Shown here piece by piece: positions 1 to 64,000 of a stretch of 64,000 nt of DNA. The notes beneath the pieces are model-generated. The model had not been told where the DNA came from. It saw only the letters and a list, made by a program, of their open reading frames with translations, and did no database searches. Numbering within the stretch: the stretch's first letter is position 1; each line of letters opens with the position of its first letter. This DNA is from Candidatus Doudnabacteria bacterium (GTDB taxonomy: Bacteria > Patescibacteriota > Doudnabacteria > UBA920): contig CAWINB010000001.1 in assembly GCA_963837465.1 (NCBI GenBank), positions 297,036 to 361,035 of the forward strand, written 5' to 3'. The position numbers and the translations under genes were made by a program.

Positions 1-8067: not shown

Positions 8068-9997
8068 GCCTTCGCTAAAGCTACGGCCGGCTTACGCCAA
8101 AAGTAGATTTGTCGAAGTTTGGGAAAATATAAATCCAATCGTAAAAAAGGCTGCGCGCCAAAGTCAGACTAAGGCGGGCCAAAAAAAATTAACCGCCGAA
8201 AGGCGGTTTTAATATTTTAAAACGGATGGAGGGAATCGCCGTGATTAAAACTACAAGTTTTAAATCAACAACGATTCCGCTCCGATAAGCTACACACAGG
8301 TAATTTCACATTTACCGCTTGCACCTGCAGTAGAAAAAACCCCAGATGCGGGAGGATAAACGGGTGGATGAGAGCGTTACCTTTTTGGCTCCTGGAATTA
8401 AACTTTTAAGACACCATTAAGACAAAAAATCGCGGTTTAACCGGTTAATTTGCTTCAAGGTATACGTGTGTGTTGAAATTAAAATTTCAAACCACGCGTA
8501 TTACTTGAATGTTCCGATTTTGATTGGATTTTTTTTCAAAAAATCGCCGGTTAAAAAGAGCCAAAAAGGTAACGCTTGCCGGGTGGATTGTCCCTAGTAA
8601 AAATCTGGAAGGCCTGTTGGCGGAAGTGCAATCTGACTAATTGAGCCCTGGCATTTTTACTACGTTTTGGGTTCCTCTGCAGGCCTTGAAGCCTTGCAGC
8701 GGCTCGTTTTACCGCGAGACGCAATTGCGTCCTTGTTTGAGTTCTCTTGCGTTTGTTTTGGGTTGGCATTAATCCCTCCTTGGATCTGCATGCACCGGAT
8801 AAATAATCAGAGTGCTTATTTATCCACTGAATACAGAAAACCCCGCTCTTTGGGCGGGGAGGAATTTTCCAGTTTGTTGATATCCTAATTTCTAAATTTC
8901 CAACCCGCCCTTTTTGGCAATATTAATAACTACTCCGATAACGGAGATGTTAATTTTAATAATTTGGGCGGTTAAAGCATTCATAAAAAAGTTGGAAACA
9001 GCGGCCGGAGAGAAATCGTCGCTGTGAAATTAACATCCAATTATCTATAAAAAGGTGATGATGTATTTCACAGACGAAGCGACTTCTCCCGGCCTAAAGC
9101 TTGTGGCTATGCTTGGCGTACCCGGACGGGCACGCTTTACTGCAACTTGCAACATTGCAGCAATACAAAGCCGTTGGGGCTAAAGTTCAGAACTACCGGG
9201 ATTTTCCGTCAATACGGCGTTATCTCCTCTGAACATTAGCCAGGTTATTATGCTGACAAAGTAGGGCTGGTAAGCCCTCTAACCTTAAATGGTGAGCCAC
9301 TTTCAGGCCTTTGCCAGAAGAACCCCCGCTAGCCCATCATCAGGGTGAGGGTGCAAAGTTCGGCCTCTACAGCCATTCTCTTTACCCCTCCGGATAAACT
9401 AGGCTTCTTTAGGAGACGAAGACGCCTCCTGCGTATCGCCGCCCGTAGGTAGCGATAAGGGCTCCTCTTACGCATCTTTATTGTCCTCCATGGACTGGTT
9501 TATAGGGATCGTCGAATTGTCGACGGGCAGCTCTTACTTATCCCCTTACTGCTTGAGCTACAAATTTAGTCTAAGCAAGCTCTTTAGTCTATTTCTATTT
9601 TTTAGAGCGTAGTCCACCATAGCCTTCGGCGATGGTGGAATTTTTTAGGCTGAATTTGCAACCAACCAGCAGAGTAATTCTATCCGCCTGCGCCAAGGCT
9701 TCGGCGGATCATAACTATAAAAATAAAGTATTGTTTATGAAAAATACCCCTTACTCTAGGGGTATTTGGTATATCTTTAAAATCTTACTTGTTACCAACT
9801 ACCCCTTGTTTGAGCAATCCAAACTGCGCTCTTAGTAATTAAGAGCGGGCTAATAACTACGACGGGATTTTGATGGGAGTTGATCATTTATGACATGAAC
9901 CTACTTATTACTTACAGTATAAAGACTTTACAAGATCTGTCAAACAGAGTTTTCCACAAAAGGTAGGGTTATAGGGGTTAGGTTTTAGGGTTGGAGG
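8068..9997. other. About 1.9 kb without credible ORFs, rich in long hairpins; function unassigned
   Basis: Only three ORFs of at most 73 aa in six frames. Hairpins: 8372-8390 with 8557-8575 (19 nt), 8998-9095 (about 30-bp stem), two gccTTCGgc tetraloop hairpins at 9620-9700. No rRNA, RNase P or SRP signature found. Confidence 0.4.
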
Positions 9998-10138
9998 TCA
10001 AGATTTCTGTTCAAGGTTTTTTATCAAAACATAAAGCATTTTTTGGACTTCGGTTAGCAAACTTTCTGCTTTAGAGTATTCAGTATTATTATATAGATCT
10101 TTACTTATAACAATAAGTTGTTTAAAACCTTTCTCCAT
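9998..10138 (-). CDS. Mini-ORF (47 aa) with strong SD, flanked by about 45-bp imperfect inverted repeats
   Basis: ggaggtacaactATG; MEKGFKQLIVISKDLYNNTEYSKAESLLTEVQKMLYVLIKNLEQKS; inverted repeats 9961-10003 and 10141-10186 (ggtagggttatagg / cctataaccctacc). Confidence 0.3.
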   Translation of the reverse strand: MEKGFKQLIVISKDLYNNTEYSKAESLLTEVQKMLYVLIKNLEQKS

Positions 10139-10182
10139 AGTTGTACCTCCTATAACCCTACCACCCTAAAGCCCTACAACCC

Positions 10183-11151
10183 TTATACGGTTAAATAACC
10201 CCCATCCGCGGCGGCGCGTTCAGTTGCCATCTTGTGGACGATTTCGCTTAGTTCTTCTTCGCTGAAAAATTCTATGGTAATTTTGCCGCCCTGGCCCTGG
10301 CGCTGGATTTTTACCTGGGTGCCGAGTTTACCGCGCAGTTCGCTTTCCATAGCCAAAAGTTTTGGGTCGGGCGCGGCCGAATCCATTTGCCGTTTTTGGG
10401 TAAGTTCCCTAACTTTGGCTTCCACCTGGCGCACGTTTAAACCCTGCTCCATAACAATTTTGTACATCAACCTTATTTTTTCCGGGTCGTTCAAACCAAG
10501 CAGGGCCCGGGCGTGGCCCTCCATAATTTTACCCTCAATAACACCGCGCTGGATTTCCGCCGGCAAATTTAAAAGCCGCACGGTATTGGCCACGGCCGGA
10601 CGGCTCTTGCCGACTTTTTTGGCCACCTGGTCCTGCGTCAGGTTAAACGTTTTCATCAACCGATCGTAGGCTTGGGCTTCTTCAATGGGGTTTAATTCCT
10701 GCCGCTGGATATTTTCTATAAGCGCCACTTCCAGCTTGGTCTGGTCTACCATTGTCTGCTTGATGATGGCCGGGACTTTTTCCATCCCCGCCAGTTGCGA
10801 GGCGCGAAAGCGCCGCTCGCCGACAACCAATTCGTAGCCGACAGGCGTTACCGTAACAACCAAAGGTTGGATAACCCCGTGCTCTTTTATGGAATCAGCC
10901 AGCTCTTTTAAGGCGGAAGGATCAAAAGTTTTTCTGGGCTGGAACGGGTTGGGTGATATTTTGGCAACTTCTATTTCCTGAATCTGAGCGCCTTCGTAAG
11001 ACAGTTTTTCCGGCTGCGGCTCCTCGTCGGCGGCGGGTGGCGCGGACGGCGCCGCCGGCAAAAAAGTAAAAGCCGCCGTGCCTATTTGGGGTAAAGCTTC
11101 ACCATTTAAGGGCTGAATAGTAATGTTGGGTTGTTGGTTTGTTTCGTCCAT
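10183..11151 (-). CDS. parB: ParB/Spo0J-family partition protein (no parA adjacent)
   Basis: IQPLVVTVTPVGYELVVGERRFRASQLAG (ParB box); HTH KVGKSRPAVANTVRLL. Confidence 0.85.
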   Translation of the reverse strand: MDETNQQPNITIQPLNGEALPQIGTAAFTFLPAAPSAPPAADEEPQPEKLSYEGAQIQEIEVAKISPNPFQPRKTFDPSALKELADSIKEHGVIQPLVVTVTPVGYELVVGERRFRASQLAGMEKVPAIIKQTMVDQTKLEVALIENIQRQELNPIEEAQAYDRLMKTFNLTQDQVAKKVGKSRPAVANTVRLLNLPAEIQRGVIEGKIMEGHARALLGLNDPEKIRLMYKIVMEQGLNVRQVEAKVRELTQKRQMDSAAPDPKLLAMESELRGKLGTQVKIQRQGQGGKITIEFFSEEELSEIVHKMATERAAADGGYLTV

Positions 11152-11237
11152 CTTATGTTTTTTCAGGTTTTACTAAGTCTAAAAATTTTTTAACATCTTT
11201 TGAAATTCTTACATGGTAAACTTTTTGGCTATTAAAT

Positions 11238-11585
11238 CTATTTTATTGAATACACCTTATTATTCTTTATCCAGCCGGGTACATCAACTTCTTGGAAATA
11301 CTTGGTTCCTCCGACTTTCCAGCCTATGATTTCCGGCCAAAAATTAGAATAACAACTTACGTCTACACAATTATATTTTCTTTTAACTAAACCGACTTTA
11401 CTATTGGGAAATAAAGCTTGTAAAGAATTTTTAATTTTAATTATTAAATTGGGGTATTTAGTATCGCAGCTAATCCTTAACCTAACCGCTCTGCCGTTAG
11501 GATTGGAAAGGTTACCATCTCCTAAAGCTAAGCCAATCACATAAGCCTGTAATTTTTTATTTTTTATAAAACCCATCCTGATCAT
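11238..11585 (-). CDS. LAGLIDADG-family homing endonuclease (single-motif type, 115 aa)
   Basis: YVIGLALGDGNLS motif; small basic protein; starts 10 nt after the tRNA-Leu 3' end. Confidence 0.75.
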   Translation of the reverse strand: MIRMGFIKNKKLQAYVIGLALGDGNLSNPNGRAVRLRISCDTKYPNLIIKIKNSLQALFPNSKVGLVKRKYNCVDVSCYSNFWPEIIGWKVGGTKYFQEVDVPGWIKNNKVYSIK

Positions 11586-11594
11586 AAAAACTTA

Positions 11595-11679
11595 TGGTGC
11601 CGGAGGTGGGACTTGAACCCACAAGCCTTTCGGCGCGCGCTCTTGAGGCGCGTATGTTTGCCAATTTCATCACTCCGGC
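11595..11679 (-). tRNA. tRNA-Leu(CAA), class II, CCA encoded
   Basis: Acceptor gccggag/ctccggc; anticodon arm cgcgc-cuCAAga-gcgcg; variable arm ccgaaaggc; T tgggttcaagtccca; a-cca. Confidence 0.85.
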
Positions 11680-11704
11680 TTAGTTATTAAATTTATAACC
11701 TATT

Positions 11705-12262
11705 CTAAATTCTAACAAAATTCCATAAACGGGTAAAGAGCAAAGGACTAAGCCAAAAAACAACAATCAAAGCGGAAGCTATCCCAATAAACCAGCCTGC
11801 CAGAATATCGCTTACGTGGTGGTAACCTAAGACAATCCTGGCCGCGCCGTTTAGGACGGTGGCGACAATAGCCAAAATTCCCAGCAAGGGGAAAAATATA
11901 AAGCAGACTATGCTGATGGCCGAAAGCGCCGCGGCGTGGCCGGAAGGCATGGAATCGCGCTTTTTATGCAGCCAGGAAATAAACAATCTGGAGGCATAAG
12001 GGGAAAACTCCAGGCGCTGGTAGGGGCGGACAGTCTGAAAAAAATAATAAACGGCCTGGCAAAATACAAACCTTGCCAGCAAAAAAGCGGCAAAGGCTAA
12101 AATTGCCATTAGCCTAAAACCGGGGATAAAGAAAAAGACAATTCCGGCGTAAAAAAACGCCACGCAATAAATTCCCCAAAAAATCCAAAACCTGCGGAAA
12201 AATATTTTTTCCGCCAAACGTTTTTGCCAGGCTAAATAGTTTTGGTCCGATACCAGCATCAA
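11705..12262 (-). CDS. PAP2-family phosphatase (undecaprenyl-diphosphatase-like) membrane protein
   Basis: RPYQR, PSGHAA and GYHHVSD motifs (PAP2 KxxxxxxRP / PSGH / SRxxxxxHxxxD). Confidence 0.7.
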   Translation of the reverse strand: MMLVSDQNYLAWQKRLAEKIFFRRFWIFWGIYCVAFFYAGIVFFFIPGFRLMAILAFAAFLLARFVFCQAVYYFFQTVRPYQRLEFSPYASRLFISWLHKKRDSMPSGHAAALSAISIVCFIFFPLLGILAIVATVLNGAARIVLGYHHVSDILAGWFIGIASALIVVFWLSPLLFTRLWNFVRI

Positions 12263-12266
12263 AAAT

Positions 12267-13517
12267 TTATTCTATCCCGGGAACTGGAAACCCCAAAGAA
12301 AATTGCTTAACTTTTTCCTTTACTGCCCGCAGCTTAAACTCATCTCCACGGTTCATTAACGCCTCGTCAATTAAATCAGCGACTGTTCGCATATCCGCTT
12401 CTTTGCAGCCGCGGGTTGTCAGCGCGGGAGTTCCCAAGCGGATCCCGGAAGGATCCATGGGCTTTCGGGGATCAAAAGGAATCATATTTTTGTTGATGGA
12501 AATTCCGACATGTTCCAGAGTTTTTTCCGCCTCTTTGCCGGTAATTTGCTTGCTGCCGAACAAGTCCACAAGCATAAGATGATTATCGGTACCGCCGGAA
12601 ATAATCCTGTAGCCCTTGCTTTGCAAAGCGCCGGCCAAGCCTCGGGCGTTTTTTATAACTTGCCTGGAATAGTCAGCAAATTCCGGTTTTAAGGCTTCGG
12701 CAAAAGCAATTGCTTTTGCCGCGTTAATATGATCATGGGGACCGCCCTGGACTCCGGGAAAAACCGCTTTGTCAATTTGTGAAGCGAATTTTTGCTTGCA
12801 CATAATGACAGCGCCCCGGGGGCCGCGCAAAGTTTTGTGGGTAGTGGTTGAAACGACATCGCAGTAAGGCACCGGATTCTCCAGTTGTTTTCCGGCAATT
12901 AATCCGGCAATATGAGCGATGTCCGCGAATAAAAACGCGCCTGTCTTATCGGCGATTTCCCTAAACCTTTTCCATTCCAAATTCCGGCTGTAGGCCGAAA
13001 AACCGGCCAGAATCATTTTTGGTTTTTCACGCAAGGCAATTTCTTCCACCTCATCCATATCTATAATTTCTGTTTCCTTTTTTACAAAATAGGGAATTAT
13101 GGCGTAAAGCTTGCCCGAAAAATTTAAAGGATGCCCGTGCGACAAATGGCCTCCCTGGTCCAGGGAAAATCCCAAAACTTTATCGCCCGGGTTTAAAAGC
13201 CCCATATAAACGGCTAAATTAGCCGGGGAGCCGGAAAGCGGCTGGACATTTACGTGTTCGGCTCCAAATAACTCCTTGGCCCGGTTAACGGCTAATGTTT
13301 CAGCTTGGTCAATAATCTCGTTGCCGCCGTAGTATCTTTTGCCGGGATAGCCTTCAGAATATTTATTCGTCAAAATTGAGCCCATAGCCTCCAGCACGGG
13401 AACAGAAACGTAATTTTCCGAAGCTATCAACTCTATCCCCTCTTTTTGCCGTTGCTCTTCGCGTTTTATGATATCGTAAATTTTCGGGTCGTTTTTTTGA
13501 ATTTCTGGATAATTCAT
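12267..13517 (-). CDS. glyA: Serine hydroxymethyltransferase
   Basis: ENYVSVPVLEAMGS..., HLSHGHP...; PLP lysine context THKTLRGPRG; start probably MNYPEIQ (the track ORF extends to 13568). Confidence 0.9.
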   Translation of the reverse strand: MNYPEIQKNDPKIYDIIKREEQRQKEGIELIASENYVSVPVLEAMGSILTNKYSEGYPGKRYYGGNEIIDQAETLAVNRAKELFGAEHVNVQPLSGSPANLAVYMGLLNPGDKVLGFSLDQGGHLSHGHPLNFSGKLYAIIPYFVKKETEIIDMDEVEEIALREKPKMILAGFSAYSRNLEWKRFREIADKTGAFLFADIAHIAGLIAGKQLENPVPYCDVVSTTTHKTLRGPRGAVIMCKQKFASQIDKAVFPGVQGGPHDHINAAKAIAFAEALKPEFADYSRQVIKNARGLAGALQSKGYRIISGGTDNHLMLVDLFGSKQITGKEAEKTLEHVGISINKNMIPFDPRKPMDPSGIRLGTPALTTRGCKEADMRTVADLIDEALMNRGDEFKLRAVKEKVKQFSLGFPVPGIE

Positions 13518-13620
13518 TTTTAAATAAATTAATAATGTTGGAAAAAATGCGGTCGCGCTTTTTATCAACAGCGAAAGTTTTGAAACTTAATTTGTAATTT
13601 GGATTTCAGCATAATATTTG

Positions 13621-14130
13621 TTAAGCGAATTTATAAACGGAGAGCTCGCCGATTTTTTGCACAGGTTTGATATCCGGTAAAACAATCCTGTTGGTAATAA
13701 CCACGGCTCCCGGTTTTAATTCTTTTTGTAATTTGGCCCGCAGTTCCGGCATCAGTTCTTTGGGCAGATAAACATAAACAATATCGGCGGATGAAACATT
13801 GGCCTTAAAAATATTCTCTTTTTTAAAAACAACATTTTTTAAAAATACTCCGCTGGATTTTGCCAGGAAAGTCCTAAATCGGCTGTCATCTATGCCAAAA
13901 ATTTTCATAGTCGGCAACTCTTTGGCAATTTTTAAGGCAAAACCGCCGCGGCAACTGCCCAGATCGTAAAAAACCCCGCCGCGCAAACCAGTATCCTTTA
14001 CAATTTTAACGACTTGGTTAGCGGCCTCCCGGCTGGAACCCATATCATATTTACCCAAAGCCGAATCCAGCAGGAAAAACAAAAAAGCCGCTACTGCCAG
14101 GCCAATTACAATTGTAAACAATAAAAACAT
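13621..14130 (-). CDS. Membrane-anchored class I SAM-dependent methyltransferase-like protein
   Basis: N-terminal transmembrane helix; motif I VFYDLGSCRGGFAL. Confidence 0.5.
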   Translation of the reverse strand: MFLLFTIVIGLAVAAFLFFLLDSALGKYDMGSSREAANQVVKIVKDTGLRGGVFYDLGSCRGGFALKIAKELPTMKIFGIDDSRFRTFLAKSSGVFLKNVVFKKENIFKANVSSADIVYVYLPKELMPELRAKLQKELKPGAVVITNRIVLPDIKPVQKIGELSVYKFA

Positions 14131-14134
14131 CAGG

Positions 14135-15328
14135 CTATAAAAACATATACAACAGACTAAAACACGCCGCTAACATAAATAGTACCATAAAGGCGGAAGT
14201 TAGGCTAAAACCCAAGGCCAGAGCCAGGTTAAACAAAAACGAGCCGATTATTACGGATAAAATTTTGCCCACGGCCAGGGACTGTTCGTAAAAAACCACG
14301 TAGCGCATAATATGGGTTTCCTGGGCGCGCTGGTAGGTCAGGGTGGTCAGCGGGATGGAAACCAGGTCTTTGCCGGTGCGCGACAGCGAGTCGGCCGCGA
14401 ACACAGTATAAGGAGTCAGAGCTACGAGGCGGAACAGCCAGAATAAAAAATAAAAAAATGAGCCGACCTTGAGCAAAAAACGCTTATTATACATATCCGC
14501 CACTTTGCCAATATAAACCGCCAGGACCGTGGCAATAAAAGTCGCGATGGTTACAAGCAGGCCGCTCTTTTCGTAACTTCCCACAATAATAAAAATAAAT
14601 ACCGGCCAAACATTGAGCAAAATCATCTCCTCGCCAAAACCCAAATAACCCAAAAACTTTTTGGGGAAAGTTTTAAACAATTCCCAGGTGTGCCGGTAAT
14701 GGTAAGGCTTGGGCAAAAAAACTTCCTTTTGCAAAAACAGCGGCACAAAAGAGCAGGTGTAAATGGCCGAGGCAATTACAAAGGTAAGGCGGATGCCAAA
14801 ATGCTGGGACAACAGGCCGCCAAAAAACGGACCCGCGATGCTGGCCAAATTTATGATGGCGTAAAGCACGGAGTATTCGCGACCTCGTTGCTGGTTTTGG
14901 GCGAAACGGGAAACCGAGGCGTCAAAGGCCGGCCAGTAAAGGCTTTTGTTGATGCCGTAAAAAATCGGCGCCACCCACAGCAAGTGGTGATTATCCTGCC
15001 CGGCGTATAAAAAAACCCAGTAAAGGATTTGCGGGGGGATGGAAAACAAAATCCCGTGGGAATAGCCAAAGCGCGCGGCAATTTTTCCGCCAAAGACAAT
15101 ACCGACAAGGTAGACCAAATAGACAATGCCGTTAAACCACAAAATTTGCGGAATGGTTAAATGAATAACCGCGTACAGAAAAATCGGCTCAAAAATACTG
15201 ACAATGGTCAGGGCGAAATTGGCTATCCCCACCGAAGCGTAAAGCTCGCCGATTTCCCGGCGGAGCTTGGTGGTGAAGTAATGGCGAAAGTGGAAATCCG
15301 GGGACATAAATCGCGGTTTCGTATGCAC
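14135..15328 (-). CDS. MFS-type transporter
   Basis: About 12 predicted transmembrane helices, 397 aa. Confidence 0.6.
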   Translation of the reverse strand: MHTKPRFMSPDFHFRHYFTTKLRREIGELYASVGIANFALTIVSIFEPIFLYAVIHLTIPQILWFNGIVYLVYLVGIVFGGKIAARFGYSHGILFSIPPQILYWVFLYAGQDNHHLLWVAPIFYGINKSLYWPAFDASVSRFAQNQQRGREYSVLYAIINLASIAGPFFGGLLSQHFGIRLTFVIASAIYTCSFVPLFLQKEVFLPKPYHYRHTWELFKTFPKKFLGYLGFGEEMILLNVWPVFIFIIVGSYEKSGLLVTIATFIATVLAVYIGKVADMYNKRFLLKVGSFFYFLFWLFRLVALTPYTVFAADSLSRTGKDLVSIPLTTLTYQRAQETHIMRYVVFYEQSLAVGKILSVIIGSFLFNLALALGFSLTSAFMVLFMLAACFSLLYMFL

Positions 15329-15355
15329 TAGTGTACTAGTACACTAGTGCATACG
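15320..15355. repeat. 36-bp perfect palindrome, family C (core GTACTAGTAC)
   Basis: cgtatgcactagtgtactagtacactagtgcatacg; intergenic. Confidence 0.9.
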
Positions 15356-15364
15356 ATAAAGGAA

Positions 15365-16060
15365 TTATTTCAAAATTTTTATTATTTGTTTTTCGGATAT
15401 CGGCCCGGGACGTAAAATTTCAACCATCCGATCCTTTACCCGCAAAACCGTGGACGGTTTGTTTTTTGGCAATTTTCCCGCGTCAATAATTATGTCGGGT
15501 TTGAATTTTTTGTTCCCGAACTGGGTAACAATATCATTTGCGGAATAGCTATCGTAACCGCCGGATAAATGCAGCGATGGATTAGCGCTCGTTGCGGTTA
15601 TGGGCTGTTTTAAAAACTTTGCCAAGTCCATCGCAATTTGGTTATTTGGCATCCTCAGGCCGATCGAATTTGTACCGGCGGATAATTGTCGCGACGGCAC
15701 GCCCCGGCGTGCCGCTACCGGCAGCACTAACGTTAATGCCCCGGGCCAAAACTTTTTTGCCAGTTTACCGGCTGCCGAATTCCATCGCGCGATAGTTTTA
15801 GCATAAGCAACCGACGGCACGACAATATGCACAGGCTTGGTACTCTGTCGTTCCTTAATTTTATAAAGTTTTTTTATTGCCGCGGTGTTTGTGGCATCTG
15901 CCGCCAAGCCGTAACTGGTATCCGTAGGATAGGCCACAACCTTACCTTGTTTTAGCGCGGCCACGCAGGCATGGATAATTTTTTTATGGTATTTTTTTTC
16001 GTAATCAATAATAATCATTGGAGTAAGGGTGTGATTATGCCATCCCGGGATCCAAAACAT
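15365..16060 (-). CDS. tsaC: L-threonylcarbamoyladenylate synthase (YrdC/Sua5 domain)
   Basis: VVAYPTDTSYGLAADATN...KPVHIVVPS...; YrdC fold signature. Confidence 0.75.
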   Translation of the reverse strand: MFWIPGWHNHTLTPMIIIDYEKKYHKKIIHACVAALKQGKVVAYPTDTSYGLAADATNTAAIKKLYKIKERQSTKPVHIVVPSVAYAKTIARWNSAAGKLAKKFWPGALTLVLPVAARRGVPSRQLSAGTNSIGLRMPNNQIAMDLAKFLKQPITATSANPSLHLSGGYDSYSANDIVTQFGNKKFKPDIIIDAGKLPKNKPSTVLRVKDRMVEILRPGPISEKQIIKILK

Positions 16061-16124
16061 ATGCTCATGGCTGGATCCCGGATATTTCTCGGACGCACTC
16101 GAAATTCCGGGATGACACTAAAAC

Positions 16125-19100
16125 CTATATAACAAAATTTATCAACCTATGTTTGACGTAAATAGTCCTTTTCGGTTGCTGACCAGATAATACAGATTTA
16201 ATCGCGCTCAAATTCAAGGCCTGCCGTGTGATTTCTTGCTCATCGGTAAAAGTCGGCACATTTATTTTTCCCTTAACCTTGCCATTGATTTGAATGACGA
16301 TATCTACCGTTTCATCAATAACAAACTTAGCATCCCATTCCGGCCACTGTTCCAATTGAAGCGATTTTTTGCCGCCCAGCAGCTGGTTTAACTCTTCGCT
16401 AATATGGGGCGCGAAAGGATAAAGCAAAACTAAGAACTTTTTAAAGTTTTCCTTGCTTATATTTCTATGATAACTCATTATCCCTGGCCGCTCTGCCATT
16501 CTTTTGTGGCCAGAATCGCCGGAACCAGCCATTTCCTCGCGCGTGGAATAAATCTGGTTGACTAAAATCATAAAAGCCGGTACGCAGGTATTAAAACGGA
16601 AGTTTTCAATATCCTCGGTAACTTTTTTTATTGTCTTATGCAAAAGTTTATAAGTTTCGCCGCTTGTAAATTCCGGTCGTCCGCTGTTTTTTGCCTGGGA
16701 TATCTCTACTCCTATTTTATAAACTTTTTCTAAAAATCTCTTAACTCCCGCGACTCCTTTGTCGTTCCAGGAAACCATAGCTTCGTGGGGTCCCAAAAAC
16801 AATTCATACATACGTAAAGTATCGGCTCCGTCAGATTTAACTATATCATCCGGGTTCACTACGTTGCCGCGGCTTTTGCTCATTTTTTCCCCGTCAGAGC
16901 CTAAGATTATACCGTGAGGCTTGCGCAAAACATAAGGTTCTTTAACCGTAACCAAACCCTGGTCGTATAAAAATAAATTCCAAAAACGGCTGTACAATAA
17001 ATGCAAAGTCGTGTGCTCCATGCCTCCAAAGTAAATATCCACCGGCGTCCAATGCTTTTGGTTTTTTAAGGCGGCGAATTCTTTTTTATTTTTTGGGTCG
17101 GTATACCTAAGCCAGTACCATGAGCTTCCCGCCCACTGTGGCATGGTATTGGTCTCGCGCTTAGCCGGCCCTTTGCAAACCGGGCATTTGACGTTTACCC
17201 ATTTGGTAATGGAAGCCAAAGGCGATTCCCCTGTCCCGGTTGGTTCGTATTTTTTAACAGGCGGCAGTTTAACCGGCAAATCTTTGTCCGGTACGGGAAT
17301 CCATCCAACGTCGCGTTTTAGAGATATAAAACTTAGAGATTGATTAAGGACTTCGGGTTCTTTTTTGGCCGTAAAATGTGACTTTACCGTGCCGGTTTTT
17401 ACAACATCGACCCCCAACGCCGACGCAAAAGACTCGCCGTCGGAAACTGGCACCGCATAATCGCTTATATCGTACAGGCAAACAAATTTTTTACAATTGT
17501 TTTTTATAGTTTTAAAGTCAAAGCCTTTTTTTAACGCCGCTGTTACTGTCGCTCTTTGTTTGCCGTCCAAAAATTCACCGGAAAATGGGGTACCGGCCAA
17601 AATTAAAGCGTTTATTTTTATTCCCCTCTCTAAAAGCCGCAATGCCACCACACCCCCGAAAGAATGACCGACTACAACTGTACTGTCGTCAAATTTAAGT
17701 TTTTTTATCGCAAATTCTGCCTGCTCTTCATCACTGGGATTTTTACTGTGCGGTAAATTGGCCGCCTGTACTTCAAAGCCTCGGTTTTCTAGCTCCTTTT
17801 TTAACCAGGGAATAAAAGCATCTTTTGTTGTTTCGCCTTTACCATGCAAAATCACAAAACGTTTTATATTTGAATCTTTTAAAGCGCACTTGGCGCAATG
17901 AACCAAGGGAATCGGCTCGCCCCAATACCTTTGCCTGCTAAATACCCAATCGCGGAGTTTATAGTTAGTAACGTATTTACCGGCGCCTTGAACTACGCTA
18001 AAATCAGCAATTGCTTTTCTGGCTTTAAGCGTGTCCATACCCGTGAATTGGCTGGCGTTAAGCATTACGCCTTCGCCCGTATAAGCTTCGGCCATTTCCT
18101 CAACTTTAATTTGTTTATCTTTTGGCTGGATAACGAGCTTAAACGGCAGGCCGTATTTTTTGGCAAACTCAAAATCGCGCTGGTCGTGAGTTGGAGTGCA
18201 TTTTACAATACCGGTTCCGTAATCCATAATGGCAAAATTAGCAATATACAGAGGCATTTTCCAGCCGCCAAAATGGTTTATAACGTACTTGCCCAAAAAA
18301 TATCCGGATTTTTCTTTTTCAATGTTCAGAGGGTCTTTTATTTTTTCCTCAATGCACTTTTTTATAAACTCATTGGCTCCTTGTTCGTATTTTGTACCTT
18401 TAACCAATTTTTCTATTATAGGATGTTCCGGCGCGATGACCATAAAAGTCGCGCCCCAGGTCGTATGCGGCCAAGTGGTAAATGTAGCGAGCTTGATATC
18501 CATCCCGTCAACCTGCCAATATTCTTCCAGTCCTTCCGATTTTCCAATCCAGTTTTGCTGCTGCTGCTTTACGGCTTCGGGCCACGCGGGAAGGTTTTTT
18601 AGCCCTTCCAATAATTTTTCCGCGTAGGCCGTAATCTTTAAATACCATTGGCGCAATTCTTTTTTTTCCACAAGCGTGCCGCAACGTTCGCAACGGCCGT
18701 CTATGACTTCCTCATTGGCAAGGCCGGTTTTGTCTTTTGGACACCAGTTAATCAGACCCGTAGCCTCGTAGGCTAAACCCGCTTTGTAGAATTGCAAAAA
18801 CAACCACTGCGTCCATTTATAATAATTTGGGTCAGTGGTGTTTACTTCGCGCGACCAGTCAAAGCTCATTCCCCAGCTTCGCAATTGCCGCTTGGCATTT
18901 TTTACATTTTTTGCCGTTGAAATGGCCGGGTTAACGCCGGTCTTAATGGCATAATTTTCCGCCGGCAAACCGAACGCGTCCCAACCCATTGGAAAAATAG
19001 TTTCAAAGCCTTTTAGGCGATTGAACCTGGCCGTAACATCACCGGCAACATATGGCCGCAAATGTCCCATGTGCAAACCCTGGCCCGAAGGATACGGAAA

Positions 19101-19217
19101 TTCCGTTAAAATATACTTCTTGGGTTTTTTGGAAAAATCCTTAGCCAAAAAACTCTTATGGCTCTGCCAGTATGCCTGCCACTTTTTTTCTATTTTGGAG
19201 TGATTGTACTTTGACAT
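16125..19217 (-). CDS. leuS: Leucyl-tRNA synthetase (1030 aa) with an inserted alpha/beta serine-hydrolase-fold domain
   Basis: HMGH, CP1 editing motifs (TTWPHTTWG, CTPTHDQRDFEFA), KMSKS. Between CAKC and WIPVPDKDLPV an ~175-aa insert carries GHSFGG plus Asp and His (PF06821/YdeN-like triad). Confidence 0.9.
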   Translation of the reverse strand: MSKYNHSKIEKKWQAYWQSHKSFLAKDFSKKPKKYILTEFPYPSGQGLHMGHLRPYVAGDVTARFNRLKGFETIFPMGWDAFGLPAENYAIKTGVNPAISTAKNVKNAKRQLRSWGMSFDWSREVNTTDPNYYKWTQWLFLQFYKAGLAYEATGLINWCPKDKTGLANEEVIDGRCERCGTLVEKKELRQWYLKITAYAEKLLEGLKNLPAWPEAVKQQQQNWIGKSEGLEEYWQVDGMDIKLATFTTWPHTTWGATFMVIAPEHPIIEKLVKGTKYEQGANEFIKKCIEEKIKDPLNIEKEKSGYFLGKYVINHFGGWKMPLYIANFAIMDYGTGIVKCTPTHDQRDFEFAKKYGLPFKLVIQPKDKQIKVEEMAEAYTGEGVMLNASQFTGMDTLKARKAIADFSVVQGAGKYVTNYKLRDWVFSRQRYWGEPIPLVHCAKCALKDSNIKRFVILHGKGETTKDAFIPWLKKELENRGFEVQAANLPHSKNPSDEEQAEFAIKKLKFDDSTVVVGHSFGGVVALRLLERGIKINALILAGTPFSGEFLDGKQRATVTAALKKGFDFKTIKNNCKKFVCLYDISDYAVPVSDGESFASALGVDVVKTGTVKSHFTAKKEPEVLNQSLSFISLKRDVGWIPVPDKDLPVKLPPVKKYEPTGTGESPLASITKWVNVKCPVCKGPAKRETNTMPQWAGSSWYWLRYTDPKNKKEFAALKNQKHWTPVDIYFGGMEHTTLHLLYSRFWNLFLYDQGLVTVKEPYVLRKPHGIILGSDGEKMSKSRGNVVNPDDIVKSDGADTLRMYELFLGPHEAMVSWNDKGVAGVKRFLEKVYKIGVEISQAKNSGRPEFTSGETYKLLHKTIKKVTEDIENFRFNTCVPAFMILVNQIYSTREEMAGSGDSGHKRMAERPGIMSYHRNISKENFKKFLVLLYPFAPHISEELNQLLGGKKSLQLEQWPEWDAKFVIDETVDIVIQINGKVKGKINVPTFTDEQEITRQALNLSAIKSVLSGQQPKRTIYVKHRLINFVI
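17334..17864 (-). other. Ser-hydrolase (YdeN/RBBP9-like) domain inserted in LeuS (residues about 452-628)
   Basis: VILHGKGETTKDAFIPWL...VVVGHSFGGVVALRL...LYDISDYAVP...KSHF. Confidence 0.6.
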
Positions 19218-19224
19218 AATTTTA

Positions 19225-19470
19225 TTAAGCGGCTTTAGACAATTCAGTATCCTGTTCTTCGTTGCTATCTTTTTTCCTTCTTAAATCATTTGTCATTTTT
19301 AAAACTTCGTCCAAATCCATATCAGAAAATTCATGCCTTTCGGTAAGACGCCGAAAATTTATACCCTTACCTTGTTCATAATCAAATTTTCTTTCTCGCG
19401 TAAATTTATGAGAATTAAATACTAAATAATTTTTTTGCGTTTTGGGTTGTAATTTTTTCAATTTCATCAA
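19225..19470 (-). CDS. Hypothetical small protein (81 aa)
   Basis: ORF overlapping the tatD 3' end by 56 nt. Confidence 0.3.
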   Translation of the reverse strand: MMKLKKLQPKTQKNYLVFNSHKFTRERKFDYEQGKGINFRRLTERHEFSDMDLDEVLKMTNDLRRKKDSNEEQDTELSKAA

Positions 19471-20293
19471 CAGATAAATTTTTTATCTGCGCCGCTTTTT
19501 CAGCCACGAATTTAACATAGGAGGGTTCGTTTCTTTTTCCGCGCATTGGGACCGGGGTTAAGTAGGGGCAGTCGGTTTCCAGGACAAAGCGATCGTTAGG
19601 CGTGTTTTTTACCAGCTTTTCCATATTTCCGGTCTTATCAAAGGTGATTATACCATTAAAGGAAACATAGCCGCCAAGGGCTAAAAACTGGTCCAAGACT
19701 TCCCAGGAGCCGGTGTAGGAGTGCAATACAAAACGCGGTAGATCTGATTTAAGGGATTCCTCGCTGCGCTCGGAACGGTTCCAGAGATGAGGATTTTTTA
19801 AAATGTCCAAAATGTCCAAGCACGCATCGTCCGTGCCTTTGGAAGAACGCGAATGGATGACCAAGGTTTTATTTAATTCTTTGGCCAGTTTAAGCTGTTC
19901 TATAAATGCCTCGGCCTGCGGTTTTTTTACGGCTGAAAGGTCTCCAGCTTCAGGCAAGCGGAAATAATCCAACCCGCACTCCCCTATTCCCACAACTTTG
20001 GGGCGCGAAGCCAATTTTTTATATTCTTCGTAATTAAATTTTTCCTCACGCGTTTTAAAATGCGTTTCCTCTTCATCCAGCTCCTGGGAATAAGTATGCA
20101 CCGGATGGATGCCAACCACGGCGTAAACATCTTTTTCAAACTTCTCCGCCATAGCTACCGCCTGCCGCGAAGTATCCGCTTGCGTGCCCACATTAACAAC
20201 ACTCACGCCCTCACTCAAGGCGCGCCTAACAACCCCTTCCGCGTCCTCCTTAAACGCGGCAAAATTTACGTGTGCGTGGGTGTCTGTCAGCAT
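19415..20293 (-). CDS. tatD: TatD-family metal-dependent hydrolase/DNase
   Basis: MLTDTHAHVNF...; TatD H-x-H start and conserved acidic residues. Confidence 0.8.
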   Translation of the reverse strand: MLTDTHAHVNFAAFKEDAEGVVRRALSEGVSVVNVGTQADTSRQAVAMAEKFEKDVYAVVGIHPVHTYSQELDEEETHFKTREEKFNYEEYKKLASRPKVVGIGECGLDYFRLPEAGDLSAVKKPQAEAFIEQLKLAKELNKTLVIHSRSSKGTDDACLDILDILKNPHLWNRSERSEESLKSDLPRFVLHSYTGSWEVLDQFLALGGYVSFNGIITFDKTGNMEKLVKNTPNDRFVLETDCPYLTPVPMRGKRNEPSYVKFVAEKAAQIKNLSVDEIEKITTQNAKKLFSI

Positions 20294-20332
20294 GAATTTG
20301 GAAGTAAGAATTATGAATTAAGGCAAGAAATG

Positions 20333-21841
20333 TTATTCAATCCTCGGAAACAGCCTCGGAATATTTTCCAATTTTGGTTCTTTTAAAACTGCTAAAATCT
20401 TTTCGCTGGTGTGGGGAAGGAATGGCTGCAGCAAATTTGCTATACTCCAAAGATTTCTTAATAAATCCTTGATATATACTTCACCGGTTTTTTGGTCCGC
20501 TTTAATAACTTTAAAAGGCTCTTTGAGTTGAATAAATTTATCGGCCAGCTGAATATGCCGCCATATCTCATCAATAGCTTTTTGAATCTCATACTTATTT
20601 AACAGACTTTGATTTGTTTCCTGCCATTGTTCCATAATTCCTAATTCATAATTCATAATTCCCGCGTTTATCGCCATCTTCATAATCCTGCTGGTCAAAT
20701 TCCCGATTCCATTGGCAAGTCCCGCGTTGTAGCTTTCCAAAAATTTTTCCCAGGTGTAGTCGCCATCTTCAAAGGTGGAAATTTCGCGGAGTAAGTAATA
20801 GCGCAGGGCGTCTGTGGCTTGTTCTTTGTTTAGGCCTTTAGACTCGAGCAAATCTAAAAGTTGGTAAGGATCGGCAACATTGCCCAAGCTTTTGGACATC
20901 TTCTGACCATTCATTAATATATGCCCATGGATAATTATTTGCTTGGAATTGGGAAGTCCCGCGCTCATAAGCATGGCCTGCCACATGGCGGACTGCTGGC
21001 GGAGATTGTCTTTGCCGGCAATCTGTACTGCGTTAGGCTTGTCTATCGTACCCCAGAAATCTTCAAAAGAGTATCCTTTATCCTTAATCTTTAATCCTTC
21101 ACTTTCCGGCCAGTCAAGCGTAGAGACATAATTTATCAAAGCGTCAAACCACACGTACATTACATGGTTTTCGTCATCCGGCACCGGCACGCCCCAGGAC
21201 ATTTTGGATTTGAGCCTGGAGATGGAAAAATCCCGCGGGCCGGATTTTACAAATTGCTTGATTTCGTTAAAGCGGAAATCGGGCACCACAAACTCCGGAT
21301 TTTTTTCGTAAAAATCCAAAAGCGGCTGTTCGTACCTGGAAAACCTGAAAAAATAATTTTCCTCATCTATTAATTCAATTTTTAAATACGGGTGGATTAA
21401 ACACTGTCCCTGTTCGTTTAAATCGCTTTCGGTTTTTTCCAGCTCGCAGCCCACGCAATATTTAATCTTGTAAATTTTTTTGTAAATATCACCTTTATTA
21501 AAACAGCGTAACCAAAATTCCTGGGCGGCTTTTATGTGGTGGGCATCGGTAGTGCGGATAAAATGCGCTTTCGGGCTTATGCCCAATGCCGGCATTAACT
21601 GCCTGAATTTATCCGCGTATTCGTTTACATAGCCTTGGATATCTTTTCCTTCGCTTTCGGCCTTTCTCTGGATTTTAAGGCCGTGCTCGTCGGTGCCGGT
21701 GTTAAAAAATACGTCCTGCTTTAAAATTTCCCCATGGAACCGCGCGATTGCGTCCGCCTGGACAATTTCCAAAGCAAACCCCAAATGCGGTTCGGAGTTA
21801 ACGTATGGGAGAGTTGTGGTGATGTAAAATTTATCTGACAT
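20333..21841 (-). CDS. metG: Methionyl-tRNA synthetase
   Basis: LPYVNSEPHLGFA (HIGH-like), KMSKSLGN. Confidence 0.9.
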   Translation of the reverse strand: MSDKFYITTTLPYVNSEPHLGFALEIVQADAIARFHGEILKQDVFFNTGTDEHGLKIQRKAESEGKDIQGYVNEYADKFRQLMPALGISPKAHFIRTTDAHHIKAAQEFWLRCFNKGDIYKKIYKIKYCVGCELEKTESDLNEQGQCLIHPYLKIELIDEENYFFRFSRYEQPLLDFYEKNPEFVVPDFRFNEIKQFVKSGPRDFSISRLKSKMSWGVPVPDDENHVMYVWFDALINYVSTLDWPESEGLKIKDKGYSFEDFWGTIDKPNAVQIAGKDNLRQQSAMWQAMLMSAGLPNSKQIIIHGHILMNGQKMSKSLGNVADPYQLLDLLESKGLNKEQATDALRYYLLREISTFEDGDYTWEKFLESYNAGLANGIGNLTSRIMKMAINAGIMNYELGIMEQWQETNQSLLNKYEIQKAIDEIWRHIQLADKFIQLKEPFKVIKADQKTGEVYIKDLLRNLWSIANLLQPFLPHTSEKILAVLKEPKLENIPRLFPRIE

Positions 21842-22099
21842 AAAACAAAAAGGATAGGCGAGTATCCGGATCCCGGATATTTTTCACGGCCCTGAAAAAT
21901 TCCGGGATAAAACAGGGAACGCAAACTGTCTAAAAACATAAAAAGACCTTACAGGCCTTAATATTATAGCTTTTTATCGGATTCTTAACAACTCACATAA
22001 CCTGGCAGCCAAACATCGCCGTCCCGAATAAAATGAGCATTCTTTAATACCGAAACGATGAGGGGTTCCTTGCCGCCGCGCGCCGGCTCGGAATGGGGC

Positions 22100-23089
22100 T
22101 TAAGGCATTTTGGCCTGCGGCCAAAACTCGCTAATGACAACCGTGACTGCCGTAGACAAAGGCACGGCTATTAAAAGCCCCACAACCCCCGCCAGTTTAA
22201 AACCAACCAGCAGCGCCACCAAAACCAACAGCGGCGAAGTCCCCACGGCCTTTTGCATAATTTTTGGCACAATCACGTAGCCTTCCAAAAAATGCATCAA
22301 AATAAATAAAATAGCCACCGGCACCACAAGAATCGGCCTTTGGATAAAAGCAAAAAACATAGCGGGCAGCGACGAAAGGATTGGCCCAATGTACGGCATA
22401 ACCTCAAACAGCCCGACCAGCAAAGCCAAAAACAGCGCGTACTGGATTTTTAAAATACTCAGGCCCACAAAAGCCACTATAAAAACGCTCAAACTGGCGC
22501 TAAGCTGGCCTAAAATCCATCTACCCATTTTATTCTGGATTTTTTCCAAAAGATTAACGGTAAATTCCTGCTGATGGTCGGGCAAAAAGGCGGCCACAAA
22601 ACTTTTCATGCCTTTTTCCTCGGCCACAAGGTAAAAAGATATTACCAAAATCGCGATTACGGAAAAGAAGCCGCTAAAGATACCGAACGTGCTGGTTATA
22701 ATGTTACCGCTATCTCCTCCGTTAATCAGACTGTTCCAAAAATCCAGGACGCTGAAGTTGGCGCCCAGGCGCGACTGCAAAGCCTGCCCGTATTCGGGCA
22801 GGTGAGCCTGCAAATATTTATACTGGTCAATAACCGTAGGGATAATAAGCGAAAGCACCAGGACAACGACTCCCAAAACCACCAGATAAACCAAAAAAAC
22901 CGAAACCACGCGCGGTATCTTTTTGCCGTTTAAATAGTCGGCCAGCGGCTCCATAGCCGAGGCCAAAATAAGCGACAGCAATAAAATAGCCACAATATCC
23001 CTTACCAGCCACAAAAAAGCCAAAACCAAAAAGGCAAAAACTACCTTTAAAATAATTTTGGTTGATTGCTCCAAATCGTCGTACTTCAT
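22100..23089 (-). CDS. AI-2E (PerM/UPF0118) family transporter
   Basis: 329-aa multi-pass membrane protein with AI-2E topology. Confidence 0.55.
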   Translation of the reverse strand: MKYDDLEQSTKIILKVVFAFLVLAFLWLVRDIVAILLLSLILASAMEPLADYLNGKKIPRVVSVFLVYLVVLGVVVLVLSLIIPTVIDQYKYLQAHLPEYGQALQSRLGANFSVLDFWNSLINGGDSGNIITSTFGIFSGFFSVIAILVISFYLVAEEKGMKSFVAAFLPDHQQEFTVNLLEKIQNKMGRWILGQLSASLSVFIVAFVGLSILKIQYALFLALLVGLFEVMPYIGPILSSLPAMFFAFIQRPILVVPVAILFILMHFLEGYVIVPKIMQKAVGTSPLLVLVALLVGFKLAGVVGLLIAVPLSTAVTVVISEFWPQAKMP

Positions 23090-23129
23090 ATGGCTTTATT
23101 ATAGCATGTCAAAAATAAAAATCCAGCCT

Positions 23130-23354
23130 TTAAGCCGGATTTTTATTTGTCGATTTTTCTTCCAAAGCTGCGACAGCTTCCTTTTCAGCATCATCTAAAT
23201 TTTTCAGCCCTTCAAAGCAATAAGCCTTGATTTGTTCTCTTAAAAAATCAGTCAGGCCTTCGCTTTGCAAATCTCTGATTAAGATATTCTTTATAGTCTG
23301 ATCCAAAGGCGAGCTTTGTATCAAAGTAATGATTTTTTCAATTTTTTGATCCAT
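23130..23354 (-). CDS. Hypothetical small protein (74 aa)
   Basis: ORF only. Confidence 0.3.
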   Translation of the reverse strand: MDQKIEKIITLIQSSPLDQTIKNILIRDLQSEGLTDFLREQIKAYCFEGLKNLDDAEKEAVAALEEKSTNKNPA

Positions 23355-23355
23355 A

Positions 23356-23541
23356 CTAAAGCCCTATTTCCTTTAAAAGATTTTTTAGACCCCTCTCATA
23401 ATCAGCTTTAACAGTGTGTGCTCTTTCGGCAGATGGCTGGGTTTTAATAATCCTACAAATTTTATCATCAAGAGCGCGGGGTGAATTACCCTCATGACTC
23501 TCTCGGTATGCATCATATGACCCAAACTTTGTAGTCTCCAT
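23356..23541 (-). CDS. Hypothetical small protein (61 aa)
   Basis: ORF only; abuts the 23130-23354 ORF. Confidence 0.3.
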   Translation of the reverse strand: METTKFGSYDAYRESHEGNSPRALDDKICRIIKTQPSAERAHTVKADYERGLKNLLKEIGL

Positions 23542-23559
23542 AGCTTTCCTTTCTAAATT

Positions 23560-24594
23560 TTATTTCTTAATTTTGTCGCGCAAACCTTTTAAAATTTTAA
23601 TATCTATTTTGACTTTATCATGCTCCGTTTCCAAAATCAAGGGGAATGGGGATAACAATTGACCTTTGACAATTAACGATTGACAAAAGGTCATAATCGC
23701 GGCAAAACCTTTTTGGCCGATTTTTCCGTCGCCAATGTGGTCGTGTCGGTCTTTGCGGCCGCCCAAATCAATTTTGGAGTCGTTAATATGCGACATTTTT
23801 AGCCATTTTAGGCCGATTACTTTATCAAATTTTTTAAAGGTTTCGGCCACCGCCTCACCATCGCGAAGATCATAGCCGGATGAAAAGGCGTGCTGGGTGT
23901 CAAAACAAATGCCGCCAAAGGTTTTAAATTTTACCAAAGGTTCCATAAGGTCAGCCAAATCCTCAAAACTATGGCCAATGACTTCGCCGGCTCCGGCCGC
24001 TATTTCCAGCAAAAATGCCGCTGAACCCGTGTAGCCGCTTAAAACTTTTGCCAAACCTTTTTTGGTCTGCTCAAAAGCTATTTCGTGGCCGAGATCTTTT
24101 GCCGAACCTAAATGCGTCATTACGTATTTGGCGCCAATTAAGCTCGCGCGTTCCAATTCCTCGCGCACTACGGACGATGAACCGTGGAATATGCGCGGCT
24201 GGGCCGAGCCGAAATTTATAAAATAGGGGCAATGGACGACAAAAACTCCTCCAACCGCCTCCCCCGCTTCGCGGGTACCCCTCCTTTTCAAGGAGGAGAG
24301 GCTCCGCGGAGCTGCGGTCAACCCCTCCTTGTCAAGGAGGGGTGTCCCGCCTTTGCGGGACGGGGTGACTGGAGTTAATGGATAATATTTTTCCATTTCT
24401 CGTTTAAATCGCTGCACAATTTCCGGCGTCAGCTCCGGAGCTTTGCCGCCCATGGGCGGCCGGGTAAAAATCTGGAACGTCTCGCAACCTAAATCCGCGG
24501 CATTTTTCGGCGCGTTAAAAACCCCTCCCGCGGCACTGACGTGGCAACCTATTTTAAGCATGTGACGTTGAGTGTCAAGGGTCACCCTTGACAC
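23560..24594 (-). CDS. nfo: Endonuclease IV with an ~45-aa in-frame insertion encoded by a palindromic element
   Basis: LKIGCHVSAAGG...; TIM-barrel Nfo motifs; insert PLTPVTPSRKGGTPLLDKEGLTAAPRSLSSLKRRGTREAGEAVGG coincides with repeat family A copy 2. Confidence 0.8.
   Translation of the reverse strand: MSRVTLDTQRHMLKIGCHVSAAGGVFNAPKNAADLGCETFQIFTRPPMGGKAPELTPEIVQRFKREMEKYYPLTPVTPSRKGGTPLLDKEGLTAAPRSLSSLKRRGTREAGEAVGGVFVVHCPYFINFGSAQPRIFHGSSSVVREELERASLIGAKYVMTHLGSAKDLGHEIAFEQTKKGLAKVLSGYTGSAAFLLEIAAGAGEVIGHSFEDLADLMEPLVKFKTFGGICFDTQHAFSSGYDLRDGEAVAETFKKFDKVIGLKWLKMSHINDSKIDLGGRKDRHDHIGDGKIGQKGFAAIMTFCQSLIVKGQLLSPFPLILETEHDKVKIDIKILKGLRDKIKK
24262..24361. repeat. Palindromic mini-element family A, copy 2, inside nfo
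   Basis: cccgc-ttc-gcggg; ctcctt-ttca-aggagg; ag-GCTCCGCGGAGC; cccctccttg-tc-aaggagggg; gtcccgc-cttt-gcgggac. Confidence 0.75.
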
Positions 24595-24608
24595 TGGCTA
24601 GGTTCTAA

Positions 24609-25877
24609 TTAAACTTGTAAAATCTTTTTAAATTGGGCTTCGTCTTTGTACGGGCCGATTACGGCCAGGGTCATGTTTTTATTTTGGAACAAATCGCGCG
24701 CGGTTTTTTGCACGTCGGCCTCGGTTACGGCGTCAATTTTTTTAAAAACTTCCACGGGGGTTTCTATTTTGGGATAAAAAGCGCAGTGCTCCAAAAACCA
24801 ATCCAGGCGGACCTGGTTGTCTTCCAGCGCCAAAATGGTTTTGCCCTTTAAGTATTCTTTGGCTTTTTGCGTTTCCTTTTCGCCAACCGGAGCATCCTTG
24901 ATTTTTTTCAGTTCCGCCAAAATTACCTTTAAGGCTTCCTCGATTTTTGCCACCTGCACGCCGCTGCCGATGTTGAACACGCCCGTATCCTGGTAATTGC
25001 CGCCGCCCGCGCGCACGTAATAAGCCAAGCCCCGGCGTTCCCGCACTTCCATAAACAAACGCGAACTCATACCCCCGCCCAAAATCGCGGACAAAACAGA
25101 CTGCGCCGCGTTACGCTTGTCGCCATAATCAAAGCCCTTAAAGCCGATGGATAAATGCGCCTGTTCGGTTTGCTTGTACTGGAGTTTTAGCCTGGACGAA
25201 GCTTGCTTATCCAAAGCTTTCCGCCAGCCGTAATATCTCTTTTTTGGATATTTCAGCCAGTGTTGTTTTACCAGATTATTAAACACGCCCGGCTCATACT
25301 TGCCGGAAATTCCCAAAACCATATTCGGCGCCTGGTAATGGCGGTTAATGTAATCCAAAAACATCTCCCGGTTAAACTTGGTTACCGATTGTTTGGTGCC
25401 GGCAATATCCCGCCCCAGCGCGTCTTTGGGCCACATGGCGCCCTCCAGCACGTTTTCTATTTCATACATCGGCGTGTCCTTGTACATATTTATTTCTTCC
25501 ACAATCACGCCTTTTTCGCGTTCCAGCTCTACCGGATCCAAAAGCGGATTCTGGACCATATCCGTAAGAATTTCAAAAATAAGCGGCAGATGTTTGGATG
25601 CCGCTTTGATATAATACTGGGTGTGTTCCTTGCCGGTGTTGGCGTTCATTTCCCCGCCAATGCTGTCCACCAGTTCGGAAATAGCCAAAGCCGACGGGTA
25701 CTTTTTGGTGCCCTTAAACAAAAAGTGCTCCAAAAAATGCGAAATGCCGTTCTCCTTTTCCGTCTCGCTCCTACTCCCCGTCTTTACAAAGAAATCCACC
25801 ACCACGCTTTCGGCGTCATGGCTAGGAACTTCTATAATGGTAAGGCCGTTGGGTAGGGTTTTTTTGGTGTATTTCAA
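24609..25877 (-). CDS. M16-family zinc peptidase (insulinase-like)
   Basis: HFLEHFLFKGT (HxxEH). Confidence 0.8.
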   Translation of the reverse strand: MKYTKKTLPNGLTIIEVPSHDAESVVVDFFVKTGSRSETEKENGISHFLEHFLFKGTKKYPSALAISELVDSIGGEMNANTGKEHTQYYIKAASKHLPLIFEILTDMVQNPLLDPVELEREKGVIVEEINMYKDTPMYEIENVLEGAMWPKDALGRDIAGTKQSVTKFNREMFLDYINRHYQAPNMVLGISGKYEPGVFNNLVKQHWLKYPKKRYYGWRKALDKQASSRLKLQYKQTEQAHLSIGFKGFDYGDKRNAAQSVLSAILGGGMSSRLFMEVRERRGLAYYVRAGGGNYQDTGVFNIGSGVQVAKIEEALKVILAELKKIKDAPVGEKETQKAKEYLKGKTILALEDNQVRLDWFLEHCAFYPKIETPVEVFKKIDAVTEADVQKTARDLFQNKNMTLAVIGPYKDEAQFKKILQV

Positions 25878-26029
25878 AATTTTAATCCTTTAGACTGAGC
25901 TTTCATTAGTTAAAAAGTTCTCTAAAGCTTTTAGAGCATTATCTGTGTAGACTTGTAGAGACTCAAGCCCACTAGGATCTGTGGCTATTATGGGTTGTGT
26001 TGCCTCTGGTCTTCGTTTCCCATATTATT

Positions 26030-27136
26030 TTAAATTATATTATTTTTTAAACTGGTTGGCACATTGATAAATTTTTTGCATTCACCCTTTTCCATGTACA
26101 CCAAATCCTCTATGCGTATGCCGCCTAAGTTTGGGAAGTAGACGCCGGGTTCTATGCTAAAAACCATGCCGTCTTTTAAAATATCTTTTGACCCGGGCGA
26201 TAAATTCGGCAGTTCGTGGATTTCCAGGCCGGTGCCGTGTCCCAGGGAATGGATAAAATACTTTTCCAGATGTTTTTCGGCAAGGATATTTACGGCGGTT
26301 TGATAAATGCCGTTTCCTGTAACATCACTGTCATTGCGGGGGAACGCACCCGACCGAAGCAATCTATTGTTTCTAAGATTAGATTGCTTCGGCCGCGCTC
26401 GCAATGACACACATTCATTATAAGCCTTCTCCACCTGATTATAAGCCATTTCCAGTTTTTTTGGAACTGTTTTTAAAAATACCGTACGGGTAAAATCACT
26501 GCAGTAATTTTTGTGCTTGAACCCGAAATCTAAAATAATAGACTCCCCGGCTTTTAATTTTTTACCCGACGGAATGTGATGGGGAACAGCCGCGTTGGCG
26601 CCGGCGGCCACAATGGCCGGAAAGGACACAGTCTCAGCGCCCATTTTTAACCCGCTGGATTCTATAAATTTTGCCAATTTTATTTCCGTCATCCCCGGCT
26701 TTTTTATTTCCTCGCGCGCCAGGCCAAAAACCCGCTCCACAATCTGCATGGATTTTTTAACCAGCGCGATTTCCCCGGACTCCTTGATTTGCCGCATAAC
26801 ATCCACGGCACTCCTAACCGGCTTAACCCTGACCCCTTTCCCCTTAGCCCTAATGTACTTGGCCTCGCCAAAAGTAAAATCGTAACCGACTTCCAAAGCC
26901 GAATCGGGCTTTAGGTATTGGCCGATGTTTTTTAAGCGGTCAACTTTGGCCACGCCGGTGATTTTTTCCAGGCCTGAGCCAAAAAAAACAACATCATTTT
27001 TCTTAACCAGCAAAAACCCGTCCGACCTTGAAAAATCCTCCCCTGTTAAGTAAAGGAGGTTTTCTTTTTTCTTGATTAAAAGGGGGTTAGTTAATTTTTC
27101 CCTCAACTTTCGGATTATAGCTTGATTTATAGCCAT
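26030..27136 (-). CDS. pepP: M24-family Xaa-Pro aminopeptidase with an in-frame palindromic-element insertion
   Basis: HGTGLEIHE..., pita-bread fold motifs; insert ARPKQSNLRNNRLLRSGAFPRNDSDVTG encoded by repeat family B copy 1. Confidence 0.8.
   Translation of the reverse strand: MAINQAIIRKLREKLTNPLLIKKKENLLYLTGEDFSRSDGFLLVKKNDVVFFGSGLEKITGVAKVDRLKNIGQYLKPDSALEVGYDFTFGEAKYIRAKGKGVRVKPVRSAVDVMRQIKESGEIALVKKSMQIVERVFGLAREEIKKPGMTEIKLAKFIESSGLKMGAETVSFPAIVAAGANAAVPHHIPSGKKLKAGESIILDFGFKHKNYCSDFTRTVFLKTVPKKLEMAYNQVEKAYNECVSLRARPKQSNLRNNRLLRSGAFPRNDSDVTGNGIYQTAVNILAEKHLEKYFIHSLGHGTGLEIHELPNLSPGSKDILKDGMVFSIEPGVYFPNLGGIRIEDLVYMEKGECKKFINVPTSLKNNII
26330..26408. repeat. Palindromic mini-element family B, copy 1, inside pepP
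   Basis: gtcattgcg ggggaacgcacccgaccgaagcaatct ... agattgcttcggccgcgct cgcaatgac (nested inverted repeats). Confidence 0.8.
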
Positions 27137-27256
27137 GACTTACGGCCTGGGTGTAAATTTGTTGTAAAAGTTCCGCGGCTTTATCAACCAAATCTCGCAA
27201 ACCCGCATCCGTTAAAGAATAAATATCCGTAGCTTTTGATTGTATTTGTTGTAATA
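27091..27256 (-). pseudogene. C-terminal fragment of a small gene split by the IS630 insertion
   Basis: Removing the IS and one TA restores the frame: ...FKGQLDI-LQQIQSKATDIYSLTDAGLRDLVDKAAELLQQIYTQAVSHGYKSSYNPKVEGKIN*. Confidence 0.55.
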
Positions 27257-27283
27257 TATACTCTCTTGCTAAATTAATTCCGA

Positions 27284-27859
27284 TTATATAATTTCAAAAT
27301 TAAGAGTTAATAGTGTTTTAAGCTCCGCTTTGTACTGAGATATGTTTTTAAAGAAATCATGTATGGCGATTGTAAACTCCTGAAAGGTTTTGTAGTACTT
27401 GTTGGCTTTAACTTTCTTTTTCATGAATTTCCAGAGGCGTTCAATCAAGTTTAAGTTGGGAGAATACGGCGGCAGGAACAACAGCTCAATGCCCAGATGT
27501 TTCGCTTCCTCGTTGGCCTGCTTGCTATGGTTGTACTTGGCGTTATCCAGGAAAATGTATATGGTTTTAGCTTTAGGATAATCTTTTCTGACTTCCCCTA
27601 AGAATATTGTCATCATTTGCCCGTCACAGTTATCTTCGGTCGTCAAAATAGTGGGTTTAAAAGCTACGGGGTTGATAGCGCCAATAACAGTTAATCTTTC
27701 CCGGCCGCTGTTTGAAGGAACCTTTTTAGTTTCACTTTTACCTTTAAGTTGCCAGCAGTAGCTATTGTCAGCATTATGGACCAGGTGAGCGGGGTCTAAA
27801 AACAGCACGATGCCTTTGTCTTTATCAGCTTTCTTTATGGTTTTAAAGATTAATTTCAC
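27284..27859 (-). CDS. IS630 transposase, DDE catalytic part (orfB)
   Basis: ...IFLDNAKYNHS...LPPYSPNLNLIERLW... (DD(34)E region). Confidence 0.85.
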   Translation of the reverse strand: MKLIFKTIKKADKDKGIVLFLDPAHLVHNADNSYCWQLKGKSETKKVPSNSGRERLTVIGAINPVAFKPTILTTEDNCDGQMMTIFLGEVRKDYPKAKTIYIFLDNAKYNHSKQANEEAKHLGIELLFLPPYSPNLNLIERLWKFMKKKVKANKYYKTFQEFTIAIHDFFKNISQYKAELKTLLTLNFEII

Positions 27860-27900
27860 AAAATCTTCCTGGGTCTCTCTGTCAGGCGCGCCGCTGGGAA

Positions 27901-28320
27901 CTATATGGGTTTTTTTGTAAGATAAATTGAGTTTTTTTTACAGCAGCGAAACAGCCAGCTTTGTTCCATCTCAATTGAATATTTTTCCTTAATCCAGGCC
28001 TGCATTTCAGCTAAAGTCGTAATAGTGTTGTCTTTTACATCTTGTTTGATTTGGTCTACATAATCATTAATTTTTGACTTCCGTTTATCTTTAAATTGTA
28101 GCTTGCGTAGTCCCTGTAGTTTCTCGGATTGATAGATTTTTATCCAGTCTGTAATCGTATCCACGCAGACATTAAACGCTTCCGCGATCTCCTGATGGTT
28201 TTGCCCCTGGTTCAGTAACTTTATGGCCTCCAGACGGCGCAGAACTCTGACATTTTTTTCCTGTTCCTGAAGTTGTTTAATCTTTTTAAGCTCACTGACG
28301 GACAGTTTTATTTGGTACAT
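27901..28320 (-). CDS. IS630 transposase, N-terminal HTH part (orfA); probably joined to orfB by a programmed frameshift
   Basis: HTH-like QGQNHQEIAEAFNVCVDTITDWIK; slippery T-runs at 27905-27950. Confidence 0.75.
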   Translation of the reverse strand: MYQIKLSVSELKKIKQLQEQEKNVRVLRRLEAIKLLNQGQNHQEIAEAFNVCVDTITDWIKIYQSEKLQGLRKLQFKDKRKSKINDYVDQIKQDVKDNTITTLAEMQAWIKEKYSIEMEQSWLFRCCKKNSIYLTKKPI

Positions 28321-28387
28321 TTTGTTAGGGTTAAGGCTCTTGGCCTTATTCTAACATTTCGGAATTAATTTAGCAAGAGAGTATATC

Positions 28388-28555
28388 AAGCTGACCTTTA
28401 AAAAGACTCTCAAGGTTTTTTTGTTCCTCGCGGCCTGGAATATCATATCCCGCGAATGCTTGGGTAATTTCTTTAAGAAAAAACTCCAGGCTGGCTTTAA
28501 GTTTTTGTCGTTCTGATGATTCTCCCGCATTACCGGCTTCTGGGGGCTTATTCAT
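28388..28555 (-). pseudogene. N-terminal fragment of the gene split by IS630
   Basis: MNKPPEAGNAGESSERQKLKASLEFFLKEITQAFAGYDIPGREEQKNLESLFKGQL; the track ORF 28370-28555 ends inside the right inverted repeat. Confidence 0.55.
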
Positions 28556-28565
28556 AGAATATTAT

Positions 28566-28796
28566 TTACAACAGCATATCTTCCGGCACCTGCAAATTGC
28601 GCAGTATCCCGTTATGCCTGTCGCGGTCTTTGGCGGTCATTATTTCCTGTTGCGACAAGTTGTCCAGTTCCATAATTTCCGCCTCTGCCGCGGTTTTATC
28701 CGTATTATATTCGGGCAGTCCGAGCATATAATGGCTTAAAAAAGAGGTGATTGTTTGGACTTTGGCCCTGTCAACGGGGAGTTCATTGGTATCCAT
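28566..28796 (-). CDS. Hypothetical small protein (76 aa)
   Basis: ORF only. Confidence 0.35.
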   Translation of the reverse strand: MDTNELPVDRAKVQTITSFLSHYMLGLPEYNTDKTAAEAEIMELDNLSQQEIMTAKDRDRHNGILRNLQVPEDMLL

Positions 28797-28807
28797 AAAA
28801 GTTATGG

Positions 28808-30241
28808 TTAACTTATCTTTTCTTTAAGATAGCCGCTGATTTTATTTATGTCAACCCGCGGCTGCTCCTTGGTATCGCGGTCGCGGATGGTAACGGTATT
28901 GTCTTCCAAGGATTGGAAATCCACGGTCACGCAATACGGCGTGCCGATTTCGTCCTGGGAGTAATATCTTTTGCCGACATTCCCCCGCTCGTCCCAGGCA
29001 ACACTAAAATGTTTTTTAAGTTCATTATAAATTTCCCTGGCTTTAACCACCAATTCCGGTTTGTTTTTAAGCAGCGGAAAAACCGCGACTTTGTATGGCG
29101 CTAAATGCGGAGGCAGCGCCAGGTATACGCGCTTGTCGTTTCCTTGAGAATCTTCGCGATAAAATTCAAACAATGTTGCCAAAAACAGCCGTCCAAAACC
29201 GCCCGAACATTCTACAATATAGGGATTAAATTTTTCATTGGTTTCCGCGTCATAATATCTAAGGTCTTGTCCGGAAAATTTTGAATGCTGGTCCAAATCG
29301 TAACTACCGCGGTCGTGCACGCCCTCTATTTCTTTAAAACCCAACTCGGCAAACTTAAATTCCACATCCCAGGCGTCTGTAGCGTAAAAAGCTTTTTCAT
29401 CTTTTTCATGCTGGCGCCAACGGAGATGCTCGGAGTTAAACCGCATCATTTTAGTGTAAAAATCCCAACGATTTTGTTTCCATTCCTGGTAATATTTTGG
29501 CGCGTCTGCGGGACGGCAAAAATACTGGAGATCCATTTGTTCAAATTCCCTGGTACGGAATAAAAAATTCTTAACGGTAATCTCATTCCTGAACGCTTTG
29601 CCGATTTGCGCTATGCCAAAGGGCAATTTGCGCCGGGTGGTTTCTAAAACACTTTTCCAGTCTACGTAAATATTTTGACAGCTTTCGCCTTTCAAATAAA
29701 CTAAAGTAGACTCATCCTCCACGGCGCCCAAATGGGTTTTAACTAATTGGTTAAACTTTTTTGCTTTAGTAAGCGGATTGCCGTCCGGACTTTTAAGCTT
29801 CTGCCCAACGATTATTTCATCAATTTGCTCCAAGCTTAAACCTCCGGCATTTGCCATAATCCCGGCTTCTTCAATAAGATGGTCGGCGCGATACCGTTTA
29901 TGGGTAACCATATCTTCTACCAAAGTGTCCGCAAAGCCGCCAATATGACCCGAAGCTTCCCAAACTTTTGGATGCATAAAAATAGCGCCTTCAATTTCCA
30001 CGACATCGTCGCGCATTTCCACATTCCATTTACGCCAGGCAAATTCAATATTTTTTTTGAGCAAAAACCCTAAAGGGCCAAAATCGTAAGTAGCGGCAAA
30101 ACCGCCGTAAATTTCCGAGCTTGGATACACAAACCCCCGGCGCTTGCACAAACTGACAATTTTTTCCATCAAATCGTTATTTTCCATATGGTTTATTATA
30201 GCAAAAGTGGGGTTTTTAGACAAAAGAAAACCGCCGACCAA
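28808..30241 (-). CDS. glyQS: Glycyl-tRNA synthetase, alpha2 (GlyQS) type
   Basis: ...YPSSEIYGGFAATYDFGPLGFLLKKNI...; class II motifs; probable start MENNDLMEK. Confidence 0.85.
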   Translation of the reverse strand: MVGGFLLSKNPTFAIINHMENNDLMEKIVSLCKRRGFVYPSSEIYGGFAATYDFGPLGFLLKKNIEFAWRKWNVEMRDDVVEIEGAIFMHPKVWEASGHIGGFADTLVEDMVTHKRYRADHLIEEAGIMANAGGLSLEQIDEIIVGQKLKSPDGNPLTKAKKFNQLVKTHLGAVEDESTLVYLKGESCQNIYVDWKSVLETTRRKLPFGIAQIGKAFRNEITVKNFLFRTREFEQMDLQYFCRPADAPKYYQEWKQNRWDFYTKMMRFNSEHLRWRQHEKDEKAFYATDAWDVEFKFAELGFKEIEGVHDRGSYDLDQHSKFSGQDLRYYDAETNEKFNPYIVECSGGFGRLFLATLFEFYREDSQGNDKRVYLALPPHLAPYKVAVFPLLKNKPELVVKAREIYNELKKHFSVAWDERGNVGKRYYSQDEIGTPYCVTVDFQSLEDNTVTIRDRDTKEQPRVDINKISGYLKEKIS

Positions 30242-30273
30242 CTGTCAGATGACAGCCGGCGGCGGCCCTTGGA

Positions 30274-30504
30274 CTATTTGGGGGGCTTGCTCTTGCGGCG
30301 GGCCGCCCAGTATTTTTTCATTCTCGCCGAGACTTCCTCGCGCTCAGCGGAGCTCATGGACTTTCGTCCACGGCGCTTTTCGCTTTTCGGCTTCGGCGGC
30401 ATGCCGCCGCCCGCCGCGCGTTGCAAGCCCTCAAGGGCGGCAATAACGCGCTCTATTTTTTCTTTTTCGGCGTATAAGTCCTGAATCGCTTTATATAGAT
30501 TCAT
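30274..30504 (-). CDS. Hypothetical small basic protein (76 aa)
   Basis: Lys/Arg-rich C-terminus; ORF only. Confidence 0.35.
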   Translation of the reverse strand: MNLYKAIQDLYAEKEKIERVIAALEGLQRAAGGGMPPKPKSEKRRGRKSMSSAEREEVSARMKKYWAARRKSKPPK

Positions 30505-30673
30505 TTTATATTCTCCCTCCTGCTAATTTTTGCATACTACGCAAATTGCAGGTCGTTCATTGTTTCACAAAACGGCCAAAATGTAAAGGGCCCGCTTTGG
30601 CGCGGGCCCTAATAAAAAACACGGCTGTCCGGATGAAGTCCGCCTGGAATTTGCAGAGCCTTTACATTTGGGG

Positions 30674-30713
30674 TCCGTAACAACTAGCGTACTAGTACGC
30701 TAATACGTTACGG
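30674..30713. repeat. 40-bp near-perfect palindrome, family C (inner 16-bp perfect AGCGTACTAGTACGCT)
   Basis: tccgtaac aact agcgtactagtacgct aata cgttacgga. Confidence 0.85.
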
Positions 30714-30781
30714 ATCGATGGATTTGAATTTGGTATGATCGCGGCAGTTTTTTACCGCTCAACTTCGTTCGTGACAAAAAA

Positions 30782-32023
30782 TCAATTTTCCCCATATTCC
30801 CTGTAATTTTTTACCATGTCATCAAAATAGTCGTACTGTATAGCATCGCGGATTTTTTGCATTAGGTTTAGGTAAAAACGCAGGTTGTGCATTGTGGCCA
30901 GGCGAATGGCCAGGGGTTCGCCGCTGGCAAACAGGTGGCGGAGGTAACTTTTGGTGTGGTTGAGGCAAAGGTAGCAATTGCAGGTGTTATCTATGGTAGT
31001 AAAGTCTTCTTTGTATTTTTCAAGCCCGATGTCGATAGTTGAGTAACCTTCAACTAGTTGACGGCTATGGTCTTTATTAAAATTTTGATTTTCGCCATCG
31101 GGCGCGGCCCGCCGAAGCCTTGGCGAAGGCGGGCCGCCCTGCTCTCCCTTGTAACTAACATACAACTTCCCATGCCGTGCTTCCCTTGTCGGAATTACGC
31201 AGTCAAAAGTATCACACCCCCGGCTTACCGCCTGCACAATATCAAAAGGCGTACCCACTCCCAATAAATGCTTTGGCGCGGCTTCGGGCAGAAACGGCAC
31301 GGATGCTTCCACGGCCAGCATCATTTCCTTACGCGGCTCGCCCACAGCCACGCCGCCAATGGCAAAGGCCTCAAAGCCAAGCGAGACCATATCTGCCGCT
31401 GATTGCTGGCGCAAATCCGGGAAACTGGCGCCCTGGACAATCCCCCACAGCCTTTGTCCGGGGTTAATCGGGTCGCCATTGCGTAAAATATTTATAAATT
31501 CCTTTTGCGCGCGTTCTGCCCATCTTTTTGTAAGGGCTATGGATTCCTTGGAGCGTTCATGGGTAAAAGGATAGCCGGGAAAATCATCCAAAATCAGCGC
31601 TATATCACTGCCCAAATTGGCCTGGATTTGCACGGACTTTTCGGGTGACAAAACCTCACTGCGGCCGTCCAAATCGAACTGAAATAAAACTCCGGCTTCC
31701 ATAACTTTACGCATTTTAGCCAAACTAAAAACCTGGAATCCCCCGCTGTCCGTAAAAATCGGCCCTTTCCAGTTCATAAACTTATGCAGGCCCCCGGCTT
31801 TGTAAATGAGCGGGTCCCCCGGCCGCTGCCACAAATGGTAAGTATTGGCCAAAATAATTTCCGCTCCCCAAAACTTTAACTCCTCGCTCGTAACCGCCTT
31901 AACCGTCCCCTTAGTCCCGATAGCCAAAAACGCCGGCGTATTCACATCGCCATGCGCGGTATGAATTACCCCGTTGCGGGCTTTGGATTGTTCGTCTTTT
32001 TTTAGGATATCGAAGTAAGGCAT
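30782..32023 (-). CDS. tgt: Queuine tRNA-ribosyltransferase with an ~45-aa in-frame insertion
   Basis: Tgt motifs (GVIHTAHGDVNTPAF..., Zn-site CxCxxC...H: CNCYLCLNHTKSYLRH); insert encoded around the GC hairpin 31100-31139. Confidence 0.85.
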   Translation of the reverse strand: MPYFDILKKDEQSKARNGVIHTAHGDVNTPAFLAIGTKGTVKAVTSEELKFWGAEIILANTYHLWQRPGDPLIYKAGGLHKFMNWKGPIFTDSGGFQVFSLAKMRKVMEAGVLFQFDLDGRSEVLSPEKSVQIQANLGSDIALILDDFPGYPFTHERSKESIALTKRWAERAQKEFINILRNGDPINPGQRLWGIVQGASFPDLRQQSAADMVSLGFEAFAIGGVAVGEPRKEMMLAVEASVPFLPEAAPKHLLGVGTPFDIVQAVSRGCDTFDCVIPTREARHGKLYVSYKGEQGGPPSPRLRRAAPDGENQNFNKDHSRQLVEGYSTIDIGLEKYKEDFTTIDNTCNCYLCLNHTKSYLRHLFASGEPLAIRLATMHNLRFYLNLMQKIRDAIQYDYFDDMVKNYREYGEN

Positions 32024-32030
32024 AATGATT

Positions 32031-32101
32031 TGTCATTGCGAGGAGTGCGGCCGACGAAGCAATCTGTGATAAAAATATCGCTTCGGATGCACTCGCGATG
32101 A
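32031..32101. repeat. Palindromic mini-element family B, copy 2 (intergenic)
   Basis: gtcattgcg aggagtgcggccgacgaagcaatct ... atcgcttcggatgcact cgcgatgac. Confidence 0.8.
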
Positions 32102-32171
32102 CAGCTTAGGGTAGTATAAAGTAAAAAGTGGAAAGTAAAACAGCGTCCAAACCAGGGCGCTGTTTTACTAA

Positions 32172-32543
32172 CTAATTTGCTTTAGGCACTTGGTTACGAA
32201 TTTTTTCTAAGACTATTTTCCAATCATCTGAACCTTCCACTACTTCGGCCACGATTATGCTAACTTGAGACTGGTTTCTAAAGAACTCTGCAATCTCTTT
32301 TCTGGGCGCCCCAGAATCAATAAACTTCTTTATTTGTTCACCTACAACTTTAGCCGTAGTTGGATCGCGTTTTGCCAACTCCAAAAACTTAGCTACACTA
32401 ATCCCCGCGTCTGACATTTGTTTTTCAAAACTCGGAGATTTACCCACTCCGCCTTTATTATCAGGGCGATTATGAGGCCGTAGACCAGGAGGCAAATCAC
32501 CAAAGCTAGATGGATGGCTTCTCCTAGATGTATAGTTTGGCAT
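32172..32543 (-). CDS. Hypothetical protein (start probably internal, near 32417)
   Basis: N-terminal 42 residues are low-complexity; a conserved-looking core begins at MSDAGISVAKFLELAKR. Confidence 0.35.
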   Translation of the reverse strand: MPNYTSRRSHPSSFGDLPPGLRPHNRPDNKGGVGKSPSFEKQMSDAGISVAKFLELAKRDPTTAKVVGEQIKKFIDSGAPRKEIAEFFRNQSQVSIIVAEVVEGSDDWKIVLEKIRNQVPKAN

Positions 32544-32570
32544 ATATTTTTATTAACTTTAAATTATGAT

Positions 32571-34808
32571 CTATCTGTCAAAATTCCTTCTCGGGGGTCT
32601 GGAGCCGCTGTGGCCGCCGGAAGATGGACGGCGGGGAGGACCGTCGAAGCCGCGGTCATTGGCCGAGGCGAGTTGCTCGGGGGTTGGGGCCGAGGCAAAA
32701 GGTTTGTGGGTTAGGTTAATGCGGCCTTGGTCGTCTATTTCACTGACCTGGACTTTTAAAGTGTCGCCAATATGGACTACATCTTCCACTTTGTTGACGC
32801 GGTAGTTGGCCAGTTGGGAAATGTGGACCAGGCCGTCTTTGCCGGGCAGGACTTCCACAAACGCGCCAAAATCCATAATGCGCACGACTTTGCCTTCGTA
32901 AATTTCACCGGGCTCAACTTCGCGCACAATATCCTGAATCCACTTCACGGCCTTGGCCGAACTTTCGGCATCGGTGGAAGTAACCATCACCAAGCCGTCG
33001 TCTTCTATATCTATTTTCACGCCAGGACATTTGGCTATAATTTCATTGATAATTTTGCCGCCGCTGCCAATAACTTCGCGGATTTTATCCGGCTTAATCT
33101 TAAAGCTGGTAATGCGCGGCGCGTACGGGGAGAGTTCATGGCGCGGCGCGGCCAGGGTTTCTGTCATTTTGGAAAGGATGTGGACGCGCGCCGGTTTGGC
33201 CTGCTGCAGAGCTTTGTCCAAAATATCCGCGCTCAAACCTTTAACTTTCATGTCCAGCTGCAAAGCGGTAACGCCCTGGTCTGAACCGGTAACTTTAAAA
33301 TCCATATGGCCGTTAAAATCTTCTATACCGGCAATGTCGGTAAGCACTTTAAAGTTGGAAGGGTTGGTTTCATCCATAACCAAACCCATGGCGCAGCCGC
33401 CGATAATGTGTTTAATGGGAACTCCCGCGTCCATTAAAGCCAAAGTTGAGCCGCAGGTGGATGCCATGGAGGTGGAACCGTTGGACGAAAGCACTTCACT
33501 GACCAGGCGCATAGTGTAAGGAAAAGATTCCTGGTCGGGCAGCACCACTTCCACGGCGCGTTCGGCCAGCATGCCGTGGCCGATTTCGCGGCGGCCGGCG
33601 CCTCTTAAAGGCGCGACTTCGCCAACGGAATAGCCGGGCATATTGTAGTGGTGGATATAGCGCTTGGCGCGACCGTCAGCCGGGTCTTCCATGCCATCTA
33701 ACAACTGTTCGTCACCTTTACTGCCAAGAGTAACTGTAGTTAAAGCCTGGGTTTCGCCGCGGGTAAACAAAGCGCTGCCGTGGGTGCGCGGCAAAATGCC
33801 GACTTCGCAGGAAATAGGACGCGTCTCAGTAAGCGAACGTCCGTCTACCCGGCGTTCGTGCTCCAGAATCTGCTTCTGCTGGTATTTTTTTAAAACTTTA
33901 TCCACAGCCCCGGCCGCTTCCTTGGCAACATCCACGCCCTGAATTTCCCCCAACGCCAAAACCGCGGCGTCGGAAATTTCTTTGGTCAGAACGCTGACGT
34001 TTATATCGCGCTGGGCTTTTATCTTAACGTAAACCGCCGCTTCAATTTTATCGGCCGTTAAAAGTTCCTTGACTTTGGCCATAACGGCATCGTGCGGCTT
34101 TATAATTACAGGCTCGGCTTTGGGAATGTTGATTTGCTTGGCAAACTCAATTTGCGTTTTTACCAGAACATCCAGATATTGCTGGGCGAATTTTATGCCT
34201 TCCACGATTTCCGCTTCCGTAACCAGCATGGCGCCCATTTCAACCATAATAATGTGGTCGCCGGTGCCGCAGACGATTAAATCCATAGTGGATGCTACCT
34301 GCCGCTCGCGCGTGGGGTTTACCACATATTGTCCGTCTATTTTCCCCACCCGCACGCCGGCAACCGGGCCGTCGTAGGGAATTCTGGAAATGGCAAGGGC
34401 CATGGAAGCCGCGGTGACGGATAAAATGTCCGGCTCGTTGACGCCGTCGTAAGAAAGGATGGTGGCGATAATCTGCACGTCGTTGCGCATGCCGTCGGGA
34501 AACATGGGCCGAAGCGTGCGGTCTATAACCCGTCCTTTTAAGACGGCATCATCGGTAGCGCGGCCTTCGCGCTTGACCCAGCGCGAGCCTTTTATTTTTC
34601 CGGCCGCGTAGAGTTTTTCTTCGTAATCAACCAGCAGCGGGAAATAATCTATGTTGCTTCTCACGCCTTTGCTCATCATGGCCGTGGCCAGAACCACGGT
34701 ATCGCCCACGCGCGCCAAAACCGCGCCGTCGGCCTGCCCGGCCAGCTTGCCGGTCTCAAACACAAAATCGGCTTCGCCTATTTTGCACGAAATCTTTTTA
34801 CTTTCCAT
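32571..34808 (-). CDS. pnp: Polyribonucleotide nucleotidyltransferase (PNPase)
   Basis: Two RNase PH domains, KH, S1, RG-rich tail; 745 aa. Confidence 0.95.
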
Positions 34809-34896
34809 TTATTATCCCTTTTGTTCCGGGATGATGCGTGTGTTGACGATGACTTTCAAAAAGCCGTCGCTGTACCCACCCACCATCTTTTGGAAC

Positions 34897-35295
34897 TTAA
34901 TTATTACGTTTTTCCAAAACTTCCTTAATTTTAGCTAATATATCGTCCGGTGTAAAGTAGGCTTTGACCATGTATTCGTCGGCCCTAAGGGACTGCGTCC
35001 TTAAAATATCCTTGTTGCTCCAAAGATTGCTCAGGACAATAACCGGCAGGTCGGAAATTTTTTTGTCCGGATTATCGCGGATTTTTTCCAAAACTTCGAA
35101 ACCGTCCACTTCGGGCATCATTAAGTCCAGTAAAATTATGTCCGGCAGCTCCTGGAACACCATTTCCAGGCCCTGTTTGCCGTCCGGGGCATGGCGGACG
35201 ACAAAACCGGCGGCTTGCAGCTTATGCGCCACAATATCGGCCATAGCCGCGTCATCCTCCATAATAATTACATTTTTGTTTGTTTGTTTAAGCAT
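34897..35295 (-). CDS. Single-domain response regulator (CheY-like receiver)
   Basis: ...IIMEDD...DIILLDLMMPEVDGFEVLEKIR...; the phospho-acceptor Asp is the first D of LLDLMMP. Confidence 0.8.
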   Translation of the reverse strand: MLKQTNKNVIIMEDDAAMADIVAHKLQAAGFVVRHAPDGKQGLEMVFQELPDIILLDLMMPEVDGFEVLEKIRDNPDKKISDLPVIVLSNLWSNKDILRTQSLRADEYMVKAYFTPDDILAKIKEVLEKRNN

Positions 35296-35423
35296 TATTT
35301 TTAACTAACCAGCCAATATTATAGCATAAATTGGTAAAATATGGAAAATGTGATATAATTCTGGCTACAATAAGAAAAAATTAAAATTACTTGCGGAAAT
35401 TAAAATTAACATAAAAAATCAAA

Positions 35424-37994
35424 GTGGGAGAAGTAACTAGTTTTGCCAAAAATTTAGCGGAATTTGATAATCATAAAGAAGTTATCCGCCTGGAAAATGA
35501 AGGCTTGGGCGTTGTCGGATTTATCGCCATCCACACCCTTAAAAATTCTTATCCTTCTTTGGGCGCGACCAGGGTCTGGAATTATAAAACGGAAACCGAG
35601 GCGCTTAGTGACGCTTTGAGGCTTTCGCGGCTGATGTCCAACAAATCCCTTTACGCGGACTTGCCTTACGGAGGAGCAAAAGCGGCTCTAATGGTTTCCA
35701 AAGACAACCCTCCCGACCGCGAAGAACTTTTTTCCTGGTACGCGGGTGAGATAAATAAATTAGACGGGAGGTTTATTACCGGTTCCGATGTGGGAATTCA
35801 GGAACAAGACGTGGTTTTAATGAGCGGCCTGAGCAAATTTGTTATAGGAGGCAATGTCCCCGCCGGATACTATACCGCTCTTGGCGTGTTAAATGGCATT
35901 GAAACCGCCCTGGAAATTATTTACGGTTCGCCGGAAATTTCCGGAAAAACTTTCGCGGTGCAGGGTCTGGGAAAAACGGGACTGGAATTAGTCAAGCTGC
36001 TTTACGGCAAAGGCGGAAAAATTACAGTCACGGACGCTGACTCTAAAAAAATTGCCCAGGTTCTGGAAATGTTTCCCGGCGTTTCGGCCGTGAATGTTTA
36101 CGGCATATACAGCCAGAAAGTTGATATCTTCTGTCCTTGCGCCCTCCACAACAGCATTGATTCCCTAAGCGCGCCGCTGTTGCGGTGCGCCGCCATTGTC
36201 GGCAGCGCGAACAATCAAATGGAAAGCCCTGAGGTTGAACTATTGGTGCGTAATCGGGGAATTTTATACGCCATAGACTACATTGTAAACAACGGCGGCT
36301 TTATTAGCGTGGTAGACCAATATCAAAACGGAACCCATGACGATGCCCGGATAAAACAAAAGCTGCTGATAGTAAAAAATAAATTAAAAAAAATATTAAC
36401 CGGGGAAGAGCCCAAACCAAGCCCCGCCGCGACGACCGATGGTTCCGGAGTTTCCGTGTCCGGCGATACCGCGTTGTTCCCAAAAAAAACCCTTCCTGGC
36501 GACATTGCGGAACTTATTGGTTCTTTTAAAACTCAAAAGGAAGCTGTTTGGATTGAGCGCGGGGAAAGGCAAGCGCTAAAATTATTCGGCGAAATGTCCA
36601 GGCGGGTACCGGCTTACCGGGATTTCCTTAAAAAAAACGGGGTGAACGCGGAAACTGTAAACAGCATCGACGATTTTAAACATCTGCCGCTGACCAATAA
36701 GGAAAATTACCTGCTTTCGTACCCGTTGGAAAGCTTATGCTGGGACGGCAAATTCAAAGGGCAAAAGTGGACCATCTCATCCACATCCGGCTCAACCGGC
36801 GAACCTTTTTATTTCCCCAGAACCGGTTTTCAGGATGAGCAATTCGGACTTACGGCCGGGGCCTGCTTGGTCGATTTTTTCGAAATTGACAAAAAAACCA
36901 CCCTTTTTCTGGATTGCTTTGCCTTAGGAGTCTGGATTGGAGGAGTATTTATGTACCAGGCAATAAAGTATTTAATTGACCAAGGACGTTATCCCCTTTC
37001 TGTTATTACCCCGGGCGCGGACAAAGCCGAAGCCATAAAAGCTATAAAAAATTTGGCGCCGAAATTCGACCAGATAATTATAGGCGGCTACGCTCCGTTG
37101 GTTAAAGATTTAATAGATGTGGGCGGGGCCCAGGGCCTAAGGTGGAACGATTACAGCGTAAAATATTTTTTCGCGGCCGAAGGCTTCACCGAAGGCTACC
37201 GCGACTATATTGTAAAAAACGGCGGGGCGAAAAATATTTTTACCGATACCATTAACCACTACGGCACAGCTGACTTGGGGACAATGGCGCACGAAACCCC
37301 GGTAAGCATTTTAATCAGGCGCCTGGCCGCGGCCGACCAAAATCTGGCCCAGGCTTTATTTTCCCAGACCCACAAACAACCCACTTTAACCCAGTACATT
37401 CCGGAGCTTTATTATTTTGAACAGGCGGACAACCGGGTAGTCTGCTCATCTTCCGGGGGAATGCCGTTAATAAGGTATGATTTAAAAGACCGCGGCGGGG
37501 TTAAAAAACTGGAGCAAATTAAGCAAATTCTTAAAGAGCGAAATATTGACATCGAGCGGGAAATAAAAAAATCCGGTTTGGAAAAATTTTTATGGCAATT
37601 GCCTTTTGTCTATCTTTTTGAAAGGGATGATCTTACCGCCAGCATCTACAGCGTAAACATTTATCCCCAAAGCATCCGCAAAGTTCTGGAAAAGCGGGAA
37701 TTTGAAAAATTTTTGACAGGTAAATTCAGTATGCTGGTGGACTATGACCAGGGACAGAACCAGTTCCTGCAAATTAACCTGGAGTTGAAGAGCAATGTTG
37801 ATTCCGGGGAAGGTCTGGAAAAAAACCTTCTTGGCTCCGTTGTGGATCAGCTGCTTTTGGAAAATTCGGAGTGGAGGGATTTTTACGCCGACCAGGGCAT
37901 ACGCCATAAAATAATACCCCAATTGCTGTTTTGGCCCTATCAGGACCCTAAATATTTTAAGCCGGGCGCGAAACAAAAATGGGTGAAAAAATAA
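35424..37994 (+). CDS. Fusion protein: Glu/Leu/Phe/Val-type amino-acid dehydrogenase (N-terminal ~330 aa) plus PaaK/F390-synthetase-like adenylate-forming enzyme (C-terminal ~500 aa)
   Basis: N-terminal LPYGGAKAAL (dehydrogenase lysine motif) and Rossmann VQGLGKTG; C-terminal PaaK-family TSGSTGEP P-loop with the characteristic N-terminal VPAYRDFL...DFKHLPLTNKENY; GTG start. Confidence 0.7.
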   Translation: MGEVTSFAKNLAEFDNHKEVIRLENEGLGVVGFIAIHTLKNSYPSLGATRVWNYKTETEALSDALRLSRLMSNKSLYADLPYGGAKAALMVSKDNPPDREELFSWYAGEINKLDGRFITGSDVGIQEQDVVLMSGLSKFVIGGNVPAGYYTALGVLNGIETALEIIYGSPEISGKTFAVQGLGKTGLELVKLLYGKGGKITVTDADSKKIAQVLEMFPGVSAVNVYGIYSQKVDIFCPCALHNSIDSLSAPLLRCAAIVGSANNQMESPEVELLVRNRGILYAIDYIVNNGGFISVVDQYQNGTHDDARIKQKLLIVKNKLKKILTGEEPKPSPAATTDGSGVSVSGDTALFPKKTLPGDIAELIGSFKTQKEAVWIERGERQALKLFGEMSRRVPAYRDFLKKNGVNAETVNSIDDFKHLPLTNKENYLLSYPLESLCWDGKFKGQKWTISSTSGSTGEPFYFPRTGFQDEQFGLTAGACLVDFFEIDKKTTLFLDCFALGVWIGGVFMYQAIKYLIDQGRYPLSVITPGADKAEAIKAIKNLAPKFDQIIIGGYAPLVKDLIDVGGAQGLRWNDYSVKYFFAAEGFTEGYRDYIVKNGGAKNIFTDTINHYGTADLGTMAHETPVSILIRRLAAADQNLAQALFSQTHKQPTLTQYIPELYYFEQADNRVVCSSSGGMPLIRYDLKDRGGVKKLEQIKQILKERNIDIEREIKKSGLEKFLWQLPFVYLFERDDLTASIYSVNIYPQSIRKVLEKREFEKFLTGKFSMLVDYDQGQNQFLQINLELKSNVDSGEGLEKNLLGSVVDQLLLENSEWRDFYADQGIRHKIIPQLLFWPYQDPKYFKPGAKQKWVKK

Positions 37995-39145
37995 CAACTA
38001 TGCGAGAAACTTTCAACAGCCAATCTTGGCAACCTGTAAAAAAAACTTTTGAAGAAACAAGCGACTTGATAAAAAACGAGCCCGGTGTTTTTGTGACCGA
38101 CCAGTATAAAAAAAATTTGGAAGAACTTTTTTTGCTTCGCAACCCCAAGTACCGGTTCAACAAAAACTACGCGGAGGATTTTAAAAAGTTCGCGGGGCGG
38201 CAATTTGGAGATGAGCCGGATAAGGCCGGAACCTGGTTTTACTATCCCTGGTCAAAGCGTTTAGTCCGCTTTTTGCCTGATGACACGCACCAGGAACTGC
38301 GCACCGGCAGGAACCGCAACTTAATCACCCAGGAGGAGCAAAAAAACTACTACAACTCAAAAATTGCCGTTTTGGGTATGAGCGTTGGCAGCCATGTGGC
38401 CGCTACAATCGCGATGATTGGCGGTTCAAAAAATATGAAGCTGGCGGATCCGGACAGTTATTCCGGGGACAACCTCAACAGAGTGCGCACGGGGTTTGGG
38501 GATGTCGGTTTAAAAAAAGCAGTGGTCGTCGCCAGAAAATTATTTGAAGTTGACCCCTACGCCAACCACAGTATTTACACGGAAGGGCTTAATGAAAACA
38601 ACGCGGAAGAAATTCTCGAGCACAGCGAAATTATAATAGAGGAAATGGACAATCTCTACTGGAAACTTAAAATCCGGGAACTGGCGCGCGCCAGGGGAAT
38701 TCCCGTAATAATGGGTACCGACAACGGGGACGGTATGATAGTTGATATTGAACGCTTTGACCTTGATAAATCTTATCCCATCCTCCATGGCAGTATCGGA
38801 GATTTAACCGCGGAAAAATGCAAACAGGTTGCTCCGGAAGACCTGCCGGCAGTTTACGCCAAAGTCGCGGGCGCCGAACTGGCTGTTCCCCGGATGCTGG
38901 AATCGGTCGCCCAAGTCGGCAAGACGCTTTATTCCTGGCCCCAGCTGGGCACGGCGGCCAACCTTTGCGGCACAGTCGTGGCCTATCTGACGCGGCGGAT
39001 AATATTAAAGTCTCCCAATATTAAATCGGGGCGCTATGAAGTAAATTTGGACTCCATTTTTGAATCGGACTATAATTCCCCCCAAACAGCCCGGACTCGC
39101 GAGGAACAAAAAAACAATTTTTTAAAGGAAATCGGTTTTAAATAA
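37979..39145 (+). CDS. E1-like (ThiF/MoeB/MccB-family) adenylyltransferase with ~110-aa N-terminal extension
   Basis: IAVLGMSVGSHVAATIAMIGG...LADPDSYSGDNLNR (Rossmann plus ThiF motif); the N-terminal extension resembles a peptide-clamp or RRE-type add-on. Confidence 0.65.
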   Translation: MGEKITTMRETFNSQSWQPVKKTFEETSDLIKNEPGVFVTDQYKKNLEELFLLRNPKYRFNKNYAEDFKKFAGRQFGDEPDKAGTWFYYPWSKRLVRFLPDDTHQELRTGRNRNLITQEEQKNYYNSKIAVLGMSVGSHVAATIAMIGGSKNMKLADPDSYSGDNLNRVRTGFGDVGLKKAVVVARKLFEVDPYANHSIYTEGLNENNAEEILEHSEIIIEEMDNLYWKLKIRELARARGIPVIMGTDNGDGMIVDIERFDLDKSYPILHGSIGDLTAEKCKQVAPEDLPAVYAKVAGAELAVPRMLESVAQVGKTLYSWPQLGTAANLCGTVVAYLTRRIILKSPNIKSGRYEVNLDSIFESDYNSPQTARTREEQKNNFLKEIGFK

Positions 39146-39151
39146 AAAGTT

Positions 39152-40174
39152 ATGAAACAAAATTATCAGGCGTGGGAAATTAATCCCGGCGACTTCCAGA
39201 AACAAAAAACCATTACGGACCAATTGTGGTTTTTGGCCGGCTTTGCGGTGCTGGCCCCGTCCGGGCACAACAGCCAACCGTGGCAATTTGACGCGCGCGA
39301 TAACATAATAGATATCCGCGCGGATATGTCCCGGGCTCTGCCGGCCAGCGACCCCAATTGCCGCCAGCTTTATATCAGCCTTGGTTGCGCCATGGAAAAT
39401 TTGTTGATTGCCGCGGAAGGTTATCGGTTTCACTATGATATAGCTTATTTCCCCAAAGATGGGGTTGCCGCCAGTATAACTTTTTCAGGAAGCGGCGAGC
39501 AGGGGGTTATTGAACCCAAAAGCGATATAATTGCCGTGACAAAACGCCATACCAACCGCAATCCCTATACCACTAAAATGCCCGAGCAAACTTTTTTACA
39601 AAAAATAAAAAGCCTGGGAACCGGCAATGTACAGATAACTCTGGTCAGCCAACAAACACAGAGAGAAAAAATTTCCGACATTGTGAGCGAAGCTTTAATT
39701 ACGACTATGGACAATAAAAGTTTCCGTATGGAGCTTTCGCGTTATCTTAAGCCAAATAACACCAACTCCCCCATTGGTATGACCGGAGCAGGCTTTTTAA
39801 TGCCGACCGCGGTTTCTTTTATCGCGCCCGTGCTGATAAAATTTGTAAATGTCAATAAATTAAGTAAAAAAGAAGATGTCGCTTTGCTTAAAGAACATAC
39901 GCCTGTTTTTGGTGTTATTTCCACCTTGGCGGACGAACCAAAAGCCTGGCTAAAAGCAGGCCAACTGTACGAACGCGTTGCTGTTGAGGCGGAAAAAGGA
40001 AATATCAAAACCCATCCTTTGGCCGCGGCTATTGAAACCGGAAAATACTGCGGGCAATTACAAAATGCTTTGGAAATTCCTTCCCGCCCCCAGGTTTTTT
40101 TTAGATTGGGATATACCGATAAACTTGTTCCATATGCCCCAAGATTACCAATCAGTAAATGCAGGGTTATATGA
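39152..40174 (+). CDS. Tandem nitroreductase-fold FMN oxidoreductase (SagB/McbC/Acg-like), 340 aa
   Basis: LAPSGHNSQPWQF nitroreductase signature in the N-terminal half; second degenerate half. Confidence 0.6.
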   Translation: MKQNYQAWEINPGDFQKQKTITDQLWFLAGFAVLAPSGHNSQPWQFDARDNIIDIRADMSRALPASDPNCRQLYISLGCAMENLLIAAEGYRFHYDIAYFPKDGVAASITFSGSGEQGVIEPKSDIIAVTKRHTNRNPYTTKMPEQTFLQKIKSLGTGNVQITLVSQQTQREKISDIVSEALITTMDNKSFRMELSRYLKPNNTNSPIGMTGAGFLMPTAVSFIAPVLIKFVNVNKLSKKEDVALLKEHTPVFGVISTLADEPKAWLKAGQLYERVAVEAEKGNIKTHPLAAAIETGKYCGQLQNALEIPSRPQVFFRLGYTDKLVPYAPRLPISKCRVI

Positions 40175-41040
40175 ATAAAGAGGATAATTTAGCCAAATCG
40201 CTTGGGCTGCCCGTACACATTGGGCAAATGCCTATTAACGGCCATACTATAAATTACTGCGTTGCCGGAAAAGGGCCGCCCATCTTACTTATTCACGGTG
40301 CCAATTTCGGCTGGGGAGTTTGGTATCCCAATATCGCCGAATTAGCCAAGCGCTTTACTGTTTACGCCATAGATTTGCCCGGCGCGGGACGCTCAACCCG
40401 AATTGACTATGCCAAAATGGATCCGGAAAAAGATTTATTAGTTGTTGTGGAAAAATTTGTTGATAATTTAGAGCTTCAAAATTTTGATATAATAGGCTGC
40501 TCAATCGGCGGTTGGATAGCTTTACAGCTGGCATTAAGGAAACCTGACAGGGTTAATAGAATAATAATCGAAAATGGAGTCGGGTTTGCCGATTTTATGG
40601 GTATTTCCGATAAAATAATCGGCTTTTACCCTTTGGCAAAATTAGTTTCCAAAACTCTGATAAACCCGGCAAACAAAAAAAGGGTGGAAAAATTTTTGCG
40701 CGGAACTTTTTATTATAAGAACCTGTCCTTATCGAAAGAATTCCTCGAATATTTTTTGGAAACAATGGAAACCTCTCACGGGCTTCTGCTGATTAGCCGT
40801 TTAACTTCACTGCATAGCCAATTAAATCTAGAAAAAAAACTTCCTATTATTACTCACAAAACTTTAGTCATTTGGGGGAGAGACGATAAAATTATGCCTT
40901 TAAAAAAAAATGCGCGTAATTTTAAATTACTGTCCAAAGCGACAATCAAGATAATCAGCAATACGGGCCACACCCCTTCGTTGGAAAATCCTCAAGAATT
41001 TAACAGGCTTGTTAATGATTTTTTAGTTAATTATGAATAG
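40159..41040 (+). CDS. Alpha/beta-fold hydrolase
   Basis: PILLIHGANFGWGVW... nucleophile elbow GCSIGGW; 293 aa. Confidence 0.7.
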   Translation: MQGYMNKEDNLAKSLGLPVHIGQMPINGHTINYCVAGKGPPILLIHGANFGWGVWYPNIAELAKRFTVYAIDLPGAGRSTRIDYAKMDPEKDLLVVVEKFVDNLELQNFDIIGCSIGGWIALQLALRKPDRVNRIIIENGVGFADFMGISDKIIGFYPLAKLVSKTLINPANKKRVEKFLRGTFYYKNLSLSKEFLEYFLETMETSHGLLLISRLTSLHSQLNLEKKLPIITHKTLVIWGRDDKIMPLKKNARNFKLLSKATIKIISNTGHTPSLENPQEFNRLVNDFLVNYE

Positions 41041-42688
41041 CATTATCTCAAACTTTACCCAACTCCTGCTCATTATAGTATTGGTTATCAATATCCTATT
41101 GGCTTTTATCGTGTACAGAAGCAACAGGCATAGCGCCACCAATATTATTTTTATACTTCTTAGTATTGTTATTTCAATATGGCTGGTAATTATAAATGAA
41201 GCCGCGATACTATCATCCCCATTAATAATTTTGGTTTATACCAGGTTTGCCGTATTTTTTGCGGTACCTTTAAGTGTCTTATTTTTCCTTCTCGCCCATA
41301 CGCTCCCCAGCCCCACGCTATTATTAAGCAAAAAACGTTTACGATGGTTGCTGATTGGCACTCTTTTAATGATGGCATTTACCTTGTCGCCTTACGTTTT
41401 TAAAGCCGTAGAAATACAGGGCCAAAACATAAAAAGTATCCCTGGAGCAGGAATACCTTTCTTCGCCATTTTTACAAGCTTTTTCAGTTTGGCTGCTATT
41501 TATGTCCTGGTAAAAAAAGTTAAAAATTCCACTGGCGAAGTCAAACAACAAACGGCATTAATGATGCGGGGCATCCTGTTAATGCTGGGCCTGATTATTA
41601 CCACAATAATGCTTCCGGTTATTTTCTTTCAGAATCAGGCATTTATTCCTTTATCACCTGCCTATGTACTTATTTTTCTAGGAATGACAGCTTATGCCGT
41701 TGTTAAAAATCATCTATTCAACCTAAAGGTCATTGCTACTGAGGCATTCACCTTGGTTTTATTGACCGTTCTGTTCTCACAGATGATTATTGTCGCCACA
41801 ATCGGACAAAAAATTCTGGATTTTTTTGTTTTCATTATCACCGCTATTTTCGCCGGATTACTTATCCAGAGCGTCAAGCGTGAAATACAGCAGCGTGAAC
41901 AGTTGGAAATCTTGACCGGGCAATTGGAGGATGCCAATTACAAGCTTAAAAATCTGGACCAGGCCAGGGCCGAGTTTATTACCATTGCTTCGCATCAGTT
42001 GCGCACGCCTCCGGCTACCATTAAGTGGTATCTGGCTTCCATTTTGGGTGGCGATTACGGAAAGGTCCCGGCAAAAATACTGGAGCAATTGATAAAAACC
42101 GAAAACACCAACAACCACCAGATTTCCCTTATTGAAGATATGCTGAACGTTTCGCGCATTGAACGGGGCAAAATGGAATTTTTATTTGAACCGGTTAACG
42201 TGGAAGAACTGGCGCGTTTTTCCTACGAACAACTTTTGCCCATTGCCGGGGACAAAAAACTTAAACTGAGCTATCAGCCGCCGGCAAAACCGCTGCCGGA
42301 AATTATGGCCGACAAAGAAAAACTCCGGCAGGTTATGAATAATTTAATAGACAACGCCCTGAAATACACCAGAAAAGGCACCGTGGACGTTAGCCTGTTT
42401 TTAGAAGGCGATGAAATAAAATTCCAGGTCAAAGACAGCGGCAAGGGCATAAGCAAACAAGACGCCGACTCTATTTTCCAAAAATACAGCCGCGGCAAGG
42501 AATCGGTCAAGCAAAGCGCCGGCCTTGGCCTTGGGCTTTACGTGGCCAAAATTATTATTGACCAGCATAAAGGAAAAATTTGGGCCGAAAGCCGGGGGGA
42601 AGGCCAGGGTTCCATATTCGCTTTCAGCCTGCCTGTTAACAGCGGGCTTAAACAAACCACGCTGGTAGATTTGTCAAAAACGAATTAA
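41033..42688 (+). CDS. Membrane sensor histidine kinase
   Basis: About 7 N-terminal transmembrane helices; HisKA ASHQLRTPPATI; HATPase_c N/G boxes (LIDNALKYT, GLGLGLYVAK). Confidence 0.85.
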   Translation: MNSIISNFTQLLLIIVLVINILLAFIVYRSNRHSATNIIFILLSIVISIWLVIINEAAILSSPLIILVYTRFAVFFAVPLSVLFFLLAHTLPSPTLLLSKKRLRWLLIGTLLMMAFTLSPYVFKAVEIQGQNIKSIPGAGIPFFAIFTSFFSLAAIYVLVKKVKNSTGEVKQQTALMMRGILLMLGLIITTIMLPVIFFQNQAFIPLSPAYVLIFLGMTAYAVVKNHLFNLKVIATEAFTLVLLTVLFSQMIIVATIGQKILDFFVFIITAIFAGLLIQSVKREIQQREQLEILTGQLEDANYKLKNLDQARAEFITIASHQLRTPPATIKWYLASILGGDYGKVPAKILEQLIKTENTNNHQISLIEDMLNVSRIERGKMEFLFEPVNVEELARFSYEQLLPIAGDKKLKLSYQPPAKPLPEIMADKEKLRQVMNNLIDNALKYTRKGTVDVSLFLEGDEIKFQVKDSGKGISKQDADSIFQKYSRGKESVKQSAGLGLGLYVAKIIIDQHKGKIWAESRGEGQGSIFAFSLPVNSGLKQTTLVDLSKTN

Positions 42689-42693
42689 TACTC

Positions 42694-42730
42694 AAAAAAC
42701 ACCCTGGCTTGATTCAAGGGTGTTTTTGTT
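42694..42730. terminator. Bidirectional Rho-independent terminator
   Basis: aaaaacaccctggcttgattcaagggtgtttttgtt; T-runs on both strands. Confidence 0.65.
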
Positions 42731-42757
42731 GTAACTTTCAGTTCAGAACTGATTTGA

Positions 42758-43165
42758 TTATTTTTGCCCGGGCTTTATGCTTCCCAAAATTTCTTCTTCA
42801 AAATGGAGCAAAAACTGGATTGGATCCGGAGTGCTGCCGAATAAAATATGTTCGACGCTGTTGCGCTGGCCGCGGTTTTGGGCGCTGCCCACGCCTTTTT
42901 TCTGGAACCAGTCTTCCCAGGCCTTACTGAATTTTTTATAGCCTTCGCTGTGCTCGCCGCCGTATTTTTTATAAATTTGCCGGTACTTGGTTTCGTCGCA
43001 AATGTTGATAAAATCGCTTTTTTGTTCCAAGGTTAAAAAACCATTTTTTTGCAAAGAGTGTTTTATGGTCTGAATCTCTTTATTTACGTAGACAGCCTGA
43101 CAAATTTCCTTGCCTAATTGCGTCCACTCTTTATCAAATTCGTCAAAATTGGAATTATTAGGCAT
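42758..43165 (-). CDS. Hypothetical protein (135 aa)
   Basis: ORF only. Confidence 0.4.
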   Translation of the reverse strand: MPNNSNFDEFDKEWTQLGKEICQAVYVNKEIQTIKHSLQKNGFLTLEQKSDFINICDETKYRQIYKKYGGEHSEGYKKFSKAWEDWFQKKGVGSAQNRGQRNSVEHILFGSTPDPIQFLLHFEEEILGSIKPGQK

Positions 43166-43174
43166 TAAGAGATG

Positions 43175-43447
43175 CTATTCGGTAATTTTAAGCTTAAGCT
43201 TTTCTGCCAGCTTTTCGTAACGCTTCTGGTCTTCGCTCTTTAGATAGCGCAGCAGGCGGCGGCGGTTGCCGACCATCTTAAGCAAGCCGCGGCGGCTGTG
43301 GTTGTCTTTGCGGTGGATTTTTAAGTGCTCGCTGACCTGTTCGATTTCCCTGGTCAAAATGGCAATCTGAACCTCCGGACTGCCGGTATCGTCTTTATGC
43401 GTCTGAAACTTTTTAATTATATTGTTCTTCTCTTTGGGAGTAAGCAT
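43175..43447 (-). CDS. rpsO: 30S ribosomal protein S15
   Basis: [35 protein letters not shown]...[17 protein letters not shown]. Confidence 0.95.
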
Positions 43448-43624
43448 TTACTTTTTTCGCCCCAAGCTTAAACTCGGAACGCCTTTCAGCACGCAAGCAG
43501 GCAGTAAATTCCCGCGCGTGGGATTAAAAATTGTATAGTGATTATACATAAAGCCGCCAAATTAAGCAAATTTGACTTATTTAGAGGGTCTTTACTGTTG
43601 CTTGACCAAAAAATAAATCTTGTG

Positions 43625-46171
43625 TTAGTAGCGTGTATTGCTTGCCAACTTCTCCTGCATAGTCTTTAAATCACTTTGCAGTTGTTGCCAACGTTGATAA
43701 ACTTGGGCTTGCGGTTCTGTCAGCTGTTGATCGCGCAAGACCTGTAGCTCTGCCCGTAAATTTTCTAAAAATTGGTCGACGTTTTGGCTTTTTGACATTA
43801 TTTCCAATTGCCGCGAGTCAAACCGCAGACCGTTTTTGACTTTTTCGGCAAGCAAAGTTGCCAATTCCCCGACTCTATCCAAGTCCGCTTTTGCTTGGTC
43901 TTGTTTTTGAACTTTAGCATCCCAAGCATTTAAGTCCATTTCCATAGCGGCCACATCTTTACGGGCCTGGGCTATTTTTCCAGTTAAGTCAACTCTGATT
44001 TTCCTGCTTTCAAAATCGCTTATTTTTTTATTTAAAGCATCGCGCCGTTGTATTAAATCGCTTCTTGAGAGATACTTTTGTTTAAAACCCTCTATTGGCT
44101 GTTCGCCGCTGTCTCTTTGGGGTTGATAGCCCTCTATGGCACGGGTGGCGTTTGTATAATTTTCCCGGGCCATCGCATCTTCAATATAAATTTGGCTGGA
44201 ATTTGTACCGGCGCTGTCGTAAATCCTGATTGTCGCGGCGTGATTGGCAACGCGAGCCAAACTTCTTTCGATATCGCTCATACTGCCAAAACTGCGGGCC
44301 ACTTCATTATTGGCCTTAACCTGTCGGGCTTGCCGGAGCAAGTCTCGTGTCCGGGGTCCGTTTTCCAAACTACGCAAGTCGAGTTTGGCCCAGCCAGCGT
44401 CCATTCCCACACCAACTTTTTCCAAAACTTGTTGGGTTTTTGTCTGAGCATCCATTACCGCTCGGTTAATAATCCCTCTGACATTGCTTAAATGACCGGC
44501 TTTGGCAAAAACCTGGTAAACAGATCTTGGCATTGTCAGGTATTGATTATCTATGTAAGAAGGTTCCAAATGCCGCTGCCGCATTTCCGCCGGGATATGG
44601 GCATTAATCTGGCCAATAGCGACATAGTTTCGACTACCTGACAAAAAAGCTTTTTTATCTGGAACCTCTTCTAAAGCCTGATAAAAAGCATTGAGCAGCG
44701 CCTGCCACGCTTCCAGCTGCTGCTTAACGTAGCCAGGCTGGATTATGTCTGTCTTTATTGGTTGGCTTTCGATCCCCCTATCTGAATAAGAAATTTTTTC
44801 CATCCCAAAAGCTGTGACTCCGCCCCAACTATTTTCCACGCCTTGCGAAATAACGTCAAACTTGCCGACTATGCCAGTATTATCCAATGACTGATGGGCT
44901 CCGCGGTTCGCGAACATATCGCGGGCACTTGCCACACCCATTTCCCGCCCCACATTATCTAAAAGGTCATTCAAATTTCGGCTAAACAGGGGAGGACCCG
45001 CTTGCTGCGAATACTGATCTTGAAAATTTTCAGTCCACTTTTTATCAGTTTCATGAATTTTATCTATAACTCCACTGAGTTGCGATCTTAGCTTTCGCTC
45101 CAAATCTTCCTCGGCTTTTTTTGCCGCTTTTACCTGGTTGCGACCGGGTTCAAAAACCGTATCAAAATACCGGATTTGATCTTTTACTTCCTGTAAATTC
45201 ACAACTCCAAGCCTGGCAGCTTCCCTTTCTTCGTATTCGCCGCTTATCTTATTTCCCAAAGCTTCCAAAAACGACTTTTTTACTTCGGCTCGTCCAATAA
45301 CTTTTTCGCCTTCCAAAACATTGTGGGACAAAAAATCCACACGCCCCAATGAAGCGAAATTTATAACTTCATTTTTGTAAGAACGCCATAAATGTTCTGT
45401 ATCCTGACTCACAAGCTTTTTAGCTGCCGCCTGCCTTTTGCCTTCGGTGGAATTGGGAAAAAGCTCTTCGTACTGTTTACGAAAAGCCGCCTGTCTAGCT
45501 TCCAAAGCGGAAATTAAAGTATCAAAGGTTATTGCCCGCCTGCCACTTGGAGTTTCAGGAATATCCGCCCCCGCTCTGGCGGCAACGGCGGCATCCGCCT
45601 TAGTCCTGGGTCCACCGTGGTCAAGGTTGTGCCGTTTTGGGACGCGAGGCTGTTCTTGTCCGGGCTCGCCGCTGGGATGGGCTTTTAAAAATTCCAAAGC
45701 CTGATGCTTGGACCCTAAACCTTTTTCTGTTTGAGGATTCAGCTCTGCGGCGCTTTCGGCCATTCCCTTTTCCGCCTCCAAGTAAGCCTGGGCTTCTTCA
45801 CCTTGGGGAAGCTTCGCGACCAGACTTTCTACGGAACTAATACCCTGCTCACTTAAAAATTGTTCAGGGTCTAAGCCGACATCTCTTAAGATACGCTTAA
45901 AAGCGGAATCCGGACTATTTAGTTGTTCTTTCAGAATTCTTTCATGGTCAGCAAAGCTGGTTTTGTGTCCGCGGCGTTTTTGCAGGATTCGTTTTTTTGC
46001 TTCGCGTACTTCCCGTAACCCTTCTACAATTTCCCCTACCTTTATGATGCTCGATTTTAGCTCGTCAATCCTTTGGTCTGCCTGTTCCTGAACAGACCTT
46101 TCTTTTTCCTCTGTAGCAACATTGGCGCGTTCCCGGGCCATCGCGGCTAAACGTTGTTCTATTGAACCCAT
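43625..46171 (-). CDS. Large coiled-coil-rich hypothetical protein (848 aa)
   Basis: Long Glu/Lys/Arg-rich heptad-like segments; no enzymatic motif recognised. Confidence 0.5.
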   Translation of the reverse strand: MGSIEQRLAAMARERANVATEEKERSVQEQADQRIDELKSSIIKVGEIVEGLREVREAKKRILQKRRGHKTSFADHERILKEQLNSPDSAFKRILRDVGLDPEQFLSEQGISSVESLVAKLPQGEEAQAYLEAEKGMAESAAELNPQTEKGLGSKHQALEFLKAHPSGEPGQEQPRVPKRHNLDHGGPRTKADAAVAARAGADIPETPSGRRAITFDTLISALEARQAAFRKQYEELFPNSTEGKRQAAAKKLVSQDTEHLWRSYKNEVINFASLGRVDFLSHNVLEGEKVIGRAEVKKSFLEALGNKISGEYEEREAARLGVVNLQEVKDQIRYFDTVFEPGRNQVKAAKKAEEDLERKLRSQLSGVIDKIHETDKKWTENFQDQYSQQAGPPLFSRNLNDLLDNVGREMGVASARDMFANRGAHQSLDNTGIVGKFDVISQGVENSWGGVTAFGMEKISYSDRGIESQPIKTDIIQPGYVKQQLEAWQALLNAFYQALEEVPDKKAFLSGSRNYVAIGQINAHIPAEMRQRHLEPSYIDNQYLTMPRSVYQVFAKAGHLSNVRGIINRAVMDAQTKTQQVLEKVGVGMDAGWAKLDLRSLENGPRTRDLLRQARQVKANNEVARSFGSMSDIERSLARVANHAATIRIYDSAGTNSSQIYIEDAMARENYTNATRAIEGYQPQRDSGEQPIEGFKQKYLSRSDLIQRRDALNKKISDFESRKIRVDLTGKIAQARKDVAAMEMDLNAWDAKVQKQDQAKADLDRVGELATLLAEKVKNGLRFDSRQLEIMSKSQNVDQFLENLRAELQVLRDQQLTEPQAQVYQRWQQLQSDLKTMQEKLASNTRY

Positions 46172-46353
46172 ATATTTATTTATAATTTTATATTAAAGCC
46201 AATTTTAACAATAGTCATTATATTATAACAAAACTTTAATTTTTTGCCAGTAACCCAGGCAAAAACCCCAAATAAAGAGAGATTTAGGGAATTTTAGCCG
46301 CACTTAAGATAAAAACGCTCCCGGTTTAAGGAAGCGTTTTTGTAAAGGCTTTT

Positions 46354-47907
46354 TTATAGTTGCGTACCGGTAGTATAGCCGGAGATGTCCGCGGCTATGA
46401 CATTGCTTAAGCTGTAGCCCAGGGAGCTGAATATTGTTATAGAGGAAAACGGCAACTTTTGGCCGTCGGAAATAATGTAGGTTACGCCGTTTTGCGAAAC
46501 CAGGGTGCCGTCCCTGAATTTGACCAAAGAACCCGCTGGCAAAGCCATATCCGCGGCATTGGCAGGAACTACGCGGTCAAAGGTAAAACCATAACTGGTA
46601 AACACGGTTAAGGATTCAAAACCATCTCTCTGTCCGTCTAAAATCCACCACACAGTGCCGCTGTTGTCTCTGACCAAGGCGCCTTCCGGATGCGCGTCGG
46701 CAGCGGAAGTAATAGGCGTACCGGACGGATAATCGCTCAGGTTAATTTTGAACAAGCCGCTAATTGGCGCGGGGGAAGTACTGGAGCCTTTAACATAACC
46801 CAATCCCTGGAAAACCGCGTAAGAACTAAAGCCGCGCTTGGTGTAATTTTGACCGACCATATATACGGTACGATTATCGGATGTGTCGAGCGCCAAGGTG
46901 CCAACCATGGCTTTCATAATATCACCTTGCGGCAAAAGCTTGTCCGCGTCGCTTATGGGTACATCCTGGCTGAATTTATAGCCATAGGAAGCAAACTCCT
47001 GCGGATCGCGGAAGCCGTGCAACTGTCCGCCGGCAATTAAGTAAACCGTGCCGCCATCAAGCACCAAGGTCCCGTCGGGATGAGTTCCCCTGATGGTATT
47101 AAGACCCAAAACTTGACCTCGCGGGTTGTTGCCAAAATTTAAATTGCTGGCAGAGGTTGATGTGCTGGTTAGTGTTATCGTGTAAGCGTGATTGTCGGAG
47201 GAAGCAGACGGCTGGGTCTGGCCCCAGGGGGTGCTGGTGCTGTTTTGCAATACTTCGCGCACCGTGTAAGAACCAAGAGGAACGTTAAAAGAATAGTTGC
47301 CGCTGGAATTGCTAAGAGTGGATGTTTCCCCGCTATCTAAGCTGTCGTTGTTGTTGCTGTCCAAATAAACTGTCCAGCCGGGTAAGACATTATCCGTAGT
47401 AGTACTATAAAGCCCTGTGTCATTGTTATCTGAATAAACCAAACCGGAAATTGTACCGCTGGTTACTCCCCCGCCGCCGCCGCCGGATGAGCCGCTGCTG
47501 CTTCCCCCGGATGATCCGCCGCCGTTACCGCCCGGAGTATTAATAACATAAGCAAAGCTGGCTACGGTTGAAGAAGCGTTATTGGCGTAGCAGGATACGG
47601 CTTGTATGGTTTCGGATGATGCTACTGAAATAGCCGAAGTATAAAGCGTGCCGGTGCCGCAACCGGGAACAGTAACGCCGTCCGTGGTGTAATAAATAGC
47701 CGTGGTCGCGTTGTCACCGGTAAGCGCCACGCTTTGGGCGGAGCTATAAGTTCCGGCCGCCGGAGTGGCCACGGGCGGACTGGTTACCACCACCTGCGGG
47801 CCGCTGGATAAACCGGTAGACAGGGTTCCGGAAACAACGGACGCCCGAGCCGTAAATCCCGCGCCAAATCCCAAAACTATCAGCAAAGAACAAATATAAA
47901 TTTTCAT
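46354..47907 (-). CDS. Secreted surface protein with Gly/Ser linker and SdrD-B/Cna-B-like domain
   Basis: Signal peptide MKIYICSLLIVLGFGAGFTARA; GGGSSGGSSSGSSGGGGGG; LDSNNNDSLDSGE. Confidence 0.6.
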   Translation of the reverse strand: MKIYICSLLIVLGFGAGFTARASVVSGTLSTGLSSGPQVVVTSPPVATPAAGTYSSAQSVALTGDNATTAIYYTTDGVTVPGCGTGTLYTSAISVASSETIQAVSCYANNASSTVASFAYVINTPGGNGGGSSGGSSSGSSGGGGGGVTSGTISGLVYSDNNDTGLYSTTTDNVLPGWTVYLDSNNNDSLDSGETSTLSNSSGNYSFNVPLGSYTVREVLQNSTSTPWGQTQPSASSDNHAYTITLTSTSTSASNLNFGNNPRGQVLGLNTIRGTHPDGTLVLDGGTVYLIAGGQLHGFRDPQEFASYGYKFSQDVPISDADKLLPQGDIMKAMVGTLALDTSDNRTVYMVGQNYTKRGFSSYAVFQGLGYVKGSSTSPAPISGLFKINLSDYPSGTPITSAADAHPEGALVRDNSGTVWWILDGQRDGFESLTVFTSYGFTFDRVVPANAADMALPAGSLVKFRDGTLVSQNGVTYIISDGQKLPFSSITIFSSLGYSLSNVIAADISGYTTGTQL

Positions 47908-47940
47908 AATGGCTGTTGCTTAGTTAGTTTGATTGGTTAA

Positions 47941-50900
47941 TTATGGCGTGGTTTCAATGGCGTAGCTGTCGGAATAGGAACCCCCGGGAGTCCCAACCGG
48001 GACCCTGACTTCCACAATAACCTGGAACTGCCTGCCCTGGGAAACAGGGTCTAAGTCGGAATTTAGGTCAATCAGCGGCAGGCTGAACCCGTTGCTGTCG
48101 AGCGAAGAACTCTGAAATACCACGGCGTGGGCTTCGTCAGCGTGATCGGAAGATTGAGGCGAATAAAATTCAATGTTGGAATTAGCCGGGATGGTGGTAG
48201 TGCTGCTGCCCAGGAAATCCGTAAACTTCATTTGTAACTTGGTTTCCGCGGTCGGCGCGGTGGCGCTTAACTGCCATTTCCAGCCATCGGCAAAAGTGTT
48301 GTCCGGGGTAGCAAAGCTTTGGGTTAACGAAGTGCCGGTTACGGCCAAAACCGTACTGTCAGCCGCGGTATTAAAGGAGGTCGTAAAGTAATTACTGGAA
48401 AGGTGATTTCCGGATAAATCGGCAACGGCCGTAGTAACGGAAATATAATAACCAGTGCTGACAGCCAACGGGGCCGCAGGCTCAATAACGGCCCGGGTGC
48501 CGCCATTGGCCACAACAACGGTTGCCGGAACCACGCTGTTATCGGAAGTTTTGATAAGCTCAACATTGGTATTAGTCAAAGTTGTGGCATCCATAGCTTC
48601 GGAAAAATCTACGTAAGGCTGAACCGCCGGTGAAGCTGTGCTGGTAGCGGGAAGCGGATATTGGTCAATAACTGTAGGCAATACCGGAACAAGAGTTGTA
48701 AACGAACCGCCGGTGTATTGGCTTACTAAAGCATTACCGGCTAAATCCGTAACTGCTGTGGTTACAATCACGTGATAATTTGTATTCGCGCTTAACGCAC
48801 CAGTAGGCTCGATAATCGCCGTAGTGCCGCCATTAGCCACTACAACGGTTGCCGGGATAGCTGTGGCCGGAGCGGAATCGGCCACCAAATATACATTAGC
48901 CGGAATTAACGTTGCCACATTCATAGCTTCGGAGAAAGCCACGGTCGGCTGGACAGTTACAGCTACGCCGGTTGCGGCTGCAAGCGGAAATTGATTCTCA
49001 ACAGTCGGCGGAGTGACGTCGGCAGTGTTGGCCGCGGTGGTAAAGGAATTGGCCAGCGAAGAATAAGGCGCGGACATTGAAATGCCAAAGGATGACACCA
49101 CTCCATTCACAACGAAGTAGTAAGAGGTGCTGTAAAGCAAAGGCGACGTCGGAATTAGTTCCACTTGCGTGCCGCCGGAAACCAGGGAAATAGTCGCGGG
49201 TACGGAAACATCAGAAGTATTAGTGGAGGTGGAAACCTGCTGCATTAACTGAATATTTGCCGGGGTAATGCTGGTTGACAGTAAGGTTTTATTAAAGTTC
49301 ATGAATAACGGAGCGGTAACGGCCACCCCGGTAGCGCCCGAAGCCGGCACAGTAGTGGTTACAGTCGGCGGGTTGGGATCAACCGGAGTAAAGGTTACGG
49401 TTGTGGAACCCGGGGTTAAACTGCCGCTAATGGCGGATACATGTACCAACACGGCCGAGGTATCGGTTAAGCCAACAGTCGCTACGCCGGAAGACAAAGT
49501 CAAATTCGGCGAACCGGAGAACGCGCCGCCATTATCCGCGGAAACCGTAACAACACTGGCGCTGTTATTGGTCACAACATTATTATACTGGTCTTCACCC
49601 GTCACCGTAACAGTGCTGGATTGATTAGTCGGCAAAGAAACCGGATTGGCGGTAACAATTAACTGGCTGATGGGCGCGGGGTTAACAGTAACAGTAAAGC
49701 TGGTTGATGCAGCTTTGTTGCCCGCTTTGTCTTGGGAATTACAGGTTACAGTATTAACTCCAAGCGGGAAAAAGGAGCCGGAGGCCAACGAGCAGGTTAC
49801 CGGATCGGTAACATCTACTATGTCCGTAGCGGTTGGTAAAGTATATGTTACCGCGCTGGCGCCGCCTGTGGCATTGGCTACCACGACCATATTACCCGGG
49901 GTGCCGTTAATGGTTGGCGGAGTTGTGTCTACAACTGTGACGGCAAAAGTGGATGTGGCGGTATTGCTGTGGGCATCGGTAGATGTACAGGTTACGGTGT
50001 TGGCGCCAAAGTTAAAGGCGGAACCGGAAGCCGGATTGCAAATTACTGTAGTAGTTCCGTCAACTAAATCGGTGGCTGTGGGGTTGGTGTAAGTTACTAC
50101 CGTGGTAGTAGGCGAAGTAGCTTCGGCCGTTACGTCGTTGTGATGGGCAATAACCGGCGGGGTGGTATCAACTACAGTTACGGTAAAGGTTGTTGACGTG
50201 GCTACGTTATTGTGGTTGTCATGAGAAGCGCAGGTTACAGTAGTCGGGCCGAGGGGAAACGTAGAACCGGAAACCGGGCCGCAGGTTACGGGGTCGGTAA
50301 CATCAACCAAGTCTGTGGCTACCGGATTGGTATAGGTAACAACCGCGCCCACGGCGGAAGTGGCTTCGGCCGTTATGTCAGCTGTGGCGGCAATAACCGG
50401 AGGCGTATTGTCGGTAATGGTTACCAAAGAAGTTATAGTTGAAGTGTTGTGGGAAGCGTCCGTAGCTGTCCAGGTTACAACTTGGTTGGCTCCGACCGCA
50501 AAGCTGTGGGGAGCGTAGGTCACAACCGGCGCCGGGTCGACAAGGTCAACGGCAGTAGCCGGAACCAAGGTTGGTGTTGTCATTGGACCAGTGGCTTCAA
50601 AAGTTTGGTCCACAGGAGCGGTAATAACCGGCGGGGTGGTATCTACAACAGTAATAGTAAAAGTAACCGGAGTAGCGACGTTGCCGGCTAAATCGGTTTT
50701 GGTACAGGTTACTGTAGCTGTTCCCAAGGCAAAGGTGGAGCCGGAAGCTGGAGAACAAATTGACGGCAATGTGCCATCGTGGGCATCGGTAGAATTTGGC
50801 GCTGTGTAAGTTACAACCGCGCCACTGGGCGATGTGGCTTCAACTGCCGAGATATTTGCCATAGAAGCAATTACCGGAGCTACTGTGTCTTTAGTGGATG

Positions 50901-53247
50901 CAGCTGTTCCGGCAGGGCCGACGTTGCCCGCGGCATCGGTTAAAGTAGCGGAAACAGTTACGGGACCATCGGCAAGAGAAGTTAAATCCGCCGTAACATT
51001 AATATTACCCGAACCATCTACTGTGCTGGTACCGGTTACGTGGTTTGTGCCGTCGGTAAAATCATAACTAATTAAAGCATTGGCTTCGCCGCTGCCGGTT
51101 AAGTTTACGCTTGTTTGGCCGGCTTGGTTAATGTAGGTCGGCAAAATCAAAGTTGGCGCTACAGGCGGAGTTTTGTCAAAAGTTACGCTTGAGCCGTCGG
51201 TTACCGCCGAGACGTTTGCTCCCGTGTTACCGGCCAAATCGGCATACTTAATCAAGAACGGCACCAAGCCCGAGTGGTCATGACTTTGCATTACATAGCT
51301 GGCTGTCCATGATGTACCGCTGCCGGAAATGGTAGCGGAGCGGAAAGCAATTCCGGCAAAACCTGGCGTAATTGGCTCGCTGGAGGTAAAAGTTACAGTT
51401 ACGGTATCGCCGACTTTGGCCCAAACAGGGTTCGCGTTACTGGATTGAATGTGGACGGAAGTTAAAACTGGCCGCGTGGCATTTATGGTTTTTACAATAT
51501 CCATGCCGCCGTTTGGCGCGCTCACGTTACCCGCTTCATCTGTCATTGTGACGTTGGAAATTTGCAGGGAAGATGTCTGGTCGGCATTACCTTCGACGAC
51601 CGTATAGGTCGCGGTGTAAGTTACGCCTCCGTTGCTGGTTGACCAGGTTAAAGGAACGCTATTGTAAGAGCCTGTTACGGTATCGTAAGGTTCGGTAGTT
51701 GACGGCGTCAAAACAAAATGGATTTGGTCGCCAATTTTTAAAGCGCCGGGCGCTGTCGCGTCGGAAGTTATGGAAGAAATAACCGGAGCCGTGGTATCAA
51801 CTACATTGACTGTCCTTGTAACCTGGGTTGCGGGATTGCCGGAACTGTCGGAAACATTGTAAGTTACCGTGTAAGTGCCGACAATTTGTCCGGGTTCTTG
51901 AGCTGGGTGAAAAACAATAGTGTTGGTGTCTACCGGATTAACTGTGACAATACTGCCCGTAATATTGCCGTCTATATTATCATTGGCCGTGGCGCCGGCA
52001 TCGGTATAAGGAGTCCGGAATTCCACACTCGCGGTACCGGAACCGGCGAGGGTGATAACCGGATGGGTGGTATCTACAAAATGAATAACGTTGTCACCAG
52101 TTGTAGATAAATCACCGGGGCTGTCTGCCGTCAAAGTAATATCGCCTTTATAGTTATAAGTGAGGGTACAAGAAGCCACGTTCCCAACTGTCCGCGATGG
52201 AGCGTTGCTGGTACAACTAACAATCGGGGTACCAGTGGCAGAAGAACTTGAGAAGGACAGCCAAACTGGAGTATTATTTGCCACCGGATTTCCGTACTGG
52301 TCTGTTACACTTACGGCCAAATTTACCGTAGCGCCGCCCAGGCTTGCTTCTTGGGGATTTGGGTTGGCAACTATTGTAGCTTTGGTCGGAATACTGCCAT
52401 AAAATTGAACGGTCTGTGTGGGCAGTGTAATAGGACTGCCGTCTCCCGCAGTACCGATTGTCGCCGTAACTGTTTTTTCTTCCGCGAAACCTGATTCCAA
52501 AGTTATGGCAGTTTTGCCATTGGGATCGGTAAAAGATGAGTTTGTGCTAAAATGGTTATCGCTACCGGTAGCGGACAAAGAAACAGAATCATTGGGAACC
52601 GGATTGCCGAACCGGTCTTTGACTGTAATATCACAGGTAGATATGCCGCCCGCGGTTTGTGCATTTGGCTGGCAGGTAAAGCTTGAATTTCCTGCGTTTG
52701 GCGCGCCGGCGGTTTCGGTTAATAAAACCGGGTTGGTAACAGAGTAATCGGAGGGATTAGTTATGGAAGTTCCGTCGATGGTAATGCTTCCGGATGCCAA
52801 AGAAGTGCCGGCGGTGGGCAATACTTTAATATTTGACCAGGTTAAGGTATCGGCCTGCGCACTCATGGAAGAAACAACAAAAGTAATTTGGCTTTCTGTG
52901 GTCGTGGCATTTACCAGGTTGCCATTGGTTATACCGTTAATGTTTAAAACATGGAGATCGCTACCAGCAATATTTACCTGGACTTGGCTAGCTGTATCAA
53001 AAACAAAACCTTTGGGGGCATTTAGTGTGATAGTACCTTTTTGAAAAGTGTCCGCGCTGTTTTCTGCCATCTGAATTGTTCCAACATCCACACTTGTCCC
53101 GCTAACGAAATTATCCGCGGAAACCTGGACTGGCAGAGTTGGGGCGGAAACTAAAATTGTTCCGCTGGCATAGGCGGGAGCCGCTGTTAGCAAACCCGCG
53201 ACAATCACCGCTGCTGATAAAGTCAGGTTTATAAATTTGTTTCTCAT
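47941..53247 (-). CDS. Giant secreted surface protein (1768 aa) with repeated HYR/Ig-like domains
   Basis: Signal peptide ...AAPAYASG; at least 5 tandem about 85-aa repeats containing VVDTTPPVI...; Thr/Ser/Val-rich. Confidence 0.75.
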   Translation of the reverse strand: MRNKFINLTLSAAVIVAGLLTAAPAYASGTILVSAPTLPVQVSADNFVSGTSVDVGTIQMAENSADTFQKGTITLNAPKGFVFDTASQVQVNIAGSDLHVLNINGITNGNLVNATTTESQITFVVSSMSAQADTLTWSNIKVLPTAGTSLASGSITIDGTSITNPSDYSVTNPVLLTETAGAPNAGNSSFTCQPNAQTAGGISTCDITVKDRFGNPVPNDSVSLSATGSDNHFSTNSSFTDPNGKTAITLESGFAEEKTVTATIGTAGDGSPITLPTQTVQFYGSIPTKATIVANPNPQEASLGGATVNLAVSVTDQYGNPVANNTPVWLSFSSSSATGTPIVSCTSNAPSRTVGNVASCTLTYNYKGDITLTADSPGDLSTTGDNVIHFVDTTHPVITLAGSGTASVEFRTPYTDAGATANDNIDGNITGSIVTVNPVDTNTIVFHPAQEPGQIVGTYTVTYNVSDSSGNPATQVTRTVNVVDTTAPVISSITSDATAPGALKIGDQIHFVLTPSTTEPYDTVTGSYNSVPLTWSTSNGGVTYTATYTVVEGNADQTSSLQISNVTMTDEAGNVSAPNGGMDIVKTINATRPVLTSVHIQSSNANPVWAKVGDTVTVTFTSSEPITPGFAGIAFRSATISGSGTSWTASYVMQSHDHSGLVPFLIKYADLAGNTGANVSAVTDGSSVTFDKTPPVAPTLILPTYINQAGQTSVNLTGSGEANALISYDFTDGTNHVTGTSTVDGSGNINVTADLTSLADGPVTVSATLTDAAGNVGPAGTAASTKDTVAPVIASMANISAVEATSPSGAVVTYTAPNSTDAHDGTLPSICSPASGSTFALGTATVTCTKTDLAGNVATPVTFTITVVDTTPPVITAPVDQTFEATGPMTTPTLVPATAVDLVDPAPVVTYAPHSFAVGANQVVTWTATDASHNTSTITSLVTITDNTPPVIAATADITAEATSAVGAVVTYTNPVATDLVDVTDPVTCGPVSGSTFPLGPTTVTCASHDNHNNVATSTTFTVTVVDTTPPVIAHHNDVTAEATSPTTTVVTYTNPTATDLVDGTTTVICNPASGSAFNFGANTVTCTSTDAHSNTATSTFAVTVVDTTPPTINGTPGNMVVVANATGGASAVTYTLPTATDIVDVTDPVTCSLASGSFFPLGVNTVTCNSQDKAGNKAASTSFTVTVNPAPISQLIVTANPVSLPTNQSSTVTVTGEDQYNNVVTNNSASVVTVSADNGGAFSGSPNLTLSSGVATVGLTDTSAVLVHVSAISGSLTPGSTTVTFTPVDPNPPTVTTTVPASGATGVAVTAPLFMNFNKTLLSTSITPANIQLMQQVSTSTNTSDVSVPATISLVSGGTQVELIPTSPLLYSTSYYFVVNGVVSSFGISMSAPYSSLANSFTTAANTADVTPPTVENQFPLAAATGVAVTVQPTVAFSEAMNVATLIPANVYLVADSAPATAIPATVVVANGGTTAIIEPTGALSANTNYHVIVTTAVTDLAGNALVSQYTGGSFTTLVPVLPTVIDQYPLPATSTASPAVQPYVDFSEAMDATTLTNTNVELIKTSDNSVVPATVVVANGGTRAVIEPAAPLAVSTGYYISVTTAVADLSGNHLSSNYFTTSFNTAADSTVLAVTGTSLTQSFATPDNTFADGWKWQLSATAPTAETKLQMKFTDFLGSSTTTIPANSNIEFYSPQSSDHADEAHAVVFQSSSLDSNGFSLPLIDLNSDLDPVSQGRQFQVIVEVRVPVGTPGGSYSDSYAIETTP

Positions 53248-53479
53248 ATAATATTTTTCTCGGCGAATTTTTTACGCCTTAATTAAATTATTTTAAAAAT
53301 TAAAAACAAAAGCCGGGCTAAAAATTATTTAGGCTGGCTTTTGGTTTTAAGAAATTGTTTCCGGCTGGCATAATTAAAGAAAAACAAAAATTATACGCGT
53401 AAAAATAAACTATTTGGGAAATTTTTATTTTTCTTTTATTTTGAAATGTATTTTGATTATAGGCCATAGTTATAAGTTG

Positions 53480-54328
53480 TCAAGCAATTTTTCCTGTATT
53501 TTTGGAATTTTTTAAAAAATACCGCAAAAACTCTTTAGTTACGTTAAATTTTGTCAGTTTTTCAAAGCTTTCCAGCCCCGGGAAGCGGTTAACTTCCAAT
53601 ATATAGAGGCGGTTGTTTTTTTGCAGAATATCCACTTTGGCCAGTTCGCGGCCAAGGGTTTTGGAGGCGGCTTGGGCCAAGGCGGCTACTTTTGGGACGA
53701 CTGATGATTTAACGGCTTTGTAACTCTGAAAGTCAATCTTAAATCCCAAATCCGCAATCTTAAATCCCAGGATTACCGGCAACGTTTTATAGCCAACCGT
53801 TATAACTTTGTATTCATAATCCGCTTTTATAAATTCCTGGACCAGCCATTCTTTTTTAGGATGCGGGGGCAGCACTTTTTTAAATTCATCTCCGTTTTTT
53901 ATTATAAAAACATTCCTGGCCTTAAAACCATAATCCCATTTTAAAATGAGCGGAAACTCGTACTGCACTAATCCGCGGCCGCGGATTAGTGCAGTAGGCG
54001 GAATCGGCAGACCGGTTTTTTTTAATTTTTGGTAATCCGCCCATTTGCCCCGGCCTAAAATCCCGTCCGCGATGTTTGAGTCTACAACTTTTTTCCCCGC
54101 GGCTTTAAACTGTTTTGCCAGCTTTATAATTTGCGGCAAGTATTTGGCGCTGCCGTTTATGTAAGGGTTGCGGATGTATAAAGCTTTATAATCGGAAATA
54201 TTGACTTTAAATTTTTGCCTCCTAAAATCATCGGCGCTGATTATTTTGACGCCAACCCCCAAAGCTACGGCTTCTTTAAGCAGTCTTTTAGTGGCGTAAC
54301 TATTGCTTGAGGAAACAATTAAAATCAT
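53480..54328 (-). CDS. ATP-grasp fold protein (RimK/GshB-like ligase)
   Basis: LYILEVNRFPGLE; 282 aa; contains an in-frame 36-bp perfect palindrome at 53961-53996. Confidence 0.6.
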   Translation of the reverse strand: MILIVSSSNSYATKRLLKEAVALGVGVKIISADDFRRQKFKVNISDYKALYIRNPYINGSAKYLPQIIKLAKQFKAAGKKVVDSNIADGILGRGKWADYQKLKKTGLPIPPTALIRGRGLVQYEFPLILKWDYGFKARNVFIIKNGDEFKKVLPPHPKKEWLVQEFIKADYEYKVITVGYKTLPVILGFKIADLGFKIDFQSYKAVKSSVVPKVAALAQAASKTLGRELAKVDILQKNNRLYILEVNRFPGLESFEKLTKFNVTKEFLRYFLKNSKNTGKIA

Positions 54329-54644
54329 AAAAAGTTATCTTAAAATTCCAACCATACCATTCCGAGCGCAAGCGACTTGTCCGCCGTAGCTTTAGCGAAG
54401 GCGGAGGAATCCCTTTCCATAAAGAATTATCCTTGGATAAGGGATCCCTCACTCGGATGCTACTGTTCGGGATGATAAAAAATAGCGTTTCGCAATTCAA
54501 AGCCTCAAATGTCCGCCATAGGGGGATCGACCTTCGGTGGACATTCCGGATGGCTCAGCATAAATCCAACGCGTTACTAAACTTTAGCTTATTTTACCAC
54601 AAATCTCAATGTCGCAAAACGTTAAATCAAACTGTTGATATGTT

Positions 54645-64000: not shown

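What the first reader, a model, noticed from the sequence alone, without database searches (positions are those of the whole stretch)
37979..41040. MccB/ThiF-like E1 enzyme, tandem nitroreductase-fold oxidoreductase and alpha/beta hydrolase: candidate peptide or small-molecule modification cassette
The E1-like protein has the ThiF Rossmann core (GMSVGSH...GG...LADPDSYSGDNLNR) and a ~110-aa N-terminal extension like the substrate-clamp domains of MccB and TOMM docking proteins. The next gene is a 340-aa double nitroreductase-fold protein (SGHNSQPWQF) resembling SagB/McbC-type azoline dehydrogenases or Acg-family proteins, followed by an alpha/beta hydrolase and a sensor kinase. With the upstream dehydrogenase-adenylase fusion, the operon holds two ATP-dependent carboxylate activators, an FMN oxidoreductase and a hydrolase. 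This fits a microcin-C-like peptidyl-adenylate or azole-like post-translational pathway, or a pathway that makes an amino-acid-derived signal. No precursor peptide was identified.
Basis: inference. Interest (0 to 1): 0.75.

Follow-up and report, generated by a model that had tools for sequence, protein, structure and literature searches.

The report
Oxazolone-synthetase-like operon with its own sensor kinase
The E1-like enzyme and the flavin oxidase are a split version of the enzyme pair that makes oxazolone lipids in Mycobacterium tuberculosis, here set in an operon conserved across ultra-small (CPR) bacteria, where an amino-acid dehydrogenase and a PaaK-type ligase replace the usual acyltransferase and a 7-TM sensor kinase is always attached; it is probably a small-molecule pathway, perhaps for a signal, and not a peptide-modification pathway.

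Summary
They form one tightly packed + strand operon (35424-42688): an ELFV-dehydrogenase/PaaK-like ligase fusion, a ThiF/E1 protein, an Acg-family flavin oxidase (FDO), an alpha/beta hydrolase and a HisKA_7TM histidine kinase, with a divergent receiver-only response regulator.

The MccB/TOMM (RiPP) reading fails every test I could run:
- There were no SagB, ocin-ThiF or MccB model hits.
- No YcaO gene is present.
- No small ORF is conserved, and intergenic gaps have a median of 2-8 bp.
- The N-terminal extension is shared with Rv1355c/TrzS, not with MccB.

The E1 is 34% identical (E 8e-56) to Rv1355c-family proteins. This family includes TrzS, a ThiF-FDO fusion that cyclises and desaturates N-acyl-tryptophan to an oxazolone. 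A CPR relative in which E1 and FDO are fused passes that family's curated cut-off.

Among 45 related loci with full flanks, the ligase is present in 100%, the FDO in 98%, the 7-TM kinase in 93% and the dehydrogenase in 73%. An aminotransferase takes the dehydrogenase's slot in six loci that lack it. The hydrolase is lineage-specific. The N-acyl-amino-acid synthase found in all characterised oxazolone systems is absent.

Verdict: a new variant of the oxazolone-synthetase kind. Its product is unknown and may be a signal.

The parts
34897..35295 (-). Receiver-only (CheY-like) response regulator, 132 aa, divergent from the operon
   Evidence: Response_reg PF00072, E 2e-21, with no output domain. 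A response regulator lies within 9 kb in 49% of full-flank related loci and is the only recurrent flanking family.
35296..35423 (.). 128-bp, 21% GC divergent promoter region. It holds an extended -10 sigma-70-like site at 35331-35359 on the + strand.
   Evidence: This is a consensus match only; function was not shown.
35424..36428 (+). N-terminal half of the 856-aa fusion: an ELFV-family amino-acid dehydrogenase of the Leu/Trp/Phe type
   Evidence: Pfam ELFV_dehydrog_N and ELFV_dehydrog both hit. The best NCBIfam hit is Trp dehydrogenase ScyB at 218 bits, below its 600-bit cut-off. Against PDB, LeuDH 3vpx scores 1e-53, TrpDH 5b37 5e-52 and PheDH 2e-32. The gene is separate in all other loci seen and is present in 73% of them.
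36459..37994 (+). C-terminal half of the fusion: a PaaK-family adenylate-forming ligase (~510 aa) of a distinct CPR subfamily. All ANL motifs are conserved.
37979..39145 (+). ThiF/E1-like adenylating enzyme with a conserved ~110-aa N-terminal extension; the predicted ATP-dependent cyclase
   Evidence: The N-half of NF005901 (Rv1355c family) hits at 301 bits, E 2e-89. Identity to a PGAP-named Rv1355c family protein is 34% over 358 aa, E 8e-56. D157, D159, R168 and D224 are invariant. The AF2 model has pLDDT 88.
39152..40174 (+). Acg-family flavin-dependent oxidase (FDO; monomeric double nitroreductase fold); the predicted desaturase
   Evidence: NF047509 hits at 222 bits against a cut-off of 199, and the C-half of NF005901 at 66 bits. 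The protein aligns with 2YMV over its full length, E 4e-11. An FDO is adjacent to the E1 in 98% of loci and fused to it in L035.
40159..41040 (+). Alpha/beta hydrolase with a Ser-Asp-His triad (GCSIGG); a lineage-specific accessory gene
   Evidence: Abhydrolase_1, E 1e-27. It resembles HsaD/BphD at ~100 bits, below their cut-offs. Among the related loci it occurs only in L012 and L089.
41033..42688 (+). Membrane histidine kinase with a 7-TM sensor (HisKA_7TM), a HisKA domain and an HATPase_c domain
   Evidence: Pfam hits. The kinase is present in 93% of full-flank loci, nearly always directly after the enzymes. Its sensor region is only 22-32% identical between loci.
42694..42727 (.). Hairpin flanked by an A-run and a T-run: a bidirectional terminator-like site that ends the operon
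   Evidence: Sequence read. The scan lists the - strand version at 42719-42702.

Best explanation
This is a dedicated small-molecule pathway, not a peptide or protein modification system.

Inferred order, which follows both the gene order and the observed gene fusions:
1. The ELFV dehydrogenase interconverts a hydrophobic or aromatic L-amino acid and its 2-oxo acid. In some relatives a class I/II aminotransferase does this instead.
2. The PaaK-type ligase adenylates a carboxylic acid, most simply that 2-oxo acid. It condenses it with an amino acid to give an N-acyl-amino-acid-type intermediate. [quoted passage not shown]
3. The ThiF-like enzyme adenylates the free carboxylate of that intermediate. 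The amide oxygen then closes a 5(4H)-oxazolone (azlactone) ring.
4. The Acg-type flavin oxidase desaturates the C-alpha/C-beta bond, giving an alkylidene-oxazolone.
5. In this lineage the alpha/beta hydrolase tailors or opens the reactive ring. Other lineages carry methyltransferases in this role.
6. The co-transcribed 7-TM histidine kinase and its receiver-only response regulator either sense the product, as an autoinducer-receptor pair would, or control the operon.

Shown here: the homologies, the conservation of catalytic residues, the operon structure, the co-occurrence and the fusions. Inferred: the substrates, the amide-forming role of the ligase, the oxazolone product and the role of the kinase.
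For: E1 relationship:
- The E1 is closest to the Rv1355c/TrzS family: NF005901 N-half 301 bits and 34% identity, E 8e-56, to a PGAP-annotated member, including the N-terminal extension and the family-specific G(M/L)SVG(S)H and TL(Y/S)(S/T)WPQL motifs.
- The only plasmid-database hits are Rv1355c-family proteins and actinomycete ThiF proteins.
- TrzS, TyzB/TyzC and OxzB have been shown experimentally to cyclise and desaturate N-acyl amino acids to oxazolones (PMC12856293, PMC10404671, bioRxiv 10.1101/2020.06.11.147165).
- The CPR E1-FDO fusion in L035 scores 534 bits on NF005901, above the 476-bit cut-off.
- About half of the 150 best E1 relatives worldwide are ~730-780-aa fusions.

Catalytic residues:
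- The adenylation residues D157, D159, R168 and D224 are invariant.
- The E1 has only two Cys, so it lacks the Zn tetrad of MoeB/ThiF.

Co-occurrence and fusions:
- Ligase 45/45, FDO 44/45, kinase 42/45 and dehydrogenase 33/45.
- Fusions link consecutive steps: DH-ligase in the window, seen in two independent assemblies; ligase-E1 in L018 and P0487; E1-FDO in L035.
- The aminotransferase occurs only in loci without the dehydrogenase, and in the same slot.

Gene-cluster character:
- Tailoring genes vary between loci (methyltransferases, hydrolase), as is typical of biosynthetic clusters.

Ligase:
- It has the PaaK fold. Its closest structural neighbours include ClxA (9s3l) and the PaaK-like ligase 6siw. 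From my own knowledge, these are CoA-independent condensing enzymes of the benzoxazole pathways.
Against: - No chemistry was tested.
- The N-acyl-amino-acid synthase that defines all characterised oxazolone systems is absent from the loci. It could be encoded elsewhere in the genome.
- No PaaK-family enzyme has been shown to N-acylate an amino acid with a 2-oxo acid.
- The window's FDO is of the Acg/Rv3131 type: 222 bits on NF047509 but only 66 bits on the TrzS C-half. Most CPR cassettes carry a TrzS-like FDO instead. Grigg et al. (PMC10404671) thought that their FDO-B group, which contains Acg and Rv3131, is not involved in oxazolone synthesis.
- FDOs are O2-dependent oxidases, whereas many CPR bacteria live in anoxic settings.
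- The best structural match of the E1 is AclA (9egb), whose function I could not retrieve.
- Nothing shows that the kinase binds the product.
Confidence: 0.55

Rival explanations
1. Same enzymes, different heterocycle or product. In this reading the E1 activates the carboxylate of the ligase product for a nucleophile other than the amide oxygen, for example an amine formed by the reversible dehydrogenase or aminotransferase. That would give a diketopiperazine, pyrazinone or imide, which the nitroreductase-fold oxidase then desaturates. The oxidase would work like the cyclic-dipeptide oxidase of albonoursin, or as in an indolmycin-like oxazolinone assembly.
For: - ThiF-like enzymes make imides, thiolactones, phosphoramidates and oxazolones from the same acyl-adenylate logic (PMC12596934).
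- De Rond et al. list diketopiperazine desaturation among nitroreductase-family reactions.
- The upstream module (dehydrogenase or aminotransferase, plus PaaK-like ligase and sometimes methyltransferases) recalls indolmycin biosynthesis. There, Trp goes to indolepyruvate, is methylated, and is coupled by the ATP-dependent Ind3 to form an oxazolinone (PMC8246080).
- The window FDO is not of the TrzS subtype.
Against: - The E1 is specifically closest to the oxazolone-forming clade.
- No Ind2/Ind4/Ind5-type genes are present.
- ELFV dehydrogenases act on free amino acids.
- Nothing in the loci points to a second amine donor.
Confidence: 0.22
2. RiPP pathway. [quoted passage not shown]
For: - The E1 has an N-terminal extension.
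- Very short ORFs (<25 aa) outside the operon were not searched exhaustively.
Against: - There are no hits to TIGR03605, TIGR03693, TIGR03882 or MccB models.
- No YcaO gene appears in any locus.
- The extension aligns with TrzS-family proteins, which act on small molecules. The MccB match covers only residues 116-225.
- Intergenic gaps within the cassette have a median of 2-8 bp.
- No small-ORF family recurs in or around 83 loci.
- The FDO belongs to the Acg family, not the SagB family.
Confidence: 0.04
3. Housekeeping E1. In this reading it is a MoeB/ThiF/TcdA-type enzyme for sulfur-carrier activation or tRNA ct6A formation that happens to sit beside unrelated genes.
For: - Some public annotations call homologues 'molybdopterin/thiamine biosynthesis adenylyltransferase' or 'tRNA threonylcarbamoyladenosine dehydratase'.
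- TcdA is among the best solved sequence relatives, at E 7e-12.
Against: - Scores on the ThiF, MoeB and TcdA equivalog models are 23-57 bits against cut-offs of 152-376.
- No ThiS/MoaD-like ORF is present.
- The E1 has no Zn-binding Cys tetrad.
- Linkage to the ligase, FDO and kinase is near-obligate, and fusions to both neighbours occur.
Confidence: 0.02
4. A catabolic or energy module for aromatic or branched-chain amino acids: amino acid to 2-oxo acid to acyl-CoA or acid, regulated by the two-component system.
For: - A dehydrogenase or aminotransferase followed by a PaaK-type ligase resembles fermentative aryl-acid pathways.
- The closest structure, BT_0428, is a putative acyl-CoA ligase.
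Against: - No 2-oxoacid:ferredoxin oxidoreductase is present in the loci.
- This reading does not explain the invariant E1 and FDO, nor the ligase-E1 and E1-FDO fusions.
- Variable methyltransferase and hydrolase tailoring genes are typical of biosynthesis.
Confidence: 0.05

Closest known systems
TrzA/TrzS (Rv1356c/Rv1355c) N-acyl-tryptazolone pathway of Mycobacterium tuberculosis (PMC12856293)
   Same: The ThiF-like cyclase carries the same N-terminal extension and the same motifs (34% identity, E 8e-56). It is partnered with an Acg-like flavin oxidase. In some CPR relatives the two are fused exactly as in TrzS, and that fusion passes the NF005901 cut-off. The adenylation Asp is conserved.
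   Different: - In the window the pair is split.
- The window's oxidase is nearer to the Acg/Rv3131 model than to the TrzS C-domain.
- There is no TrzA-type N-acyltransferase. An amino-acid dehydrogenase or aminotransferase plus a PaaK-family ligase sits upstream instead.
- A 7-TM histidine kinase and response regulator are part of the unit.
- The host is a CPR bacterium, not an actinomycete.
TyzA/TyzC/TyzB (Rv2336-Rv2338c) tyrazolone pathway (PMC10404671) and OxzA/OxzB of Pseudoalteromonas rubra (bioRxiv 10.1101/2020.06.11.147165)
   Same: TyzB and TyzC show that a split, stand-alone ThiF plus a stand-alone ~340-370-aa FDO can perform cyclisation and desaturation. The genes are adjacent and in operon-like arrangement.
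   Different: Both systems depend on an acyl-CoA N-acyl-amino-acid synthase (TyzA or OxzA), and neither has a kinase. TyzB (318 aa) is shorter than the CPR E1.
NasY + ThiF + nitroreductase (+ methyltransferase) clusters for stieleriacines, kyonggic acids and thalassotalic acids (PMC12479983)
   Same: The ThiF/nitroreductase pair comes with variable methyltransferase tailoring. The products are N-acyl-dehydroamino acids, the ring-opened form of an oxazolone, which is what a hydrolase such as 40159-41040 could generate.
   Different: Those clusters have a NAS hallmark enzyme, which is absent here. They have no dehydrogenase, PaaK-like ligase or sensor kinase.
PaaK-family condensing ligases: the PaaK-like ligase 6siw (NatL2 type) and ClxA of the benzoxazole pathways, and Ind3 of indolmycin
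   Different: Sequence identity is only 18-21%. The CPR ligase is ~70 aa longer and forms its own subfamily, with no Pfam hit and 31 bits on the PaaK equivalog models. That NatL2, ClxA and Ind3 condense without CoA is from my own knowledge and was not tested here.
MccB (microcin C) and TOMM E1-like/SagB systems
   Same: They share the E1 Rossmann adenylation core, and the dehydrogenase likewise has an FMN nitroreductase-superfamily fold.
   Different: There are no model hits, no peptide-clamp homology, no YcaO gene and no precursor peptide. The oxidase belongs to the Acg family.

Membership tests
Oxazolone synthetase systems (OxzAB / TyzACB / TrzAS) | ThiF-like cyclase belonging to the TrzS/TyzB/OxzB clade | tested here: met
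   NF005901 N-half at 300.8 bits, E 1.9e-89, covering residues 23-377. BLASTP gives 34% identity, E 8e-56, to a PGAP-named Rv1355c family protein. The only plasmid hits are Rv1355c-family and actinomycete ThiF proteins.
Oxazolone synthetase systems (OxzAB / TyzACB / TrzAS) | Conserved adenylation-motif Asp (D217 of M. smegmatis TrzS, which is essential for cyclase activity) | tested here: met
   The motif EEMD(224)N aligns with EECD(202)S of the Mycolicibacterium homologue. D224 is invariant in 35 CPR sequences. Its equivalence to D217 is inferred from the motif, not from a direct alignment to M. smegmatis TrzS.
Oxazolone synthetase systems (OxzAB / TyzACB / TrzAS) | Flavin-dependent oxidase (Acg-like nitroreductase fold) adjacent to or fused with the ThiF | tested here: met
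   The two genes are 6 nt apart in the window. An FDO is present in 44 of 45 loci. It is fused to the E1 in L035, where the fusion scores 534 bits on NF005901, above the 476-bit cut-off.
Oxazolone synthetase systems (OxzAB / TyzACB / TrzAS) | The oxidase is of the FDO-A subtype (TrzS, OxzB, TyzC) | tested here: inconclusive
   The window FDO scores 222 bits on the Acg/Rv3131 model but only 66 bits on the TrzS C-half. The FDO of L001 scores 157 bits on TrzS and 196 bits on PRK14851. The cassettes carry two FDO subtypes. The published SSN classes could not be reproduced here.
Oxazolone synthetase systems (OxzAB / TyzACB / TrzAS) | Adjacent N-acyl-amino-acid synthase (OxzA, TyzA, TrzA or NasY) | tested here: not met
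   No acyltransferase appears among the Pfam-annotated neighbours. No recurrent flanking family other than response regulators was found in 83 loci. The neighbour of the Mycolicibacterium Rv1355c gene has no homologue in the CPR loci. Only ~4-10 kb on each side was examined.
Oxazolone synthetase systems (OxzAB / TyzACB / TrzAS) | The product is a 4-alkylidene-5(4H)-oxazolone | not testable with these tools
   Requires expression and LC-MS/NMR.
NCBIfam NF005901 'Rv1355c family protein' (equivalog, cut-off 476 bits) | A single protein scores above the cut-off | tested here: not met
   The window E1 scores 300.8 bits and the window FDO 66.1 bits, because the genes are split. The fused CPR relative in L035 passes at 534 bits.
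Acg family FMN-binding oxidoreductase (NF047509) | Score above the curated cut-off and a full-length match to Acg | tested here: met
   222.3 bits against a cut-off of 199. The protein aligns with 2YMV over residues 31-335, E 3.9e-11.
MccB / microcin C-type | An N-terminal peptide-clamp domain homologous to that of MccB, and a short precursor gene | tested here: not met
   MccB matches only core residues 116-225, at E 1e-5. The extension is instead homologous to the TrzS family. There is no room for, and no conservation of, a small ORF. ORFs shorter than 25 aa outside the operon were not screened exhaustively.
TOMM (thiazole/oxazole-modified microcin) machinery | SagB-type dehydrogenase (TIGR03605), ocin-ThiF-like docking protein (TIGR03693/TIGR03882), YcaO cyclodehydratase and a precursor peptide | tested here: not met
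   None of these models hits at E<=0.01. No YcaO gene is present in the annotated loci. No precursor peptide was found.
MoeB / ThiF sulfur-carrier adenylyltransferases | Equivalog score, an adjacent MoaD/ThiS gene and a Zn-binding Cys tetrad | tested here: not met
   Scores are 23-57 bits against cut-offs of 152-376. No carrier ORF is present. The protein has only two Cys.
Phenylacetate-CoA ligase (PaaK) family | PaaK fold with the ANL adenylation motifs, and an equivalog score | tested here: inconclusive
Tryptophan dehydrogenase ScyB (NF035922) | Equivalog score | tested here: not met
   218 bits against a cut-off of 600. The domain is equally similar to LeuDH and TrpDH structures. Its specificity is unresolved.

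The most novel reading that the evidence does not exclude
The cassette is a self-contained chemical communication module of CPR/Patescibacteria. In this reading a four-enzyme synthase (dehydrogenase or aminotransferase, PaaK-type amide-forming ligase, ThiF cyclase, flavin desaturase) makes a reactive oxazolone-type molecule from two amino acids without acyl-CoA. The co-transcribed, fast-evolving 7-TM histidine kinase is its cognate receptor and signals through receiver-only regulators. That would be a new autoinducer class and the first native quorum- or host-sensing system described for these ultra-small episymbionts.
Probability: 0.2. Interest if true: 0.85.

Novelty: new variant of a known kind. 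Interest (0 to 1): 0.62.

Why it matters
ThiF/FDO oxazolone synthetases were discovered only in 2020-2025. [quoted passage not shown]

The same catalytic pair here sits in hundreds of CPR genomes of well under 1 Mb, which have lost most biosynthesis. Several features are new:
- The pair is tightly linked to a different, CoA-independent-looking front end.
- It is tightly linked to a dedicated membrane sensor kinase.
- Fusions join every consecutive pair of enzymes in one relative or another.

That an organism with so few genes keeps a ~7-kb cassette across many CPR classes argues for an important function. The kinase linkage makes a signalling role directly testable.

The finding also corrects database names for these proteins (MoeB/ThiF, TcdA, 'phenylacetate-CoA ligase', 'nitroreductase'). 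It extends the possible oxazolone association of FDOs to an Acg/Rv3131-like subtype.

Tried and rejected
- RiPP reading. I looked for SagB, ocin-ThiF and MccB models and for YcaO in neighbours. I also looked for conserved small ORFs inside the cassette (gap statistics) and around it (all-vs-all clustering of ORFs >=25 aa in 83 loci). Nothing was found.
- Defence-system reading. PADLOC gives only generic E1-core hits at ~1e-9 and nothing for the other proteins.
- Recent horizontal acquisition judged by composition. The cassette is 44.6% GC and the window 44.8% GC, so there is no signal.
- Source organism. The exact look-up of the window proteins returned no names. Assignment to CPR rests on the named homologues.
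- Function of AclA (PDB 9egb), the best structural match of the E1. It was not found in the paper library.
- The AlphaFold-database fold library was unavailable.
- TrpRS adjacency as a substrate or resistance clue. TrpRS is present in 12 loci in three arrangements. Other housekeeping genes recur in 9-10 loci, so I treat it only as a weak hint.
- Reciprocal test of how often this 7-TM kinase family occurs without the cassette. I did not run it, because the sensor region is too poorly conserved for the pattern-based locus search.

Full report
**What is there.** The region holds five co-directional, overlapping or abutting + strand genes inside an otherwise - strand neighbourhood:
- 35424-37994 (856 aa)
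- 37979-39145 (388 aa)
- 39152-40174 (340 aa)
- 40159-41040 (293 aa)
- 41033-42688 (551 aa)

A 128-bp, 21% GC spacer with an extended -10 promoter-like site precedes the first gene. A hairpin flanked by A- and T-runs follows the last. A receiver-only response regulator (34897-35295) is transcribed divergently. The block lies between pnp (32571-34808) and rpsO (43175-43447).

**Domain assignments.**
- The 856-aa protein is an ELFV amino-acid dehydrogenase fused to a PaaK-like adenylate-forming enzyme.
- The 388-aa protein is a ThiF-family E1.
- The 340-aa protein passes the curated cut-off of the Acg family of FMN oxidoreductases (222 bits against 199). It aligns over its full length with the M. 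smegmatis Acg structure.
- The 293-aa protein is a Ser-Asp-His alpha/beta hydrolase.
- The 551-aa protein is a HisKA_7TM histidine kinase.

**What the E1/oxidase pair is.** The decisive result is. The E1 matches the N-terminal half (profile positions 22-354 of 722) of NCBIfam NF005901, 'Rv1355c family protein', at 301 bits. The oxidase matches the C-terminal half (positions 369-652). So the two genes are a split version of a known fusion.

Rv1355c is TrzS. Kleetz et al. [quoted passage not shown] It converts N-acyl-tryptophan into an N-acyl-tryptazolone by ATP-dependent cyclisation followed by O2-dependent desaturation. The same chemistry is carried out by the split pair TyzB/TyzC in M. tuberculosis (PMC10404671) and by OxzB in Pseudoalteromonas (bioRxiv 10.1101/2020.06.11.147165).

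Direct comparisons support this placement:
- The window E1 is 34% identical over 358 residues (E 8e-56) to a PGAP-annotated Rv1355c-family protein from a Mycolicibacterium plasmid. The alignment starts at residue 19. It covers the unusual G(M/L)SVG(S)H glycine-rich motif, the EExD(N/S) adenylation motif and the TL..WPQL motif.
- In the plasmid collection the only hits are Rv1355c-family proteins and actinomycete ThiF proteins.
- Against 1.84 billion cluster representatives, 922 clusters match at E<=1e-30. About half of the best 150 are ~730-780-aa proteins with the E1 at the N-terminus, and their matches begin at query residues ~25-40.
- A fused CPR relative (L035, 743 aa), which sits in the same cassette, scores 534 bits on NF005901, above the 476-bit cut-off.

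The '~110-aa extension' is thus a family trait of the small-molecule oxazolone cyclases. It is not a MccB-type clamp.

- No SagB (TIGR03605), ocin-ThiF (TIGR03693, TIGR03882) or MccB model hits either protein at E<=0.01.
- A profile of 35 E1 homologues finds TcdA at 7e-12 and ThiF/MoeB at ~1e-7. It finds MccB only at 1e-5, and only over the Rossmann core, residues 116-225.
- In 83 related loci the gaps between cassette genes have medians of 2-8 bp.
- Clustering all non-core ORFs of >=25 aa in and around the cassettes yields only response regulators as a recurrent family. There is no precursor peptide, no ThiS/MoaD-like protein and no YcaO.
- PADLOC finds nothing beyond generic E1 similarity.

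The MccB/TOMM reading and the MoeB/ThiF housekeeping reading are therefore both rejected.

**Conservation and anatomy of the cassette.** The E1 has 651 homologues at E<=1e-10. The best 120 are all ~375-390 aa and 51-74% identical. Those with names come from Parcubacteria/Paceibacterota, Vogelbacteria, Doudnabacteria and other CPR groups.

A scan of one genome per species returned 80 loci, almost all from Patescibacteria MAGs. I called ORFs in all loci and searched them with the window proteins. Among the 45 loci with at least 6 kb on both sides:
- the PaaK-like ligase is present in 45;
- the FDO in 44;
- the 7-TM kinase in 42;
- the dehydrogenase in 33;
- a response regulator in 22.

The hydrolase appears only in L012. 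It also appears in L089, the window's close relative found separately.

The usual order is dehydrogenase, ligase, E1, FDO, kinase.

Fusions link each consecutive pair:
- Dehydrogenase-ligase in the window. The same 856-aa protein occurs in a second, independent assembly.
- Ligase-E1 in L018, and in the 863-aa P0487.
- E1-FDO in L035.

Six distinct loci that lack the dehydrogenase carry a class I/II aminotransferase in or next to the same slot. No locus with the dehydrogenase does. This non-orthologous displacement indicates that the first step is amino acid/2-oxo acid interconversion.

Other variable inserts are SAM methyltransferases and small unknown proteins. This core-plus-tailoring pattern is typical of biosynthetic gene clusters.

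All ANL catalytic motifs are invariant, including the C-terminal GGK lysine. The family has at least 2001 members, and the best 120 are ~505-aa CPR proteins.

From my own knowledge, 6siw-type NatL2 and ClxA condense aromatic acids without CoA during benzoxazole assembly, and Ind3 of indolmycin is a PaaK-like ATP-dependent coupling enzyme. The indolmycin route itself is summarised in PMC8246080: Trp to indolepyruvate, methylation, then ATP-dependent coupling to an oxazolinone. These are precedents, not tests.

**Proposed mechanism.**
1. An amino acid is converted to its 2-oxo acid by the dehydrogenase or the aminotransferase.
2. The ligase adenylates an acid and acylates an amino acid.
3. The E1 adenylates the free carboxylate and closes the oxazolone ring.
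4. The FDO desaturates the ring substituent.
5. In this lineage the serine hydrolase may open or transfer the reactive azlactone. Ring-opened N-acyl-dehydrotyrosines are the products seen in planctomycetes with ThiF/nitroreductase pairs (PMC12479983).

Homology, motif conservation, linkage and fusions are shown. The substrates, the amide-forming role of the ligase and the product are inferred.

Dehydrogenase specificity is unresolved: LeuDH scores 1e-53, TrpDH 5e-52 and PheDH 2e-32. The ScyB model gives 218 bits against a 600-bit cut-off. Weak hints toward tryptophan are the TrzS relationship and a TrpRS gene next to the cassette in 12 loci, in three different arrangements.

**The kinase.** Its near-obligate position at the end of the operon suggests a dedicated sensor. 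So do its sensor region, which is far more divergent than the enzymes (22-32% against 50-74% identity), and the receiver-only regulators. It may be a receptor for the product, as in the LuxM/LuxN or CqsA/CqsS logic (my own knowledge). This is inference only. The kinase may equally regulate the operon in response to another cue.

**What does not fit.**
- The N-acyl-amino-acid synthase that accompanies every characterised system is missing.
- The window's FDO belongs to a minority subtype that is Acg/Rv3131-like (about 14 of the loci; 321 homologues). Most cassettes carry a TrzS-like FDO. Grigg et al. considered that their FDO-B group, which contains Acg and Rv3131, is not involved in oxazolone synthesis.
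- The function of AclA, the best structural match of the E1, could not be retrieved.

**Novelty and score.** Searches of the paper library for oxazolone together with CPR terms found nothing. The 2025 review of ThiF-like enzymes lists OxzB as the only one acting on a small molecule (PMC12596934). I rate this a new variant of a known kind: a known catalytic pair with a new front end, a new regulatory partner and a new phylogenetic home.

Interest is 0.62. A specialist would be moderately surprised that genome-reduced CPR bacteria widely conserve such a cassette. The kinase linkage gives a testable route to CPR signalling.

Noticed in passing
window 32571-34808 (pnp) and 43175-43447 (rpsO); also L089:15309-15671: The cassette, together with the response regulator and a 135-aa unknown gene, lies between rpsO and pnp. 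From my own knowledge these two genes usually form one operon in bacteria. An S15 gene lies near the cassette in 9 related loci. Other loci have quite different neighbours, so the cassette moves as a unit.
   Followed up: partly
window 39152-40174; compare L001:9131-10198 and L035:9947-12175: The cassettes carry two FDO subtypes. The window type (~331-340 aa) is Acg/Rv3131-like and passes NF047509; about 14 loci have it. The majority type (~350-356 aa) is closer to the TrzS/PRK14851 fusion domains. L041 carries both.
   Followed up: partly
L015, L046, L050, L053, L060, L062, L067, L071, L075 (downstream of the kinase); L026, L028, L063 (upstream): A tryptophanyl-tRNA synthetase gene lies on the same strand right next to the cassette in 12 loci. 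It occurs in three arrangements and involves two divergent TrpRS groups. It could be chance synteny, a substrate clue, or by analogy with indolmycin a resistance gene.
   Followed up: partly
L007 and L008 (contigs labelled Myxococcales / Polyangiaceae): These two loci have 60-62% GC, against a median of 43% for the other loci. Yet they carry a ligase-E1-FDO set whose E1 is 60% identical to the window's. This could be transfer outside CPR, a high-GC CPR lineage, or mis-binning. L008 lacks the kinase.
   Followed up: no
L087:6842-8616 and L088:6239-9123 (Streptomyces / Kitasatospora plasmids): Stand-alone or N-terminally extended ThiF proteins of the same clade (414-426 bits on NF005901) sit next to a GNAT-family protein or a ketoacyl-ACP synthase III rather than an FDO. 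These are further uncharacterised partner combinations for this cyclase family.
   Followed up: no
window 42758-43165 (- strand): This 135-aa ORF has no Pfam, NCBIfam or PADLOC hit. It recurs just downstream of the kinase on the opposite strand in 6 related loci, and as a 138-aa gene in L089.
   Followed up: no
window 47941-53247 (- strand), with 43625-46171 and 46354-47907: The first is a 1768-aa protein with HYR, Big_1, Big_5 and surface Ig-like repeats. Beside it lie an 848-aa protein with no family hit and a 517-aa protein with CHB_HEX_C_1/Fn3_assoc domains. The GC skew is locally positive, up to +0.17. It is probably a cell-surface or adhesion locus.
   Followed up: no
window 37979 versus 38000: There are two possible E1 starts. 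The 388-aa form overlaps the ligase stop by 16 nt. The 381-aa form, used in the NCBI/ENA record, starts 6 nt after it.
   Followed up: no
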